From positions 200,694,001 through 200,758,000 of the forward strand of contig CM126208.1 of NCBI GenBank assembly GCA_052327205.1: a DNA stretch of 64,000 nt, written 5' to 3'. Positions within the stretch are counted from its first letter, which is position 1, and every line of letters starts with the position of its first letter. The position numbers and the translations under genes are program-made. The notes under the pieces were generated by a model. That model saw only the letters and a program-made list of their open reading frames with translations, was not told the DNA's origin and searched no databases. Source of the DNA: Somniosus microcephalus. Taxonomy: Eukaryota. This document shows, one piece after another, positions 1-64,000 of the stretch.

Positions 1-112
1 ACCTCTACTAATTCAACATTCTCCTGGCCAGCCTCCCATCCTTCATAAACTTCAACTCACCCAAGACTCTGCTGATCTGCTATCCTCATCCTACACCAAG
101 TCCCACTAACTC
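1..112 (+). mobile_element. L2-like LINE fragment (5' piece of a copy interrupted by CR1)
   Basis: ctcctggccagcctcccatc...aaacttcaactcacccaagactctgctg resembles the 3' region of L2 ORF2, and the sequence continues at about 7341. Confidence 0.55.
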
Positions 113-872
113 AACAGGGAGGGATTCAAATTCCTGTGACATTGGAACCGGTTCTGGGGGAGGTGGGACCAGTACAAACTGGGCTGTTTGCACGTGGGCA
201 GGACCGGGACCGATGTCCTAGGGGGAGTGTTTGCTAGTGCTGTTGGGGAGGGTTTAAACTAAAATGGCAGGGGGTTGGGAACCTGTGCAGGGAGACAGAG
301 GAAAGGGAAGCAAGGATAGAAGGAGAAAAGCAAAAGTGGAAGGCAAAGAAAGCAAGGGTGTAAATCAAACAGGGCCACAGTAAATAATAATTCTAAAAGC
401 TCTAAGTGTTAAAAAATCAAGCCTGAAGGCTTTCTGTCTTAATGCAAGCATTTGTAATAAGGTGGATGAATTAGCTACGCAAATAGATGTAAACGGATAT
501 GATATAATTGGGATTATGGAGACATGGCTCCAGGGTGACCAAGGCTGGGAATTCAACATCCAGGGGTATTCAATATTCAGGAAGGACAAGGAGGTGGGGT
601 AGCATTGCTGGTTAAAGAGGAGATTAACACAATTGTAAGGAAGGATATTGGCTCTGATGATGTGGAACCTGTATGGGTAGAGCTGAGAAATACCAAGGGG
701 CAGAAAACGTTAGTGGGAGTTGTATACAGACCTCCAAACAGTAATGCGGAGGTTGGGGATGGCATTAAACGGGAAATAAGAGACATGGGCAATAAGTGCA
801 CAGCAGTTATCATGGGGACTTTAATCTACATGTAGATTGGGCTAACCAAATTAGTAACAATGCTGTGGAGGA
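113..872 (+). mobile_element. CR1 LINE, left part (ORF1 end and ORF2 endonuclease start), degenerate
   Basis: Encodes APE-domain motifs such as VWVELRNTKGQKTLVGVVYRPPNS. Broken at ...VEEE by an inverted CR1. Confidence 0.85.
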
Positions 873-1445
873 GGAAACATAAGAACATAAGAAATAGGAG
901 CAGGAGTAGGCCAATCGGCCCCTCGAGCCTGCTCCGCCATTCAATAAGATCATGGCTGATCTGATCCTAACCGCCAATCTACTATCACAGAACCATCTCC
1001 TGAATCCAACAGAATTAGACACATGAAATAGGAGCAGGATCAGGCTACACGGCCCCTGGGCCCGCTCCGCTACCCACAGGGCCATGTCCGATCCGAACCT
1101 AGACTCATGTCCAAATTCCTGCTCGCTCCCCGTAACCCTCAATTCCCTTTACTTCTAGGAAACTGTCTATTTCTGTTTTAAATTTATGTAATGATGTAGC
1201 TTCTACAGCTTTTTAGGGCAGCATATTCCATGGACCTACCACCCTCTGAGTGAAGTAGTTCCTCCTCATCTCAGTTTTGAAAGAGCAGCCCCTTATTCTA
1301 AGACTATGCCCCCTAGTTCTAGTTTCGCCCATCATCGGGAACATCCTCCCCGCATCCACCCGATCCAACCCCTTCACAATCTTATATGTTTCAATAAGAT
1401 CGCCTCTCATTCTTCTGAACTCCAATGAGTAGAGTCCCAATCTAC

Positions 1446-2603
1446 TCAACCTCTCCTCCTATGTCCATCCCTCATCCCCGGGATTAACCGAGTGAACCTT
1501 CTTTGTACTGACTCGAGAGCAAGTATGTCTTTTCTTAAGTATGGACACCAAAACTGTATGCAGTATTCCAGGTGCGGTCTCACCAATACCTTGTACAACT
1601 GAAGCAATACCTCCCTATTTTTATATTCTATCCCCCTAGCAATGAAAGTCAACATTCCATTGGTCTTCTTAATCACTTGCTGCACCTGCATACTAACCTT
1701 TTGAGTTTCGTGCACCAGGACCCCCAGATCCCTTTGTACTTCAGTACTTTCCAGTTTCTTGCCATTAAGATAATAACTTGCTCTACGATTTTTCCTGCCA
1801 AAGTGCATCACCTCACACTTTCCAGTATTGTATTCCATCTGCCAAATCTCTGCCCACTTACTTAGCCTGTCTATGTCCCCTTGCAGGTTTTTTATGTCCT
1901 CCTCACTCACTACTTTCCCTCCCATCTTAGTATCATCTGCAAACTTTGATATGTTACACTCGGTCCCCTCCTCCAAATCGTTAATATAGATTGTAAAGAG
2001 TTGGGGACCCAGCACTGACCCCTGCGGAACACCACTAGTTACTGATTGCCAGTCTGAGAATGAACCATTTATCCCAACTCTCTGCCTTCTGTTAGATAGC
2101 CAATCCTCTATCCATGCCAGAATATTACCCTCAATCCCGTGATTTTTTATCTTAAACAATAATCTTTTGTGTGGCACCTTGTCAAATGCCTTTTGGAAGT
2201 CTAAATACACTACGTCCACTGGTTCCCCTTTATCCACCCTATATGTTACTTCCTCAAAGAACTCCAGCAAATTTGTCAAACATGACTTCCCCTTCATAAA
2301 ACCATGCTGACTTTGTCCTATTAAATTATGATTATCCAAATGTCCTGTTACTGTCTCCTTAATAATGGACTCCAAAATTTTACCTACCACAGATGTTAGG
2401 CTAACCGGTCTATAGTTTCCAGCCTTCTGTCTACTGCCCCTTTTAAATAAGGGTGTTACCTTTGCTGAGTCCAGGGAGTTTTGGAAAATTATTACCAATG
2501 CATCCACAATCCCTACCACCACTTCCCTCAAGACCCTAGGATGTAAGCCATCAGGTCCAGGTGATTTATCCGCCTTGAGTCCCATTATTTTACCGAGTAC
2601 CAC
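1446..2603 (-). CDS. CR1 ORF2 reverse transcriptase region (disrupted)
   Basis: [38 protein letters not shown] and KFADD. Confidence 0.88.
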   Translation of the reverse strand: MVLGKIMGLKADKSPGPDGLHPRVLREVVVGIVDALVIIFQNSLDSAKVTPLFKRGSRQKAGNYRPVSLTSVVGKILESIIKETVTGHLDNHNLIGQSQHGFMKGKSCLTNLLEFFEEVTYRVDKGEPVDVVYLDFQKAFDKVPHKRLLFKIKNHGIEGNILAWIEDWLSNRRQRVGINGSFSDWQSVTSGVPQGSVLGPQLFTIYINDLEEGTECNISKFADDTKMGGKVVSEEDIKNLQGDIDRLSKWAEIWQMEYNTGKCEVMHFGRKNRRASYYLNGKKLESTEVQRDLGVLVHETQKVSMQVQQVIKKTNGMLTFIARGIEYKNREVLLQLYKVLVRPHLEYCIQFWCPYLRKDILALESVQRRFTRLIPGMRDGHRRRG

Positions 2604-2685
2604 TTCCTTAGTGATTTTGATTGTGTTTAGCTCCTCCCCCCCATAGCCCCCTGTTTGTCCAGTGTTGGGATATTCTTAGTGTCTT

Positions 2686-4023
2686 CTACTGTAAAGACTG
2701 ATACAAAATATTCAGTGTTTTTGTCATCTCCATATTTCCCACCATTAATTTCCCGGTCTCATCCTCTAAGGGACCAACATTTACTTTAGCCACCCTTTTT
2801 CTTTTTATATAACTATAAAAACTTGTACTATCTGTTTTTATATTTTTTGCTAATTTACTTTCATAATCTATCTTCCCTTTCTTAATCAATCTTTTTGTTA
2901 TTTTTTGCTGTCTTTTAAAGTTTTCCCAATCCTCTATCCTCCCACTAGATTTGGCTACCTTATATGCCCCTGCTTTTAGTCGAATACGATCCTTAATTTC
3001 TTTACTTAGCCACGGATGGCTGTCTTTTCTTTTACACCATTTTCTTCTCAGTGGAATATATATTTTTTGGAAGTTGTAAAATAACTCCTTAAATGTACAC
3101 CACTGATCATGTATCGTATTACCCTTTAATCTATTTTCCCAATCCACTCTACTCAATTCCACTCTCATACCTTCATAGTCTCCTTTATTCAAGCTTAGCA
3201 CGCTTGTTTGAGATCCAACCTTCTCACCCTCTAATTGAATATGGAATTCAACCATGTTATGGTCACTCATTCCAAGGGGATCCTTTACTAGGACATTTTT
3301 AATTAATCCTGTCTCGTTACACAGGACCAGATCTAAGGTTGCTTGCCCCCTGGTCGGTTCAGTTACATACTGCTCAAGAAACCCATCCCTAATACACTCA
3401 ATGAACTCATCCTCAAGGCAGCCCTGCCCAATTTGATTTGTCCAATTAATATGATAGTTAAAATCCCCCATAATTATAGATGTTCCCTTATTACAAGCCT
3501 CAACTATTTCCTGATTGATACTCCGTCCAACAGAGTTGCAACTGTTCGGAGGCCTATAGACTACGCCCACTAGTGTTTTTTTCCCCTTATTATTCCTTAC
3601 CTCCACCCAAACTGTTTCATTATCCTGATCTTTTGACCCAATATCATTTCTCTGTATTACAGTGATTCCTTCCTTTATTAACATAGCCACCCCACCGCCC
3701 CTTCCTTCCTGCCTGTCCTTCCTGATCGTTAAATAACCTGGTATGTTTAATTCCCAGGCATTGTCACCCTGCAGCCATGTTTCTGTAATGGCCACAAGAT
3801 CATACCCATATGTAGTTATTTGTGCCATTAACTCGTCTATTTTGTTACGAATGCTACATGCATTCAGATAGAGAACTTTCAAATATGTTTTGTGACACTT
3901 AGTTCCTGCTTTTGCCCTTTTTATTACTTTACCTTTTACTCCATACCTTCTGCCCCTTCCTGACACGCTCAGGTTTTTAATTTCCCCACTGCTACCTAAG
4001 TCTATGACCTTCTCTGTTGTCAT
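2686..4023 (-). CDS. CR1 ORF2 N-terminal apurinic endonuclease region (frameshifted before the RT)
   Basis: YLNA.SI, ITETWL, YRPPN, GDFN, LDLVL and SDH motifs. Confidence 0.88.
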   Translation of the reverse strand: MTTEKVIDLGSSGEIKNLSVSGRGRRYGVKGKVIKRAKAGTKCHKTYLKVLYLNACSIRNKIDELMAQITTYGYDLVAITETWLQGDNAWELNIPGYLTIRKDRQEGRGGGVAMLIKEGITVIQRNDIGSKDQDNETVWVEVRNNKGKKTLVGVVYRPPNSCNSVGRSINQEIVEACNKGTSIIMGDFNYHINWTNQIGQGCLEDEFIECIRDGFLEQYVTEPTRGQATLDLVLCNETGLIKNVLVKDPLGMSDHNMVEFHIQLEGEKVGSQTSVLSLNKGDYEGMRVELSRVDWENRLKGNTIHDQWCTFKELFYNFQKIYIPLRRKWCKRKDSHPWLSKEIKDRIRLKAGAYKVAKSSGRIEDWENFKRQQKITKRLIKKGKIDYESKLAKNIKTDSTSFYSYIKRKRVAKVNVGPLEDETGKLMVGNMEMTKTLNILYQSLQ

Positions 4024-4061
4024 TTTTATTATTTGCTCTCTAGGAACCTCCCCCCCACTAG

Positions 4062-4967
4062 TTAGTTTAAAGCCCTCTCTACAGCCCTAGTTATATGATC
4101 CGCCAGGACTCTAGTCCCAGCACTGGCCAAGTGAAGCCCATCCCAACGGAACAGCTCCCTCCTGCCCCAGTACTGGTGCCAGTGTCCCAGGAAGCAAAAC
4201 CCATTTCTCCCACACCAGTCTTTGAGCCACGCATTTAACTCTCTAATTTTATTTGTCCTAGCCAAATTCGCTCGTGGCTCAGGTAATAATCCAGAGATTA
4301 TTACCCTTGAGGTTCTGTTTTTTAATTTGACCCCTAGCTGCTCATACTCCTTTAACAGAACCGACTTCCTAGTCCTATCTACGTCGTTTGTACCAACATG
4401 GACCACGACAACTGGATCCACCCCCTCCCACTGCAAGTTTCTTTCCAGCCCAGAGGAGATGTCCTTAACCCTGGCACCGGGTAGGCAACACAGCCTTCGG
4501 GACTCTCGCTCTCGGCTGCAGAGAACTCTATCTATCCCCCTAATAATACTATCCCCTACCACTACAACATTTCTATTTACTCCCCCCTCTTGAATGGCCC
4601 CCCGTTCCACGGTGCTGTGGCCAGGTTGCTCATCCTCCCTGCAGTCCCTGCTCATGTCCCCACAGGGAGTAAGAACCTCGAACCTGTTGGACAAGAGCAA
4701 GGGCTGCGGCTCCTCCAGCTCTACCTCCTGCATCCCCGTACCTGCCTCACTCGTAGTCACACCGTCCTGTCCCTGGGCTACATCTGAATTAATTAACTTC
4801 ATAGGTGTGACCACCTCCTGATACACAGAGTCCAGGTACTTCTCCCCCTCCCTGATGTGTCGCAGTGTCTGAAGTTCAGACTCCAGCTCATCAACACGGA
4901 GCTGGAGTTCCTGTAGCAGCAGACACTTGTCACAGACGTAATCACTGTGAGCCTCAATGGGGTTCAC
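4062..4967 (-). CDS. CR1 ORF1 protein (zinc-finger remnant, coiled coil, SGNH/GDSL esterase domain), 5'-truncated
   Basis: YVCDKC, then a leucine-heptad region, then VVGDS, CLPGA, HVGTND and DGLHL, which are the SGNH blocks typical of CR1 ORF1. Confidence 0.88.
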   Translation of the reverse strand: MNPIEAHSDYVCDKCLLLQELQLRVDELESELQTLRHIREGEKYLDSVYQEVVTPMKLINSDVAQGQDGVTTSEAGTGMQEVELEEPQPLLLSNRFEVLTPCGDMSRDCREDEQPGHSTVERGAIQEGGVNRNVVVVGDSIIRGIDRVLCSRERESRRLCCLPGARVKDISSGLERNLQWEGVDPVVVVHVGTNDVDRTRKSVLLKEYEQLGVKLKNRTSRVIISGLLPEPRANLARTNKIRELNAWLKDWCGRNGFCFLGHWHQYWGRRELFRWDGLHLASAGTRVLADHITRAVERALN

Positions 4968-4970
4968 CGG

Positions 4971-7339
4971 CTCCTAGAGTGTATACGGGATGGTTTCCTG
5001 GACCAATATGTCAAGGAACCAACTAGAGATCAGGCCATCTTAGACTGGGTATTATGCAATGAGAAAGGATTAATTAGCAATCTTGTTGTGCGAGGCCCCT
5101 TGGGGAGGAGTGATCATATGATAGAATTCTTTATTAAGATGGAGAGTGAAGTAGTTGACTCAGAGACTAGGGTACTGAATTTAAATAAAGGAAACTACGA
5201 TGGTATGAAGTGCGAGTTGGCTAGGATGGATTGGGAAACGATACTTAAAAGGTTGACGGTGGATAGGCAATGGCAAACATTTAAAGATCGTGTGGATGAA
5301 CTACAGAATTTGTTCATCCCTATTTAGCATAAAAATAAAATAAAAAAGGAGACTCAACCATGGCTAACAAGGGAAATTAGGGATAGCATAAGATCCAAGG
5401 AGAGGACATATAAATTGGCCAGAAAAAAACAGCAAACCCGAGGATTGGGAGCAGTTTAGGATTCAGCAAAGGAGGACAAAGGGATTAATAAAGAGGGGGA
5501 AAATAGAGTGAGAGTAAGCTTGCAGGGAACATAAAAACTGACTGTAAAAGCTTCTATAGATATGTGGAGAGAAAAAGATTGGTGAAGTCAAGCGTAGGTC
5601 CCTTGCAGTCAGAATCAGGAGAATTTATAATGGGGAACAAAGAAATGGCTGACCAATTAAATAGATACTTTGGTTCTGTCTTCACAAAGGAGGACACCTC
5701 CCAGAGATGTTGGAGAACATAGGGTCTAATGAGAGGGAGGAACTGAAATCAAATCAGTATTTGTAGGGAAATGGTGTTAGGGAAATTGATGGGATTGAAG
5801 GCCAATAAATCCCCAGGGCCTGTTAATCTACATCCTAGGATACTTAAGGAAGTGGCCCAAGAAATAGTAGATGCATTGCTGGTCATCTTCAAAAATTCTA
5901 TAGACTCTGGAACAGTTCCCATGGATTGGAGGGTAGCTAATGTAACCCCACTATTTAAAAAAGGTGGTAGAGAGAAAACGGGGAATTATAGACCGAAGCC
6001 TGACATCGGTAGTGGGGAAAATGCTAGAGTCCATTATAAAAGATGTAATAGCAGAGCACTTGGAAAGCAGTGACCGGATCGGACAAAATCAACATGGATT
6101 TACAAAAAGTAAATCATGCTTGATTAATCTGGAATTTTTTGAGGATGTAACTGTTAGGATAAGGGAGAGCCAGTGAAGGTGGTGTATTTGGACTTTCAGA
6201 AGGCTTTCGGTAAGGTCCCGCATAAGAGATTAGCGCGCAAAGTTAAAGCACATGGGATTGGGGATAAGGTACTGACTTGGATAGAGACCGGTTTGGCAGA
6301 CAGGAAGCAAAGAGTTGGAATAAACGGGTCTTTTTCCGAGTGGCAGGCAGTGACTAGTGGGGTACCGCAGGGATCGGTGCTAGGACCCCAGTTATTCACA
6401 ATATATATTAATGATCTAGACAAGGGAACTAGATGTAATATCTCCAAGTTTGCAGACGACACAAAGCTGGGTGGGCATGTGTGCTGTGAGGAGGATGCAG
6501 AGAAACTCCAGTATGATTTTGACAGGTTGGGTGATTGGGTAGATGCATGGCAAATGCAGTATAATGTGGATAAATGCGAGGTTATCCACTTTGGTGGCAA
6601 AAACAGGAAGGCAGATTATTATCTGAATGGCAACAGATTGGGAAAAGGGGAAGTGCAACGAGATCTGGGTGTCCTTATGCACCAGTCGATGAAGGTAAGC
6701 ATGCAGGTGCAGCAGGCGGTTAAGGCGGCAAATGGTATGTTGGCCTTCATAGCGAGAGGACTCGAGTACAGGAGCAAGGATGTCTTGCTGCAGTTGTACA
6801 GGGCCTTGGTGAGACCACACCTTGAGTATTGTGTGCAATTTTGGTCACCTTATCTGACGAAGGATGTTCTTGCCATGGAGGGAGTGCAGCGAAGATTCAC
6901 CAGACTGATACCTGGGATTACAGGAATGGCATATGAAGAGAGATTGGGTTGATTAGGCTTATATTCACTAGAGTTTAGAAGAATGAGAGGGGATCTCATT
7001 GAAACGTATAAAATTCTAATGGGACTAGACAGACTAGATGCAGGAAGGATGTTCCCGATGGCGGAGGAGTCCAGAACCAGGGGTCACAGTCTAACGATAA
7101 GGGATAAGCTATTTTGGACTGAGATGAGGAGGAATTTCTTCACCCAGAGAGTGGTGAACTTGTGGAATTCTCTACCACAGAAGGCAGTTGAGGCCAATTC
7201 ATTAAATATATTCAAGAAGGAGTTAGATATATTTCTTAAGGCTAAGGGGATCAAGGGATATGGGGAGAAAGCAGGGACAGAGTACTGAATTTGGCTCGAG
7301 GGGCCGAATGGCCGACTCCTGCTCCTATCTTCTATGTTT
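4971..7339 (+). mobile_element. CR1 LINE, right part (ORF2 RT and 3' tail), frameshifted
   Basis: Resumes at LECIRDGFLDQYV. RT ORFs at 5771-6952. 3' tail ggctcgaggggccgaatggccgactcctgctcctat. Confidence 0.9.
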
Positions 7340-7340
7340 C

Positions 7341-7737
7341 AACCCCCATCCTTGCTAATCTAGATTGGCTCTCAGTACCTCAACATCACAAATTTGAAAT
7401 TCCCATTCGTGTTCTAATCACTTCAATGCCTCACCCACCCTCTCTCAGTAACCTTCTCCACCCTACAACCTCCCCTGTTCCTCGGACTCCAGCCCCTTGA
7501 GCATCCCTCCCTCCTTTTGGCCCACCATTGACAGCTCTGCCTTCAGCAACATAGGCCCTACTCTCTAAAATTCACCCCCAAAGCCCCAACTCCTTGTTCA
7601 AGGTTCTCCTTAAAACCCACCTCTTTGACCAAGCTATTATCTCCTTCTTTGGCTCAATGTCCATCTTTTCCTTATTGCTCTGAAGTGTTATGGGATATTT
7701 TCTACATTAATGAAGCTATACAAGTGCAAATTGTTGA
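7341..7737 (+). mobile_element. L2-like LINE 3' end
   Basis: cacctctttgaccaagct and the terminal ...gctatacaagtgcaaattgttg match the L2 3' ends at 21870-22190 and 18396-18810. Confidence 0.65.
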
Positions 7738-8121
7738 TATCGAATTAGCCGTTCCAATTGCTTTATGCACCTACAAGGAAATTTTTAATGACTTGTGTAC
7801 CTTGACCCATGAATTCCTTTGTTCATCTACCTCATACCACTTCCCCATCTACCATTTTTGTATTCAAAGTGCACTGCTTCATACTTCTTTATGCTAAACT
7901 GCTTCTGCAAGCTTCCTCTCTGCTTTTTTGGCTTATGTTCATTTAAACTTTTCTGCTCTGTTCTTCTCAATCCAGTAGTAACTTGGTTTTTCTCATTTTT
8001 TCCCCCAAAAGCTCTCTTTTACCCAGATATTTATTTGGGCTTCAGATTCTCAGATCACTTCTGTAGATGAGCCCTGCTTCCCCATGTCAGAGTGTGCTGG
8101 CATTTGCTCAGTTATCTAGGT

Positions 8122-8663
8122 CAGTGGTTCTCAAATTTTTTTGGTTGGAGGACCTCTTTTCAAAATCGATTAGTAATCACGGACCCCCACCTAAATTATA
8201 GTACTATATAATACTCATAATATGAAAGTCCTGCAAGTACTGTAAAGCGTGTTTTAATAATGCTTTTAAGTAAATAGGTACTTACTTACGTATCAGTGAG
8301 ATGCGTCTACCTGCCAATTGTAGTCACTCTCAGCACTCCTCCACGCACACACCCTTCCTACGCGAGACAGCCAGTCCACTCAGCACGGCACATTTGGCGA
8401 CTGCACTCTGCACCCGCCACACACCAAGCCCACATTCTTTCAGCCACCGTCTCCCCGGCCTGGCCGCGCATGCAAATTGGTAAACGCAACAGCAGCAGCG
8501 CTGCTTATGTTAGTCAGAGAGTAAGCAAATGAGCAGCGGCTGGAGGCTGGCTTGGTGCGAGCGGATTGTGGCCGCCACGTTCCGTAAGGCCAGCCCTGCT
8601 CTGTACTCTTGTTATTTTGCAGACCCCCGGAAAGTTCTACGGACCCCAGTTTGAGAACCACTG
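8122..8663. mobile_element. hAT (Charlie-like) MITE
   Basis: 14-bp TIRs CAGTGGTTCTCAAA / TTTGAGAACCACTG. 8-bp TSD atctaggt / atccaggt (7 of 8 match). Confidence 0.9.
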
Positions 8664-8915
8664 ATCCAGGTACATTTGTTGCATTACTGGGGACTGCAAC
8701 AACTATCCACTTTATTTTGGCTTACTGGTTTTTATCATGTACCCTCACATGATCTTCCTCGACTTCGGAACAAAACTCAACACTGCTCTAGACTGCGACT
8801 TAGGTTTCAACTGTTGAACAAATTTATTAAACGGTAAAAGAATAAGTGAAAAGCATCAATGACAACATAGATTTTACAACAGTTAAATTAACATCTCACT
8901 CCTGATATTCACTTT

Positions 8916-8991
8916 CAGATTAGCCAGGATCTCTCTGAATGGTGGAACAGGCTCGAGGGGCTAAATGGCCTACTCCTGTTCCTATATTCCT
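8916..8991 (+). mobile_element. CR1 3' tail fragment
   Basis: gaatggtggaacaggctcgaggggctaaatggcctactcctgttcctat is the CR1 3' terminal motif. Confidence 0.7.
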
Positions 8992-11900
8992 AGTTTTCTT
9001 AAATAGTAAACAACTATTAGTCATGATTGCTGAGCTAAACTATGCATTATGCAGCCTATCTATTTCAGTCCATAGAAGCTATTTGGTCTGACTACTAATC
9101 CACAAATGTTACTCTGTCCAATTTGAACCAGTAAGGTTGAGAAAAAAATTCCAGAAAAAGATCAAGACGAAACACATTTAAATAATTGCATTTTTTTAAA
9201 TTTAGAAAATAAAACTGCCAAACACATACTTGAAGAAATCCACAAAATGTTTGTATTTGTCTTGACCCATCCTTTGGACACCTGGTTGAGATAAAATGAA
9301 AATCAGTTGCATCAATATAAACCAAAGCATGCATCTCCTGTGATTTTTAAATACCTTATGTATCATGATGGAAGAAGCCATGCTAAATCATATGCCACAG
9401 TCCTTGCCTCCTTTTTTCAATAAAGGTGTAACTTTTACTGCTTTTCGAAGCTCTGGTACTATCCCAGAATGTAGTAATTTTGAACGAATTCATCCTCATC
9501 TTCTAACTAAATATGGGACAAATTCTAAAACCTGAAGATTTAACAGCAATCGCACATTGATGGAGGATACAGCTTTCTAAAGCCTGCAACATCTTTTAAG
9601 CCATACTTACTAGATCTGATATTTTTCAAGTGACAAGTCTACAAATACAGCAAAAAAGTAACACGTTTTAAGCCTTGGTCACACATAAACTATTATAAAA
9701 TAATCTGTCTGTAAAACATGTATTATATCAGATTAGAGATGTGTTAAAATGATGTCCTCTTATTTTTAAATTAGTTTTGTGTATTCATTATTGATAACAC
9801 AACTCTACACAAATAACATTAAAAAGTTCCACCAAATATCAGATTAAAAAAAAACTAGATTAGAAACAATACATAGTGATTTTTGCAGGTGTATTATATT
9901 AGAATTATAAACTGGAAATTGTCAAGTACATACACTTCCAAAATAAAATTCACGTAATATTCACAACTTGTATGCCCTGCTTCTATAGGCACAAGTACAA
10001 AAACCAAGTTAAAACTTTAAAAATTCAGATTTTCTGATTAATTACAGCATTTCCTACATGTGTTTTAACACCATCACAAAGACAGCTGTATAGTAATGTC
10101 CTAAATAAAAGCACTAGTTTATTAAAATTATACACTAAATCTTGCCGTTTATTAACAATTCCAGAATCTTACTGTACAAAGAAATGATTACAAAGTTAGG
10201 TATATTGCTAAACAGAAACCTGTAAAAGGTTCTAGCTTCTGCCTTGCCTAGGTCTACCTGGAAAATGTCTTTACTGCTGAAATAACAATACCCCTGTAAA
10301 ATAGAAACCCACTGATTCATAGTATTTTAAATGCACTACTCAGTAAATCTAGACCTAAATTAGCAGAGGACTGTGTAAAATATTATAATGTAGAAATTAT
10401 TCAAGCAATTCTATTATCTGCTATATTAAAATATACAGTAGAGTCAATAATCACTGGATATACAAAAATGAAAAATATTTTCAATCTATTAGATCTTCCA
10501 TGATTGCTCATGTGTAGTCTAAAGCCTGTCGTCAAGTAATTGACATTCTGACGGTCCTGCACTGAGGCATTAGGCAGACACTTAAATCACTGCTATTGTA
10601 ACTCAATGAATTCCACAGCCGATTCAGCTTCAGGGAACATATGTCAAATTGGCACAGTGCAAGCTAGAAGGTGTAGTCCCAGCCACAGGCTAAAAGTGGC
10701 AATCTAGCTGATGCCTGGCAGTCAAGTTGAAGGCTAGTGCGAGTCTTGGGTCTTGATAGGGAGCCTTGCAATTTGGCTTGTTTATTTCTATTGTACATGG
10801 ATTTGTGGCATTTATACTTTTAAGAGGACAGAAATGTCATTTTTAAGACAATGTAAGGGGGCGGGTGAGAAACTTATCGCTGTGGCTGTATCGTGGGAGA
10901 ATGCTTTTTGCTGCAATGGGATTAGGCAGTTTTTTGCTGTACTGTGATTGGGGACTTTGAGGAATATGATTGGAGAGAAAATTTAAATTTGGGAGAAAGG
11001 TTTGTGCAATATGATTCATGAATAACAAATGTTGAAAATAACAAAGAAAAAACACAAACTTAATGAGGGAAAAGAAAAGGTACTTAAACAATGAGGAAGA
11101 CATTTAGCCAATGAGGCAAAAGAAAACTGACTTACATTCACAACAGACGCTACAATCACTAAAGACACAAAATTTTATTATATAGACTTACATAGACCCA
11201 ACAGCGTTCTTATAAAACCAGAGTAAATGCAATACAAACAATTTTCTAATAAAATGCCTTGCACCAGAAGTCCTTTGATGCAAGTAAAAGAATCAGTGCC
11301 ATCATTAGTTAACAGGATATCACAAATGAAATTTATAGTTAAATACAACTGCCAACTAAATATAGCATAAGCTGGCAGTAAAGTGTGAACATTTTTGAAA
11401 ACGACCTTCAACTTAATCATGGAGGGGGAGGGGTCACTAGGTGTCCCTTTACAACCCTAGTAGGCAGTGATGACTAAGGTTCCGAAATTCGATCAGGCCC
11501 ACTGCTGAACTGGGATGCATCGCCCTATGGGGATCTGGAAAATGCAATAAAACTGGGTCCACCGGGATTCCACTCCATGTTTTCTCCTCTCCTTTTTCCA
11601 GTGCTGCCCCTGCCGCACCATGTCCCCATTACATCAAGTTTGCATATTCGGGGGAGGTCCTGGGCTACTCCAGGAATTCCACCCATTATGTCCTCCACAG
11701 GCTTCAGCTGTACTTGCGCCCAAGAGGCCTACTTGCAGTGGCAGAGCAGACAGTCAGGAATTTCATGCCCATACCTTTTTCTATACTGCATGGTTATTCC
11801 GACATTGTTCATTGTAGCGTACAAGGTTTTACTGTGAACAACTTTTGCCATCCCGAGAAATTTTGGGCAGGCAAAAAAGCAGATAGAGTGCGGTGTGCAG

Positions 11901-12250
11901 CAGGGTCCTGCTAATTCAGCAGACCTCTAGGAAAGATGTGCTTATATAGAATAACTGTACAGTTTGGGGGGGGGGGGGGGGGCAGGAACTTAATTTTAAG
12001 CAGTCTCAAAAAAAAAGCAAGGAGTGTCAGTTTGGAGAAACCACTAGCTGCCAAGTTAGGTCAGCTAAACACATGGAATGTGGCTCATATTCAGTTTGTA
12101 CATGTAGATTACACAATTTGGTTACTTGCTTGATGAACTGCAGTTTGGCAAAAAAAAGAGGGCTGAAGTTGTCTGTCTCGCTTCACATTCAGTTCTTCCT
12201 TCTTCAAAATATTTGATATACTGGGCTGCTTAGATGGTTCACCATATAAT

Positions 12251-12516
12251 TTAGTCTGAAATGGAAGGAGAGTTTAGAGACCGCCCACTAGCCGGGCTGT
12301 TTGTAAAAGTAAACAGGTCTTTTTCTTTGTCTTTCCCATCATGTTTGTGTTTATGCTTATGCTTGTGTTTATGCTTTTTCTTCTTTTTCTTGTGTTCATG
12401 ATGGTGGTGATGGTGATGTTCCCCATGTCTCGATGAGCTGGACTCTTTGCCAAGTGAAGGAAGTGGGGTAGCTGGCATGGAAATCATGGCAGTTTCTATG
12501 GCTGGTGTTTCTTTTC
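12251..12516 (-). CDS. TAF2: TAF2 terminal coding exon (His/Lys-rich C-terminal tail)
   Basis: Translates (G)KETPAIETAM...HHHHHHHEHKKKKKKHKHKHKHKHKHDGKDKEKDLFTFTNSPASGRSLNSPSISD*, matching the vertebrate TAF2 C-terminus. Acceptor ...ttttcatAG at 12518-12517, phase 1. TAA at 12253-12251. Confidence 0.96.
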
Positions 12517-12800
12517 CTATGAAAATAGTACACAATTATACTTTTTTAAATTCACACTGCTTACTATTTATGTGCATCTCACACACACACACTTACTTAT
12601 ATTTATGGTAGTCATACTATAAATACCAGTTGCTCAAGATCTTGTTCTAAAGCCAGCTGATATTGAAATAAAACAAATATATTTTGCCAACTATATGTTG
12701 ACCTCAAAATACAATTTGAATGAGCGGAGAGCTTCATTCAGCAAAACAGTGATATTATTATTGCACAATCCATTGAATCCATATTTAATTAGCAGTTGCA

Positions 12801-12832
<32 letters not shown>

Positions 12833-12839
12833 TTCTTGC

Positions 12840-12959
12840 CTTTTTTCTTTGTTCCTTTCCTGAGTTTTATCTCTTTGCTGGGATTCAATTCCACATGCAG
12901 CAGTCTACTATCTTACTGAAGTGACCATTATACATGCGTGTACCTCGATAATGAGTGAA
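12840..12959 (-). other. TAF2: candidate TAF2 cassette (poison) exon, 120 nt, GC donor, two in-frame stops
   Basis: Acceptor tgagCAG at 12961-12960; donor AAAG|GCAAGA; phase 1 at both ends. Reads VHSLSRYTHV*WSLQ*DSRLLHVELNPSKEIKLRKGTKKK(G). Confidence 0.4.
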
Positions 12960-13082
12960 CTGCTCATTCAGTAGAGACAATAAATACACACACAGTCACA
13001 TACATTAGCTTACTGTAACTCTGAGCACCACTTGGTCCCTTTTCCCACATTTAATGTAGCAACTTGTTCAGATTTCTCTCAC

Positions 13083-13188
13083 CTGGAGTGGATGGTCGTT
13101 CAAGTATGTTCAGCTGGTGATAAATAAAAGCCTGACTATCGTGAACAGAATCCATGTCAATCTCTTCATCTTCTTGAGAATTAGAAAA
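13083..13188 (-). CDS. TAF2: TAF2 internal coding exon (106 nt)
   Basis: FSNSQEDEEIDMDSVHDSQAFIYHQLNILERPSTP(G), matching the TAF2 segment FSSSQDEEEIDMDTVHDSQAF...ERPSTPG. Acceptor ttttatttTAG, donor GTGAGA; phase 0 in, phase 1 out. Confidence 0.95.
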
Positions 13189-13402
13189 CTAAAATAAAAT
13201 AAAAATTATAGTACCAAGATTTTTTTTGCATAAGGCAGAAATGTCACCCTGCATTTTTACAATGTTGGAATTTAAGATGTTAACAAATGGCTGATACTTA
13301 TACATATCTGTTGTACTAATCTGTTCAGTTTACACAAACAAACCAATTAAGGTGACAAGTTAACTTCCACTTCAGCCTCAACTTCTCCAACTCTTTCCTT
13401 CC

Positions 13403-13928
13403 TATAGACCAGTTAGCCTGACATCAGTAGTAGGGAAAATGCTTTTAGGGGCATGGTAACAGGGCACTTAGAAAATCATATGATTACACAGCGTCAACAC
13501 GGTTTTATGCAAGGGAAATTGTGTTCGATAAATCTTAGAGATTTTTGAGGGTGTAACTAGCAGGGTAGCTAAAGGGGAACCAGTGGGTGTAGTGTATTTG
13601 GATTTTCAAAAGGCATTCAATCAGGTGCCACAAGAAGTTGTTACACAAGATTCGGGTTACACAAGGTTAGGGTTCTTGGAATGGGGGGTAATGTATTAGC
13701 ATGGTTAAGAGGATTGGTTAACGAACAGAAAACAGAGTAGGAATAAACATGACATTTTCGGGTTGGCAGGTTGTAACGAGTGGAGTGCCGCAAGCATCAG
13801 TGCTGGGGCCTCAGCTGTTTACAATCTACATCAATGACTTAGATGAGGAGACTGAGTGCAATGTATCAAAGTTTGCTGATGATACAAAGCGAGGTGGGAA
13901 AGTAAGCTGTGAAGGGGACACAAAGATG
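13403..13928 (+). mobile_element. CR1 RT fragment, degenerate
   Basis: [22 protein letters not shown]...KFADDTK. Confidence 0.85.
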
Positions 13929-13944
13929 TATTCTTCATAGACTA

Positions 13945-14858
13945 TTACCTCTGCGACACCCTGGTCCACTCTTCCAACACCTGCTCCATTTCTCATGGCA
14001 CCTTCCCATGTAACAACTGCTCTTTCACCTGCTCCCCTTCCCACTGTCCAGGGCCCCAAACACTCCTTCCAGGTGAAAAAGCATTTTGTACTTCTTCCAA
14101 CTTCGTATACTGTATTCTCTGTTCATGATGTGCTGTCCCCTACATTGGGGGAGACCAAACGCTGATTGGGTGATCGCTTTGCTGAACACCTTGTTCAGTC
14201 CGCAAGCGTGACCCCGAGCTTGCAGTCGCTTGCCACTTTAATTCTTCAGCCCACTCTGATCTCGGTCTCCTACACTGTTCCAATGAAGCTCAACGCAATC
14301 TTGAGGAACAGCGCCTCATCTTTCTACTAGGCACTTTACAGCCTTCCGGCCTCAATATTGGTGCAGCCATCCTCAACATTAAGTGAGGATGGCGGCATCA
14401 GAGCCACTGGGAGTGGAGGTGGTCCATCGGTACACAGCCAGTGGGGTGGTCCACACATCCTAGGGTCCACCTGCCTTTCTTCCACCATACTCTTGAGCCA
14501 TGGGCACCTTCTCCTCGGTCAGATTTTCCATGCTTCCCGCCCCCTCTGCTATAACCATTAACACCACCTCTGGATCCTTCTTTTGTTTCTATACCTGTCT
14601 CATTATCACACCTTTTTGCCTTGCACCATCACCACTTGCCATTTAATCACTCCTGCCCTCCACCCCATCACAGCTCTCTTTTTTTTGTTCTTTTCCCACC
14701 CACTTTTTCCCTGCTCTGTACTTGCTTAAAAGCTGTTCATCCCTAACATCCTCCAGTTTTGATGAAAGGTCATCAATCTGAAGGGTTAACTCTGTTTCTC
14801 TCTCCACAGATGCTGCCTGACCTGCTGAGTGTTTCCAGCAATTTCTGTTTTTATTTCA
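13945..14858 (+). mobile_element. Penelope-like element 3' fragment (GIY-YIG remnant and terminal repeat)
   Basis: tacattgggggagaccaaacgctgattgggtgatcgctttgctgaacac encodes a YIGETKR.LGDRF.EH-like motif. Terminal ...tctctctccacagatgctgcctgacc is shared with 53240-55067. Confidence 0.8.
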
Positions 14859-14926
14859 ATTAAGGTGAAGAGTTGCTCTATTTTCCAGAAACTGCATTTG
14901 CAATCAATTTAAAAGAACCTCCTTAC

Positions 14927-15082
14927 TTTGATTTTAAGTTTAACTTTGTTGTTATCTTCATCCTTCTCCAGAATTTGGCCAGGTTCCAGTGGGGAACCAA
15001 GTGGGGTCTCAGCTTTTCTCTTTACACCCTGCTGAACTCCAGGCCCGGTAGGTGCAGAGTCCTTGGCAAGATGCTCCTCTTC
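14927..15082 (-). CDS. TAF2: TAF2 internal coding exon (156 nt, symmetric phase 0)
   Basis: EEEHLAKDSAPTGPGVQQGVKRKAETPLGSPLEPGQILEKDEDNNKVKLKIK, resembling the segment found in long TAF2 isoforms. Acceptor ttcttttcCAG, donor GTAAGG. Confidence 0.9.
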
Positions 15083-15084
15083 CT

Positions 15085-15490
15085 GGAAAAGAAAGAACTT
15101 GCATTTATATAGCACCTTTGACAACTTAAGGATCTTCACAGCCAATGAAGTACTTTTGAAGTGTAGTCACTTCTATAATTTAGCAAAACATAGCAGCCAA
15201 TCTGCACACAGCAGGGTCCCACAAACAACAATCAGATAAATGACCAGCTAATCTGTTTTAAGTGGTGGTGGTTGATGGATAAATATTGTCATGGGATCTT
15301 ACACATCCACCTTAGGGGGGCAGAGGCAGACATCTTATCTGAAAGATGGCACATCAGACAATGCAGCACTCTCTCAATACTACACTGAGTTTTCAGCCTA
15401 GATTATGTGATCAAGTCTCTGGAGTGGGGCTTGAATCCATAACCTTCTGATTTGGAAGTGGAGAGCTACTACTAAGCCAAGGCAGACACC
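15085..15490 (-). mobile_element. tRNA-derived SINE with L2-type tail (SacSINE1/Deu-domain-like)
   Basis: On the minus strand it starts GTGTCTGCCTTGGCTTAGTAG (A-box-like), has GATTCAAGCCC (B-box-like), a central ...ATCTTTCAGATAAGATG, and the tail GCTATATAAATGCAAGTTCTTTC. Confidence 0.8.
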
Positions 15491-15555
15491 AGAGAAAAAC
15501 AAAACAGCTGATGAATCTCATTACCACTTTATAAATCTGCTCCTATACAATAAGG

Positions 15556-15624
15556 AAGGAAGGAACTTATATAGCGCCTTTCACAACCTCAGGACATCTC
15601 AAAGCGGTTTATAACCAATGAAGT
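15556..15624 (-). mobile_element. 3' tail fragment of the same SINE family
   Basis: gaacttatatagcgcctttcacaacctcaggacatctcaaagcg...ccaatgaagt parallels 15095-15152. Confidence 0.65.
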
Positions 15625-16871
15625 TAGACTTTTCCCTTAAATGTTAACATTTTTTTGTTCTGCATTTTCCTGGAAGCGTGAGCTGATCGTGGTGAGGGAG
15701 ACAGGGCATTTGGGACCAACAGACTATCTCCTTAGCCAGAGATTTAAGGATCGAGAAAGAAACAGGAATGACAGAGAAGGAAATAGGGTGAATTAAAGTC
15801 AAATCAGGTACAGAAAGGAGAGAGAGGTAGGAAAAGAAAGATGGGATTAAGAGAATAAAAGAGAAAGGAAAAGAATTTAAAAATCTCTAACAATTTACTA
15901 CCTGCAGGAATGACACTCCAATTGTTCTCTTTCTGGGCCGAAAAGATTGAGTGGGAATGCAGGAACATAAATCTCGTCATTAAAAAGGTACCTACGCTGT
16001 TAAGTACTAGCCCTAACTTTGTGGTGAGTTTATTTAACAATGTGAAAATACAGCAATTTCTTGAAACTTACATGGAGGTTGAGGGCGATCTGCCATTTTC
16101 ACGAGGCTGACTGAGGAGTGGCACAAATCATCCAGCAACTTGTGGTGATTCGCAATTCATGGGGTATCGCTTCCTCGCCACAGGTTGCTGGACAATTTAC
16201 ACATTAACAACAGCGTGACAGGACTGTTCAATCTATGGTGACACCATCCAGTAGCACTTCTGAGTCTTTGGCCAGCCTGTGGATGGCAAGGAATGGGTGC
16301 AGATGTTCCTATCTCTCCAGAGTAGGGCAAGGCTCAGAGGGAAAAGTTTGTGCCATATTCTGTGCAATAATGAAAGGTAGCAAAGATAATTTCAGGGTAC
16401 TGGTCACTGGAAAGGATCCAAGCCGTACAAAATCAATTTAAATCCAAAGCTGTCCAGAACTGCAGAGAATCCTCCCGGAACCAAGCTTATGGAGGACGGT
16501 CTCAGTGGGCTGTACTGAGGCAAGTCAAACATTTTAATGAAACAATAAATAAACTCAGAAAAACAATCTTCAGTCTTGTAACGGATCCAATATGGTTAAA
16601 AATGACACCATATATGACACCAGTATATTCAGAACTAATTCAACTGATGGAACAGCAAAGTAATTTGTTTTGCTAATGTGAAAGACAGCAGAGAATTGGT
16701 GGCAACAGAAAAGGAAACAAAAACTACGGGTAAACCCTAGAAATGGGCAAAGTAAAGGAAGGTCACCTGGTTAGCAAAGCTCATAAAGGGGCAATGCTCC
16801 CAGGTGATTTATTTTTTCTTCCATGTTGGAAGAAGCTCCTACTTGTATGTGAAGCCACTATTCAGAACTTC

Positions 16872-17540
16872 TGGGCGGTAATTTGTAGCCCCTACCGGTG
16901 CATACACACCTGTAGGGACCACGCCAGTTCTGGGTTTAGGCATGCACTGCGCACATGCCAAAACCAGGAACTTGCAATCTGTCAAGAATTTTCTCGACGT
17001 ATCCCCGGGAAAAGGGCATCCGCAGGCGGAGAGTTGGGCTATTTGCCCAACTTCATCCCAGCAAATGCCAGTGAAATTCTTACACCTGATAAAAGCAGGT
17101 ATAAGGCCTGCTTTTACCCAAGAGTTTTAAAAAACAGAAAAATAAAAAGTTATCAATAATTTATACATTTAAAAACCTGTGAAATAAGTTTATTTTTAGC
17201 CCCTTCAAAACATGTAAATTTATTTTTCAAAAAATTAAATTTGTTTTAAATATTTAATTTAAATGCCATTTTAATTAATTTTAAATGTGATTTAAAAAAA
17301 AATGATTTGAAGTGTAGAGGTATTTTTTGGGGTATTCCCATTCATACTTGAGGGGATTCTGTAATACATGTGATCCCAATGGCGCTTGCAATCCGCCTGC
17401 GCCCCTGGAATACCAGCAGGTACCCGGGAAGGCCCAGGACCGCAAGTCTCCATACCTCCCGGGCCCCCAGGTAGGTGCGGATTTTATTTGTGGATCGGAG
17501 GTATATCCCCGTGGGAAGCCTCCGACCGGAAATTCAGGGC
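16872..17540. mobile_element. Harbinger-type MITE, degenerate relative of 37938-38545
   Basis: Shares the internal palindrome (ctgataaaagcagg...gcctgcttttacc), an AT-rich core and the right end gggaagcctcc...ggaaattcagggcc. The left boundary is uncertain. Confidence 0.6.
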
Positions 17541-18395
17541 CAATGTTTCATCCGATCAACATTCTTTGGGAAACCTGACAAAAAAGGTACAACCTCCAAT
17601 GTGAATATACAGAAGACAAGTGACTTGGATTAAAAGTGGTTTCTGTAGGAGAATACACACGTTTGTAGTATTTTATTTTACAATATCAACATTTATACAA
17701 CAGTTAACAAGGTAAAGTCTAAATTGTTTTTTAAGCTGCATCTCAATGATCGAACAGAATGTTTCAGGTTAACTCCCTTTATGAAAGGTCATTAAATGAG
17801 GAATGCATTAGGGAATCCGTAATTGAGAAAATTATATTTACTGTTACTTTAAATGTAAAGAATGCAAATGTGGAATCCAGCATTAATTGAAAAAGAATTT
17901 TGTTTAAAGTCTTGAGCTTTTGTGCACGTTTCTCACAGCAAAACTAGATTAAATACATGGATTACCACCACTTCCTCTCACTATTTTTTAAATAAATCAA
18001 TACTGAACAATTGAACTATTTGTAACAGACTGCTATTATTCAGTGAGCGATCATTACCTCAAACTTTCCAGCACTAATGCTGAACAGATGCCAACTACTG
18101 CAAGTAGTCCATCTTCCGACCAGATCCTCTTGAATTTGAGGATCAGGGTCACCTAATCATGGTTTCCTGCATCTGTGGGGGGTTTCCTTAATTCTCAGAA
18201 TTTTGAATGAAACATCATGTAAAAAGAAGTTTTCTTTTTCTGGTGTGAGGGAGGTGAAGGGGAATGAAATGGTTGAATAAGCTGCATTTAAATTGTGCCT
18301 GCTGATTATGGAATGGAGATATTAATTCAGGAAGCTCGCAGTAAAGAAATTATATCTAATTTTAATCATTTTTAAAAGTATATACAATACCTGCA

Positions 18396-18810
18396 TCAAC
18401 AACTTGCATTAATATAATGTCTTTAACATAGTAAAACATACCAAAGTGCTTCAAGGGAGTGTATTAAGACAAAATTTGATACAGCCATATAAAATATTAG
18501 GACAGGCAACCAAAAGCTTAGTCAAAGAGGAAGGATTTAAGAAGCGTATTAAGAGGAGAGAGAGATGGAGAGATTTAGGGGGGGAAATCCAGAGCTTAAG
18601 GCCTAGACAACTGAAGGCATGGTCGCCTATGGTGTTCCGAAGGAAATTAGGGATGCACAAGAGGCCGGAATTGGAGAAGCACAGTGATCTCGGAGGGTTG
18701 TAGGGGCTAGGGAGGGATGAGGCCATGGAGGGATGAGAATTTCAAATTCGAGATGTTGCTGGGCCATGAGCCAATGTAGGTTGGGGAGCACAGGGGTAAT
18801 GGGACTCGAG
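18396..18810 (-). mobile_element. L2-like LINE 3' fragment
   Basis: Reverse complement of the L2 3' region seen at 21870-22190. Confidence 0.7.
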
Positions 18811-18863
18811 AGTGTTGAATTAGCATCAAAATGAATTGCGAGAAAATACTGTTACTTGCTTAC

Positions 18864-19093
18864 ATTAATCTGGAAGCCAGACATTAGCCCATGTATGTTT
18901 GCAGTGCCTATGATCTCTTGACCACTTGCTCCTGTCTCAGGAATAATAATAGGATTCAGCACAGTCTTCTTTTCCTTCAAGTTGAGGACGAGACCTAGCT
19001 CAGGTAGAGGAAGGCAAGAAGGTCTGCTGAGGCCAAACAAGGTATAGTATACATCCACAGCATCACAACGAAGTCTCCAGTCATGGGAAGTTC
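18864..19093 (-). CDS. TAF2: TAF2 internal coding exon (230 nt)
   Basis: (G)TSHDWRLRCDAVDVYYTLFGLSRPSCLPLPELGLVLNLKEKKTVLNPIIIPE...GFQIN, a strongly TAF2-like sequence. AG/GTAAGC boundaries; phase 1 in, phase 0 out. Confidence 0.96.
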
Positions 19094-21439
19094 CTTTAAT
19101 TAAATAAAAAAAATGGTGATGCTTTCCATTATCTGCAGCACTGATTTTCAAGACAGGCACTAAATTTACTTTAACTAATCTCTCAAGACACAGAAACCTA
19201 AAATAATGATAGCAAGATGGTGCTGTGCACTGAAGTGCTAGTCTGGAACCTATCTTGTGGAGAAAAAAGATTAGATCCCACCTGCTGCTGAGTTGCTGAT
19301 CTCAGCTAGACTGTTATGTGACATTACAAAATAGAGCTGTGGGAGGAATTAGGAGTCTTGTTACGTGCCTCCTAGAGCTGCTTGAACAGCAACACTCTTT
19401 TTGACTATAGGAGGGGCATAGACCAGGGAGTAAACACTTCACAGGAAAAAAAAACCCAAATAAATGTGGGAGAGAAGAAATCTAGAATTTTTCTGTAATT
19501 ACAATCATTAAAAACAGAAATTTCGCTGAATGTTTCTTTAAAGTTCAGCTTAATTTGGAAAGATCCAAATTGGATTGATACAGATCAGTTCAAATAACCT
19601 TAAAGCACATCTTTAAGAAAAAGGACAAAAAAATTGTAGCTCAATGGGGTATAATTTATTTTTGTGCAGCTGTTGAGAGAGAAATTCTATTTCAAAAAGC
19701 TGCTTGGGTAACATACTAATGAGCAGGTTGTCAAGAAAGTTTAGATTGCACAACTGACTTAAGGTATAACATCATAATGAATCTGTCACCTTTGTCCAAC
19801 AGTTCAAAGTCATTACTATTGGGACTCGTAAGTGTGTGGAGTTGTGGCATGGAGCCTCAGCTACCCACAAAATCCATGACTAGGAATGAGGCAATTGCTT
19901 CACTGCCAAACTCCTTACACAATGTACTCATCGCAGACCCCTAGAAACAGCTGACCTGGAACCTAAAACATTCCTCACTAATTTCATCAACTTCAGACGA
20001 GACCTGTGCTCTCCCTCAGCAGAAAGTCACAGACCTATACAGTAGGACTTAAGCCCATCAGCGCCTTTCCTAAAGTCAGCCTACAGCAGCGTTAAAATCC
20101 AGCACAGCCACCAATTAAGATTCCAGTATTTCATCCTGTAAACTTTGTGCAAATTATAAATTGTACACAGACATCACAATGATTGGTTTATACAATAATT
20201 CTGGAATGTATAATAATTCTCCCTTTTCTGGAATCTCTCCCTGACTGACTCAAGTTACCTATACTTCGAAGTCCTTCCAATATGAAGCCAGTCTGGATCC
20301 AAGGCCAGTTTGTGAAACATTCTTCAGGTAGCCATTGCACTGGGAAGGGGGAAGGGGCACGGTTAAACTCTAGGTCAGTAGGCTGGCTACAAACAAAAGA
20401 TTCATGCAACAGGAAATCTACAGTGGAAGAGCATTTTCCCTAGGTGATTTCCTTCCTTCCTATATGGGAGATGCTGGGTATTCTAAGGACACTTTTCCAT
20501 GGTAGTACAGCTAAGACTGTTGATGCACCATGTGTGGAATTATAGATACAAACCCATATGCTACTACTCTTCAGGTGCACTCGTGTAAAACCTCAGGTGT
20601 TCAAGTTTTTGAATTACACAATATTTCACAAACACACTGAACTGTTTTGTGAATATAACAGTTAGTTGATTTAGAAAAATTCTAACATTTGAACAGATTA
20701 TTTTGTGTAATATGCAGAATAGTGCTTTGGTAAATGTGAAAGTATAATAGTAAATGTGATTTTTCTTCTTTTCCTTAGTTAACTTTCTTCATCATAACTA
20801 TAGGAAAGTAGCGACATTCAAAAGAAATGAAGTACTAGAGCATTATACTTTGAGATATATGGTTCTCACCATGTTGCATTAAAAAAAAAAAATCTACAAA
20901 TAATTTAGTTTCTTTTCCGGAGATAGTCTTGCATTTTTAATATTGAAAAAAGTGCATCAAACTTATCAAGCCAATAAGCTAATTCTGTTTCATATTTTAA
21001 GCATTCACATTTCAGTCCTCTATTTATGTGACAGTACTTCAATTATTAAACTTCCTGGCAATCGCCTAATGCTATTTCTCAATAAACTGCCAGTTACAGT
21101 TCAATTATTAATCACCTTGTGTAAATGTTCAATGTCAAGGACATAAAGCACACTGGCAGCTAATGTCCACAATGATAGGTACTGCTAACCCAAAGTAGAA
21201 TACAAATATCCACAAAGTTAAAATTATATGTAGTACTGTACATATTATAAATAAGTATGGAGATAATTAAAAATTACAAGGGTTTTACATATTTATAAAT
21301 TGCTTAAGCTTCAGTTTCACAGTCTATGTCTCCTGAAACCTATCCATTAGCTACATATTTATGTTTTTTTGTTAGAAATTGATATCCAGCATAACAAATA
21401 GTACATATTTTGCAGAAATACAAGGTGGCTGAAAGACCA

Positions 21440-21845
21440 TAGACAGTAGGATGGGCATAAGGCTGGAGAAGGTTAGAGAGATAGGGTGAGGCAAGGCCAT
21501 GTAGGGATTTGGAGGACAGGGAGCCAATGCAGCTTGGTGAAAACCGGATAATGGACAGTCAGAGACAGTACAGATACGGATGGGTGGCTGAGTTTTGGAC
21601 AATTTGAAGTTTATTGAAGACGGAAATGAAAGGGCAGCAAGTAGGAGCAAAGACCGGGGGTATTGCATAGGTGGAAATAAACAGTTTTGTTAATGGGCAG
21701 GACGTGGGGTTTGAAGCTCAGCTCGGGGTTGAACAGGTTGCAAAGTTTTGCATGGTCTGGTTCAGCCTGAGCAAGAGGGAATGGAATAAGTGAGAAAGGA
21801 GCAGAGTTTATAATGGAGGCCAACAACAATGGCTTTGGTCTTCCA
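21440..21845 (-). mobile_element. L2-like LINE RT fragment, degenerate
   Basis: Minus frame ...NPELSFKPHVLPINKTVYFHLCN resembles the L2 ORF2 motif D..LSF..HI..I.K.A.FHL.NI. Confidence 0.55.
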
Positions 21846-21869
21846 AATGGACCTTTGATTTATCCATGA

Positions 21870-22190
21870 CCCTCCGAGATATCTGCGCTCCTCTAATTCT
21901 GGCTTCATGAGCAGCCCGATCATAATCGCTCAACCATTGGTAGTCGTGCCTTCAGCTGCCTAGGCCCGAAGCTCTGGAATTCCCCTCCCTAAATCTCTCC
22001 GCCTCTCTACCGCTCTCTCCTCCTTTAAGACGCTTCTTAAAGCCTACCGCTTTGACAAAGCTTTTGGTCATCTGCCCTTATATCTCCTTATGTGGCTTGG
22101 TATCAGGTTTTGTTTTGTAACGCACCTGTGAAGCGCCTTGGGACGTTTTACTACGTTAAAGGCACGATAGAAATACAAGTTGTTGTTGTT
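21870..22190 (+). mobile_element. L2-like LINE 3' end
   Basis: cgtgccttcagctgcctaggcccgaagctctggaattccctccc...gaaatacaagttgttgttgtt tail. Confidence 0.75.
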
Positions 22191-22596
22191 ATCAGACAGT
22201 CGGTAGAATTGCGGAAGGTAGGTAGAGTGAGGTGTTGTCAGCATACATATGACAACTGACCCCCATGTCTGTGAATGTCACAAAGGGCTGGCATGTAGAG
22301 AAAGAGACTAAGCATAGATCATCTGAGGACTCAGGTAATGGTCTTATTTATTTATAAATCAAATAAATTAACAATCTGGATGTTTACCCATCAATTCACT
22401 CTAAAGTGCACAGGTCTCAAAGGGTCTTTGCTATCGCAATTTTTAAGAAAACATTAAGCTGGTTTATGTTGTTTGTTTTTCTATGATTTATTATATTAAT
22501 GTTAGTAATGCAAAAAAAAATTATTGGCAACATGGAGATTCAAAGCACAAACCCACATTGCATCAGTTTATAACACAATGCATTAAAAACATCATA

Positions 22597-24947
22597 GGGG
22601 CTAAATTGGATAGCCCCCAAAAATGGGCACAGCCATATCCTAACAACTGCACCACTAGCCTCAGCCACTATTCAAATTACCACTCCAACACTCACCTGCC
22701 ACCAATCGCTATCAATCAGGACTCATACCTAACATGCATATGTTCCACCTCACCTTCGCACACTGTTTAAAGCCTCACACCCACATCTCTCAGTTCGTAA
22801 ACACTGCCAGCTATTCAACCATGACAGCCACATCACCCAAACAAATTTTACAACACTCACTGACACTTCCCTCTCTCTTACAGGAGAAGGTGGTGCACAA
22901 CTGGAGGCAGCAGGAACTAACCGGAGAGGGAGAGGTGCTGCATGCTCTAACCCCCATGGAGGAGATGGTGTTGACCATTGTCAGAAGTGCCATTGTGGAG
23001 GCCGTGGCCAGCGCCGGGGCTGAATCCATTTTAGATGACTGAATCCTCATACTTAATCCTCCTTCTCACATCCCATTTCCTCCTCATCCCACAATCTCTT
23101 CTGACTTACAAGCTGCAGATTGGTGTAAGCATGCACCTATTTGCTTTCCACCCCCTCCCCTCACCACAATGGTACCCTTGTGCATTTGTCTTTTGATACC
23201 CAAGAAGTGCAATCTTGCCAGGGATTGGAGGAAGACCAAGAAGAAAGTGAAGATGACACACTGTAACTTGATTTCACACACTCAGCCACCAGCTCAGATA
23301 CTGACACTGAGCTTTTCTTAGAGGATAGATTAGAGGCGGGATCTGTACGTGGTGAGACACCGGGCACGGGGGTGTGGGGGGGGAAAAGAGAGGAAGGATA
23401 GCGCAGGTGGCAGCTCGCCAGAGACTTCTGCATTGGGAAGCCTGCCAGAAAGCCTGCGTTCAATGTCAAGGAGCACACAGCTTGGAGCCCATCCTTTCCA
23501 GCATGGAAGCACTGGCCAACTCAATCAACACAGTTGTGGACCCAACCATGATGTGGCGTCTCAGCTTCCATCAAAAATCGGAGTCCTGCAGTGGAAGCTC
23601 ACACTGAAGGTGTGCATGATCAAATTGCTGCCATGCAAGCTCAGACTGTTGCCATCATGTCTGCAGGTACCAGTATTCAAAGGGGCTAGCATGGTGTCAC
23701 AGCAGTCCAGCAAACTGTCCATCAAATTACTAGGATTGCTGAGGCGCCACCTGGGGGCGTAGCAGTGGCTCCATGGCGCACGAGCCTGATGTCCTCCCAC
23801 TCCACCAGTGCCCTTGCTGTTGCCCGTCAGACAGCCAGCCCAGACTGCTGCTGCCCATACCAAGATGGTGCAGTCTGAAACATGGCCTTCTAGGCCCAGA
23901 GCTGCTAGACATCGTCCTCCAAGGCTATCTGCAGTCTCCTCCACTGAAAGTCAGCAGCCTTCCACCAACCATACTGCGGCCACTGCGTAGGAGCACTAGG
24001 ACAGGCAAAGGCACACAGAAGGCGGGCATTAAGGGAATGCACAAGGGTGATTACGCTTGTATGCAATATATAGCATGATTTCATTTATAAATTTGGTTTG
24101 TAATGTTTATTTTGTGATGGGTTTTATTTTTGTATTGTGGCCAAGAGGACGCAGTGATGGTCAGTAACAAAGCGATGGTAAGGAGTGTGGGACTGTTGGT
24201 GAATGGGGAATTGGGGTTGCGGTTCCAGTTCCTAGTATCTCATTTGAATTAGTTCTTCACGTACAGCGCGGGCAGAAAGGAACTGTCTAAGTTGCCACCT
24301 CTTTTCTGCATCCTTGTGCTCTTGCTCTTCAGCTTCGCACCTGATAGCTGGTGGCAAGGTCTGTCCCCTAATGAAGGCAAGGTTATGCAACATGCAGCAT
24401 ACCACCACAAATCTCGAGACCTGCTCAGCCGAATACGGAAGGGCTCCTCCAGTCATGCTTTATTTCAAGAGGAAGGCCTACTAGTACACCCATGTCTGGG
24501 AGCAACTAGTTTGTGCAGAAGCCTTGAAGTCACCAAAAAGTACTTCAGCACCTGCCACACCACTCCCTGTAGACTTTTGAAACAACTATGGAAAGCAGTA
24601 AAAACCATGTGGAATTGTAGGAACAGACAGAAGAGATTAACCAGCAACTAAGCTGTAAGTAGTTGCTGATTGCTTTAAATAGTGTTGGTGCTGGGGTCCT
24701 TCCTGCTGCTTAATGAATGTTCAGCTGTATGAGCTTGAGGGAGCATCGGCTGGACTGCTGAGCTCATTGATTGGTTTACGTCATGATCTACCTGTTCTGC
24801 ATACTTCCGCCAGATGCCAACACCTGCACCAAGATGGGGTCTGGCGCCCTTCTCACCATAAGTGGTGCGCGCCGCGGATACCATTTTAAAACTCGGGCAT
24901 TCACAGCTCCCAAAAAATGGGCGCTGCTAAACGCAATTTCTTGCTCC
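22597..24947. mobile_element. Decayed PIF/Harbinger DNA transposon
   Basis: ata 3-bp TSD and imperfect TIRs (GGGGCTAAATTG / CAATTTCTTGCTCC). The minus strand at 24232-24456 encodes GGALPYSAEQVSRFVVVCCMLHNLA, a HARBI1-type transposase C-terminus. The plus strand at about 22880-23040 encodes EKVVHN.RQQELTGEG...LTPMEE, like the Myb/SANT partner ORF. Confidence 0.75.
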
Positions 24948-25589
24948 ATATTTTCACTTCAACAGTTTGCAACATTAATTTTGAAATGAAACAGAAGATT
25001 AACTCACCACCATAATGAAATTATATTTTAACACCTCCAGTACTTAACTGCCACAGTATACATTAGTCGTATTTTCCAAACAGCTTTAATTACTGATAAA
25101 ACAGCAAACTAACCAAGTTTCAGAACTGATAAAAACAGGATATACACACGCACTTAAGCTGAGGACATGTTCACCAAGTGTAATTAAAATCTATATGGCA
25201 GGCAGGGGTATCGTAAGCTGCCAGCAATCTCCCAATAACTTTTACAGACTCATTAATTCTTGTACATTAAGAGTAACAAAGCAAAAAAAAAAAATCAGCT
25301 TTACCGCAAGAAGATACCATAAAATAAGTTTATGTGCAAGGCTCTGCTAATTAGCCAAGTGTTGTGAAACAGTGCATTAGTAATGCTGGAAGACTTTGTG
25401 CAACAATAATCACAGAACAAATCAAGAGGCCCTGCTAAATCCCAGCTGTGCCACTTGTTTTCTGAGCAGAAAGAAACTGTGTAGCCCTATGTATAGGATA
25501 ACACAAAGGCTGGATTGTGTTACAAGGCAGTAACACTTCAAGGAGGTTGAGATGGTCAAAAACCATAAGAGAAATTGGAGCACTTTGTC

Positions 25590-26300
25590 GTTATCTTGAC
25601 GGCAAGAGTAGACAATGGTAATGCAGTAGATGTAATTTATCTGGATTTTCAAAAGGCCTTCAATAAGGTACCCCATATTAGACTGATGAACAAGGTCAGA
25701 GAATGTGGAGTCAGGGGACAAGTAGCAGAATGGATTGCTGGCTGGCTTCAGGACAGAAAGCAGAGAGTAGGAGTAAAGGGGTAGCTATTCAGTGGCAGGT
25801 GAGTAGTGGTGTTCCACAAGGATCAGTGCTGGGACCACTGCTGTTCACAATTTGCATTAACGATTTAGATTTAGGAATCAAATACACAATTTCTAAATTT
25901 GCAGATGACACCAAATTGGGGGGGTAGTCAATACTGAGGAGGACTGCAACAAATTACAGGAGGACATTAATTAACTTACAGAATGGGCATATAATTGTCA
26001 AATGAAGTTCAACACAGATAAATGTGAGGTATTGCATTTTGGTAGGAAGAATAGGGAGGTCACTGGTCACTTGGAGGGGGGGGGAGTCTAGGTGGGGTAG
26101 AGGAGCAAAGGGATCTCGGATTACAAATACACAAATCACTAAAAGTTGTGACACAGGTTAGCAATGCCATAAGAAAAGCAAACCAAGCACTAGGGTTTAT
26201 TTCTAGAGGTATAGAATTGAAAAGTAGAGAAGTTATGCTAAACCTGCATCGAACCTTGGTTAGACCACACATAGAGTACTGCGTACAGTTCTGGTCGCCA
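25590..26300 (+). mobile_element. CR1 RT fragment, left of the Helitron insertion
   Basis: [21 protein letters not shown]; ends at ...VQFWSP. Confidence 0.88.
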
Positions 26301-27399
26301 TCTATCTATCTATCTATATATATATATAAATCGGTACTTCTGTCTGTCTGTCATCGCGTGTGCGTCTGTCGGGTATGCGCTCAAAAGTTACAGGGCGTAC
26401 CTATGCGCGCGTTACCTCCAAAGAAAGCTTACGCTTCCGAGACGGTTTTAAGCGTATTTACGTTTCGGCCGGGCTAAAATCGCGCCCGCGGTATCCCAAA
26501 AACCTTAACATTCCGCTCATTAGCATCTCATTATCCGCTCATCAGCGACAGAGTGACCTCGAGCTCGACCAATCGTACGCCGGGTTGCTGGCGTGTGCCG
26601 CCGGGCCAATCGGTGCGTGTGTGGCCGGGCCTTATCCTTCTGAACCGAGGTGAGTCGCCACCATCTTGATTCCAAACTTTTCCTTTCTTTTTCCCGCTTT
26701 CTGCGTCTTAAAAAAAAACGTTGCTTTTAAAACACATATTGTATTTAAAAAAATTTAGAAAGTAATTAACTTATCTAATCTCATTAATTTTCCTACCTTT
26801 CCCCGTTTTTCCAGGTAGGCCTAGAAGCCTCGGCGTCTCCTCTGCACCCACGCCCGAGCTAGGCACCTCCCGGCCCCAGTCAAAGGCTGGAGGGCCGAGC
26901 CTCAGCCCAGCGCCGCTAGGGTGCGCGCGCAGCAGGAGCTGAGACGCGGCGTCTTGCTCTGGCTCGGCCGGGGCTTGCTGAGCGTCGACGGTTACCCTGG
27001 CAACCTGCCCCGCCGGCCGTCTCGCACAGCCGCAATCGGCGGTCTTCACCTCGGGGGGGGGGGGGGGGGGGGGGGCCGCGACCCTCGGAGGGGGGGGGGC
27101 CGCGACCCTCGGAGGGGGGGGGGCCGCGACCCTCGGGGGGAGGGGGCCCGCGCGCGCAGCAGCTGAGACGCGGTATCTCTCTCTCTGGCTCGGCCGGGGG
27201 GCGGGGCTTGGTCAGCGTCACGGTTACCCTAGCAACCGGGCCTGCCGGCCGAGCCAGAGAGAGACGCCACGTCTCACCTCCTGCTGCGCGCGCAATCGGT
27301 GGTCTTCACCTCGGGTGGGGGGGCTGCGACCCTCGGGGGGGGGGGGGCCGCGACCCTCCCCTCCCCCCCTTCCTCCCCTCTCCCCCCCGCCCCTCCCTC

Positions 27400-27971
27400 C
27401 CCCCCAGTCGCTCTCTCTTCCCCCCCTCCCCCCCAGTCGCTCTCTCCCTCCCCCCCCAGTCGCTCTCTCTCTTCCCCCCCCAGTCGCTCTCTCTCTTCCC
27501 CCCCCAGTCGCTCTCTCTCTTCCCCCCCCAGTCGCTCTCTCTCTTCCCCCCCCAGTCGCTCTCTCTCTTCCCCCCCCAGTCGCTCTCTCTCTTCCCCCCC
27601 CCGTCGCTCTCTCTCTTCCCCCCCAGTCGCTCTCTCTCTTCCCCCCCCAGTCGCGCTCTCTTCCCCCCAGTCGCTCTCTCTCTTCCCCCCCAGTCGCTCT
27701 CTCTCTTCCCCCCAGTCGCTCTCTCTCTTCCCCCCAGTCGCTCTCTCTCTTCCCCCCAGTCGCTCTCTCTCTTCCCCCCAGTCGCTCTCTCTCTTCCCCC
27801 CAGTCGCTCTCTCTTCCCCCCAGTCGCTCTCTCGCTTCCCCCCAGTCGCTCTCTCGCTTCCCCCCAGTCGCTCTCTCGCTTCCCCCCGTCGCTCTCTCGC
27901 TTCCCCCCAGTCGCTCTCGCTTCCCCCCAGTCGCTCTCTCTCTTCCCCCCAGTCGCGCTCTCTCTCTCTTC
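27400..27971. repeat. Minisatellite, about 21-23-bp unit (CCCCCCCAGTCGCTCTCTCTCTT)n, inside the Helitron
   Basis: Tandem array read directly from the sequence. Confidence 0.95.
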
Positions 27972-28430
27972 CAACAACATGCCCTCGAAAAAGCCTCGGC
28001 ACCGCCGGGCACTTCAGCTAGTCTATATATAAATGTCTCTCTGTCTGTCTCTCTGTCCAGCTATACAATCAAAAGTTATAGAGCGTACCTACACATATGT
28101 TATATCAAAAGAAAGCTCATCATTAGGGGACTCTTGTAGGCGTATTTACTTTTTGGTCGGACAAAAATTGTTCGCACATTATACAAAAAACCTTCAAAAT
28201 TCCACTCATTAGCATTGACTGACATCAAGGTCGACCAATCCTGTGCCGTGATGATTGACCAATCCTGCAGTTCAGTCACCTGATGGTTGACCAATGTGTG
28301 GGCGGGACTCAGGGATCTGGCAGCCATTGCCTCAAGCTAAAAACCCCATTGCCTCAACCTAAAAATATGCTCATCGAGGTTAGTATCTTATTTTTTTTGA
28401 AAAAGATTTACCAAAAATGTTTTATAAGTA

Positions 28431-28848
28431 CAGGTAGACTACCCTTTATTTGAACTTCCGAAAACCGAAACCCTCTAAAAACCGAAGGTTTTTCCGTTCA
28501 GCGTAAGTCGTGCGCACGACCCCCCGCCGACCCCGACCCCCACGCGGACCCCCGCCAGCGCCGACCCCCGCCGACTTACGCTGAGCGTCAGCGTAAGTCG
28601 TGCGCACGACCCCCCTGCGGACCCCCGCCGGCCCCGACCCCCGCCGACCGTAAGTCGTCGGGGTCGGGGCCGGCAGGGGTCCGCGGGGGGGGTCGGGGCC
28701 GGCGGGGGTCCGTGCGCACGACTTACGCTGCGCGTCAGCGTAAGTCGTGCGCACGACCCCCCGCCGACCCACCTTCCGAAATCCGAAATTCTCCAAAAAC
28801 CGAAACACGGCTGGTCCCGAGGTTTTCGGATAAAGGATAGTCTACCTG
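28431..28848. mobile_element. Tc1/mariner (Tigger4/pogo-like) MITE nested in the Helitron
   Basis: TIRs CAGGTAGACTACCCTTTAT / ATAAAGGATAGTCTACCTG (18 of 19 match) with a TA duplication. The empty site is seen in the paralogous Helitron at 47874-47875. Confidence 0.92.
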
Positions 28849-29021
28849 TACTTTAACTTTCATCTTTTAAGGTATTAAAAGCTAGAAATGTTTAGGTTAA
28901 AAAAAGTGCAAAACAGGCAGAGGCTTCTCCAACTGCTGACAGCCCAAATCCAGTCCCAGGCTCCCGGCCCACACATCCACCAGCCCCAAAATTGCCCTGC
29001 AACGCGGGGCTCCCCTGCTAG

Positions 29022-29505
29022 TATTATAAAAAGGATATAGAGGCACTGGAGAGAAGATTTACAAGGATGATGCCAGAAATGCGAGGGTATACATATCAGG
29101 AAAGGATGAACAGGCTGGGTCTCTTTTCCCTTGAAAAAAAGGAGGCTGAGGGGTGACCTAATAGAGGTCTTTAAAATTATGAAAAATTTTGATAGAGAAT
29201 GTTTCCACTTGTGGGGAAGAGCATAACTAGAGGCCATCAACATAAGATAGTCAGCAAGAAATCCAATAGGGAATTCAGAAGAAACTTCTTTACCCAAAGA
29301 GTGGTGAGAATGTGGAACTCGCTACCATAGGGAGTGGTTGAAGCATTTAAGGGGAGGCTAGACAAGCATGAGGGAAAAGGGAATAGAGGTTTATACTGAT
29401 AGATTTGGATGAGGAAAGACGAGAGGAGGCTCGTGTGGAGCATAAATGCCAGCATGGACTGGTTGGGCTGAATGGCCTGTTTCTGTGCCGTAAATCCAAT
29501 GTAAG
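29022..29505 (+). mobile_element. CR1 3' part, right of the Helitron insertion
   Basis: YYKKDIEALER..., RRNFFTQRVV, and a 3' tail gggctgaatggcctgtttctgtg. Confidence 0.85.
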
Positions 29506-30688
29506 ATGTGTTAAAACCTTGAAACATGCTCCATAACATAATTCTTTACAATTTATACATAGATGGAGTTGTGGAAGCACTCTCTCAATTTTTATAAAGT
29601 GCTGAGTTTTTATTGCTTTTGCCAGTACCCATGAACGATTCCTTCAGCCATCCCCCATGAACACAGGATGTTTGGGTTACCTGTTAGCTCCAGCATTCAA
29701 TGGTCAGTCGAGAGAGCCTAGGAGCAGTAATGATCAAAGACACCTGTGCGCGTACTCTCAAAATGGCTGTGCACAGGCCTCAGCAGCGTCACTAAGTTTT
29801 CAACAGATGAAGAGAGCATTTTTGGGGAGCTCGGATTGCCTTCTTCCTCCAGCTGTGGAAGGCCTCCAACCCTGCACAGCAAGTCTCTGCTCCCAATTTG
29901 GTGCAATTCCCTAGCAGAGAACCAGGAGAATAAGAACCAACAGATACTGAATTGCAGGTGAAGTTGATGAGTGGTTATCGAAGAGGTGCTGCAATATATC
30001 GTAGGGCCACTCTTCATTTTTGTCCCAGCTTTTGCTAGGCCTCTAATGGGGCAATTCCTGAAAGCGGTCTTAGTACCCCAAAGCAGTTTTGATCATATAA
30101 AAATGGCCAATTGACTAACTGCTGGCACACAGCATTCGGGTACCCTTGGCACACCCAGTGCTTGGAGGCACACAAAAATATTCAAACTAGCTGACAATGC
30201 ATTATTGGGCAAAGTCAGCTCAGCTGGGCGCAGGTACAGCCAGTGCATTATTCGTCGAGGCTCTGGCACCACTGCACCAGACCGCATTATTGGTCCCATT
30301 GTGTTTCCTTATGAATTGCAGCTGCATAAATATGTTTACATTCTATTTCTCTAGAACAGCAAATAAAGATATGTCCAATACAAAGCTGTATAAAAACAAG
30401 CATGGCACAAATGGTAATCAACTGAGGAAGGGAAAAAACACTCATCGTAAACAACACTTAATTCAGAATTTGTATTTAGTGCATAAAAACCTGAAAAAAT
30501 GAATTTGTTTTATTTTATTAAACTTGTGGCTGGGTAACCGTACAGTCAGTATTGTAGCCCAACAGCATAAATGAAAGCTGCAATTTCCATTAGGCATCTC
30601 TCTCTCCCCCACACACAATTTCTCCACAGGATCCAAAACTTTATCAGTAGTCACGTGATTGCTTTGTACTTTATCAGATATTTCTAAC

Positions 30689-31212
30689 ATCTTATTGAAA
30701 CATAGAAGATTGTGAAGGGGTTGGATCGGGTGGATGCAGGGAAGATGTTCCCGGTGATGGGTGAAACTAGAACTAGGGGGCATAGTCTTAGAATAAGGGG
30801 CTGCTCTTTCAAAACTGAGATGAGGAGGAACTACTTCACTCAGAGGGTGGTAGGTCCATGGAATATGCTGCCCCAAAAAACTGTAGAAGCTACATCATTA
30901 CATAAATTTAAAACAGAAATAGACAGTTTCCTAGAAGTAAAGGGAATTGAGGGTTACGGGGAGCGGGCAGGAATTTGGACATGAGTCTAGGTTCGGGTCG
31001 GTCATGGCCTTGTGGGTAGCGGAGCGGGCCCAGGGGCCGTGTAGCCTGATCCTGCTCCTATTTCGTGTGTCTAATTCTGTTAGATTCAGGAGATGGTTCT
31101 GTGATAGTGGATTGGCGGTTAGGATCAGATCAGCCATGATCTTATTGAATGGCGGAGCAGGCTCGAGGGGCCGATTGGCCTACTCCTGCTCCTATTTCTT
31201 ATGTTCTTATGT
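30689..31212 (+). mobile_element. 5'-truncated young CR1, same subfamily as 875-4968
   Basis: Near-identical, inverted match to 877-1400, including the long 3' UTR. Confidence 0.92.
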
Positions 31213-32112
31213 TCAACCAACCTATTGGCAAGTTAATTATTTTGTTCAGAACAGTAGAAGCTTTTGCATTTTTGTTACATTATTATTTCCAGCGGACATG
31301 TACCTCACACCACAAATGCCGACTCCCCCTCCCAGCTATAACCTCTCAGTAAGCTGCGGACTATTGCTGATGTATTCTGGGAGTATTTTTAACCAATGGT
31401 TTCAATTTTAATGTATAGTTAATTTTACTTGGAGCAAGATTCCAATTCTTTACTATTAATACAGTAAATATCTCAGATCATTTATTTTGCAGTTTCCTTC
31501 TTATGAATCTTGGCGCTGTGCAAAACTAATATTAATTATTTGGAATATAGGACAGCAGCTTAGTGCAGTTCACTGGAGCACGAACAGACTTAATTTTCAA
31601 GCAGATCCAAGTGGGTGCTCATCTATAAAGCCCATAATCATAAATTGCCAATCTCAGTCATACATCATGGAAAGTCAACAAGCACAAGACAAGAACTATT
31701 CAAAAGGGAAGTAGCAAAAATCATTGGGAGAACATCCGCAGGCCATTCATGGATATCTAACAATTGACGGAACAGCACCAATAGGAAAGGATTGAGAGCA
31801 AGTCACCATCAGCCCTTTCAGATGGGATGGTGCCTGGAATAAGAAGAAAAATACCAAGAGACAGTTTAAAATTAAAAAAAATCATGTTTCAGTCTCATTG
31901 TTGAGGCATAACTGAAGACTCTTCCAAAATGAAGTACTGTACTTATTTTAACGTACACAAAACTCTCCAGGGTCTCATTAATGGATTATTCCCAACCCTC
32001 AATAACTATACGCTTTTAATGTTCAGTAACTTCAGAATTTTACATATTTTTGCATAATCCCGCATAACCACAGCAGGTTCTTTATAGTAGTGTGTATAAA
32101 TGTTCCTACAGC

Positions 32113-33062
32113 ATCCTAGGCCCAGCTATCTTCAGCTGCTTCATCAATGCCCATATCACAATCACAAGATCAGAGGTGTAGCTGTTTGCTGATGATTGCA
32201 GTGTTCAGCTCTATTTACAATTCCTCAGATAATGAAACAGTCTGGGCTAGCATGCAACAAGACCTGGACAGCATCCAGACTTGGGCTGATAAGTGGCAAG
32301 CAACATTTGTGCCACACAAGTGTCAGGCAATGACCATCTTCAACAAGAGAGATCACCACCTTGTCATGACATTCAATGGCATTACCATTGGCAAGCCCTC
32401 CACCATCAACATTCTAGGGATCACCATTGACCACAAACTGAACTGGACCAGCCACATAAATGCTGTGGTTACTAGAGCAGGTCAGAGGCTGGGTATTCTG
32501 TGGCAGGTGGCGCACCTCCTGACTCCTCAAAATCTCTCCACCATCAACACGGCACAAGTCAGAAGTGTGATGGAATATTCTCTAATTGCCCAGATGGGTG
32601 CAGCTCCAACACAAGCTCAACACTATCAGGTCAAAGTAGTCTGCCTAATCGACACCCCATCCAGTGGCTTAAACATCCACTCCCTCCACTATCGGCTGCA
32701 GTGTGTACTATATACAAATGCACTGCACCAACTCACCAAGGCTTCTTCGGTAGCACCTCCCAAACCCGCAACCTTCACCACCTAGAAGGAAAAGGGCAGC
32801 AGGTGCATGGGAACACCACCACCTCCAAATTGCCCTCCAAGTCGCACACCACCCTGACTTGGACCTATATCGCTGTTCCTTCATTCTCTCTGGATCAAAA
32901 TCATGGAACTCCTTATCCAACAGCATTGTGCGAGCACCTTCACCACATGGACTGCAGTGGCTCAAGGCGGCTCATTAGCACTACCTTCTCAAGGGAAACG
33001 GGCTGGGAAATAAATGCCGGTCTTGCCAGCAACAACCACATCCTGAGAATGAGTAAAAAGAA
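32113..33062 (+). mobile_element. Non-LTR LINE RT/3' fragment of a different CR1-group family
   Basis: QQDLDSIQTWADKWQATFVPHKCQAM...ILGITIDHKLNWTSHIN, ending in an A-rich tail. Confidence 0.8.
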
Positions 33063-34282
33063 TGCTCCTCACCGAAGAGCCCACGACACTGCGTGGTGGT
33101 CAAAAAAAAAAAGCACCCTTCTGGATCTTCAATTACTGCATAATGATACTGAAAGGAATTATCTGGTATCAGTGGAGCTTTGGAGTATACTGTGCATTTA
33201 CCAAGATGCTTGTACATATTTGGAATAAATTTCACAACAAGGCCTTATAATATAGTAAACTGGCTTTTTGTACTTCAAAAATATCTAGTTTCCTTCCTCA
33301 AAATTAGGTAATTTTGTTCATTTTAGGTCACACTGTCTTTACAAAATCCTACACCCATTTGCCGACTTTTCCTCAGTCATCGGTAACAAGCAATTTGGCA
33401 GCACTTCACTTTTAAAGACCCATGTTGTCAGCTAGACTTGTTCTTTCGGGAGTCCATCATTTCCCATAATGACAAAGCATTTCAAAGATTACTGGTAGCC
33501 TGAGAATTTCCAGATATCAACTAATGAATTCGAGTTTGTTACTGGAAATCTTTAAGCCAAGCTGTGGAAGCCTGGAATTCTCCATCTACACTAGTCTTGA
33601 GATATATACACACAGTTGCTATGTTTCTGTGTAAACCACATGTAAACTTAATGATCTAAGGTGTAATGATCAGCACTATGTGTGTACTTGCTGTAAAATA
33701 CCTAGATTAGTTAGTTTAGTGCAGGTTATATGGTTTTTATCAGCAGCGTTGGAGGTGCTGGTTATGTAAAGGTGTGATCAATGTTTTTCTCGTTGTAAAA
33801 GTTGCAATTGGTACCAAAATCCAGAATTTACAATAGGTTTCTGACAATTATTAAATGACTCCTGAGGCAACAATATTTTTAATTCGATCCTCTCTCCGGT
33901 CAGAAATTGTCTTTTTGTCAACACTATAATGCTTCAATCAATAACTGCTAGCATCTTCTTTTAACAGATTTATAATTTCCAACTTTTGCAACCAGATTGT
34001 TTTTCCACATTTTCTTACAATAAAAATGTGTGCAATGTTTTTAAATGCCACATTAAGTCAGCATACTCATGCTGTTCAATACATAAGCTACTGCTATTAA
34101 ACACAGTAGCAAGTACTGCACAAACTCATTCATTGCTGACAACCACATAAACCAGACAATGAACCCCGAGTCAATCAATTGTTGACTGACACTGACAGTA
34201 GAGTTTATTAAAACACCTGCTTGTGATGTCAGCATTATAAAAAGGAACACACCACGACTCCGGAGATTTTGAGGCTAAAAGA

Positions 34283-35202
34283 CTCACAGGGATCGACGCT
34301 GGGGCCTCAACTATTTAGAATCTACATCAGTGACTTGGATGAAGGGACCGAGTGTAATGTAGCCAAGTTTGCGGATGATACAAAGATGGGTGGGAAAGCA
34401 AGTTGTACAGACGACTCAAAGAATCTACAAAGGGATATAGACAGGCTAAGTGAGTGGGCAAACATTTGGCAGGTGGAGTATAATGTGGGAAAGTGCGAGG
34501 TTATCCACTCTGGCAGGAAAAATAAAAAAGCAAATTATTATTTAAATGGAAAGAGATTACAAAAGGCTACAGTTCAGAGGGACCTGGGGGTCCTTGTGCA
34601 TGAAACACAAAAAGTTAGCATGCACGTACAGCAAGTAATCAAAAAGGCAAATGGAATATTGGCCTTTATTGCAAGGGGGTTGGAGTATAAAAGCAGGGAA
34701 GTCCTGCTACAACTGTACAGGGTATTGGTGAGACCACACCATAAGTCATGCCATGCAGTACTCAAGAAGAAAGGTTGAGCAGGTTGGGCCTATACGCATT
34801 GGAATTTAGAAGAATGAGAGGTGATCTTATTGAAACATAAAATATACTGAGGGGGCTTGACAAGGTAGATGCAGAGAGGATGTTTCCCCTCGTGGGGAAA
34901 TCTAGAACTCGGGGGCACAGTCTCAGAATAAAGGGTCGCCCTTTTAGAACTGAGACGAGGAGAAATTTCTTCTCTCAGAGGGTCGTAAATCTGTGGAATT
35001 CTCTGCCCCAGAGAGCTGTGGAGGCTGGGTCATTAAATACATTTAAGGTGGAGAGACAGACAGATTTTTACAAGATAAGGGAGTGAAAGGTTATGGGGAG
35101 CGGGCAGGGAAGTGGCTTTGAGCCCAAGATCAGCCATGATCTTATTGAATGGCGAAGCAGGCTCGAGTGGCCAAGTGGCCTGTTCCTGCTCCTATTTCTT
35201 AT
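34283..35202 (+). mobile_element. CR1 RT/3' fragment with an internal deletion
   Basis: QGSTLGPQLF...KFADDTK...LVRPH, followed by the 3' tail. Confidence 0.9.
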
Positions 35203-37187
35203 TACCATATTTAGTTTGTGAAAAGGATATCAGAATCATATGTAAATTTGAATAAAACCGAAGTCTGTTTTGTAATCTAACTTTTGCAAGCTTCCAAACT
35301 GGACCAGAATAACTTCAGTCTTTCACCTGAGATACAGACTAAGTCATAGTTCTGAACACATGGTTTCAACACTGAATGCCACCAGTCCAACAAAATGTCG
35401 ACTCCTACAAGATAGTTTTTTGTCTACCTGTCTTGACTGTTGTGCAGGGACCAGCAGAAGAAACTTTAAATAATTTTTTTAAATGGTGAAATGTTTTTGC
35501 CCATCTTTATTTTTCAATTTGTGATTTTCTTCCAATGGCCAAGGAAGACGGGTAAAGCCACTGCTTAGCAACTGTGATTTAACTACAGGAGGTGGGAGCA
35601 GTCAAAATCATTTCTCTCCCTACTCAATGACCCAAGAAATCAGCCCTAGCTGATAATCAGAGTGGCTTTAACAGCCATCAGCAACACCAATGAATGTATC
35701 TGATAAACCTGATGTCCAGTTCAATCGTAAACAGATTGAATATCAGAGTCGGTCTTAGGTCCACAGGTCTTCTGCATTATAATGAAATCTCACTGCCATG
35801 CTTCTATCATGGCAATTACATATTAAGAGACTGTTATAATATTGGGAGCCATTCATGACCAAAGGTGTTAATGCACCAAACCTACTGAAAACTTTGGATT
35901 CATTTTCCACCCGAGCAGATGGCTATAAAAAGGTAGCTTGTCGAGTTGATTACTAAGCTTAACTGAAATTTACTTAAGAATCATTCTGTATTATAGTTCC
36001 CATTACCAATTAACATTTTTCTAGAGTTGAAGTGTTTCTATATTACATATCTATTTGCCAACTGAAAGCTTTTACAAAACCCCCTTCATGATACTAAATT
36101 TGTTTAGTCGTTAAGACAAGCCAGCTTTGAGGTTACAAAAAAAAAAAAGAATTTTCCGTTAAATCTTGGATTATAATTTCGTATGGGTTTGAAACCATCA
36201 AATTACCTAAACCAAATATTCAATCCTAAAGTTGAACAGACTTCAAAGCAACTGTGTCCTTCAATTTGAAAGTCTCTTCACTAAGAAAAACATCTGGAGC
36301 AGACTTTCATAACATAAAACACTAAAAACAAACCCTAGACAGAACTTCTGGTGCCCCAATGACAGACATTTTTATTGAGCACATCAGAAGCCACAGTTAA
36401 TGAGTAAAAAGTATAACCATTTCACTACCAGGGTATCTGAAATGATCACATTTACAACAGTTTCAGAAATAGTTTGAAAACAAGTCTGTACAAAAGGAAA
36501 TTGCACTGGTGACAGTACATTTCTGTAGGTGTTGTAAAATACTCAAAACATCTGAACAGCAGAAACAAGCAAGTCGTGAAACTCTACATGAAGGAACAAT
36601 TTGAGAACATCCAGTCACTGGCTGTAAATTTCCATTTATCTATGGGCATTGTGCGGAGGTTTAAAATGGGTGCAGTAGTGATGTGGTATCTTACACATGT
36701 GGAATATTGTTTTATTTGCATTATTTGAAGCTTAGAGACAGAAATGATCAACAATGTGCACACAATGTTTATATGTATTTTTTATATATCAACAAGCAGT
36801 TTATATTCTCAAGCTACTTAACTGTGTAAAAAAAAGTGTGGTTTTAAAGGGGGGGAAGAGAGAAAAAAGGGTAAAAACTTTTCAGCAGTTCAAAGTGTTT
36901 AAAATGTATGGTTTGTTAAATATACAAAGATTACTGTATGGAGATACTTGCCTTCAATTTGAGGACACATAACAGATCACTAATTGACATAATATATTAT
37001 GAAGCCGTCTCAATATGTGTTTAACAATAAAGCAAATACTTAAATATACAGATCACCTGTTTAGTTTATAGTCTCTTAACTCTTATGTTTGGCAAATAAT
37101 TCTTTGTTGAACATATCACAATGAAGAAAATAATCAGATAAGAGAAACCATAAATAATAGTCTTATCTTTAGGGATCGTAAGTATAC

Positions 37188-37297
37188 CTGTGTTCATTAG
37201 CTTCCAGAGCTGGTCCACCAGGGCCTCATTGCACAGAGGAGAGTCTGTATTCTTGGTGAAAGGTGGGTTTTTATTGAGCATACTCAATACTTTATGT
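37188..37297 (-). CDS. TAF2: TAF2 internal coding exon (110 nt)
   Basis: (R)HKVLSMLNKNPPFTKNTDSPLCNEALVDQLWKLMNT(G). Acceptor tttcatacgttaCAG, donor GTATAC; phase 2 in, phase 1 out. Confidence 0.95.
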
Positions 37298-37729
37298 CTG
37301 TAACGTATGAAACAAAAGGATTTGTTTTCAGCTACATGTATCCATAGTATAAATGTGAACAAATGTTAATGAGCCCACTATGCAAGTATATTAATAAAAA
37401 GTGTATACAACAGAAAATAATCTGATCAATAACAAATTATTTAGTAAACCTGGGTATTTAGTTGAGCCCTATTCTCTTTGATTATGGCAGCAGGACCACT
37501 ACTCTTTGGGTGCACTACAAGCTATTAATCGAGACCAACACCTCATGCAAGTTCAGGTGGTTAACAATGTGGTGGACGGGATATTTGGTGACTGTAACCC
37601 TTAAAGGACTGTTCTGCATTGTTTGACACAGGCATTTAAGTGAAGGGATCGACCATGATGGCCTGCTCCACTGTGACTCTGGACCTTATTTTAATGCTCT
37701 TCAGCTTTTATTTGCCTTGGGGGAGGGGG

Positions 37730-37794
37730 AGCAGGCGGAGCAGGCTCGAGGGACCGATTGGCCTACTCCTGCTCCTATTTCTTATGTTCTTATG
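37730..37794 (+). mobile_element. CR1 3' tail fragment
   Basis: ggcggagcaggctcgagggaccgattggcctactcctgctcctatttcttatgttcttatg. Confidence 0.8.
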
Positions 37795-37937
37795 AGACAA
37801 CCATGGTACCCAAGCCTTCACCTGTCTAGTCATCCTAGCCCTTCAACTAATGATGGCATTAGCAACTGATGATAAATAAAGGCATCATGATTGTCAGTAG
37901 CAGGTATAATTCTCTACCCACAGACCAAATACACATT

Positions 37938-38545
37938 GGGCCGGATATTCCGACCTCCACGGGTGCGTACGCTCCCGTAGGGGCCTCGCAAGTGCTGGTT
38001 TCAGGCATGCAAAGCTCATGCACTAAAACTCGGCCCGCTGAAAACCTTTAATAATCTTACGCCTGGTAAAAGCAGGCGTAAGGCCTGCTTTTACCAGCAT
38101 AAGAGTTAAAAAAAAAATTCCCCACTTTTATAATTTAAAAATACTTTTAAAAAAGGGAAGTTTATTTTTAGCCTCGTAAAAAAAAATTCAAAAAATTAAA
38201 TTGTTTAAAATATTTAATAATGTAATTTCAACTAATTTTAAACACCTGATTTAAAAAAAATATTTAATGTTTAACTTGAGTGAACCCCATTCATACTTTT
38301 GACAGATCTATGCGTAGAGAATTGTCAAAAGTGTGCAGGGGGATTCCCTTCTTTGATTGATTCCCCATGCCCACGTGATCCCAGGGACACTTGCGAACCA
38401 CATGCGCCCTGGGATACCTGGGCCTCTGTGCGAGAGGCCCAGGATTGGAAGTCTTGGGACCTACGGAGCCAGCAGGTAAGTGCGTAGATTTTTCCCAATC
38501 GGAGGCATCCGCATACAGGAAGCCTCCAATTGGAAAATCCGGCCC
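37938..38545. mobile_element. PIF/Harbinger MITE
   Basis: TIRs GGGCCGGATATTCC / GGAAAATCCGGCCC (13 of 14 match) and an att 3-bp TSD. Confidence 0.88.
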
Positions 38546-39618
38546 ATTAATGGAATGGTCACCCTTTCTGTTTATGAAGAGGGGGTTAGAGGCCCATATG
38601 GCCACATGTGTACCATTAATAATACACTACATTTTGGAGAAACATGCCATATGGGCTGTCCCATGTTGCTCGCTGGTATCCATAAAAAAAATGAAGTTCA
38701 CTGGCAAACAAGGCATCTGCTTGATTCTTTGGTGCACTATTGATTTTAAGATATGGCAGATATTCCCTGCTGCAATCTCCATATCCTATCCATCACCACG
38801 AATACTTACTTTCCTCAATCTAACCTACCACTGCAATCTTTTTCCACCTTGCATCTCTCTTACGTCTTCTGGCTCTGGCCTGCTGTGTATCCCACCGCCC
38901 TCTGTTGAACCTTTGATGGCAGAGCCATTAGCTACCTCATCCTTGCGCCTCTCTGCTTCCCTCCTGTCTCTCCATCGTTATTTTTTTTTTCAAACAGATC
39001 ATTTTGACCACATTTTTGGCCACCACTCCTAACCCCACGACAAAGGTTCAGTATTCACTCCTAATTTCCTCTGTGGTGTACTTTAGTACAATTTTCTATG
39101 TTAAAGATGTCTGCTATTTTCCCATTTTCTACAAGTCCACTTTTGATTTGTTCTACTTTTTTTTTTAAAGTCCCCTTTGCTATAAATATTCAGTTTCACT
39201 GCCTCAAACCCCTGTAGGTAAGCTTTCGATCACTGTCTTCCAGAGTGCTTCCAGTGGCCCAAACTAACTGGTAAAATTGTAGCATGCTCAGGGATGGAAC
39301 AGAGAATCCTCTTCACTTGATTTTGGCTTACTGTTTTTAATCATGGGCCTCAAGTGATGTTCCTTGACTTTGGAAGGTGACAGAATACTACACTAGACCA
39401 TTTATTAGACAGTAATAGAATACATGAACAGTAGCAATGACAATATAGACTTTACTAGTTATTAAACTTTTCCTTTTCTGTCCACAGAAGCTATCACACC
39501 CTGGAGGCTTCAGGCTATTTTCCAATTGAATCGGTCAAACTAAGAAATACTTTTGAGAAACTGATTGGGACCAAACCAAATTAAACAACTGCCTGTTCAA
39601 TTCAAAAAAGTTGTCAAA

Positions 39619-42600
39619 CATAGAAATTTACAGCCCAGGAGGCGTCCATTCGGCCCATCTTGTCCGTGCCAGTCAACAAAGAGCTATCCACCCTAATCCC
39701 ACTTTCCAGCACTTGGTCCGTAGCCTTGTAGGTTACGGCACTTCAAGTGCATATCCAAATACTTTTTAAATGTGACGAGGGTCTCTGCCTCTACCACCCT
39801 TTCAGGCAGCACGTTCCAGACCCCCATCACCCTCTGGGTGAAAACATTTATCCTCAAATCCCCTCTAAACTTCCAACCAATTACTCTAAATCTAAGCCCT
39901 CTGGGTTATTGACCCTTCTGCTGAGGGAAACAGTTCCTTCCTATCCACTCTAGCTAGGCCCATCATAATTTTATACACCTCAACTGGGTCTCCCCTCAGC
40001 CTCCTCTGTTCCAAAGAAAACCCCAGCCTCTCCAATCTTTCCTCATAGCTAAAATTCTCCAGTCCAGGCAACATCCTCGTAAGTCTCTTCTGTACCCTCT
40101 CGAGTGCAATCACATCCTTCCTGTAATGTGGTGACCAGAACTGCACGCAGTATTCTAGCTGAGGCCTAACTAGCGGTTTATACAGTTCAAGCATAACCTC
40201 CCTGCTCTTATATTTATGCCTCGCCTAATAAAGGCAAATATCCTTTTTGCCGCCTTAACCACCTTATCTACCTGTCCTGCTACCTTCAGGGATCTGTGGA
40301 CATGCACTCCCAAGGTCCCTCTGCACTTCTCCATGTCCTACCATTTATCGTGTATTGCCTTGCCTTGTTAGCCCTCCCCAAATATATGACCTCGCACTTG
40401 TCCAGATTGAATTCCATTTGCCCACCTGACCAGTCCATTGATATCTTCCTGCAGTCTGTAGCTTCATTATCCACCGCACAGCCAATTTTTGTATCATCTG
40501 CAAACTTCTGAATCATACCTCCTACATTCACGTCTAAATCATTGAGATATATATCACAAAAAGCAAGGGACCTAGTACTGAGTCGTGCGGAACCCACTGG
40601 AGACAGCCTTCCAGTCACAGAAATACCCATCAACCATAACCCTTTGCTTCCTACTTCTGAGCCAATTTTGGATCCAACTTGGGACTTTGCCTTGGATCCC
40701 ATGGGCTTTTACTTTCGTGACCAGTCTGCCATGTGGGACTTTATCAAACGCCTTGCTAAAATCCATATACACGACATCAAACGCAATACCCTCACCAACC
40801 CTCCTTGTTACCGCCTCAAAATATTCAATCAAGTTAATCAGACACGACCTCCCTTTAACAAATCCATGCTGACTGTCCTTGATTAATCCGTGTCTTTCTA
40901 AATGAAGATTTATCCTGTCCCTCAGAAATGTTTCCAATAATTTTCCCACCACCGAGGTTAGGCTGACTGGCCTGTAATTACTCAGTTTATTCCTTTGTCC
41001 CTTTTTAAACAATGGTACCACATTAGCAGTCCTCTGGCACCACACCTGTAGCCAGAGAGGATTGGAAGATGATGGTCAGAGCCTCTGCTATTTCCTCTCT
41101 TACTTCCCTTAACAGTCTGGGATACATTTCATCTGGGCCTAGAGATTTATCCACTTTCAAAGATGCTAAACCCCTTAATACTTACTTTCTCACTATGTTT
41201 ATTTAATCTACTGTAATATTTCACACCCCTCCTCCGATTGCAATGTCTGCATTGTCTCTCTCTTTTGTGAACACAGTCGCAAAGTATTCATTGAGGACCA
41301 TACCCATGTCTTCTGCCTCCATACACAGATTACCTTCATGGTCTCTAATAGGCCCTACTCTTTCTTTAGTTATCCTCTTGCTCTTAATGTATTTATAAAA
41401 CATCTTTGGGTTTTCCTTGATTTTACCTGCCAATATTTTTTCATGCTCTCTCTTTGCTTTCCTAATTTCCTTTTTAATTTCACCCCTGCACTTTCTATAC
41501 TCCTCTAGGTTTTCTATGGTTTTGAGCACTCAGTAACCGTCATAAGCCTCCCTTTTTTCCTTTATCCTACCCTGTATGCCCCTTGACATCCAGGGGGCTC
41601 TGGATTTGTTAGTCCCACCCTTTTTCTTTAAGGAAACATACTTGTGCTGAGCCCTCAATAACTCCTCCTGGAATGCCTCCCACTGCTCTGACACTGATTT
41701 ACCTTCAAGTAGCTGCTTCCAGTCCACTTTGGCTAAATCACCTCTCAGCTTAGTAAAATTTGGTTTTCCCCAGTTGAGAACTTTTATTCCTGGTCTTTGT
41801 CCTTTTCCATAACTACCCTAAATCTAACTGAATTATGATCACTACTCCCACTGATACCCCTTCCACCTGCCCAGCTTCATTTCCTAAAATTAAGTCCAGA
41901 ACTGCCCGCCCCCCCCGCCAACTTGTTGGGCTTGCCACGTACTGGCGAAAAAAGTTCTCCTGAATGCATTTTAGGAATTTTGCACCCTCTATACCCTTCA
42001 CACTAATTTTATCCCAGTTAATATTGGGGTAATTGAAATCCCCTACTATTGCTGCCCTATAGTTTTTGCACTTCACAGAAATTTGCCTAAATATTTGCTC
42101 TTCTATCGCCCTCTGACTGTTTGGAGGTCTGTAATACACTCCCAGTAGTGTGTTTGTCCCTTTTTTATTCTTCAGTTCAACCCATATGGCCTCATTGGAT
42201 GATCCTTCTAAGATATCATCCCTCCTCACAGCTTTAATTGTTTCTTTAATCAAGACTGCGACCCCTCCTTTTTTATCCCCCTCTCTATCTCGTCTGAAAA
42301 CCCTGTGACCAGGAATGTTGAGCTGCCAATCCTGCCCTTCTTTCAGCCATGTCTCAGTAATAACAACTATAATATCATACTCCCATGTGTCTATCTGTGC
42401 CCTCAGCTCATCTGCCTTATTCCCTATACTCCTTGCATTGAAGTATATACCACTTAGCACTGCCAAACTCCCTCGTGTCTATTTTCCAGCCTTTGTTTCC
42501 TCTGCCTTCCAGACTTGCTTACTAATTTTTTGCCCTCCAATTTCAGCTTTGCTCCTCTCCCTTCTGAAACTACACTCAGGTTCCCATCCCCCTGCCAAGC

Positions 42601-43574
42601 TAGTTTAAACCCTCCCTAACAGCACTAGCAAGCCTCCCCCCCACCCCCCACCGCGAGAATATTGGTCCCGGCCCTGTTGAGGTGAAGTCCGTCCGGCTTG
42701 TACAGGTCCCACCTCCCCCAGAAACAGTCCCAATGCCTCAGGAATCTAAAACCCTCCCTCCTGCACCATCTCTCCAGCCATGCATTCATCTGCTCTATCC
42801 TCCTATTTCTATAAATAATCACTAGTGTGTGGCACTGGGAGCAATCCGGAGATTACTACCTTTGAGGTCATGCTTTTTAATCTCTTTCCTAGCTCCCTAA
42901 AATCTGCCCGCAGGACCTCATCCCTTTCTTCCTATGTCATTGGTGCTGATATGGACCATGACCTCTGGCTGTTCACCCTCCCCCCTCAATGTCCTGCAAC
43001 CGCTCCGTGACATCCTTGACCCTGGCACCAGGGAGGTGACATACCATCCTTGAATCACGTCTGCAGTCGCAGAAACGCCGGTCTGCTCCCCTAACTATCA
43101 AATCCCCTATCACTATTGCTCTCCAACTCTTCTTCCTCCCACCCTGTGCAGCTGAGCCACCCATAGTGCTGTGGACTTGGCTCTGGCTGCACTCCCCAGA
43201 GGAACCATCGCCTGCACCAGTACTCGGAACAGAATACTGGTTGGAGAGTGAGATGCACTCAGAGGACCCCTGCCCTACCTGCCTGGTTCTCTGCTGTTTG
43301 GCGGTCACCCATTCCCTCTTTGCCTGCACACTCTTAAGCTGCGGAGTGACCACCTCATGAAACGTGCTATCCACGAAGTTCTCAGCCTCGCGGATGCACA
43401 TTTCTGACTCCAGATGCCGCTCAAGCTCCGAAACCTGGAGCTAGAGTTGCTGCAGTTGGCGACACTTCCCGCACACGTGGTCGTCCAGGCCGCAAGAAGA
43501 GTCCAGGATTTCTCAAATGGCACAGGATGTTCATTCCACGGGACTGAGCTGCCCTGTCATGCCTCTATATAATA
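39619..43574 (-). mobile_element. Near full-length degenerate CR1 (ORF1 esterase and ORF2 APE/RT); its 5' UTR is split off by a Helitron
   Basis: ORF1 pieces at 42625-43523 (IGDLIVRG, LPGARV, DGLHLN), APE at 41813-42466, RT pieces at 39892-41045. Confidence 0.9.
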
Positions 43575-43630
43575 CTAGCTGGAGTGCCCAGCGGTGCCGA
43601 GGCTTTTTCGAGGGCATGTTGTTGTTGGAA

Positions 43631-44228
43631 GGGGGGGAGCCGAGCGCGGGCGACTGGGGGGGAGCCGAGCGCGGGCGACTGGGGGGGAGCCGAGCGCGGG
43701 CGACTGGGGGGGAGCCGAGCGCGGGCGACTGGGGGGGGAGCCGAGCGCGGGCGACTGGGGGGGGAGCCGAGCGCGGGCGACTGGGGGGGGAGCCGAGCGC
43801 GGGCGACTGGGGGGGGAGCCGAGCGCGGGCGACTGGGGGGGGAGCCGAGCGCGGGCGACTGGGGGGGGAGCCGAGCGCGGGCGACTGGGGGGGGAGCCGA
43901 GCGCGGGCGACTGGGGGGGGAGCCGAGCGCGGGCGACTGGGGGGGGAGCCGAGCGCGGGCGACTGGGGGGGGAGCCGAGCGCGGGCGACTGGGGGGGGGG
44001 AGCCGAGCGCGGGCGACTGGGGGGGGGAGCCGAGCGCGGGCGACTGGGGGGGGAGCCGAGCGCGGGCGACTGGGGGGGGAGCCGAGCGTGGGCGACTGGG
44101 GGGGGAGCCGAGCGCGGGCGACTGGGGGGGGAGCCGAGCGCGGGCGACTGGGGGGGGAGGCGAGCGCGGGCGACTGGGGGGGGAGGCGAGCGCGGGCGAC
44201 TGGGGGGAGGCGAGCGAGCGACTGGGGA
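43631..44228. repeat. Minisatellite, about 25-bp unit (GGGGGGGAGCCGAGCGCGGGCGACT)n
   Basis: Tandem array read directly from the sequence; CpG-rich. Confidence 0.95.
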
Positions 44229-45480
44229 GGGGGGGGAAGGGAGAAAGGGAGGGGGGGGAGAAAGGGAGCGGGGAGCCAGCGGATCCTCTCCCCTCTGCCG
44301 GCGATGGCTCCGCAGAGCTCCGTGCCGCCCCACGCACTGACATGGCCCAGCCGAGCGCAGCGCCCGTCAGCCTGAGCCCCGCCCTCCCGAGCCCCGGCTT
44401 CAAGACCGCCGTTTGCGGCTGGGCCTGCGCTGGAGCCAAGCCCTGCCAACGGGCGTGAGCTGGCTAGAGGCTGAGAGGGGACCGGGCCCGGTTGCCGGGG
44501 TAACCCTTCCCCCCACCCCTTCCCACTCTCCCTAGCACCGGCCCCCCGAGCCCCGCCCTCCCGAGCACCGGCCCCCCCGCCCGAGCCGCGGTTGGGGGGG
44601 GGGGGGGGAAAAGGAGAGAGCGCGCCGCCGCCCGTCCGGTCGATGTGTTGCGGGCCGACCCCCGATGAGTGCCCGATCAGCTGAGTCCGAGCCCCGCGGT
44701 GACCGCAACTCACCTCCCGCTAGGCTCCCTCCCGCGCCGCCAGCCTTTACCAAAATGGCGGCTATGGCTACGCTCGGCCCAGTCCCGCGCCGCCAGCCTT
44801 TACTAAGATGGCGGCGATCGCGGGGCGGGCCCAGCGGGATGGGCGGTGCCTAGCTCGGGCGTGGCTGGGCAACAGAGGCCCAGGCTTCCAGGCCTGCAAA
44901 AACGGCGAAAGGTAGGAAAATTATAGAGGTTAGAGAAAAGATTGACAAATTAATTAACTTTTTTAAAAAACAATGTGTGTTTTAAAAGCAACTTTATTTT
45001 TGCTGGAAATCTAGATTTGAAAAGAAACACGCAGAAAGTGGGAAAAAAAAACTTACGAATCAAGATGGCTGACACTCACCTCAGTTCAGAATGATAAGGC
45101 CCGCCCACACCCATTGGTCAACCGCCAGGTCACTGAACTATAGGATTGGTCAATCATCACGTCACTGAACTCTAGGATGGCCTGCCCGCACGCACAATGA
45201 ACCCACCCCCACTTGATGCTAATGAGCGGATAATGAGCGGAATTTAGAAAGTTTTTTGGATACCGTCGGCACAATTTTTTTCCGACCAAAAAGTAAATAC
45301 GCCTACAAGAGTCCCCTAATGATGAGCTTTCTTTTGATATAACATATGTGTAGGTACGCTCTATAACTTTTGATTGTATAACCGGACAGACAGACAGAGA
45401 GAGAGACATACTGTTTTATATATACTAGCTGAAGTGCCCGGCGGTGCCGAGGGATTTTTGAGGGCATGTTGTTGTTGGAA

Positions 45481-47512
45481 GAGAAAGGGAGAGCGAGAGT
45501 CTGGGGGAAGAGAGAGAGCGAGAGTCTGGGGGGGAAGAGAGAGCGCGCGCAAGAGTCTGGGGGGGGGGGAAAGAGAGAGCGCGAGAGTCTGGGGTGGAAG
45601 AGAGAGCGCGAGAGTCTGAGGGGGAAGAGAGAGCGAGAGTCTGGGGGGAAGAGAGAGCGAGAGTCTGGGGAGGAGGGAGAGAGAGAGCGAGAGTCTGGGG
45701 GGAGAAGAGACAGAGAGAGCGAGAGTCTGGGGGGAGAAGAGACAGAGAGAGCGAGAGTCTGGGGGGAGAAGAGACAGAGAGCGCGAGCGTCTGGGGGGAG
45801 AAGAGACAGAGAGAGCGAGAGTCTGGGGAGAGAAGAGACAGAGAGAGCGGGAGTGCGAGAGCCTGGGGGGGAAGAAAGAGAGCGAGAGTCTGTGGGGGAA
45901 GACAGAGCGCGAGAGTCGGGGGTGGGGGGGAAGAGAGAGAGCGAGAGTCTGGGGGGGGGGGAAAGAGAGAGAGCGAGAGTCTGGGGGGGAAGAGAGAGAG
46001 CGAGAGTCTGGGGGGGAAGAGAGAGAGCGAGAGTCTGGGGGGGAAGAGAGAGAGCGAGAGTCTGGGGGGGAAGAGAGAGAGCGAGAGTCTGGGGGGGAAG
46101 AGAGAGAGCGAGAGTCTGGGGGGGAAGAGAGAGAGCGAGAGTCTGGGGGGGAAGAGAGAGAGCGAGAGTCTGGGGGGGAAGAGAGAGAGCGAGAGTCTGG
46201 GGGGGAAGAGAGAGAGCGAGAGTCTGGGGGGGAAGAGAGAGAGCGAGAGTCGGGGGGGAAGAGAGAGAGCGAGAGTCTGGGGGGGAAGAGAGAGAGCGAG
46301 AGTCTGGGGGGGGGAAGAGAGAGAGCGAGAGTCTAGGGGGGAAGAGAGAGAGCGAGAGTCTGGGGGGGGAAGAGAGAGAGCGAGAGTCTGGGGGGGAAGA
46401 GAGAGAGCGAGAGTCTGGGGGGGAAGAGAGAGAGCGAGAGTCTGGGGGGGAAGAGAGAGAGCGAGAGTCTGGGGGGAAGAGAGAGAGCGAGAGTCTGGGG
46501 GGGAAGAGAGAGAGCGAGAGTCTGGGGGGGGAAGAGAGAGAGCGAGAGTCTGGGGGGAAGAGAGAGAGCGAGAGTCTGGGGGGGAAGAGAGAGAGCGAGA
46601 GTCTGGGGGGGAAGAGAGAGAGCGAGAGTCTGGGGGGGAAGAGAGAGAGCGAGAGTCTGGGGGGGAAGAGAGAGAGCGAGAGTCTGGGGGGGAAGAGAGA
46701 GAGCGAGAGTCTGGGGGGGAAGAGAGAGAGCGAGAGTCTGGGGGGGAAGAGAGAGAACGAGAGTCTGGGGGGGAAGAGAGAGAGCGAGAGTCTGGGGGGG
46801 AAGAGAGAGAGCGAGAGTCTGGGGGGGAAGAGAGAGAGCGAGAGTCTGGGGGGGAAGAGAGAGAGCGAGAGTCTGGGGGGGAAGAGAGAGAGCGAGAGTC
46901 TTGGGAGGGAAGAGAGAGAGCGAGAGTCTGGGGGGGAAGAGAGAGAGCGAGAGTCGGGGGGGAAGAGAGAGAGCGAGAGTCTGGGGGGAAGAGAGAGCGC
47001 GAGAGTCTGGGGGGGGAAGAGAGAGAGCGCGAGAGTCTGGGGGGAAGAGAGAGAGCGCGAGAGTCTGGGGGGGGGAAGAGAGAGAGCGCGAGAGTCTGGG
47101 GGGGAAGAGAGAGAGCGCGAGAGTCTGGGGGGGAAGAGAGAGAGCGCGAGAGTCTGGGGGGGAAGAGAGCGAGAGTCTGGGGAGAAGGGGAAGAGAGCGA
47201 GAGTCTGGGGAGAAGGGACAGAGAGAGCGAGAGTCTGGGGGGAGAAGAGACAGAGAGCGAGAGTCTGGGGGGAGAAGAGACAGAGAGAGCGAGAGTCTGG
47301 GGGGAGAAGAGACAGAGAGCGAGAATCTGGGGGGAGAAGAAACAGAGAGCTAGAGTCTGGGGGGGAGAAGAGAGAGAGAGAGCGAGAGTCTGGGGAGAGA
47401 AGAGACAGAGAGAGCGAGAGTCTGGGGGGAGAAGAGACAGAGAGAGCGAGAGACTGGGGGGGAAGAGACAGAGAGAGAGACTGGGGGGGGGAAGAGAGAG
47501 AGAGAGAGACTA
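45481..47512. repeat. Minisatellite, about 25-bp unit (GGGGGGGAAGAGAGAGAGCGAGAGTCT)n
   Basis: Tandem array of about 2 kb read directly from the sequence. Confidence 0.95.
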
Positions 47513-49286
47513 GGGGGAGAGGGGCGAGAGAGGGGAGGGAGGGGGGAGAGGAGGGAGAGGGGAGAGGAGGGAGGGAGGGGCAGAGGGGGGGAGAGGGGGG
47601 AGGGAGGGGGGCGAGAGGGGAGGGGGAGAGAGGGAGGGAGGGGGTGGAGGGAGGGAGGGGGTGGAGGGAGGGAGGGGAGGGGAGGAAGGGGGTGTGTGGG
47701 AGGGAGTGGGGGAGCCAGCAGACCCTATCACCTCTGCCAGTGTTGGTCCTTGTCTGGGCCGGAAGTCTGGGACTGGAGTTGCGCTGCCGGCCGTTGGAGA
47801 GGCCGAGGCCTTGGGCCCTTGCACTGACATGGCCCAGCCTACCTTTTAATACCTTGAAACATGAAACTTAAAGTACTTATAAAACATTTTTGGTAAATCT
47901 TTCTATAACATACACTTTACAACCTCACCAATCTTTTTATTAAAAAAGGGGGTCCTCACCTGTCACTGCTGTATCACAAACAACAATGGCCGCCGCTTGA
48001 TTTTCAGTTGGAAAGATTAGGCCCCGCCACACAGTCGATTGTCTCTCCCGGGCAGTCGGACCCGATTGGGAGCACTGAAGCCCCACCCACTGTATGTTCC
48101 TGTACTAAGATGGCCGCGCATGCACTCTGTGACACACTGAATCAAAATGGCGTCGCACTGAAACTTTTCGCCCTCCTTGACAAAGATGGCTGCCGTTAAC
48201 CTGGGGCTGTCAGCAGAAGAAATGCCCTCCGCTGCAAACACGGGATCTTCAGATAATTATTCCGGGCTTGCGACCTACCCCAGTTGCTTATGAAACCTCC
48301 CCACCTACCGACCCCGGGAATGGAGCTGAGGCAGCAGACCCTCTCCCCTCTGCCAGTGTTGGTCCCTGTCTAGGCCGGGAGCCTGGGACTGGAATTGCGC
48401 TGCTGGCGGTTGGAGAAGCCTAGGCCCCGAGCCCCTGCACTGACATGGCCCCGAGAAATAAATCACATACTGGACTCATTTATTACACGCAAATTATATA
48501 ATGAGCTAGTTGGGCTCCTAAGTACCAAATGTGTGCTGGATAAAATCCCCTCCACACACACAGAAAGTGGGAAAAATAAATCAATAGTTAGTAGTTAGGA
48601 ATCAAGATGGCGGCAGGACAGGAGGTGCCTAGCTCGGGCGTGGCTGGGCAACAGAGGCCCAGGCTTCGAGGCCTGGAAAAACGGTGAAAGGTAGGAAAAT
48701 TATAGAGGCTAGAGAAAAGATTTACAAATTAATTAACTTTTTTTAAAAACAAGGTGTGTTTTAAAAGCAACTTTTTTTTTGCTGGAAATGAAGATTTGAA
48801 AAGAAACACGCAGAAAGTGGGAAAAAGAAATGAACAGTTTGGAATCAAGATGGCGGCTACTCACCTCATTTCAGAATGATAAGGCCCGCCCACACATGCA
48901 CCGATTGGTCAACCGTCAGGTCACTGAAGTGTAGGATTGGTCAATCGTCCTGTCACTTGACTCTAGGACGGCCCGCCTGCACAACGCTACGAACCCGCCC
49001 CCGTGACGCGATTGGTCGACCGTCGGGTCGCTCGACTGTACAATTGGTCAACGTTGACGTCACTCAATGCTAATGAGCGGATAATGAGCGGAATTTTGAA
49101 CGTTTTTTGGATACCGTGGGCACAATTTTTGTCTCACCAAAACGTAAATACGCTTATGACCGTTCTGGAATCGTAAGCTTTCTTTTGATGTAACGCACGT
49201 GTAGGTACGCTCTATAACTTGAGTGTGTATAGCCGGACAGACAGACAGACAGAAGGACAGAAGTACCGCTTTTATATATAGATAGA

Positions 49287-49486
49287 TACTATGAACTACC
49301 TTGACAGAAATAGACTTAAAAAAACAATAAACTCACCAGCTACTCACCAATCAGCCCCCTTGTGCCGGCGTCACTTCTGAATTCTGACGTCACTTCTGAA
49401 TTCTGATGTTTTATGCTCCGCTCCTGGTATCTCCAATCAGGTTGGCGCCGTTTCGCCCACTGCTTTCTGCTCCATTCCAGGTGTCT
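49287..49486 (-). mobile_element. Probable 5' UTR of the CR1 at 39619-43574
   Basis: Rejoins ORF1 across the Helitron (...ttcatagta|tattatatagaggcATGACAGGG). Contains an ATTGG box and a duplicated cgtcacttctgaattctga. The outer end is approximate. Confidence 0.55.
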
Positions 49487-49564
49487 CCAAATTATTTGAA
49501 CAAATTCCAGAAAATGCTTGCATTTGAATCAAAAGGCCTCACTTGGCAACTTGACCGAGACAAA

Positions 49565-50426
49565 GGCCGCGATTTTTTCAATGGAGGCGGGTTGGGTGCG
49601 GGTCAGGTGGTTTCCGGCTTCCAGTTCTGCCCCCAACTGCATCTGGCCCACAGACGTGATTTTATGTTGAGTGACCTCGTTAAGCTTGCCCTGCGGGCTT
49701 GCCGGCCAATTAAGATGAAGCTGGTTAGATGACATAATTTGATGACGCATCATCTGCTGGTTTCTTAAAGGGACCACGCACAATTTTTTTTGACAGCTGA
49801 TTTCTCAGTGTTTGACAGCATTGAGCTGCTGCAAACACTGACAATCACTGTACAAAGGTGACCTCTTGCACTCAGGCTCTCCAATGACTCCCTCCATAGG
49901 CTGGAATAGATGGTAGCTGCAGGTGAGGTGACAGAAGCGATCTGTCACTGATGAGAGAGGTTCTCCCAATGAGGTGGCACTGGACATGGATTTCAAAACT
50001 TGTAACCTGAAGAAATGTGTAAATGTTTTAAAAATGCATTTCCCAACATTTTCTTACCTCTGAGACTCACCAGTGCAACATTGGATCCTTCACACCACTT
50101 CTGCAGCTGTCACCAATCCAGAAACATTACAGCAGACTCACAACATGCCACACTTACCTGGCGTGGTGTCCAGACGTTGGGAAACCCAAGCCAGAAGCGG
50201 CAAAATTCAGAAAGAGCCAGTTAACTACTAGCAACTACCTGTTAATAGGCAGGTAATTGCCTTTAATCCTCTTCCCGCCGCTTGGTGTCGGGTCCATGTG
50301 CATATCGGGGACCCGACACTTGGGGAAAATAATTTGGAAGCGGGTTGACAGCGGGATCGGAACCCGCCATCAATCAAAATGATTTTAACCTTTGACCCGC
50401 CTCCAAACGCCGGCAAAATCCAGCCC
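49565..50426. mobile_element. Harbinger-type MITE (degenerate TIRs)
   Basis: GGCCGCGATTTT...GGAGGCGGG at the left end and CCCGCCTCC...AAAATCCAGCCC at the right end, with aaa flanks. Confidence 0.55.
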
Positions 50427-51244
50427 AAAATGACTAAAATCCATCATATTTGTATTAAAATAGCATATTTTCCAAAGAGTGAAGCTGGTTTTTAATCCAT
50501 CCCAGACAACAGAGTCAAAATGGCTAAAATCTGTAACATTTGTATTGAAGTAAAACAGCATATTTTTCCTGAGTGAAGCTGATTTTTAACACCCAACGTT
50601 AAAAAGAAACCAAAAACTTCATCAGATCTTAAGACAAAAATGCTTTTGTCACATGGGTCATACTCTTGCTGGGTATCTCACTCTGTTGTAGTGTTTTAAA
50701 GATACACCGTGTGAGACGAAATGTCTGACCTTTTCTCTGTTCCTTTCCTTTTATTTCTTTCACTTTTTGTTCTCACTCTGTCAATTTGTGGTTCATTCTG
50801 CCTGTCCTCTTCTGCTAATCTCTCCCATTATCTCCTGCCCTTTTAAAAATCTCTCTCTCCCCTCTTCGGCAATTCAATGAAGAGTAATCAATCGCGACCA
50901 CAGGCCAGCACTTTGAGCAGCTTGAGGGATCAGCCAAAGAAATCACTAATTTCAGGAAGAACCACAGGCTGCTGTCAGGAAAAAAATCATAGGGGTCAGG
51001 AGTGGATTATGGGCCTTCAAAATAGTAAAATTCAAGAAAAAAATAAAAAACACCCCAGCAAAAAATAGGCTTTCAAACTGTAAAGCCACAGCAAAGAATA
51101 GTCCTTATAAAAAATGAGAACACAAAAAAACCAGCAGAAACTGCCGACATTGGGCTTCAAAGAAAAACAGCAGGGAGTAAAAATAAACAAAAAAAAGGAA
51201 ATGAGAGCAGGTAACACAACAGAGCTCCCTCTTCCACCATATCT

Positions 51245-52278
51245 GAAGCCCATAGGATAAAAGGGGTAGTTTCTACATGGATACAAAATTGGCCAAGGGA
51301 CAGAAAGCAGAGAGTAGTGGTGAACGGTTGTTTTCAAACTGGAGGGAAGTATGCAGTGGTGTCCCCCAGGGGTTGGTGTTGGGATGACAGCTCTTTTTGA
51401 TATATATTAATAACCTGGACTTGAAAATACGTGGCGTAATTTCAAAGTTTACAGATGACATGAAACTTGAAATGTCATGAACAGTGAGGAGGATAGTAAC
51501 AGACTTCACGAGGACAGAGACATGGGTAGACACATGGCAGATGAAGTGTGAAGTAATTCATGTTGGTAGGAAGAACGAGGACAGGCAATATAAACTAAAT
51601 GGTACAATTTTAAAGGGAGTGCAGAGAACCTGGGTCTACGTACAAAAATCTTTGAAGATGGCAGGACAAGTTGAGAAGGATCCTTGGCTTTATAAACAGT
51701 GGCACTGAGTACAAAAGCAGGAAAGTTATGTTAAACTGTATAAAACACTGAGTAGGTCCCAGCTGGAGTAGTGTGTCCAATTCTGGGCACCACAATTTAG
51801 GAAGGATGCCAAGCCTCAGAATGATATCAGGGATGAAAGACTTCAAGAATGTGTAGAGACTAGAGAAATTGGGGTTGTTCTCTTTAGAGCAGGGAAGGTT
51901 AAGGGGAGATTTGATAGGTGTTTAAAATTATGAAGGGTTTTGATAAGAGTAAATAAGGAGAAACTGTTTCCAGTGGCAGAAGTGTCAGTAACCAGAGGGC
52001 ACAGATCTAAGGTAATTGGCAAAAGAACCAGAGGCGGCATCAGGAAAAAAATTACGCAGCAAGTTATGATGATTGTGGAATGCATTGCCTGAAAGGGTTG
52101 TGCAAGCAGATTCAATGGTAATTTTGAAAAGGGAACTGGATAAATACTTGAAGAGGAAAAAATTGCAGGGCTATGGGGAAAGAGCAGGGGAGTGGGAGTA
52201 ATTGTGATAGCTCGTTCAAAGAGCCAGCACAGGCATGATGGGCCAAAAGGCCACCTTCTGTGCTGTATCATTCTATGG
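51245..52278 (+). mobile_element. Old CR1 RT/3' fragment
   Basis: Degenerate GVPQG.VLG, WQM...KCEVIH.GRKN and a 3' tail gggccaaaaggccaccttctgtgctg. Confidence 0.8.
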
Positions 52279-53239
52279 TCTGATCAAAGCTGCTGCTGGA
52301 GTTAGGCTTGTAAATCCACTACAGACCTGGCAGTTAAGGTTCGGAGGACCAAGACTAAAATTATCACACGATTTTGACAGCCAATCAATGGTAGATATAA
52401 TTGATAGAATAGCTCCATGGTGCCACATCACATTGAGATGCAGCTCAGAGAACTGAATCACAGCTCAGCATAATAAATAGGAAAATTGAAGCATTTCATA
52501 AGATAGTGTGATGGAAACAGCTTGACTTTGAACCAAACATTATTCAAAATCTTATTTGAAAAAACTTTCATCTGCCTTTTTATGTAACTGAAATTTCTAA
52601 TGTCAAAATAAGGTTTGTAACATTAAAAAAAATAAAACTTACATATATTAATAAAATGATTAAACTTAACTAAAACGTTGGCTTTTCTGTCTGAGTACCT
52701 AAATTAATGTTTTCATAAAGGTCTCAGTCTTTCAAAATCCTGTACTTGGAGTCAATATTTTTGCCCTAAATAACTATTAACTGAAGACTGATCCCACAAT
52801 GTGCAGTAGGCATAATTTCCTCGGATGCATCAATAGCATTTTGTCAACCTAACTGGAAAAATGTTTGCCTTCGGTCTCCAACAGTATCTGTTTGGTTGGT
52901 TTTACAAATAATTTGGAAAGTTAAATTTCAAAAAAAAATTTCAAGTTAAGTTTATACATTTAAATAGAGTGTGAGAGGGGACAGACCGAGTGAGTAAATG
53001 AGAATGTGTGTGGGTGAGAGAGAGAGAGCAAGACATATTATGCAAGTACGATTGAGGGAGATGCCATCTCATCCAATAGCACGCTTCTCTTTCTCTTCAA
53101 ATTCAATCTATATTTTTCTCAGTGGAAAAGTCAAATTGTGCCTTTGTGTACAACAGTATTTCAGTTTGTGTTTCTGAAAATGAATACAAATTGGATAATA
53201 AATTTTAGTAACTACTATTTATTCTGCCATTTCCATAAC

Positions 53240-55067
53240 TACAAACCTGGTAGACCCATCGTTTCAGCATGCTCTTGCCCCACAGAACTCATTTCTTCCT
53301 ATCTCGACGATTTTCTCTGCCTTTGTCCAGACCTTTCCAGCTACATCCTCGACTCTTCCGACGTCCTCCGCCACCTTAACAGTTTCCAGGGCCTAACTGT
53401 CTCCTTTTCAGCATGGATATCCAATCCCTCTACACCTCCATCCCCCACCAGGACAGCCTGAGGGCTCTCCACTTCTTCCTTGAACGGAGGTCCAACCAAT
53501 CCCTATCCACCACCACCCTCCTCCACCTGGCTGAATTTGTTCTCACATTGTAGTCAAAGGAGAAGTTGTTCACTCACTTCCTCCAAATAAAAGGTGTTTG
53601 CTATGGCAACCCGTATGGGTCCTAGCTATGCCTGCCTTTTCGTGGGATGTTTGGAACATTCTTTGTTCCAGTCCTACTCAGGTCCCTCCCTCACTTCTTT
53701 TTCTGGTATATTGATGATTATATCGGCAATGTCTCCTGCTCTCACCCAGAACTGGAATATTTCATCAACTTGGCTTCCAATTTTCACCCTTCCCTTGCAT
53801 GGTCCACCTCCAACTCTTCCCTTTCTTGACTGCTTGGTCTCCATTTCTGGCAATAGACCAATATCCACTTCAAGCTCACTGACTCCCACAGCTACCTTGG
53901 CTACATTTCTTCCCAGCCCGCTTCCTACAAGGACTTTATTCCATTCTCCCAGTTTCTCTGTCTCCCTCGCATCTCTTCTAGCGATGCCACCTTCTATACC
54001 AGTGCTTCAGATATGTCTTCCTTTTCCCTCAAACGAGGATTCGTCTCCATCTTGGTTGACAGGGCACTTATCCCATTTCCTGCATTTCTGCTCTCATCCA
54101 TTCCTCCGCTCCCAGGACCACGATCGGGTTCCCCTTGTCCTCACCTTCCACCCCATCAGCCTTCACATTCAATGGATCACCCTCCGCCATCTCCAGCGTG
54201 ATCCATCTACCAAACACATCTTCCCCATCGCTCCCCTTTCAGTATTCCGAAGGGACCGCTCCCTCTGGGACACCCTGGCCCACTGTTCAATCACCCGCCC
54301 CAACACCCCCTCCCCAAAGCACCTTCCCGTGCAAGCACAGAAGATGCAACGCCTTCCCTTTTATTTCCTCCCTTCCCACCGTCCAGAGCCCCAAACACTC
54401 CTTCCAGATGGAACAGCGATTTACTTGTACTTCTTTCAATTTAGTATACTGTATTTGCAGCTCACGATGTGGTTTCCTCTACATTGGAGACCAAACGCAG
54501 ATTGGGTGACCGCTTTGTGGAACACCTCCGTTCAGTTTGCAGTGTGACCCCGAGCTTCTGGTCGCCTGTCATTTTAATTCTCCGCCCCACACCCACTCTG
54601 ACCTCTTTGTCTTTGGCCTCCTGTGCTGTACCAATGAAGCTTAACCTAAGCTCGAGGAACAGTACCTCATCTTTTAATTAGGCACTTTACAGCCTTCTGG
54701 ACTCAACACTGAGTTCAACAATTTCAAATCATAACCTCTGCCCCCATTTTGTCCCGACGGCAGCTGTTGCTGATGATTCTGCTATTCCCATTTATACCTC
54801 ATCTAGACCCATTTTTTGTTTCTTTACTTGTCCCATTACTGTCCCCTTTTGCATTGCACCATCATCTCTTTCGTCATTTAATCTTTCCTGCCTTCGAGCC
54901 TATCAGAGCTTCTCTGTTGCTTTTTCCTCCCCATCCGCTTTCCCTGCCTCTGTATTTGCTTAAAACCAGTTAGATTTAACTTTCTGATGAAAGATCATCG
55001 ACCTGAAACGTTAACTCTGTTTCTCTCTCTACAGATGCTGCCTGACCCGGAGTATTTCCAGCATTTT
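53240..55067 (+). mobile_element. Penelope-like retroelement fragment (RT, GIY-YIG, terminal repeat), degenerate
   Basis: PGRPIVSACSCPTELIS, AM.TRMGPSYACLFVG, WYIDD, CICSSRCGFLYIG and ETKRRLGDRFVEHLRSV. Confidence 0.88.
54981..55016 (+). ncRNA. Minimal hammerhead ribozyme-like motif in the Penelope terminal repeat (probably degenerate)
   Basis: CTGATGA (54984-54990), stem II aagatc-atc-gacct, GAAA (55005-55008), then C-GTT within the palindrome AACGTT. Confidence 0.55.
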
Positions 55068-55202
55068 GGGGCTAGCAGTTTTTACTTGCAGCCACAAACA
55101 ATGCAATAGGACATTTATTAGGATATTGAAATATAAAAAACATATTCGACCTAGTTTAACTCTTAATGGACCATAAAGATGCTCATGTTTGGGAAGACTA
55201 AC

Positions 55203-55272
55203 CTTATGTAGGGCACAGCATCATTCTGGACCAGATCCAGCAGCCACTGCAATTCTTCAGTGCTCCTGTCCA
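55203..55272 (-). CDS. TAF2: TAF2 internal coding exon (70 nt)
   Basis: Hand translation gives (V)DRSTEELQWLLDLVQNDAVPYI(R), matching TAF2 VDRSYEELQWLLNMIQNDPVPYVR. Acceptor ctttttctcctTAG, donor GTTAGT; phase 2 out fits the next exon. Confidence 0.93.
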
Positions 55273-55808
55273 CTAAGGAGAAAAAGCTGGTTAGGAAATT
55301 AACTGTAAACAAAACAAATCTGAACATTCTCATTTAAATGAAACTCAGACAAGAGTAAATATTTAACATCCATTGTTTTAAAGATTTGTGAAGATTTCTG
55401 TAAATGGCCATGATTTTACTAAGAGTTCAAGAGAAAGAATAACAAGCAGTGGGGAAAAAATGGAAGTGTTAAAAAAATAATTGCAGATAAGAAAGAAATC
55501 CACACCTTGATAAAACTGCAGCTCCACCCCATGTCTCATTTATATTTCCTAATTCAGGCACCTGTCATCTTTCATATTGCTTCATGTTTTTTAAACTTTT
55601 TACATACTTACCCAAAAGCAGTTTAAACTATTAAACCACTACTTCATTAAAGTTTTTTTTTACCATTTTACCTCTTTTTTGTTGAATTTAGATTCTTGTG
55701 GCACTTGCACTTAATGCAATATGGCAAATTGTATTGGTTTCAAATAGCGTCTTCATAAGAACGCAAGAAATAGACGTAGGAGTAGGCCATCCAGCCCCTC
55801 GAGCCTGT

Positions 55809-58257
55809 TATAGAGTCATACAGCACAGAAAGAGGCCCTTCGGCCCATCGCGTCCGCGCCGGCCATCAGGCCCTGTCTAATCTAATCCCATTTTCCAGCA
55901 TTTGGTCCGTAGCATTATATGCTATGGCATTTCAAGTGCTCATCTAAATGCTTCTTGAATGTTGTGAGGGTTCCTGCCTCTACCACCCTTTCAGGCAGTG
56001 AGTTCCAGATTCCAACCACCCTCTGGGTGAAAAAGTTCTTCCTCAAATCCCCTCTAAACCTCCTGCCCCTTACCTTGAATCTATGCCCCCTTGTTATTGA
56101 CCCCTCTACTAAGGGAAAATGTTCCTTTCTATCTACCCTATCTATGCCCCTCATAATTTTGTACACCTCAATCAGGCCCCCCTCAGCCTTCTCTGCTCCA
56201 AGGAAAACAACCCCAGCCTGTCCAGTCTTTCTTCATAGCTGAGGCGCTCCAGCCCAGGTAACATCCTGGTGAATCTCCTCTGCACCCTCTCCAAAGCAAT
56301 CACATCCTTCCTATAGTGTGGCGACCAGAACTGCACACAGTTTTCCAGCTGTGGCCTAACTAGCGTTTTGTACAGCTCTATCATAACCTCCCTGCTCTTA
56401 TATTCTATGCCTCGGCTAATGAAGGCAAGTATCCCATATGCCTTTTTAACCACCTTATCCACCTGTTCTGCTGCCTTCAGGGATCTATGTACATGCACAC
56501 CAAGGTCCCTCTGATCCTCTGTCTTTCCTAGGGTCTTACCATTCATTGTGTATTCCCTTGCCTTGTTAGTCCCTCCAAAATGCATCACTTCACACTTTTC
56601 ACGATTAAATTCCATTTGCCTCTGTTCTGCCCATCTAACCAAACCCGTCTATATCGTCCTGTAGCCTGAGGCTTCCCTCCTCGCTATTTACCACTCCACC
56701 AATTTTCGTGTCATTTGCGAAATTACTGATCATACCTCCTACATTCATATCTAAATCATTAATGTACACTACAAGCAGCAAAGGACCCAGCACCGATCCC
56801 TGCGGTACACCACTGGACACAGGCTTCCAAAGCACACAAACAACCTTCGACCATCACCCTCTGCCATCTGTCACTAAGCCAATTTTGGATCCGATGTGCC
56901 AAATTGCCCTGGATCCCGTCGGCTCTTACCTTCTTGACCAGTCTCCCATGAGTGACTTTGTCAAAAGCCTTACTGAAGTCCATGTAGACGACATCAACTG
57001 CACTACCTCCTCCACACACCTAGCCACCCCCTCGAAAAATTCAATCAAATTGGTTAGACATGATCTCCCCGACAAAGCCAAGCTGACTATCCTTGATTAA
57101 ATCCTTGCCTCTCCAAGTGGAGACTAATTCTGTCCCTCAGAACTTTTTCCAATAATTTCCCTACCACTGATTTTAGGCTCACTGGCCTGTAATTCCCTGG
57201 TTGCTCCCTACTACCCTTCTTGAATAATGGTACTACGTTAGCTGTTCTCCACTCCTCTGGCACCTCCCCTGTGGCCAGAGAGGTTCTGAAAATTTGTGTC
57301 AGAGCCCCTGCAATCTCCTCCCTTGCCTCACACAGCAGCCTGAGATACATCTCGTCTGGGCCTGGGGATTTATCCACTTTTAAGCCCGCTAAAACCACTA
57401 GTACCTCCTCCCCCTCAATACTAATTTGTTCAAGTATATCACAATCCCCCTGCCTGATTTCTATGCCTACATCATCCTTCTCCATAGTGAACACAGATGC
57501 AAAATATTCATTTAAAACCTCACTTACATCTTCCGGCTCTACACACAGATTGCTACTTTGGTCCCTAATGGGCCCTACTCTTTCCCTTGTTATCCTCTTG
57601 TCCTCAATATACTTATAAAACACCTTGGAATTTTCCTTTGTTTTGCCCGACTGTTTTTTCATGCCCCCTCTTCGCACTCCTAATTTCTTTTTTAAGTACC
57701 CCCCTGCACTTTCTATACTCCTCCAGGGCTTCCACTGTTTTAAGTCCTTTGTATCTGCCAAAAGCCTCCCTTTTTTTCCTAATCCATTCTTGTATATCCC
57801 TTGACATCCAGGGTTCCCTGGGCTTGTTGGTCCCCACCCTTGACCTTTACGGGAACATATTGGCGTTGTACTCTATTTCCTTTCTGAAAGAATCGCACTG
57901 CTCTGATGTGGATTTTCCTACAAGTGGCTGATCCCAGTCCACTTTGGCCAGATCCTGCCTTTTCATATTAAATCGGCCTTCCCCCAATTTAGAACCTTTA
58001 TTTCCAGTCCATTTTCGTCCTTTTCCATGACTACCTTAAAATCACCGAATTATGGTCACCGTCACCAAAATGTTCTCCTACTGACACTTCTACCACTTGC
58101 CCGGCTACATTCCCTAGAATTAGGTCCAGCACCGCCCCCTCTCTTGTAGAATGTCCGACATGCTGGCTCAAAAAGCTCTCCTGGATGCACCCTCTAAGCC
58201 TTTCACACTCTGACTATCCCAGTTAATATTGGGGAAGTTGAAATCCCCTATTATTAC
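55809..58257 (-). mobile_element. CR1 ORF2 3' part, interrupted by a Gypsy insertion
   Basis: RT pieces at 55915-57761. Breaks at ...VIIGDFN, where the LTR TG begins. A short CR1 tail of another subfamily lies at 55755-55806. Confidence 0.9.
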
Positions 58258-58560
58258 TGTAATGAAATCTGTTTGTCTTGCCTGTATTCGTTCTTGCCTG
58301 TATTCGTTTTGCACTCATGTATATTACCCTCCCCCACACGGTGTATAGTTTCACTTCCTCTTTCCTGACTAACCTGGAAGGTTCCAGGTCTTGGCTCTTA
58401 GCTCCGCCCCTGACTTCTCTTACATAAAGATCCCAGGATCTGTATGACTCATTCCTGCGAGCCAGTCAGTGTGTTGAGATGTTAGCTCTGATCTTAGTGA
58501 TTAAAAGCCAACTTGTTAAAGTCTATAACTTCTAGTTTTGTGGTTATTGAAGGCACATCA
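58258..58560 (+). mobile_element. 5' LTR of a Gypsy retrotransposon
   Basis: Starts TGTAATG exactly at the CR1 break and ends ...GCACATCA. Contains a TATA-like tacataaa (58421) and ATTAAA (58500-58505). gag ATG at 58586. Confidence 0.75.
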
Positions 58561-58585
58561 ATTTTAATCACTAAAGAATACTAGG

Positions 58586-60226
58586 ATGGATCGACTCCTA
58601 AAACCAGAGCGTCTGGACTTGGATCCACATTCTGCTGAAGCATCAAATCAATTTGGACACTGGCTCAAATGCTTCGAACTCTTCGCGAGGGCCTCATCCG
58701 CTAGCGAGGTAGATAAACTGAGTTTACTGACTACTCGCGTTAATCATCGGATTTATTCGTTCATCCGGGACAACACCTCTTACACGGAGGCCATCACTAT
58801 CCTGAAGGCCCAATACCAGAGGCCAGTAAACAAAGTGTACGCCAGACATCTGCTGGCTACACGCAGGCAGTGACCTGAGGAATCAATGGACGATTTCTTA
58901 CAGGGCCTAAAGGACTTGGTCCGGGACTGTAACTGCAAGGCCGTGACGGCCAATGTGTACTCTGACGAATTGGTCCGCGATTCCTTCATCACGGGCCTCA
59001 AATCGAATTATTTCCGGCAGAGACTGCTGGAGGAGGTGGTCCTGGACTTAAAAAAGGCAGTGGCCACTGCGCGATCGCTGGACGTGGCCCAGAAAAACTC
59101 TGACTCTTATTCTTCCGGCCATGCGGCCCTCACCGCCTCGTGCGCGCCGAGCGCGCCGCCATCTTGGAATCAGCCATCTTCCCCATCCAGGTCTCAGACC
59201 AGCTCTACACCGCCGGAGTCCCCACACAGAAGTTCACCCAGGAGTCCTACTACAGTGGCAATGTCTCGAGGCCCGAAATGCTACTTCTGCGGCCAGGCCA
59301 AGCACCCCAGACAACGATGCCCAGCAAAGGACGCTACATGCTTCAAATGTAAGAAAAAGGGGCATTTTAGCAAAGTCTGCAGGGGGAATCTGATTTCCAA
59401 CTCCATCACCGCCTCGTGCGTGCCGTGCGGGCCGCCATCTTGGGATCCGCCATCTTTTCCCGACTCAACGGCCGCCCAGGGCCCAACAGTGGCTTCGATC
59501 ATGGTGGATCAATCCAGGCCACACCCATTGACAAAATCCATGATGGACATACAGGTAAACGGGAATTTAACGAAATGTTTAATTGACTGTGGGAGTACCG
59601 AGAGTTTTATCCACCCTAGCCTGGTACGGCGGCACTCATTAACGGTAACCCCTACACGGAGCAGAATTGCTATGGCTGCTAAGCCCCACACTTCGGACAT
59701 TTTGGGCTACTGTGTGGTAACACTGACTGTAAAAGGCACGGACTACAAGGATTTTAAACTCCTCGTGATGCCAGAACTCTGTGTTAATGTAATCTTGGGC
59801 CTGGACTTCCAGTGCCACCACGAAAGTGTCACGCTAGCATATGGTGGGTCCCAGCCGCCACTCAGTCTGTGGCCTATCAACCTTAAAAATCAGCCCGCCC
59901 TCTTTATTCGCTAATCTCGCTCCGAACTGTAGGCCCATAGCGACCAAAAGTAGACGGTACAGTCTGGAAGACAGACACTTTATCAAGGCGGAAGTGGACA
60001 GACTCCTGCGGGAAGGCATTATTGAATGCAGTACCAGTCCGTGGCGTGCCCAAGTAGTCATAGTTAAAAATAGCGAAAAGAAACGGATGGTAAATGACTA
60101 CAGCCAGACTGTTAATATTTATACCCAGCTGGACGCCTACCCTTTACCCCGCATATCAGAAATGGTCAACCAGATCGCGCAATACCGAGTCTTCTCGACT
60201 ATCGACCTCAAATCCGCGTATCACCA
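58586..60226 (+). pseudogene. Gypsy gag-protease-RT(N) region, with one in-frame TGA and one frameshift
   Basis: MDRLLKPERLDLDP gag start, two CCHC knuckles (CYFCGQAKHPRQRC, CFKCKKKGHFSKVC), protease LIDCGST, RT SPWRAQVV...DAYPLP...IDLKSAYH. Confidence 0.9.
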
Positions 60227-63200
60227 TAGAGTCATAGAGTTATACAGCACAGAAAGAGGCCCTTCGGCCCATCGTGTCTGCGCCGTCCATCAAGCCCTGT
60301 CTAATCTAATCCCATTTTCCAGCATTTGGTCCATAGCCTTGTATGCAATGGCATTTCAAGTGCTCATCCAAATGCTTCTTGAATGTTGTGAGGGTTCCTG
60401 CCTCTCCCACCCTTTCAGGCAGTGAGTTCCAGACTCCAACCACCCTCTGGGTGAAAAAGTTCCTCCTCAAATCCCCTCTAAACCTCCTGCCCCTTACCTT
60501 GAATCTATGCCCCCTTGTTATTGACCCCCCTACGAAGGGGAAAAGTTCCTCTTTATCTACCCTATCTATGCCCCTCATCATTTTGTACACCTCAATCAGG
60601 TCCCCCCTCAGCCTTCTTTGCTCCAAGGAAGGCAACCCCAGCCTGTTTAGTCTTTCTTCATAGCTGAGGCGCTCCATCCCAGGTAACATCCTGGTGAATC
60701 TTCTCTGCACCCTCTCCAAAGCAATCACATCCTTCCTATAGTGTGGCGACCAGAACTGCACACAGTACTCCAGCTGTGGCCTTACCAGCGTTTTGTACAG
60801 CTCCATCATAACCTCCCTGCTCTTATATTCTATGCCTCGGCTAATGAAGGCAAGTATCCCATATGCCTTTTTAACCACCTTATCTACCTGATCCGCTGCC
60901 TTCAGGGATCTATGTACATGTACACCAAGGTCCCTCTGTGCTTCCTAGGGCCCTACCACTCATTGTGTATTCCCTTGCCTTATTTGCCCGTCCAAAATGC
61001 ATCACCTCGCACTTTTCAGGGTTAAATTCCATTTACCACTTTTCCGCCCATCTGACCAACCCGTTTTTATCGTCCTGTAGCCTGAGGCTTTCCTCCTCGC
61101 AATTTACCACCCCACCAATTTTCGTGTCATCTGCGAACTTACTGATCATACCTTTTACATTCTCATCCAAATCATTTATGTAGATCACAAACAGCAAGGG
61201 ACCCAGCACCAATCCCTGAGGTACCCCACTGGACACAGGCTTCCAGTCACAAAAGCATCCTTCGACCATCACCCTCTGACTCCTGCCACTCAGCCAGTTT
61301 AGGATCCAACGTGCCAAGGCACCCTGGATCCCATGGGCTCTTACCTTCTTGACCAGTCTCCTATGCGGGACTTTGTCAAAAGCCTTACTGAAGTCCATGT
61401 ATACCACATCCACAGCATTTCCCTCATCCACACACCTAGTCACCCCCTCGAAAAATTCAATCAGATTGGTCAGACATGATTTACCCTTGACAAAGCCATG
61501 CTGACTATCCCCGATTAATCCTTGCCGCTCCAAGTGGAGACTAATTTTGTCCCTCAGAATTTTTTTCCAATGATTTCCCTACCACAGATGTTAGGCTCAC
61601 TGGCCTGTAATTCCCTGGTTTATCCCTGCTACCCTTCTTGAATAATGGTACTACGTTCGCTGTTCTCCAGTCCTCTGGTACATCCCCTGTGGCCAGAGAG
61701 GTTCTGAAAATTTGTGTCAGAGCCCCTGCAATCTCCTCCTTTGCCTCACACAGCAGCCTGGGATACATCTCGTCCGGGCCTGGGGATTTATCCACTTTTT
61801 GGCCTGCTAAAACCGCTAGTACCTCCTCCCTCTCGATGTTAATATGTTCAAGTATATCACAGTCCCCTTGCCCGATTTCTATGTCTACATCGTCTTCCTC
61901 CATAGTGAACACAGATGCAAAAAATTCATTTCAAACCCCGCCTACATCATCTGGCTCTACACACAGATTGCCACTTTGGTCCCTAATGGGCCCTACCCTT
62001 TCCCTGGTTATCCTCTTGCCCTTAATATACTTATAAAACATCTTAGGATTTTCCTTTATTTTGCTCGCCAGTGTTATTTCATGGCCCCTCCTCGCTCTCC
62101 TAATTTCTTTTTAAAGTATGCCCCTGCACTTTTTATACTCCTCTAGGGCTTCCTCCGTCTTTAGTAACTGCCAAAAGCCCCCCTTTTTTTCCTAATGCAT
62201 TTTTGTATATCCCTTGTCATCCAAGGCTCCCTTTGCTTGTTGGTACCACCCTTGACCTTTACGGGAACATGTTGGCGTTGTACTCTCTCTATTTCCCTTC
62301 TGAAAGTCTCCCACTGCTTTGATGTGGATTTTCCTATAAGTAGCTGCTCCCAGTCCACTTTGGCCAGATCCTGCCTTATCATATTAAAATCGGCCTTCCC
62401 CCAATTTAGAACCCTTATTTCCGGGCCGTCTTTGTCTTTTTCCATGACCACCTTAAATCTCACCGAATTATGGTCACTGTCGCCAAAATGCTCTCCTACT
62501 GACACTTCCACCACTTGCCCGGCTACATTCCCTAGAATTAGGTCCAGTACCGCCCCCTCTCTTGTAGGACTTTCTACACGCTGGCTCAAAAAGCTCTCCT
62601 GGATGCACTTTAAGAATGCTGCACCCTCTAAGCCTTTCACACTCTGACTATCCCAATTAATATTGGGGAAGTTGAAATCCCCCACTATTATTACCCTATT
62701 ATTTTCGCACCTCTGAGATTTGCCTACATATCTGTTCCTCTATCTCCCCCTGGCTGTTTGGGGGCCTGTAGTACACTCCCAGCAAAGTGCTTGCCCCCTT
62801 TTTGTTTTTAAGTTCTACCCATATGGCCTCATTAGAGGAACCCGCTAATATATCATCCCTCCTTACAGCAGTAATTGACTCTTTAATTAATATTGCAACA
62901 CCCCCTCCCCTTTTACACCTCCCTCTGTCTCGCGTGAAGATTCTATACCCCGGAATATTGAGCTGCCAGTCCTGACCCTCCCTCAACCATGTCTCCGTGA
63001 TAGCAACAATATCGTACTCCCATGTGTTCAACAACAACTTCAGTTCATCCACCTTATTTGCAAGACTCCTTGCATTAAAATAAATGCCTTCCAGCCTTGC
63101 CATATTCCCTTTTGCCTTCACATATTTGCTCTGCCTTCCCAGCTGACTTGTTTTTTCCTCCGTATTTGGCTGTAATTCACCCCCTACTATAGCTCCACTC

Positions 63201-63250
63201 TGTATCCCATCCCCCTGCCAAGTTAGTTTAAACCCCCCCCAACAGTGCTA
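60227..63250 (-). mobile_element. CR1 (complete but disrupted ORF2) inserted in the Gypsy RT
   Basis: APE at 62161-63121, RT at 60306-61912, (CATAGAGT)n tail. Gypsy rejoins as YH-CA|G-LPI. Confidence 0.92.
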
Positions 63251-64000
63251 GCTCCCCATTAGAACGGAGGACCGCCCATACACCGCCTTTGAGGCGAACG
63301 GACGCCTCTACCATTTTCTCAGAGTGCCCTTCGGGGTAACAAATGGGGTCTCGGTCTTCCAACGTGAGATGGACCGCATGGTTGACGAGAATAAACTAAA
63401 AGCTACCTACCCCTATCTGGACAATGTCACTATCTGCGGGCACAACCAGCAAGACCACGATCTAAATCTTGCGAGATTTTTAAAAACTGCCCTAAAGCTG
63501 AATCTAACCTACAACGAAGACAAATGTGTCTTCAACACAACCCGTCTCTGTATCCTCGGCTGTGTGGTGGAAGATGGGGTAATTGGACTGGACCCTGACC
63601 GATTACGCCCCCTAAAGGAACTGCCCATGCCACACAATCCCAAAGCTTTAAAAAGGTGCCTGGGATTTTTTTCGTATTATGCCCAATGGGTGCCCAATTA
63701 CTCTGATAAGGCCGACCCCTCATTAAATCGACGTCCTTCCCACTATCAGCTGAAGCTCGGGAGGCTTTCACCGGTATCAAACAGAACATTGAAAGGGCTG
63801 CACTGTGTGCAGTGGACGAAAGCATTCCCTTTCAAGTTGAAAGCGATGCGTCAGACTTTGCTTTAGCTGCGACCCTCAATCAGGGTGGGAGACCTGTGGC
63901 CTTCTTGTCCCGAACCCTTCAGGGACCTGAAATCAGGCACTCTTCTGTCGAGAAGGAGGCACAGGCTATAGTGGAGGCAGTGCGGCACTGGAGACACTAC
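63251..64000 (+). pseudogene. Gypsy pol continued (RT C-terminal half and RNase H), runs off the window
   Basis: LPIRTEDRPYTAFE...VPFGVTNGVSVFQ...YLDNV, then FQVESDASDFALAATLNQ...EKEAQAIVEAVRHW. Confidence 0.9.

Follow-up and report, generated by a model that had tools for sequence, protein, structure and literature searches.

The 2.7-kb insert at positions 26301-29021 of the 64-kb stretch of DNA analysed here (the window) almost certainly consists of non-autonomous canonical Helitrons, and its two abutting units, A and B, are best explained by a two-step origin in which one copy inserted at, or just inside, the 5' end of another, a reading that we hold at a probability of about 0.5. Movement of the two units as a composite is possible at this locus (locus 1); sequential insertion fits the observations at least as well.

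The Helitron insert interrupts a LINE precisely

Locus 1 lies within a decayed LINE, the two parts of which were delimited by tblastn with paralogs from the window:

25575-26300, plus strand: upstream portion of a decayed CR1-like LINE ORF2 (reverse transcriptase), ending in ...CCA at the insertion point
29022-29504, plus strand: continuation of the LINE ORF2 (YYKKDI...) and its 3' end

The outer junctions of the insert read A26300|TC26301 on the left and CTAG29021|T29022 on the right, with no target duplication of 2-20 nt at the flanks, and this reading bears out the 2.7-kb insert with a TC start, a CTAG end and no target site duplication (TSD) proposed in an initial annotation of this DNA. 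The LINE halves around the insert translate as ...QFWSP and YYKKDI..., the frame picking up at the next codon, and when the protein of a LINE ORF2 paralog from the window was compared with the flanks by tblastn, residues 1-67 matched 26100-26300 and residues 68-195 matched 29022-29369. As these two blocks abut across the insert, no host sequence has been lost or doubled, and the annotated cut in the CR1 frame at CCA|TAT (FWSP|YYKKDI) is upheld by the translated halves and the paralog alignment alike. The same motif runs unbroken through four other LINE copies of the window, which provide the empty site for locus 1. Given the continuous paralog alignment and these four uninterrupted copies, we conclude that insertion into the LINE is precise. 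Frameshifts and stops of its own mark the host copy as old and broken, and its CpG observed/expected ratio is 0.22-0.27 versus 0.55-1.67 in the Helitron heads. Behind 29504, loose contig ends accumulate in all four sequencing runs compared (X1, X6, X22, and X23).

One LINE ORF2 paralog of the window matches the Pfam family RVT_1 (E = 3e-32). With this match and a GDSL-esterase ORF1 elsewhere in the window, the host LINE probably belongs to the CR1 clade. A fairly well preserved CR1-like LINE with a GDSL-esterase ORF1 and long endonuclease and reverse transcriptase frames occupies 1446-4973 on the minus strand. The four best named relatives among 31 matches to a LINE ORF1 protein of the window came from the stingray Hemitrygon (79%), the catshark Scyliorhinus, the chimaera Callorhinchus, and the sawshark Pristiophorus, which is consistent with a cartilaginous-fish host, an indirect assignment made by way of a transposon protein. 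Gag-, protease-, and reverse transcriptase-like frames of a Gypsy-type LTR retrotransposon, broken by LINE copies, were recognized by eye in the list of open reading frames at 58874-60425 and 63252-63866 (both plus strand), and a frame at 53591-54547 (plus strand) is a putative Penelope-type reverse transcriptase with a GIY-YIG remnant.

Units A and B are related but distinct Helitrons

The insert comprises two related non-coding Helitrons arranged end to end, meeting in a CTAG|TC junction at 28021/28022:

26301-28021, plus strand: unit A, non-autonomous Helitron of 1,721 bp, defined by its ends and anatomy, with no Pfam match for its longest frame and no Rfam match
26922-27294, unstranded: inverted repeat inside unit A, away from its ends, with 92% complementarity between its arms at 26922-26971 and 27245-27294 (repeat scan)
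27386-27965, plus strand: CT-rich minisatellite of unit A, 22-nt unit in 24 copies over 27429-27965 (repeat scan)
28022-29021, plus strand: unit B, a further non-autonomous Helitron from the group of unit A, 1,000 bp long with a nested element included, recognized by head comparison

Unit A opens with a head of three TCTA units and TC(TA)n, and continues with a GC-rich body, the minisatellite, and a terminator that we term A-type. The second head, TCTATATATAAA, starts right after the CTAG at 28018-28021, in agreement with the annotation. Behind the heads, the CCAAT-like motif GACCAATC and the motif GGGCGG recur at 26551-26640, 28217-28310, and, in a further unit described below, 49060-48880; these could be candidate promoter elements. 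The longest frame of unit A had no match in Pfam, no Rfam family matched within the insert, and the long frames within the units are minisatellite translations, the insert having no notable coding frame. The open reading frames listed for the 64-kb window include no long frame of the size of RepHel, and the repeat scan found no terminal inverted repeat on the Helitron units.

Canonical Helitrons (HLE1) are defined by a 5' TC, a short GC-rich hairpin some 10-15 nt from the 3' end, a CTRR terminus, insertion between A and T, and the absence of a TSD and of terminal inverted repeats (PMC11417382, PMC12001565), with further description in PMC13286980. The ends, the A|T target, the lack of a TSD at locus 1, the absence of a RepHel frame from the window, and the LINE ORF1 relatives together support the annotated assignment to a non-autonomous Helitron in a probably chondrichthyan host. 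HelibatN of Myotis and Heli1Xen1 of Xenopus likewise combine a TC start in a TATATAAA-type head with a hairpin and CTAG, A|T insertion, no TSD, and no coding capacity; the GCC-stemmed hairpin of A and B, which ends 7 nt before CTAG, is unlike that of Heli1Xen1. Membership of the HLE2 group (Helentron/Helitron2, DINE-1 type) was considered and rejected, as the targets are A|T and not T|T and the ends carry no terminal or subterminal inverted repeats.

The two terminators differ yet resemble one another

The two units of locus 1 end in different structures:

27993-28021, plus strand: internal A-type terminator, intact, with a 7-bp GC stem carrying one bulged T, a 3-nt loop, 7 nt, and CTAG; identical at 28 of 29 nt to the end of unit C and at 27 of 29 to that of unit D (below)
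28994-29021, plus strand: outer B-type terminator, a hairpin with one T.G pair, 7 nt, and CTAG (sequence and run contigs)

The internal hairpin spans 27993-28010 and is followed by 7 nt and the CTAG at 28018-28021, just as annotated. At 28998, about 69% of contig depth has one extra C in the B-type hairpin; by inspection, this extra C would make the B hairpin 18 nt long with a bulged T, as in A, except that a C-G pair takes the place of one G-C. Aligned over their last ~30 nt, A and B agree at 21 of 30 positions, a likeness equalled by 44 of 20,000 shuffles and by 249 of 20,000 random GC hairpins of like geometry (CTAG excluded). The outer hairpin is therefore different yet similar, and its description as unrelated does not hold. 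Constraint common to Helitrons may account for part of the likeness, as a GCA[AT]CGC core with a 6-8 nt spacer is also present in the 3' consensus of maize (PMC3288121); the B end matches this core and spacer and the A end is one letter off. Under the rule applied in Myotis, which sets different ends at 20% over 30 nt (PMC4778049), the B end would count as a different end. The folding energies of the A and B hairpins are unremarkable (z = -1.39 and -1.43), and for the last 50 nt of B another stem is predicted as the best fold.

A second stacked pair is present in the window

The terminator pattern derived from A and B has four matches in the window versus 0.01 expected, two of which are new and belong to the units of a second pair (locus 2):

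45425-49286, minus strand: unit C, 3,862 bp, with a TCTA-TCTATATAT head after A49287, a long CT-rich minisatellite, and an A-type terminator (ends, repeat scan)
43575-45424, minus strand: unit D, 1,850 bp, with a head that starts TATATATAAAAC without TC and an A-type terminator, followed by T43574 (ends)

Read along the minus strand, locus 2 is laid out as A49287, C with its CTAG, D with its CTAG, and T43574; the pair sits in the 5' region of a LINE, the end of D lying 14 nt before the ATG of ORF1. No empty-site paralog of locus 2 was found in the window, and the 2-nt TA match flanking the locus, seen without an empty-site comparison, is unavoidable in its TA|TA context. An A|T target is present at both outer sites (2/2), and all four units end in CTAG with a hairpin of 17-18 nt finishing 11 nt from the end. 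Units A, B, and C start with TC (3/4) and D with TA, the count becoming 4/4 if the outer TCTA is taken as the start of D. A strict stem scan of the window found the ends of A and C, missed those of B and D (T.G pair), and matched two unrelated sites. Members of the Helitron family occupy 13% of the window.

Arrays related to the minisatellite of unit A also precede the A-type terminators of C and D; that of C extends over 2.2 kb, and C contains an internal duplication as well (48451-48340 versus 47835-47724, 87%). The TC(TA)n head is preceded by additional TCTA units in A (three, 26301-26312) and in C (one, 49286-49283), which could stem from slippage or be left over from an insertion into a head.

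Comparison of the head cores revealed identities of 100/139 for A and B (72%), 129/139 for B and D (93%), and 116/139 for C and D (83%). The bodies of A and B differ and B has its own terminator; the head-to-tail dimer of the initial annotation is thus correct in that two Helitrons abut, but they are related units and not copies of one monomer. Rolling-circle concatemers of a single element would be expected to have a CTAG|TC junction, and no run contig spans the whole stretch (the contigs being short and compared over 27970-30600), so that a misjoined assembly also has to be weighed. Either origin is very improbable in view of units that have 72% identity in the head and differ elsewhere, of a host frame that continues across the insert, and of a second pair in which other sequences form a junction of this kind. 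Because the units are non-identical in both pairs (A/B heads 72%, C/D heads 83%, differing bodies), the concatemer itself was ruled out.

The units also share segments in changing combinations. The head of B matches D, its middle follows C to ~28975 (30/30 nt identical at 28402-28431, then 73%), and it then has its own end; all four units are mosaics. This would suit an origin of the pair without a second transposition, in which dispersed copies, or a genomic copy and a circle with a CTAG-TC junction, underwent recombination or gene conversion, and Helraiser circles do have precise end-to-start junctions (PMC5876387). We consider this origin unlikely, as it requires a pre-existing junction and leaves the TCTA and the missing TC at locus 2 unexplained.

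Unit B carries a nested MITE

A further element interrupts unit B:

28431-28848, unstranded: nested non-coding element of 418 bp with terminal inverted repeats (TIRs), TA duplicated at 28429-28430 and 28849-28850 (TIRs, empty site, run contigs)

Its TIRs are alike at 18 of the first 19 nt, its empty site is found in the paralogous stretch of unit C at 47860-47902, which has a single TA, and one contig of X22 and three of X23 jump 420 nt at 28427-28848. The element, which has a GC-rich palindromic core, is a MITE of the Tc1/mariner or pogo type. By the look of its ends, it is a candidate member of Tigger4/Zombi. Tigger is listed for Chondrichthyes with TIRs of 18-23 bp and TA (PMC9219625), and the nested element shares the short TIRs and TA duplication of Tigger/pogo and other Tc1/mariner MITEs; it has no transposase. 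Its ends reach 42,000-152,000 times single-copy depth in X22 and X23 (of the order of 10^5) and are near zero in X1 and X6, and the element may therefore be a second young family.

The Helitron heads are abundant in two sequencing runs

Contigs of four of 24 runs (X1, X6, X22, and X23), all of them short, were compared over 27970-30600. Over 1,132 nt of unique flank, those of X22 and X23 are identical to the window, at depths of 16.9 and 8.7; the two runs are perhaps from the source sample and are not independent. Relative to single-copy depth, the head had a summed depth of ~78,000 in X22 and 135,000 in X23; the corresponding values were 2,400-7,100 for the B body and ~4,400-13,000 copy-equivalents for the B end, bearing in mind that summed depth is no copy number. 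As the B end occurs at thousands of copy-equivalents, it was not acquired at locus 1, where the annotation had placed the gain of a new terminator; such a gain may instead have occurred at the origin of the B subfamily, the body of which follows C before its own end begins. X1 differs in the flank at 18 of ~620 letters (~3%) and has a head ratio of 2, and X6 has one of 0.02 (at 85% likeness, over 27970-28145); holes in these comparisons prove nothing, about 55 in 100 being read for X1 and 72 in 100 for X6, with filter losses. Both runs have the LINE bin at a high level, 95,000 (X1) and 68,000 (X6) times single copy. For the terminator bin, X1 reaches ~16 times single-copy depth, suggesting that a few related ends may exist there. 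We do not read the contrast of four orders of magnitude in the heads as a count; it is a lead towards a young expansion restricted to one lineage. No contig of the four runs bridges 28021/28022 or 29021/29022 within the region compared, the exact terminator and head patterns had no match in metagenome or viral contigs, and a peptide across the C-D junction had 0 matches among predicted proteins.

Sequential insertion and composite movement as origins of the pairs

In the two-step origin that we prefer for locus 1, B would have inserted first at a host A|T, and A would then have inserted at the new A|T that arose where the host A met the opening T of the B head, both units being mobilised by a RepHel transposase presumably encoded outside the window. 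This order is favoured because it needs only canonical A|T targets, whereas the reverse order needs G|T. The insertion of C at locus 2 would have hit the head of D four bases from its start (TCTA|TATATAT), which would explain the extra outer TCTA and the missing TC of D together. The family would prefer a TA-rich target, A|TATTATA, seen at both host sites and similar to its own TC(TA)n start, and as such a target resembles the family head, resident heads could act as hotspots. We infer both the order of events and this preference.

Several observations bear on the target. Both host targets give ATATTATA, which is found at 5 of the 8,218 other A|T sites of the window. The 10 nt behind all four CTAG ends include 9-10 A/T, which is true of 8.6% of A|T sites; the AT preference of Helraiser is likewise strongest on the 3' side (PMC4778049). 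AT-rich sites number 11 in the four heads versus 707 elsewhere in the window, and AT-richness alone would therefore send ~1.5% of insertions to heads; yet both loci (2/2) are stacked, a count biased by the choice of locus 1 for being stacked. A tighter preference is thus needed, and a tight target is suggested by two sites noticed after the fact.

The sequential reading is supported by the intact state of both internal terminators (A and C); in multi-terminus Helitrons of maize, by contrast, CTAG is missing from 99 of the 100 internal 3' ends sampled (PMC3288121). It is further supported by the abundance of B's own end and by the fact that the units are not copies of one monomer and the internal junctions are placed differently relative to the head, at CTAG|TCTATA between A and B and at CTAG|TATATA between C and D. 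Against it, the three extra TCTA units in the head of A are unaccounted for, barring slippage or earlier rounds, and the inner heads B and D, both behind an A-type terminator, are identical over 101 nt, which is the pattern of an inherited junction.

This last observation speaks for the possibility that A and B met once at a donor site and were then copied as one unit through the internal terminator (terminator bypass), a plausible, if less than even, alternative in which the terminator-plus-head junction is an inherited block, present also in the C-D pair. Polarity is alike at both loci, ~200 nt across the two junctions are alike apart from microsatellite letters, and B and D share changes relative to the outer heads in CpG-type decay (8 of the 21 columns in CpG context, against 5 of the other 83). 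A master pair would also explain why both loci are pairs, bypass of intact ends has been shown for Helraiser in ~11.7% of events (PMC4778049), and a compound Helitron element is known in bats (PMC4224331). However, each locus has its own outer head (A versus C, 82% alike), its own bodies and minisatellites, and its own outer end, so that extensive recombination must be added. B-like heads and A-type ends are each very common (summed depth ~1.1-1.3 million, X22), making a repeated meeting weak evidence; the presence of the B/D head in both inner slots has a chance of 1 in 6 among four units; and the internal terminators are undecayed, in contrast to those of maize. CpG content had been considered as an age ranking of A versus B and was dropped in view of the identity of B and D over 101 nt, which suggests that head differences mirror master lineages and not time in place.

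Relation to known Helitrons and significance

Stacking of Helitrons is already known from bats and maize. In Myotis, one Helitron abutting another and new 3' ends are both reported, with 39 of 395 copies having new ends by any route (PMC4778049); new ends are thus a minority there, whereas both loci of our window are stacked and share a head-like target. Head-to-tail junctions and arrays are known in plants and bats (PMC5876387, 10.1101/2024.11.21.624632), and in maize helA, multiple termini arise from nesting in 28.7%, internal termini being explained by nesting and then remobilisation (PMC3288121). The elements described here differ from those of maize in their intact internal ends, and no captured gene fragments were seen in them. 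For cartilaginous fishes, records include Helitron-1_CM of Callorhinchus milii, a class tally with Helitrons in 4 of 8 genomes, and an HLE1 row for the shark Carcharodon (PMC11417382), which place the group to which our elements belong in this class of fishes. A dogfish paper names Helitrons only in its references (PMC10468316). A literature search on titles and abstract openings in journals outside subscription found no report of this family, of a shark or ray that has undergone a large burst of Helitrons, or of a Helitron targeting its own head.

A broader scenario, which we offer as speculative and on balance doubtful, is a very recent Helitron burst on the scale of that in bats in a cartilaginous fish (~10^5 copies, and almost none in a relative at 3% divergence), with a target, A|TATTATA, that mimics the family's own 5' end. 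Copies would then routinely land on heads, stack, leave (TCTA)n relics, generate chimeric subfamilies, and spread minisatellites and a passenger MITE. If true, such self-targeting would provide a sequence-level reason for adjacent Helitron insertion and multi-terminus elements. A young expansion to ~10^5 copies, if true, would contrast with the picture of the elephant shark genome as LINE-dominated with few DNA transposons (PMC5381603, PMC6817897), and would raise the question of horizontal transfer.

Follow-up and report, generated by a model that had tools for sequence, protein, structure and literature searches.

Organization of the element and its copies in the host genome

The window, a 64,000-nt stretch of the Somniosus microcephalus genome, holds near its downstream end the 5' part of an LTR retrotransposon, the features of which are listed in Table 1. 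Paired TG...CA LTRs, a target-site duplication (ATTAC on both flanks of the element), a polypurine tract (PPT) and the domain order gag, protease (PR), reverse transcriptase (RT), RNase H (RH) and integrase (IN) identify it as a Ty3/Gypsy element. Its 3' LTR lies 6.3 kb past the end of the window (G000:C7:200764268-200764570; locus L021), differs from the 5' LTR at 2 of 303 bases and is preceded by a purine tract and AA. A first-pass annotation, made from the letters of the window, had set the end of the 5' LTR at 58560, and this position was borne out by the 3' LTR, by the target-site duplication and by the fetched 5' copies, in 20 of 20 of which the LTR boundaries were identical. RNA reads from a related species stop matching the element and continue as different sequence at 58560-58562, with run X8 contributing 123 reads that do so at 58560, in agreement with this LTR end.

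The copy in the window is no longer intact: it carries a stop and frameshifts, and both a LINE and a nested Gypsy element interrupt it. It belongs to a young and abundant family, with 150 scored gag matches at 96-100% and, for one subfamily, at least 1641 exact LTR-primer junctions in this host genome of 6.4 Gb; the nearest named gag relatives are from sharks. The nested Gypsy element has a YLDD motif, lies in the integrase region of this copy (L021:1470-6400; G000:C7 about 200758470-200763400), is presumably Mag-like, judging by its motifs, and has an ordinary CA-C-TGG primer site. Antisense LINE fragments, which we take to be CR1-like, were found at 60231-63255 and 55900-58257; one interrupts the RT and the Gypsy element sits inside another. 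ARAGORN detected no tRNA genes within the window, and Rfam returned no matches in 58200-58700 at E values up to 1.

Table 1. Features of the element in the window, with positions counted from the first letter of the window.
Feature	Position	Strand	Remarks
Target-site duplication ATTAC, 5 bp	58253..58257	.	Copy also present after the 3' LTR
5' LTR, 303 bp, TG...CA	58258..58560	+	Boundaries the same in 20/20 copies and in the 3' LTR
Predicted core promoter: GC box (58402-58409) and TATA-like TACATAAA (58421-58428)	58402..58428	+	
Candidate transcription start 1; Initiator-like CTCATT, 30 nt past the TATA	58451	+	Putative; endpoint of 3 relics (58451-58452)
Candidate transcription start 2; Initiator-like GTCAGT	58468	+	Putative; 6 independent relic junctions, inverted class only
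Pairing arm in R, with ATTAAA (58500-58505)	58494..58506	+	3' part of the primer likely 58494-58505
Putative RNA cut site	58505..58506	+	10/10 true junctions start at 58506
Template of predicted strong-stop DNA: RCC stem on the arm helix, then the rest of R and U5	58507..58560	+	
AT dinucleotide separating the primer site from the LTR end; probably the overhang of 2 nt trimmed by integrase	58561..58562	+	
Primer-binding site, complementary to the LTR arm, without TGG	58563..58574	+	
gag (twin CCHC knuckles), protease, start of RT	58586..60230	+	In-frame stop and frameshifts in this copy
Remaining RT (YLDN motif) and RNase H, past the LINE insertion	63256..64000	+	Integrase, PPT and 3' LTR beyond the window

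The primer site is complementary to the element's own LTR

The first-pass annotation had remarked that a TGG-initiated tRNA primer-binding site (PBS) is missing and that a segment after the LTR is instead a perfect 13-nt complement of a segment within it. Indeed, TGG does not occur in 58561-58585, so there is no tRNA-type site before the gag ATG at 58586, and the two segments, 58494-58506 (TTAGTGATTAAAA) and 58562-58574 (TTTTAATCACTAA), are exact reverse complements. The element thus shares with Tf1/sushi elements a primer site complementary to its own 5' LTR. The perfect pair of 13-mers was kept in 18 of the 20 fetched 5' copies, and a 13-nt complement to the leader was found by chance in 4 of 20000 shuffled LTRs.

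Relatives were collected by gag similarity, as 75 metagenome-contig loci and 12 loci of other families in this genome. Eighteen representatives had at least 100 nt upstream and a gag N-terminus 31-63% identical to that of this element (L064, with less than 100 nt, was left out). A perfect complement of 13-16 nt to the representative's own LTR was present in 15 of them, and none of 1000 shuffles of each reached the same length. Non-cognate pairings averaged 6.3 nt and reached 14-15 nt in only 4 of 306 combinations, all between close relatives. The three representatives that lacked a match comprised one with 12 nt and one mismatch (L097), one with a broken gag start (L085) and one with no match at all (L069). 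Among the metagenome loci, a 12-nt complement (0-1 mismatch) directly followed CA-A/G in 49 of 53 scorable loci, a count that includes many copies per family rather than independent families; the other 22 of the 75 loci were skipped for a broken gag start, a weak match or a short flank. True TGG sites were absent from all 53 related loci, the single flag (L067) being a TGG that belongs to the gag start. A search of viral contigs gave 39 pattern matches, none of which was confirmed.

Covariation between the two 13-mers had been proposed in the first-pass annotation as a check on their pairing, and across 15 divergent families the complementarity was conserved with compensatory changes. The pair table covered 12 families, with L062 and L135 (near-duplicate arms) as well as L133 left out; in it, two to four pair types, with both sides changed, occurred at helix positions 4-9 and 11-13 of 13. 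Arm length ranged from 13 to 16 nt across families and arm 5' ends were mostly pyrimidines. The register was fixed in 14 of 14 tabulated families: the arm ends in A, RCC comes next and the primer site starts after CA-A (the CA-AT register was counted by a script that required CAA). Arms were defined by their pairing; the informative part is their variety together with the fixed register. In two further families the LTR end was confirmed by 3' LTRs. The sites differ between families and each matches its own LTR, so that it is hard to see how a single host RNA could pair with every one of them; on this comparison of sequences, family-specific sites in one register argue strongly against a single shared host primer.

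Two bases within the arm behave differently from their neighbours, which covary freely: the G ten and the T nine bases before the arm end (58497-58498) are near-fixed (12/12 and 11/12 families, respectively), and sequence-specific recognition of this pair of bases is possible. In L065 and L067 the distance from the arm to the LTR end is just 23-26 nt, so that their predicted strong-stop DNA and transfer homology would be very short.

The poly(A) signal and the predicted fold of the leader

An AATAAA or ATTAAA hexamer lies inside the arm in 10 of 14 families, while the remaining 4 have no hexamer there. The first-pass annotation had suggested that the pairing might mask the poly(A) signal of the 5' LTR, being unable to form at the 3' LTR. 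In the fold predictions the hexamer was fully paired in the 5' leader (probability of being unpaired 0.02 or less), but for its first four bases pairing predominated in the 3' R context as well (0.03-0.2), so the asymmetry is not clean. Masking as the main role was not supported, since 4 of 14 families keep the duplex without an arm hexamer. Masking of the 5'-LTR signal may therefore be a side benefit at most, not the reason for the duplex, and it would need to act during transcription, through the pairing rather than the later cut.

In all 14 families the arm is succeeded by RCC, which 12 of 14 minimum-free-energy folds place in a stem next to the helix. Measured against the three-duplex 'pretzel' of Tf1, this amounts to one conserved stem by the arm in 12 of 14 folds, and a second duplex beyond the primer site was not consistently predicted. 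In L052 (907-950) the arm lacks a hexamer and an ATTAAA lies in the loop of the adjacent RCC hairpin.

Promoter and candidate transcription starts

The TATA that had been placed at about 58421 was found at that position (Table 1). Going by the usual definitions of Initiator and promoter motifs, the spacing from this TATA and the ends of rearranged copies (relics, see below) together suggest that the RNA likely starts at 58451 and/or 58468. From either candidate start the arm would be internal to the RNA, by 43 or 26 nt. An internal arm is also favoured by the variable arm length and by the mostly pyrimidine arm 5' ends. The earlier claim that the LTR partner lies inside the transcript is accordingly supported as the most likely arrangement, by TATA spacing and by relic ends at 58451-58452 and 58467-58468, the start itself being a putative one. 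The distance from the TATA to the arm end was 84-86 nt in all four shark-type families and 70 nt in L052, and several non-shark families had no clear TATA. RNA reads from the related species (runs X7 and X8) showed no pile-up of starts or of poly(A) ends in the LTR, and these reads carry no weight either way on the position of the start.

Sense-fusion relics start at a single base

Eleven matches were obtained with a pattern for LTR pieces starting immediately ahead of GCC. Ten of these, in nine elements, were true junctions, all of them starting exactly at 58506, and the remaining match was a mutated arm. At the ten junctions, which fall at five sites, the LTR piece is joined in sense orientation to DNA of the same family, from RT in 3 cases, from integrase in 4 and from gag in 3. 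Seven of the ten had no inverted copy nearby, and deletion of a palindrome therefore does not explain them. Microhomology at the five fusion sites consisted of AGCC in three and of at most 1 nt in two, which still started at the A of 58506.

Controls of the same design at three other LTR positions yielded no sense fusions to internal DNA (0/21). Near 58480 the count was 0/1, near 58525 it was 0/15 (8 small indels and 7 foreign joins) and near 58468 it was 0/5 (2 duplications, 1 insertion and 2 inverted relics). A further control was dropped as confounded by a deletion subfamily, 88 of the 100 matches listed (103 in total) sharing one 1-nt deletion. In a second family the cut-site test produced a single match, a foreign insertion, and thus did not replicate the result.

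We infer that the junctions at 58506 fit minus-strand strong-stop DNA that had mis-jumped after being copied from an RNA cut at 58505/58506. A cut at this position would leave 12 nt on 58563-58574 and an AT after the CA, matching the AA on the PPT side, which stands before TG in this family and in three others; such a spacer has the 2-nt length usual for an integrase overhang. Rather than 58562-58574, the functional primer site is likely to be 58563-58574, after an AT spacer at 58561-58562.

A separate observation on U5 was that foreign sequences were repeatedly inserted at about 58521-58526 (L139, L155, L183, L184, L187, L195 and L200), with another at 58467 (L209). Several of the U5 inserts end in one common short tail that is present in RNA reads too, and these repeated inserts are possibly a targeted mobile element.

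Inverted relics and the arm as a site of rearrangement

In 39 copies, all of which were fetched (L139-L168, L198-L205 and L026), the LTR end is followed by an inverted (reverse-complement) stretch of the LTR that reads from the arm towards the LTR start. On the downstream side, 27 of these reach LTR positions 1-36, 2 continue into the PPT and integrase and 10 stop earlier. The upstream LTR was complete in 8, carried a foreign insertion in 3, was part of a simple arm/primer-site inversion in 1 (L202) and was truncated in 27. The truncated LTRs start at 58502-58513 in ten cases (8 junctions), at 58467-58468 in seven (6 junctions), near 58429-58440 in five and elsewhere in five. The relics had been selected by their downstream side, and the ten cases at 58502-58513 speak for the proposed cut. 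At 58451-58452, where three relics end, microhomology was demonstrated in two cases and may be present in the third, and it can account for these ends. Breakpoints cluster also at 58467-58468 and 58429-58440, which makes a uniform null too generous.

Long inverted relics were considered as copies of an RNA primer, and this reading was rejected for the 29 of 39 that reach the start of U3 or beyond: a 5' RNA primer cannot template them, and so they were not counted in favour of self-priming. DNA-level fold-back, in which the copy of the primer site anneals to the arm in plus-strand DNA, explains these 29 relics, and rearrangements seem to concentrate at the priming duplex. The cluster at 58467-58468 suggests a second transcription start and, in those events, the copying of an uncut template with a primer from another strand. 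Outside the inverted class there were no fusions at 58468 (0/5 matches), compared with 7 at 58506. The second family contains two such inverted copies (L180 and L181).

A proposed priming pathway and its alternatives

The first-pass annotation had raised self-priming as one reading of the complement, and it is now the best one: a tRNA PBS is absent and the complement is real, conserved and covarying. Self-priming in some form is, in our judgement, highly probable. The more specific proposal, that this is a non-chromodomain Gypsy element whose internal 5' primer comes from its own RNA cut at 58505/58506, is one that we consider probable, with rather less assurance.

In this proposal, transcription by Pol II would begin at about 58451, 43 nt ahead of the arm, and/or at about 58468, 26 nt ahead of it. 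The arm, whose match to the primer site can be read directly from the DNA, is predicted to pair with it while the RCC stem stacks alongside, giving a junction similar to the 'pretzel' of Tf1. The relics point to a cut at 58505/58506, which, by analogy with Tf1, would probably be made by the element's RNase H and would release a capped primer of 38-55 nt, with its last 12 nt on 58563-58574. RT would then copy the AT and U5-R back to 58506, and the resulting strong-stop DNA of about 57 nt would jump to the 3' R. Plus-strand synthesis would later copy the primer end and so rewrite the primer site from the arm in every cycle, which would keep arm and site covarying.

Self-priming might instead rely mainly on the arm that lies in the genomic RNA's 3' R, or on a trans fragment from a second packaged RNA. 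Both the arm and the RCC stem are present in the two R copies, the six independent relic junctions at 58467-58468 look as if uncut RNA had been copied to the cap, and in two relics (L146 and L160) U5 cDNA is directly followed by a stretch that extends from the arm backwards across U3, the PPT and integrase. These two relics nevertheless stop at 58506 on the template side, annealing of plus-strand DNA to the primer site explains the same relics, and the cluster at 58467-58468 has no counterpart among fusions outside the inverted class, where 58506 is used. In addition, cutting the 3' R would remove the homology needed for strand transfer, and we regard a primer of this origin as unlikely. About as little weight is given to a broader scheme in which tRNA-free priming evolved in an animal-wide Gypsy lineage apart from Tf1/sushi and the R arm with its poly(A) signal acts as a two-way switch, such that a capped 5' cut would prime in cis, the arm at the 3' end or in a partner RNA would regularly prime uncut templates, and polyadenylation and priming would compete.

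An arrangement of the classic Tf1 type, with transcription starting at or very near the arm 5' end and the TATA at 58421 not serving as a working promoter, appears improbable. The near-fixed G and T in the arm resemble an Initiator core, and the lack of a clear TATA in several non-shark families would suit a start at the arm. Against this, every one of the four shark-type families keeps its TATA 84-86 nt before the arm end and none has one 30 nt before the arm, relic ends fall at 58451-58468, and in every family the pairing reaches 2-5 nt upstream of AGT, which would be unneeded if those bases were U3 sequence.

It is distinctly improbable that the duplex mainly hides the 5' poly(A) signal while the real primer is a host RNA, such as a tRNA half or another small RNA. 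Such a role would account for the arm hexamer of 10 of 14 families and its full pairing in the predicted 5' leader fold, and a few primer-site positions are nearly invariant, but it is largely refuted by the 4 of 14 families in which duplex and register are kept without the hexamer. Furthermore, primer sites are family-specific, each matching its own LTR alone, and include no TGG site; the end of the duplex is fixed against CA-AT, where the end of a primer must sit; the relics mark the end of the template at the arm; and in the 3' R, too, part of the hexamer is paired. Finally, a complement arising by chance, or a DNA-level inverted repeat with no RNA role, would go with the promotion of rearrangements (the simple inversion in L202 and the many fold-back products among the 39 relics) but is refuted by the compensatory changes across 15 divergent families and by its rarity in shuffled LTRs (4 in 20000), leaving it a negligible chance.

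Comparison with other self-priming elements

Self-priming has been shown experimentally in the fission-yeast element Tf1 and described for chromovirus relatives and for some plant lineages. According to the available text of the sources, the Tf1 primer is the RNA's first 11 bases, released by an RNase H cut between bases 11 and 12 (PMC7175516), and the 5' end of that RNA forms a three-duplex 'pretzel' (10.1101/2022.12.06.519325; PMC4600332; PMC5341516). The element described here resembles Tf1 and Tf2 (Schizosaccharomyces pombe), Tj1, Tosmo1-3 and the Tf1/sushi chromovirus group in that a tRNA site is absent and the primer site is complementary to the 5' LTR. As in the available accounts of Tf1, there would be a multi-helix junction by the central duplex (10.1101/2022.12.06.519325) and a primer cut from the RNA (PMC7175516), the cut in our case being deduced from relics. 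In contrast to the 11-nt tip of Tf1, the internal 5' primer of this lineage is likely 38-55 nt long with an internal pairing arm and, unlike in Tf1/sushi elements, the poly(A) hexamer usually lies within the arm. Comparison with Pfam (E up to 0.05) detected no chromodomain in the integrase of the element or in three full-length relatives, and the best PDB match of a relative was Ty3. In view of the missing chromodomain and the likely different position of the primer, we do not file this lineage under Tf1/sushi.

For plant Tcn1 (Gypsy) and TAR (Copia) elements, self-priming was predicted from a complementarity of at least 10 nt between the LTR and the sequence 0-5 nt past it (PMC6317226, in the text available), which is evidence of the same kind as ours but from other, plant lineages; that text mentions neither a cut site nor a start site nor an overlap with the poly(A) signal. 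Dictyostelium Skipper has lost its TGG site and unconventional priming was proposed for it; unlike this lineage, it carries a chromodomain and a polypyrimidine tract and its LTR contains no complementary region, as far as the available part of the report goes (PMC5006619). LTR motifs are described in PMC3601003, the accessible portion of which does not cover pairing.

A very large non-chromodomain lineage appears to self-prime with a geometry that differs from that of Tf1. Nowhere in the literature searched, which had subscription journals and Repbase outside its scope, was this lineage described as self-priming. Elements of this kind would be independent of tRNA and would presumably escape silencing by 3' tRNA fragments for want of a target, and annotation tools that rely on a PBS would score them as incomplete. 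The relics provide a prediction at the level of a single base, namely a cut at 58505/58506 with a 2-nt spacer, and they show that the priming chemistry of a retroelement can be mapped from its genome copies.

Relatives and placement of the lineage

Comparison by RT gave 1096 relatives at E up to 1e-20 among 1714 candidates, and the hosts of named relatives were sharks, insects, a spider, nematodes, cnidarians and a tunicate. The RT catalytic motif of 127 related proteins was YxDN in 81 and YxDD in 46. Our best guess is that the clade is Cigr-1, which would fit the features of the element: there is one ORF, about 1200 aa long, the LTRs are short and the gag is Mag-like. The available text of two studies reports the Cigr-1 clade in molluscs and annelids (PMC6238403 and PMC8556966), and it is filed under Mag in one supplement row; in the main text of both, as available, PBS, primer and tRNA have 0 occurrences. 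PMC2774666 contains no Cigr or PBS text. A clade name based on the YLDN motif was not found in the literature. Gypsy lineages called 'Ronin' and 'Ajax' are reportedly primed by snRNA, a report that we did not find in the literature. The presumably Mag-like element nested in this copy differs from the lineage described here in its TGG site, and the identity of their pol proteins is just 27-30%.
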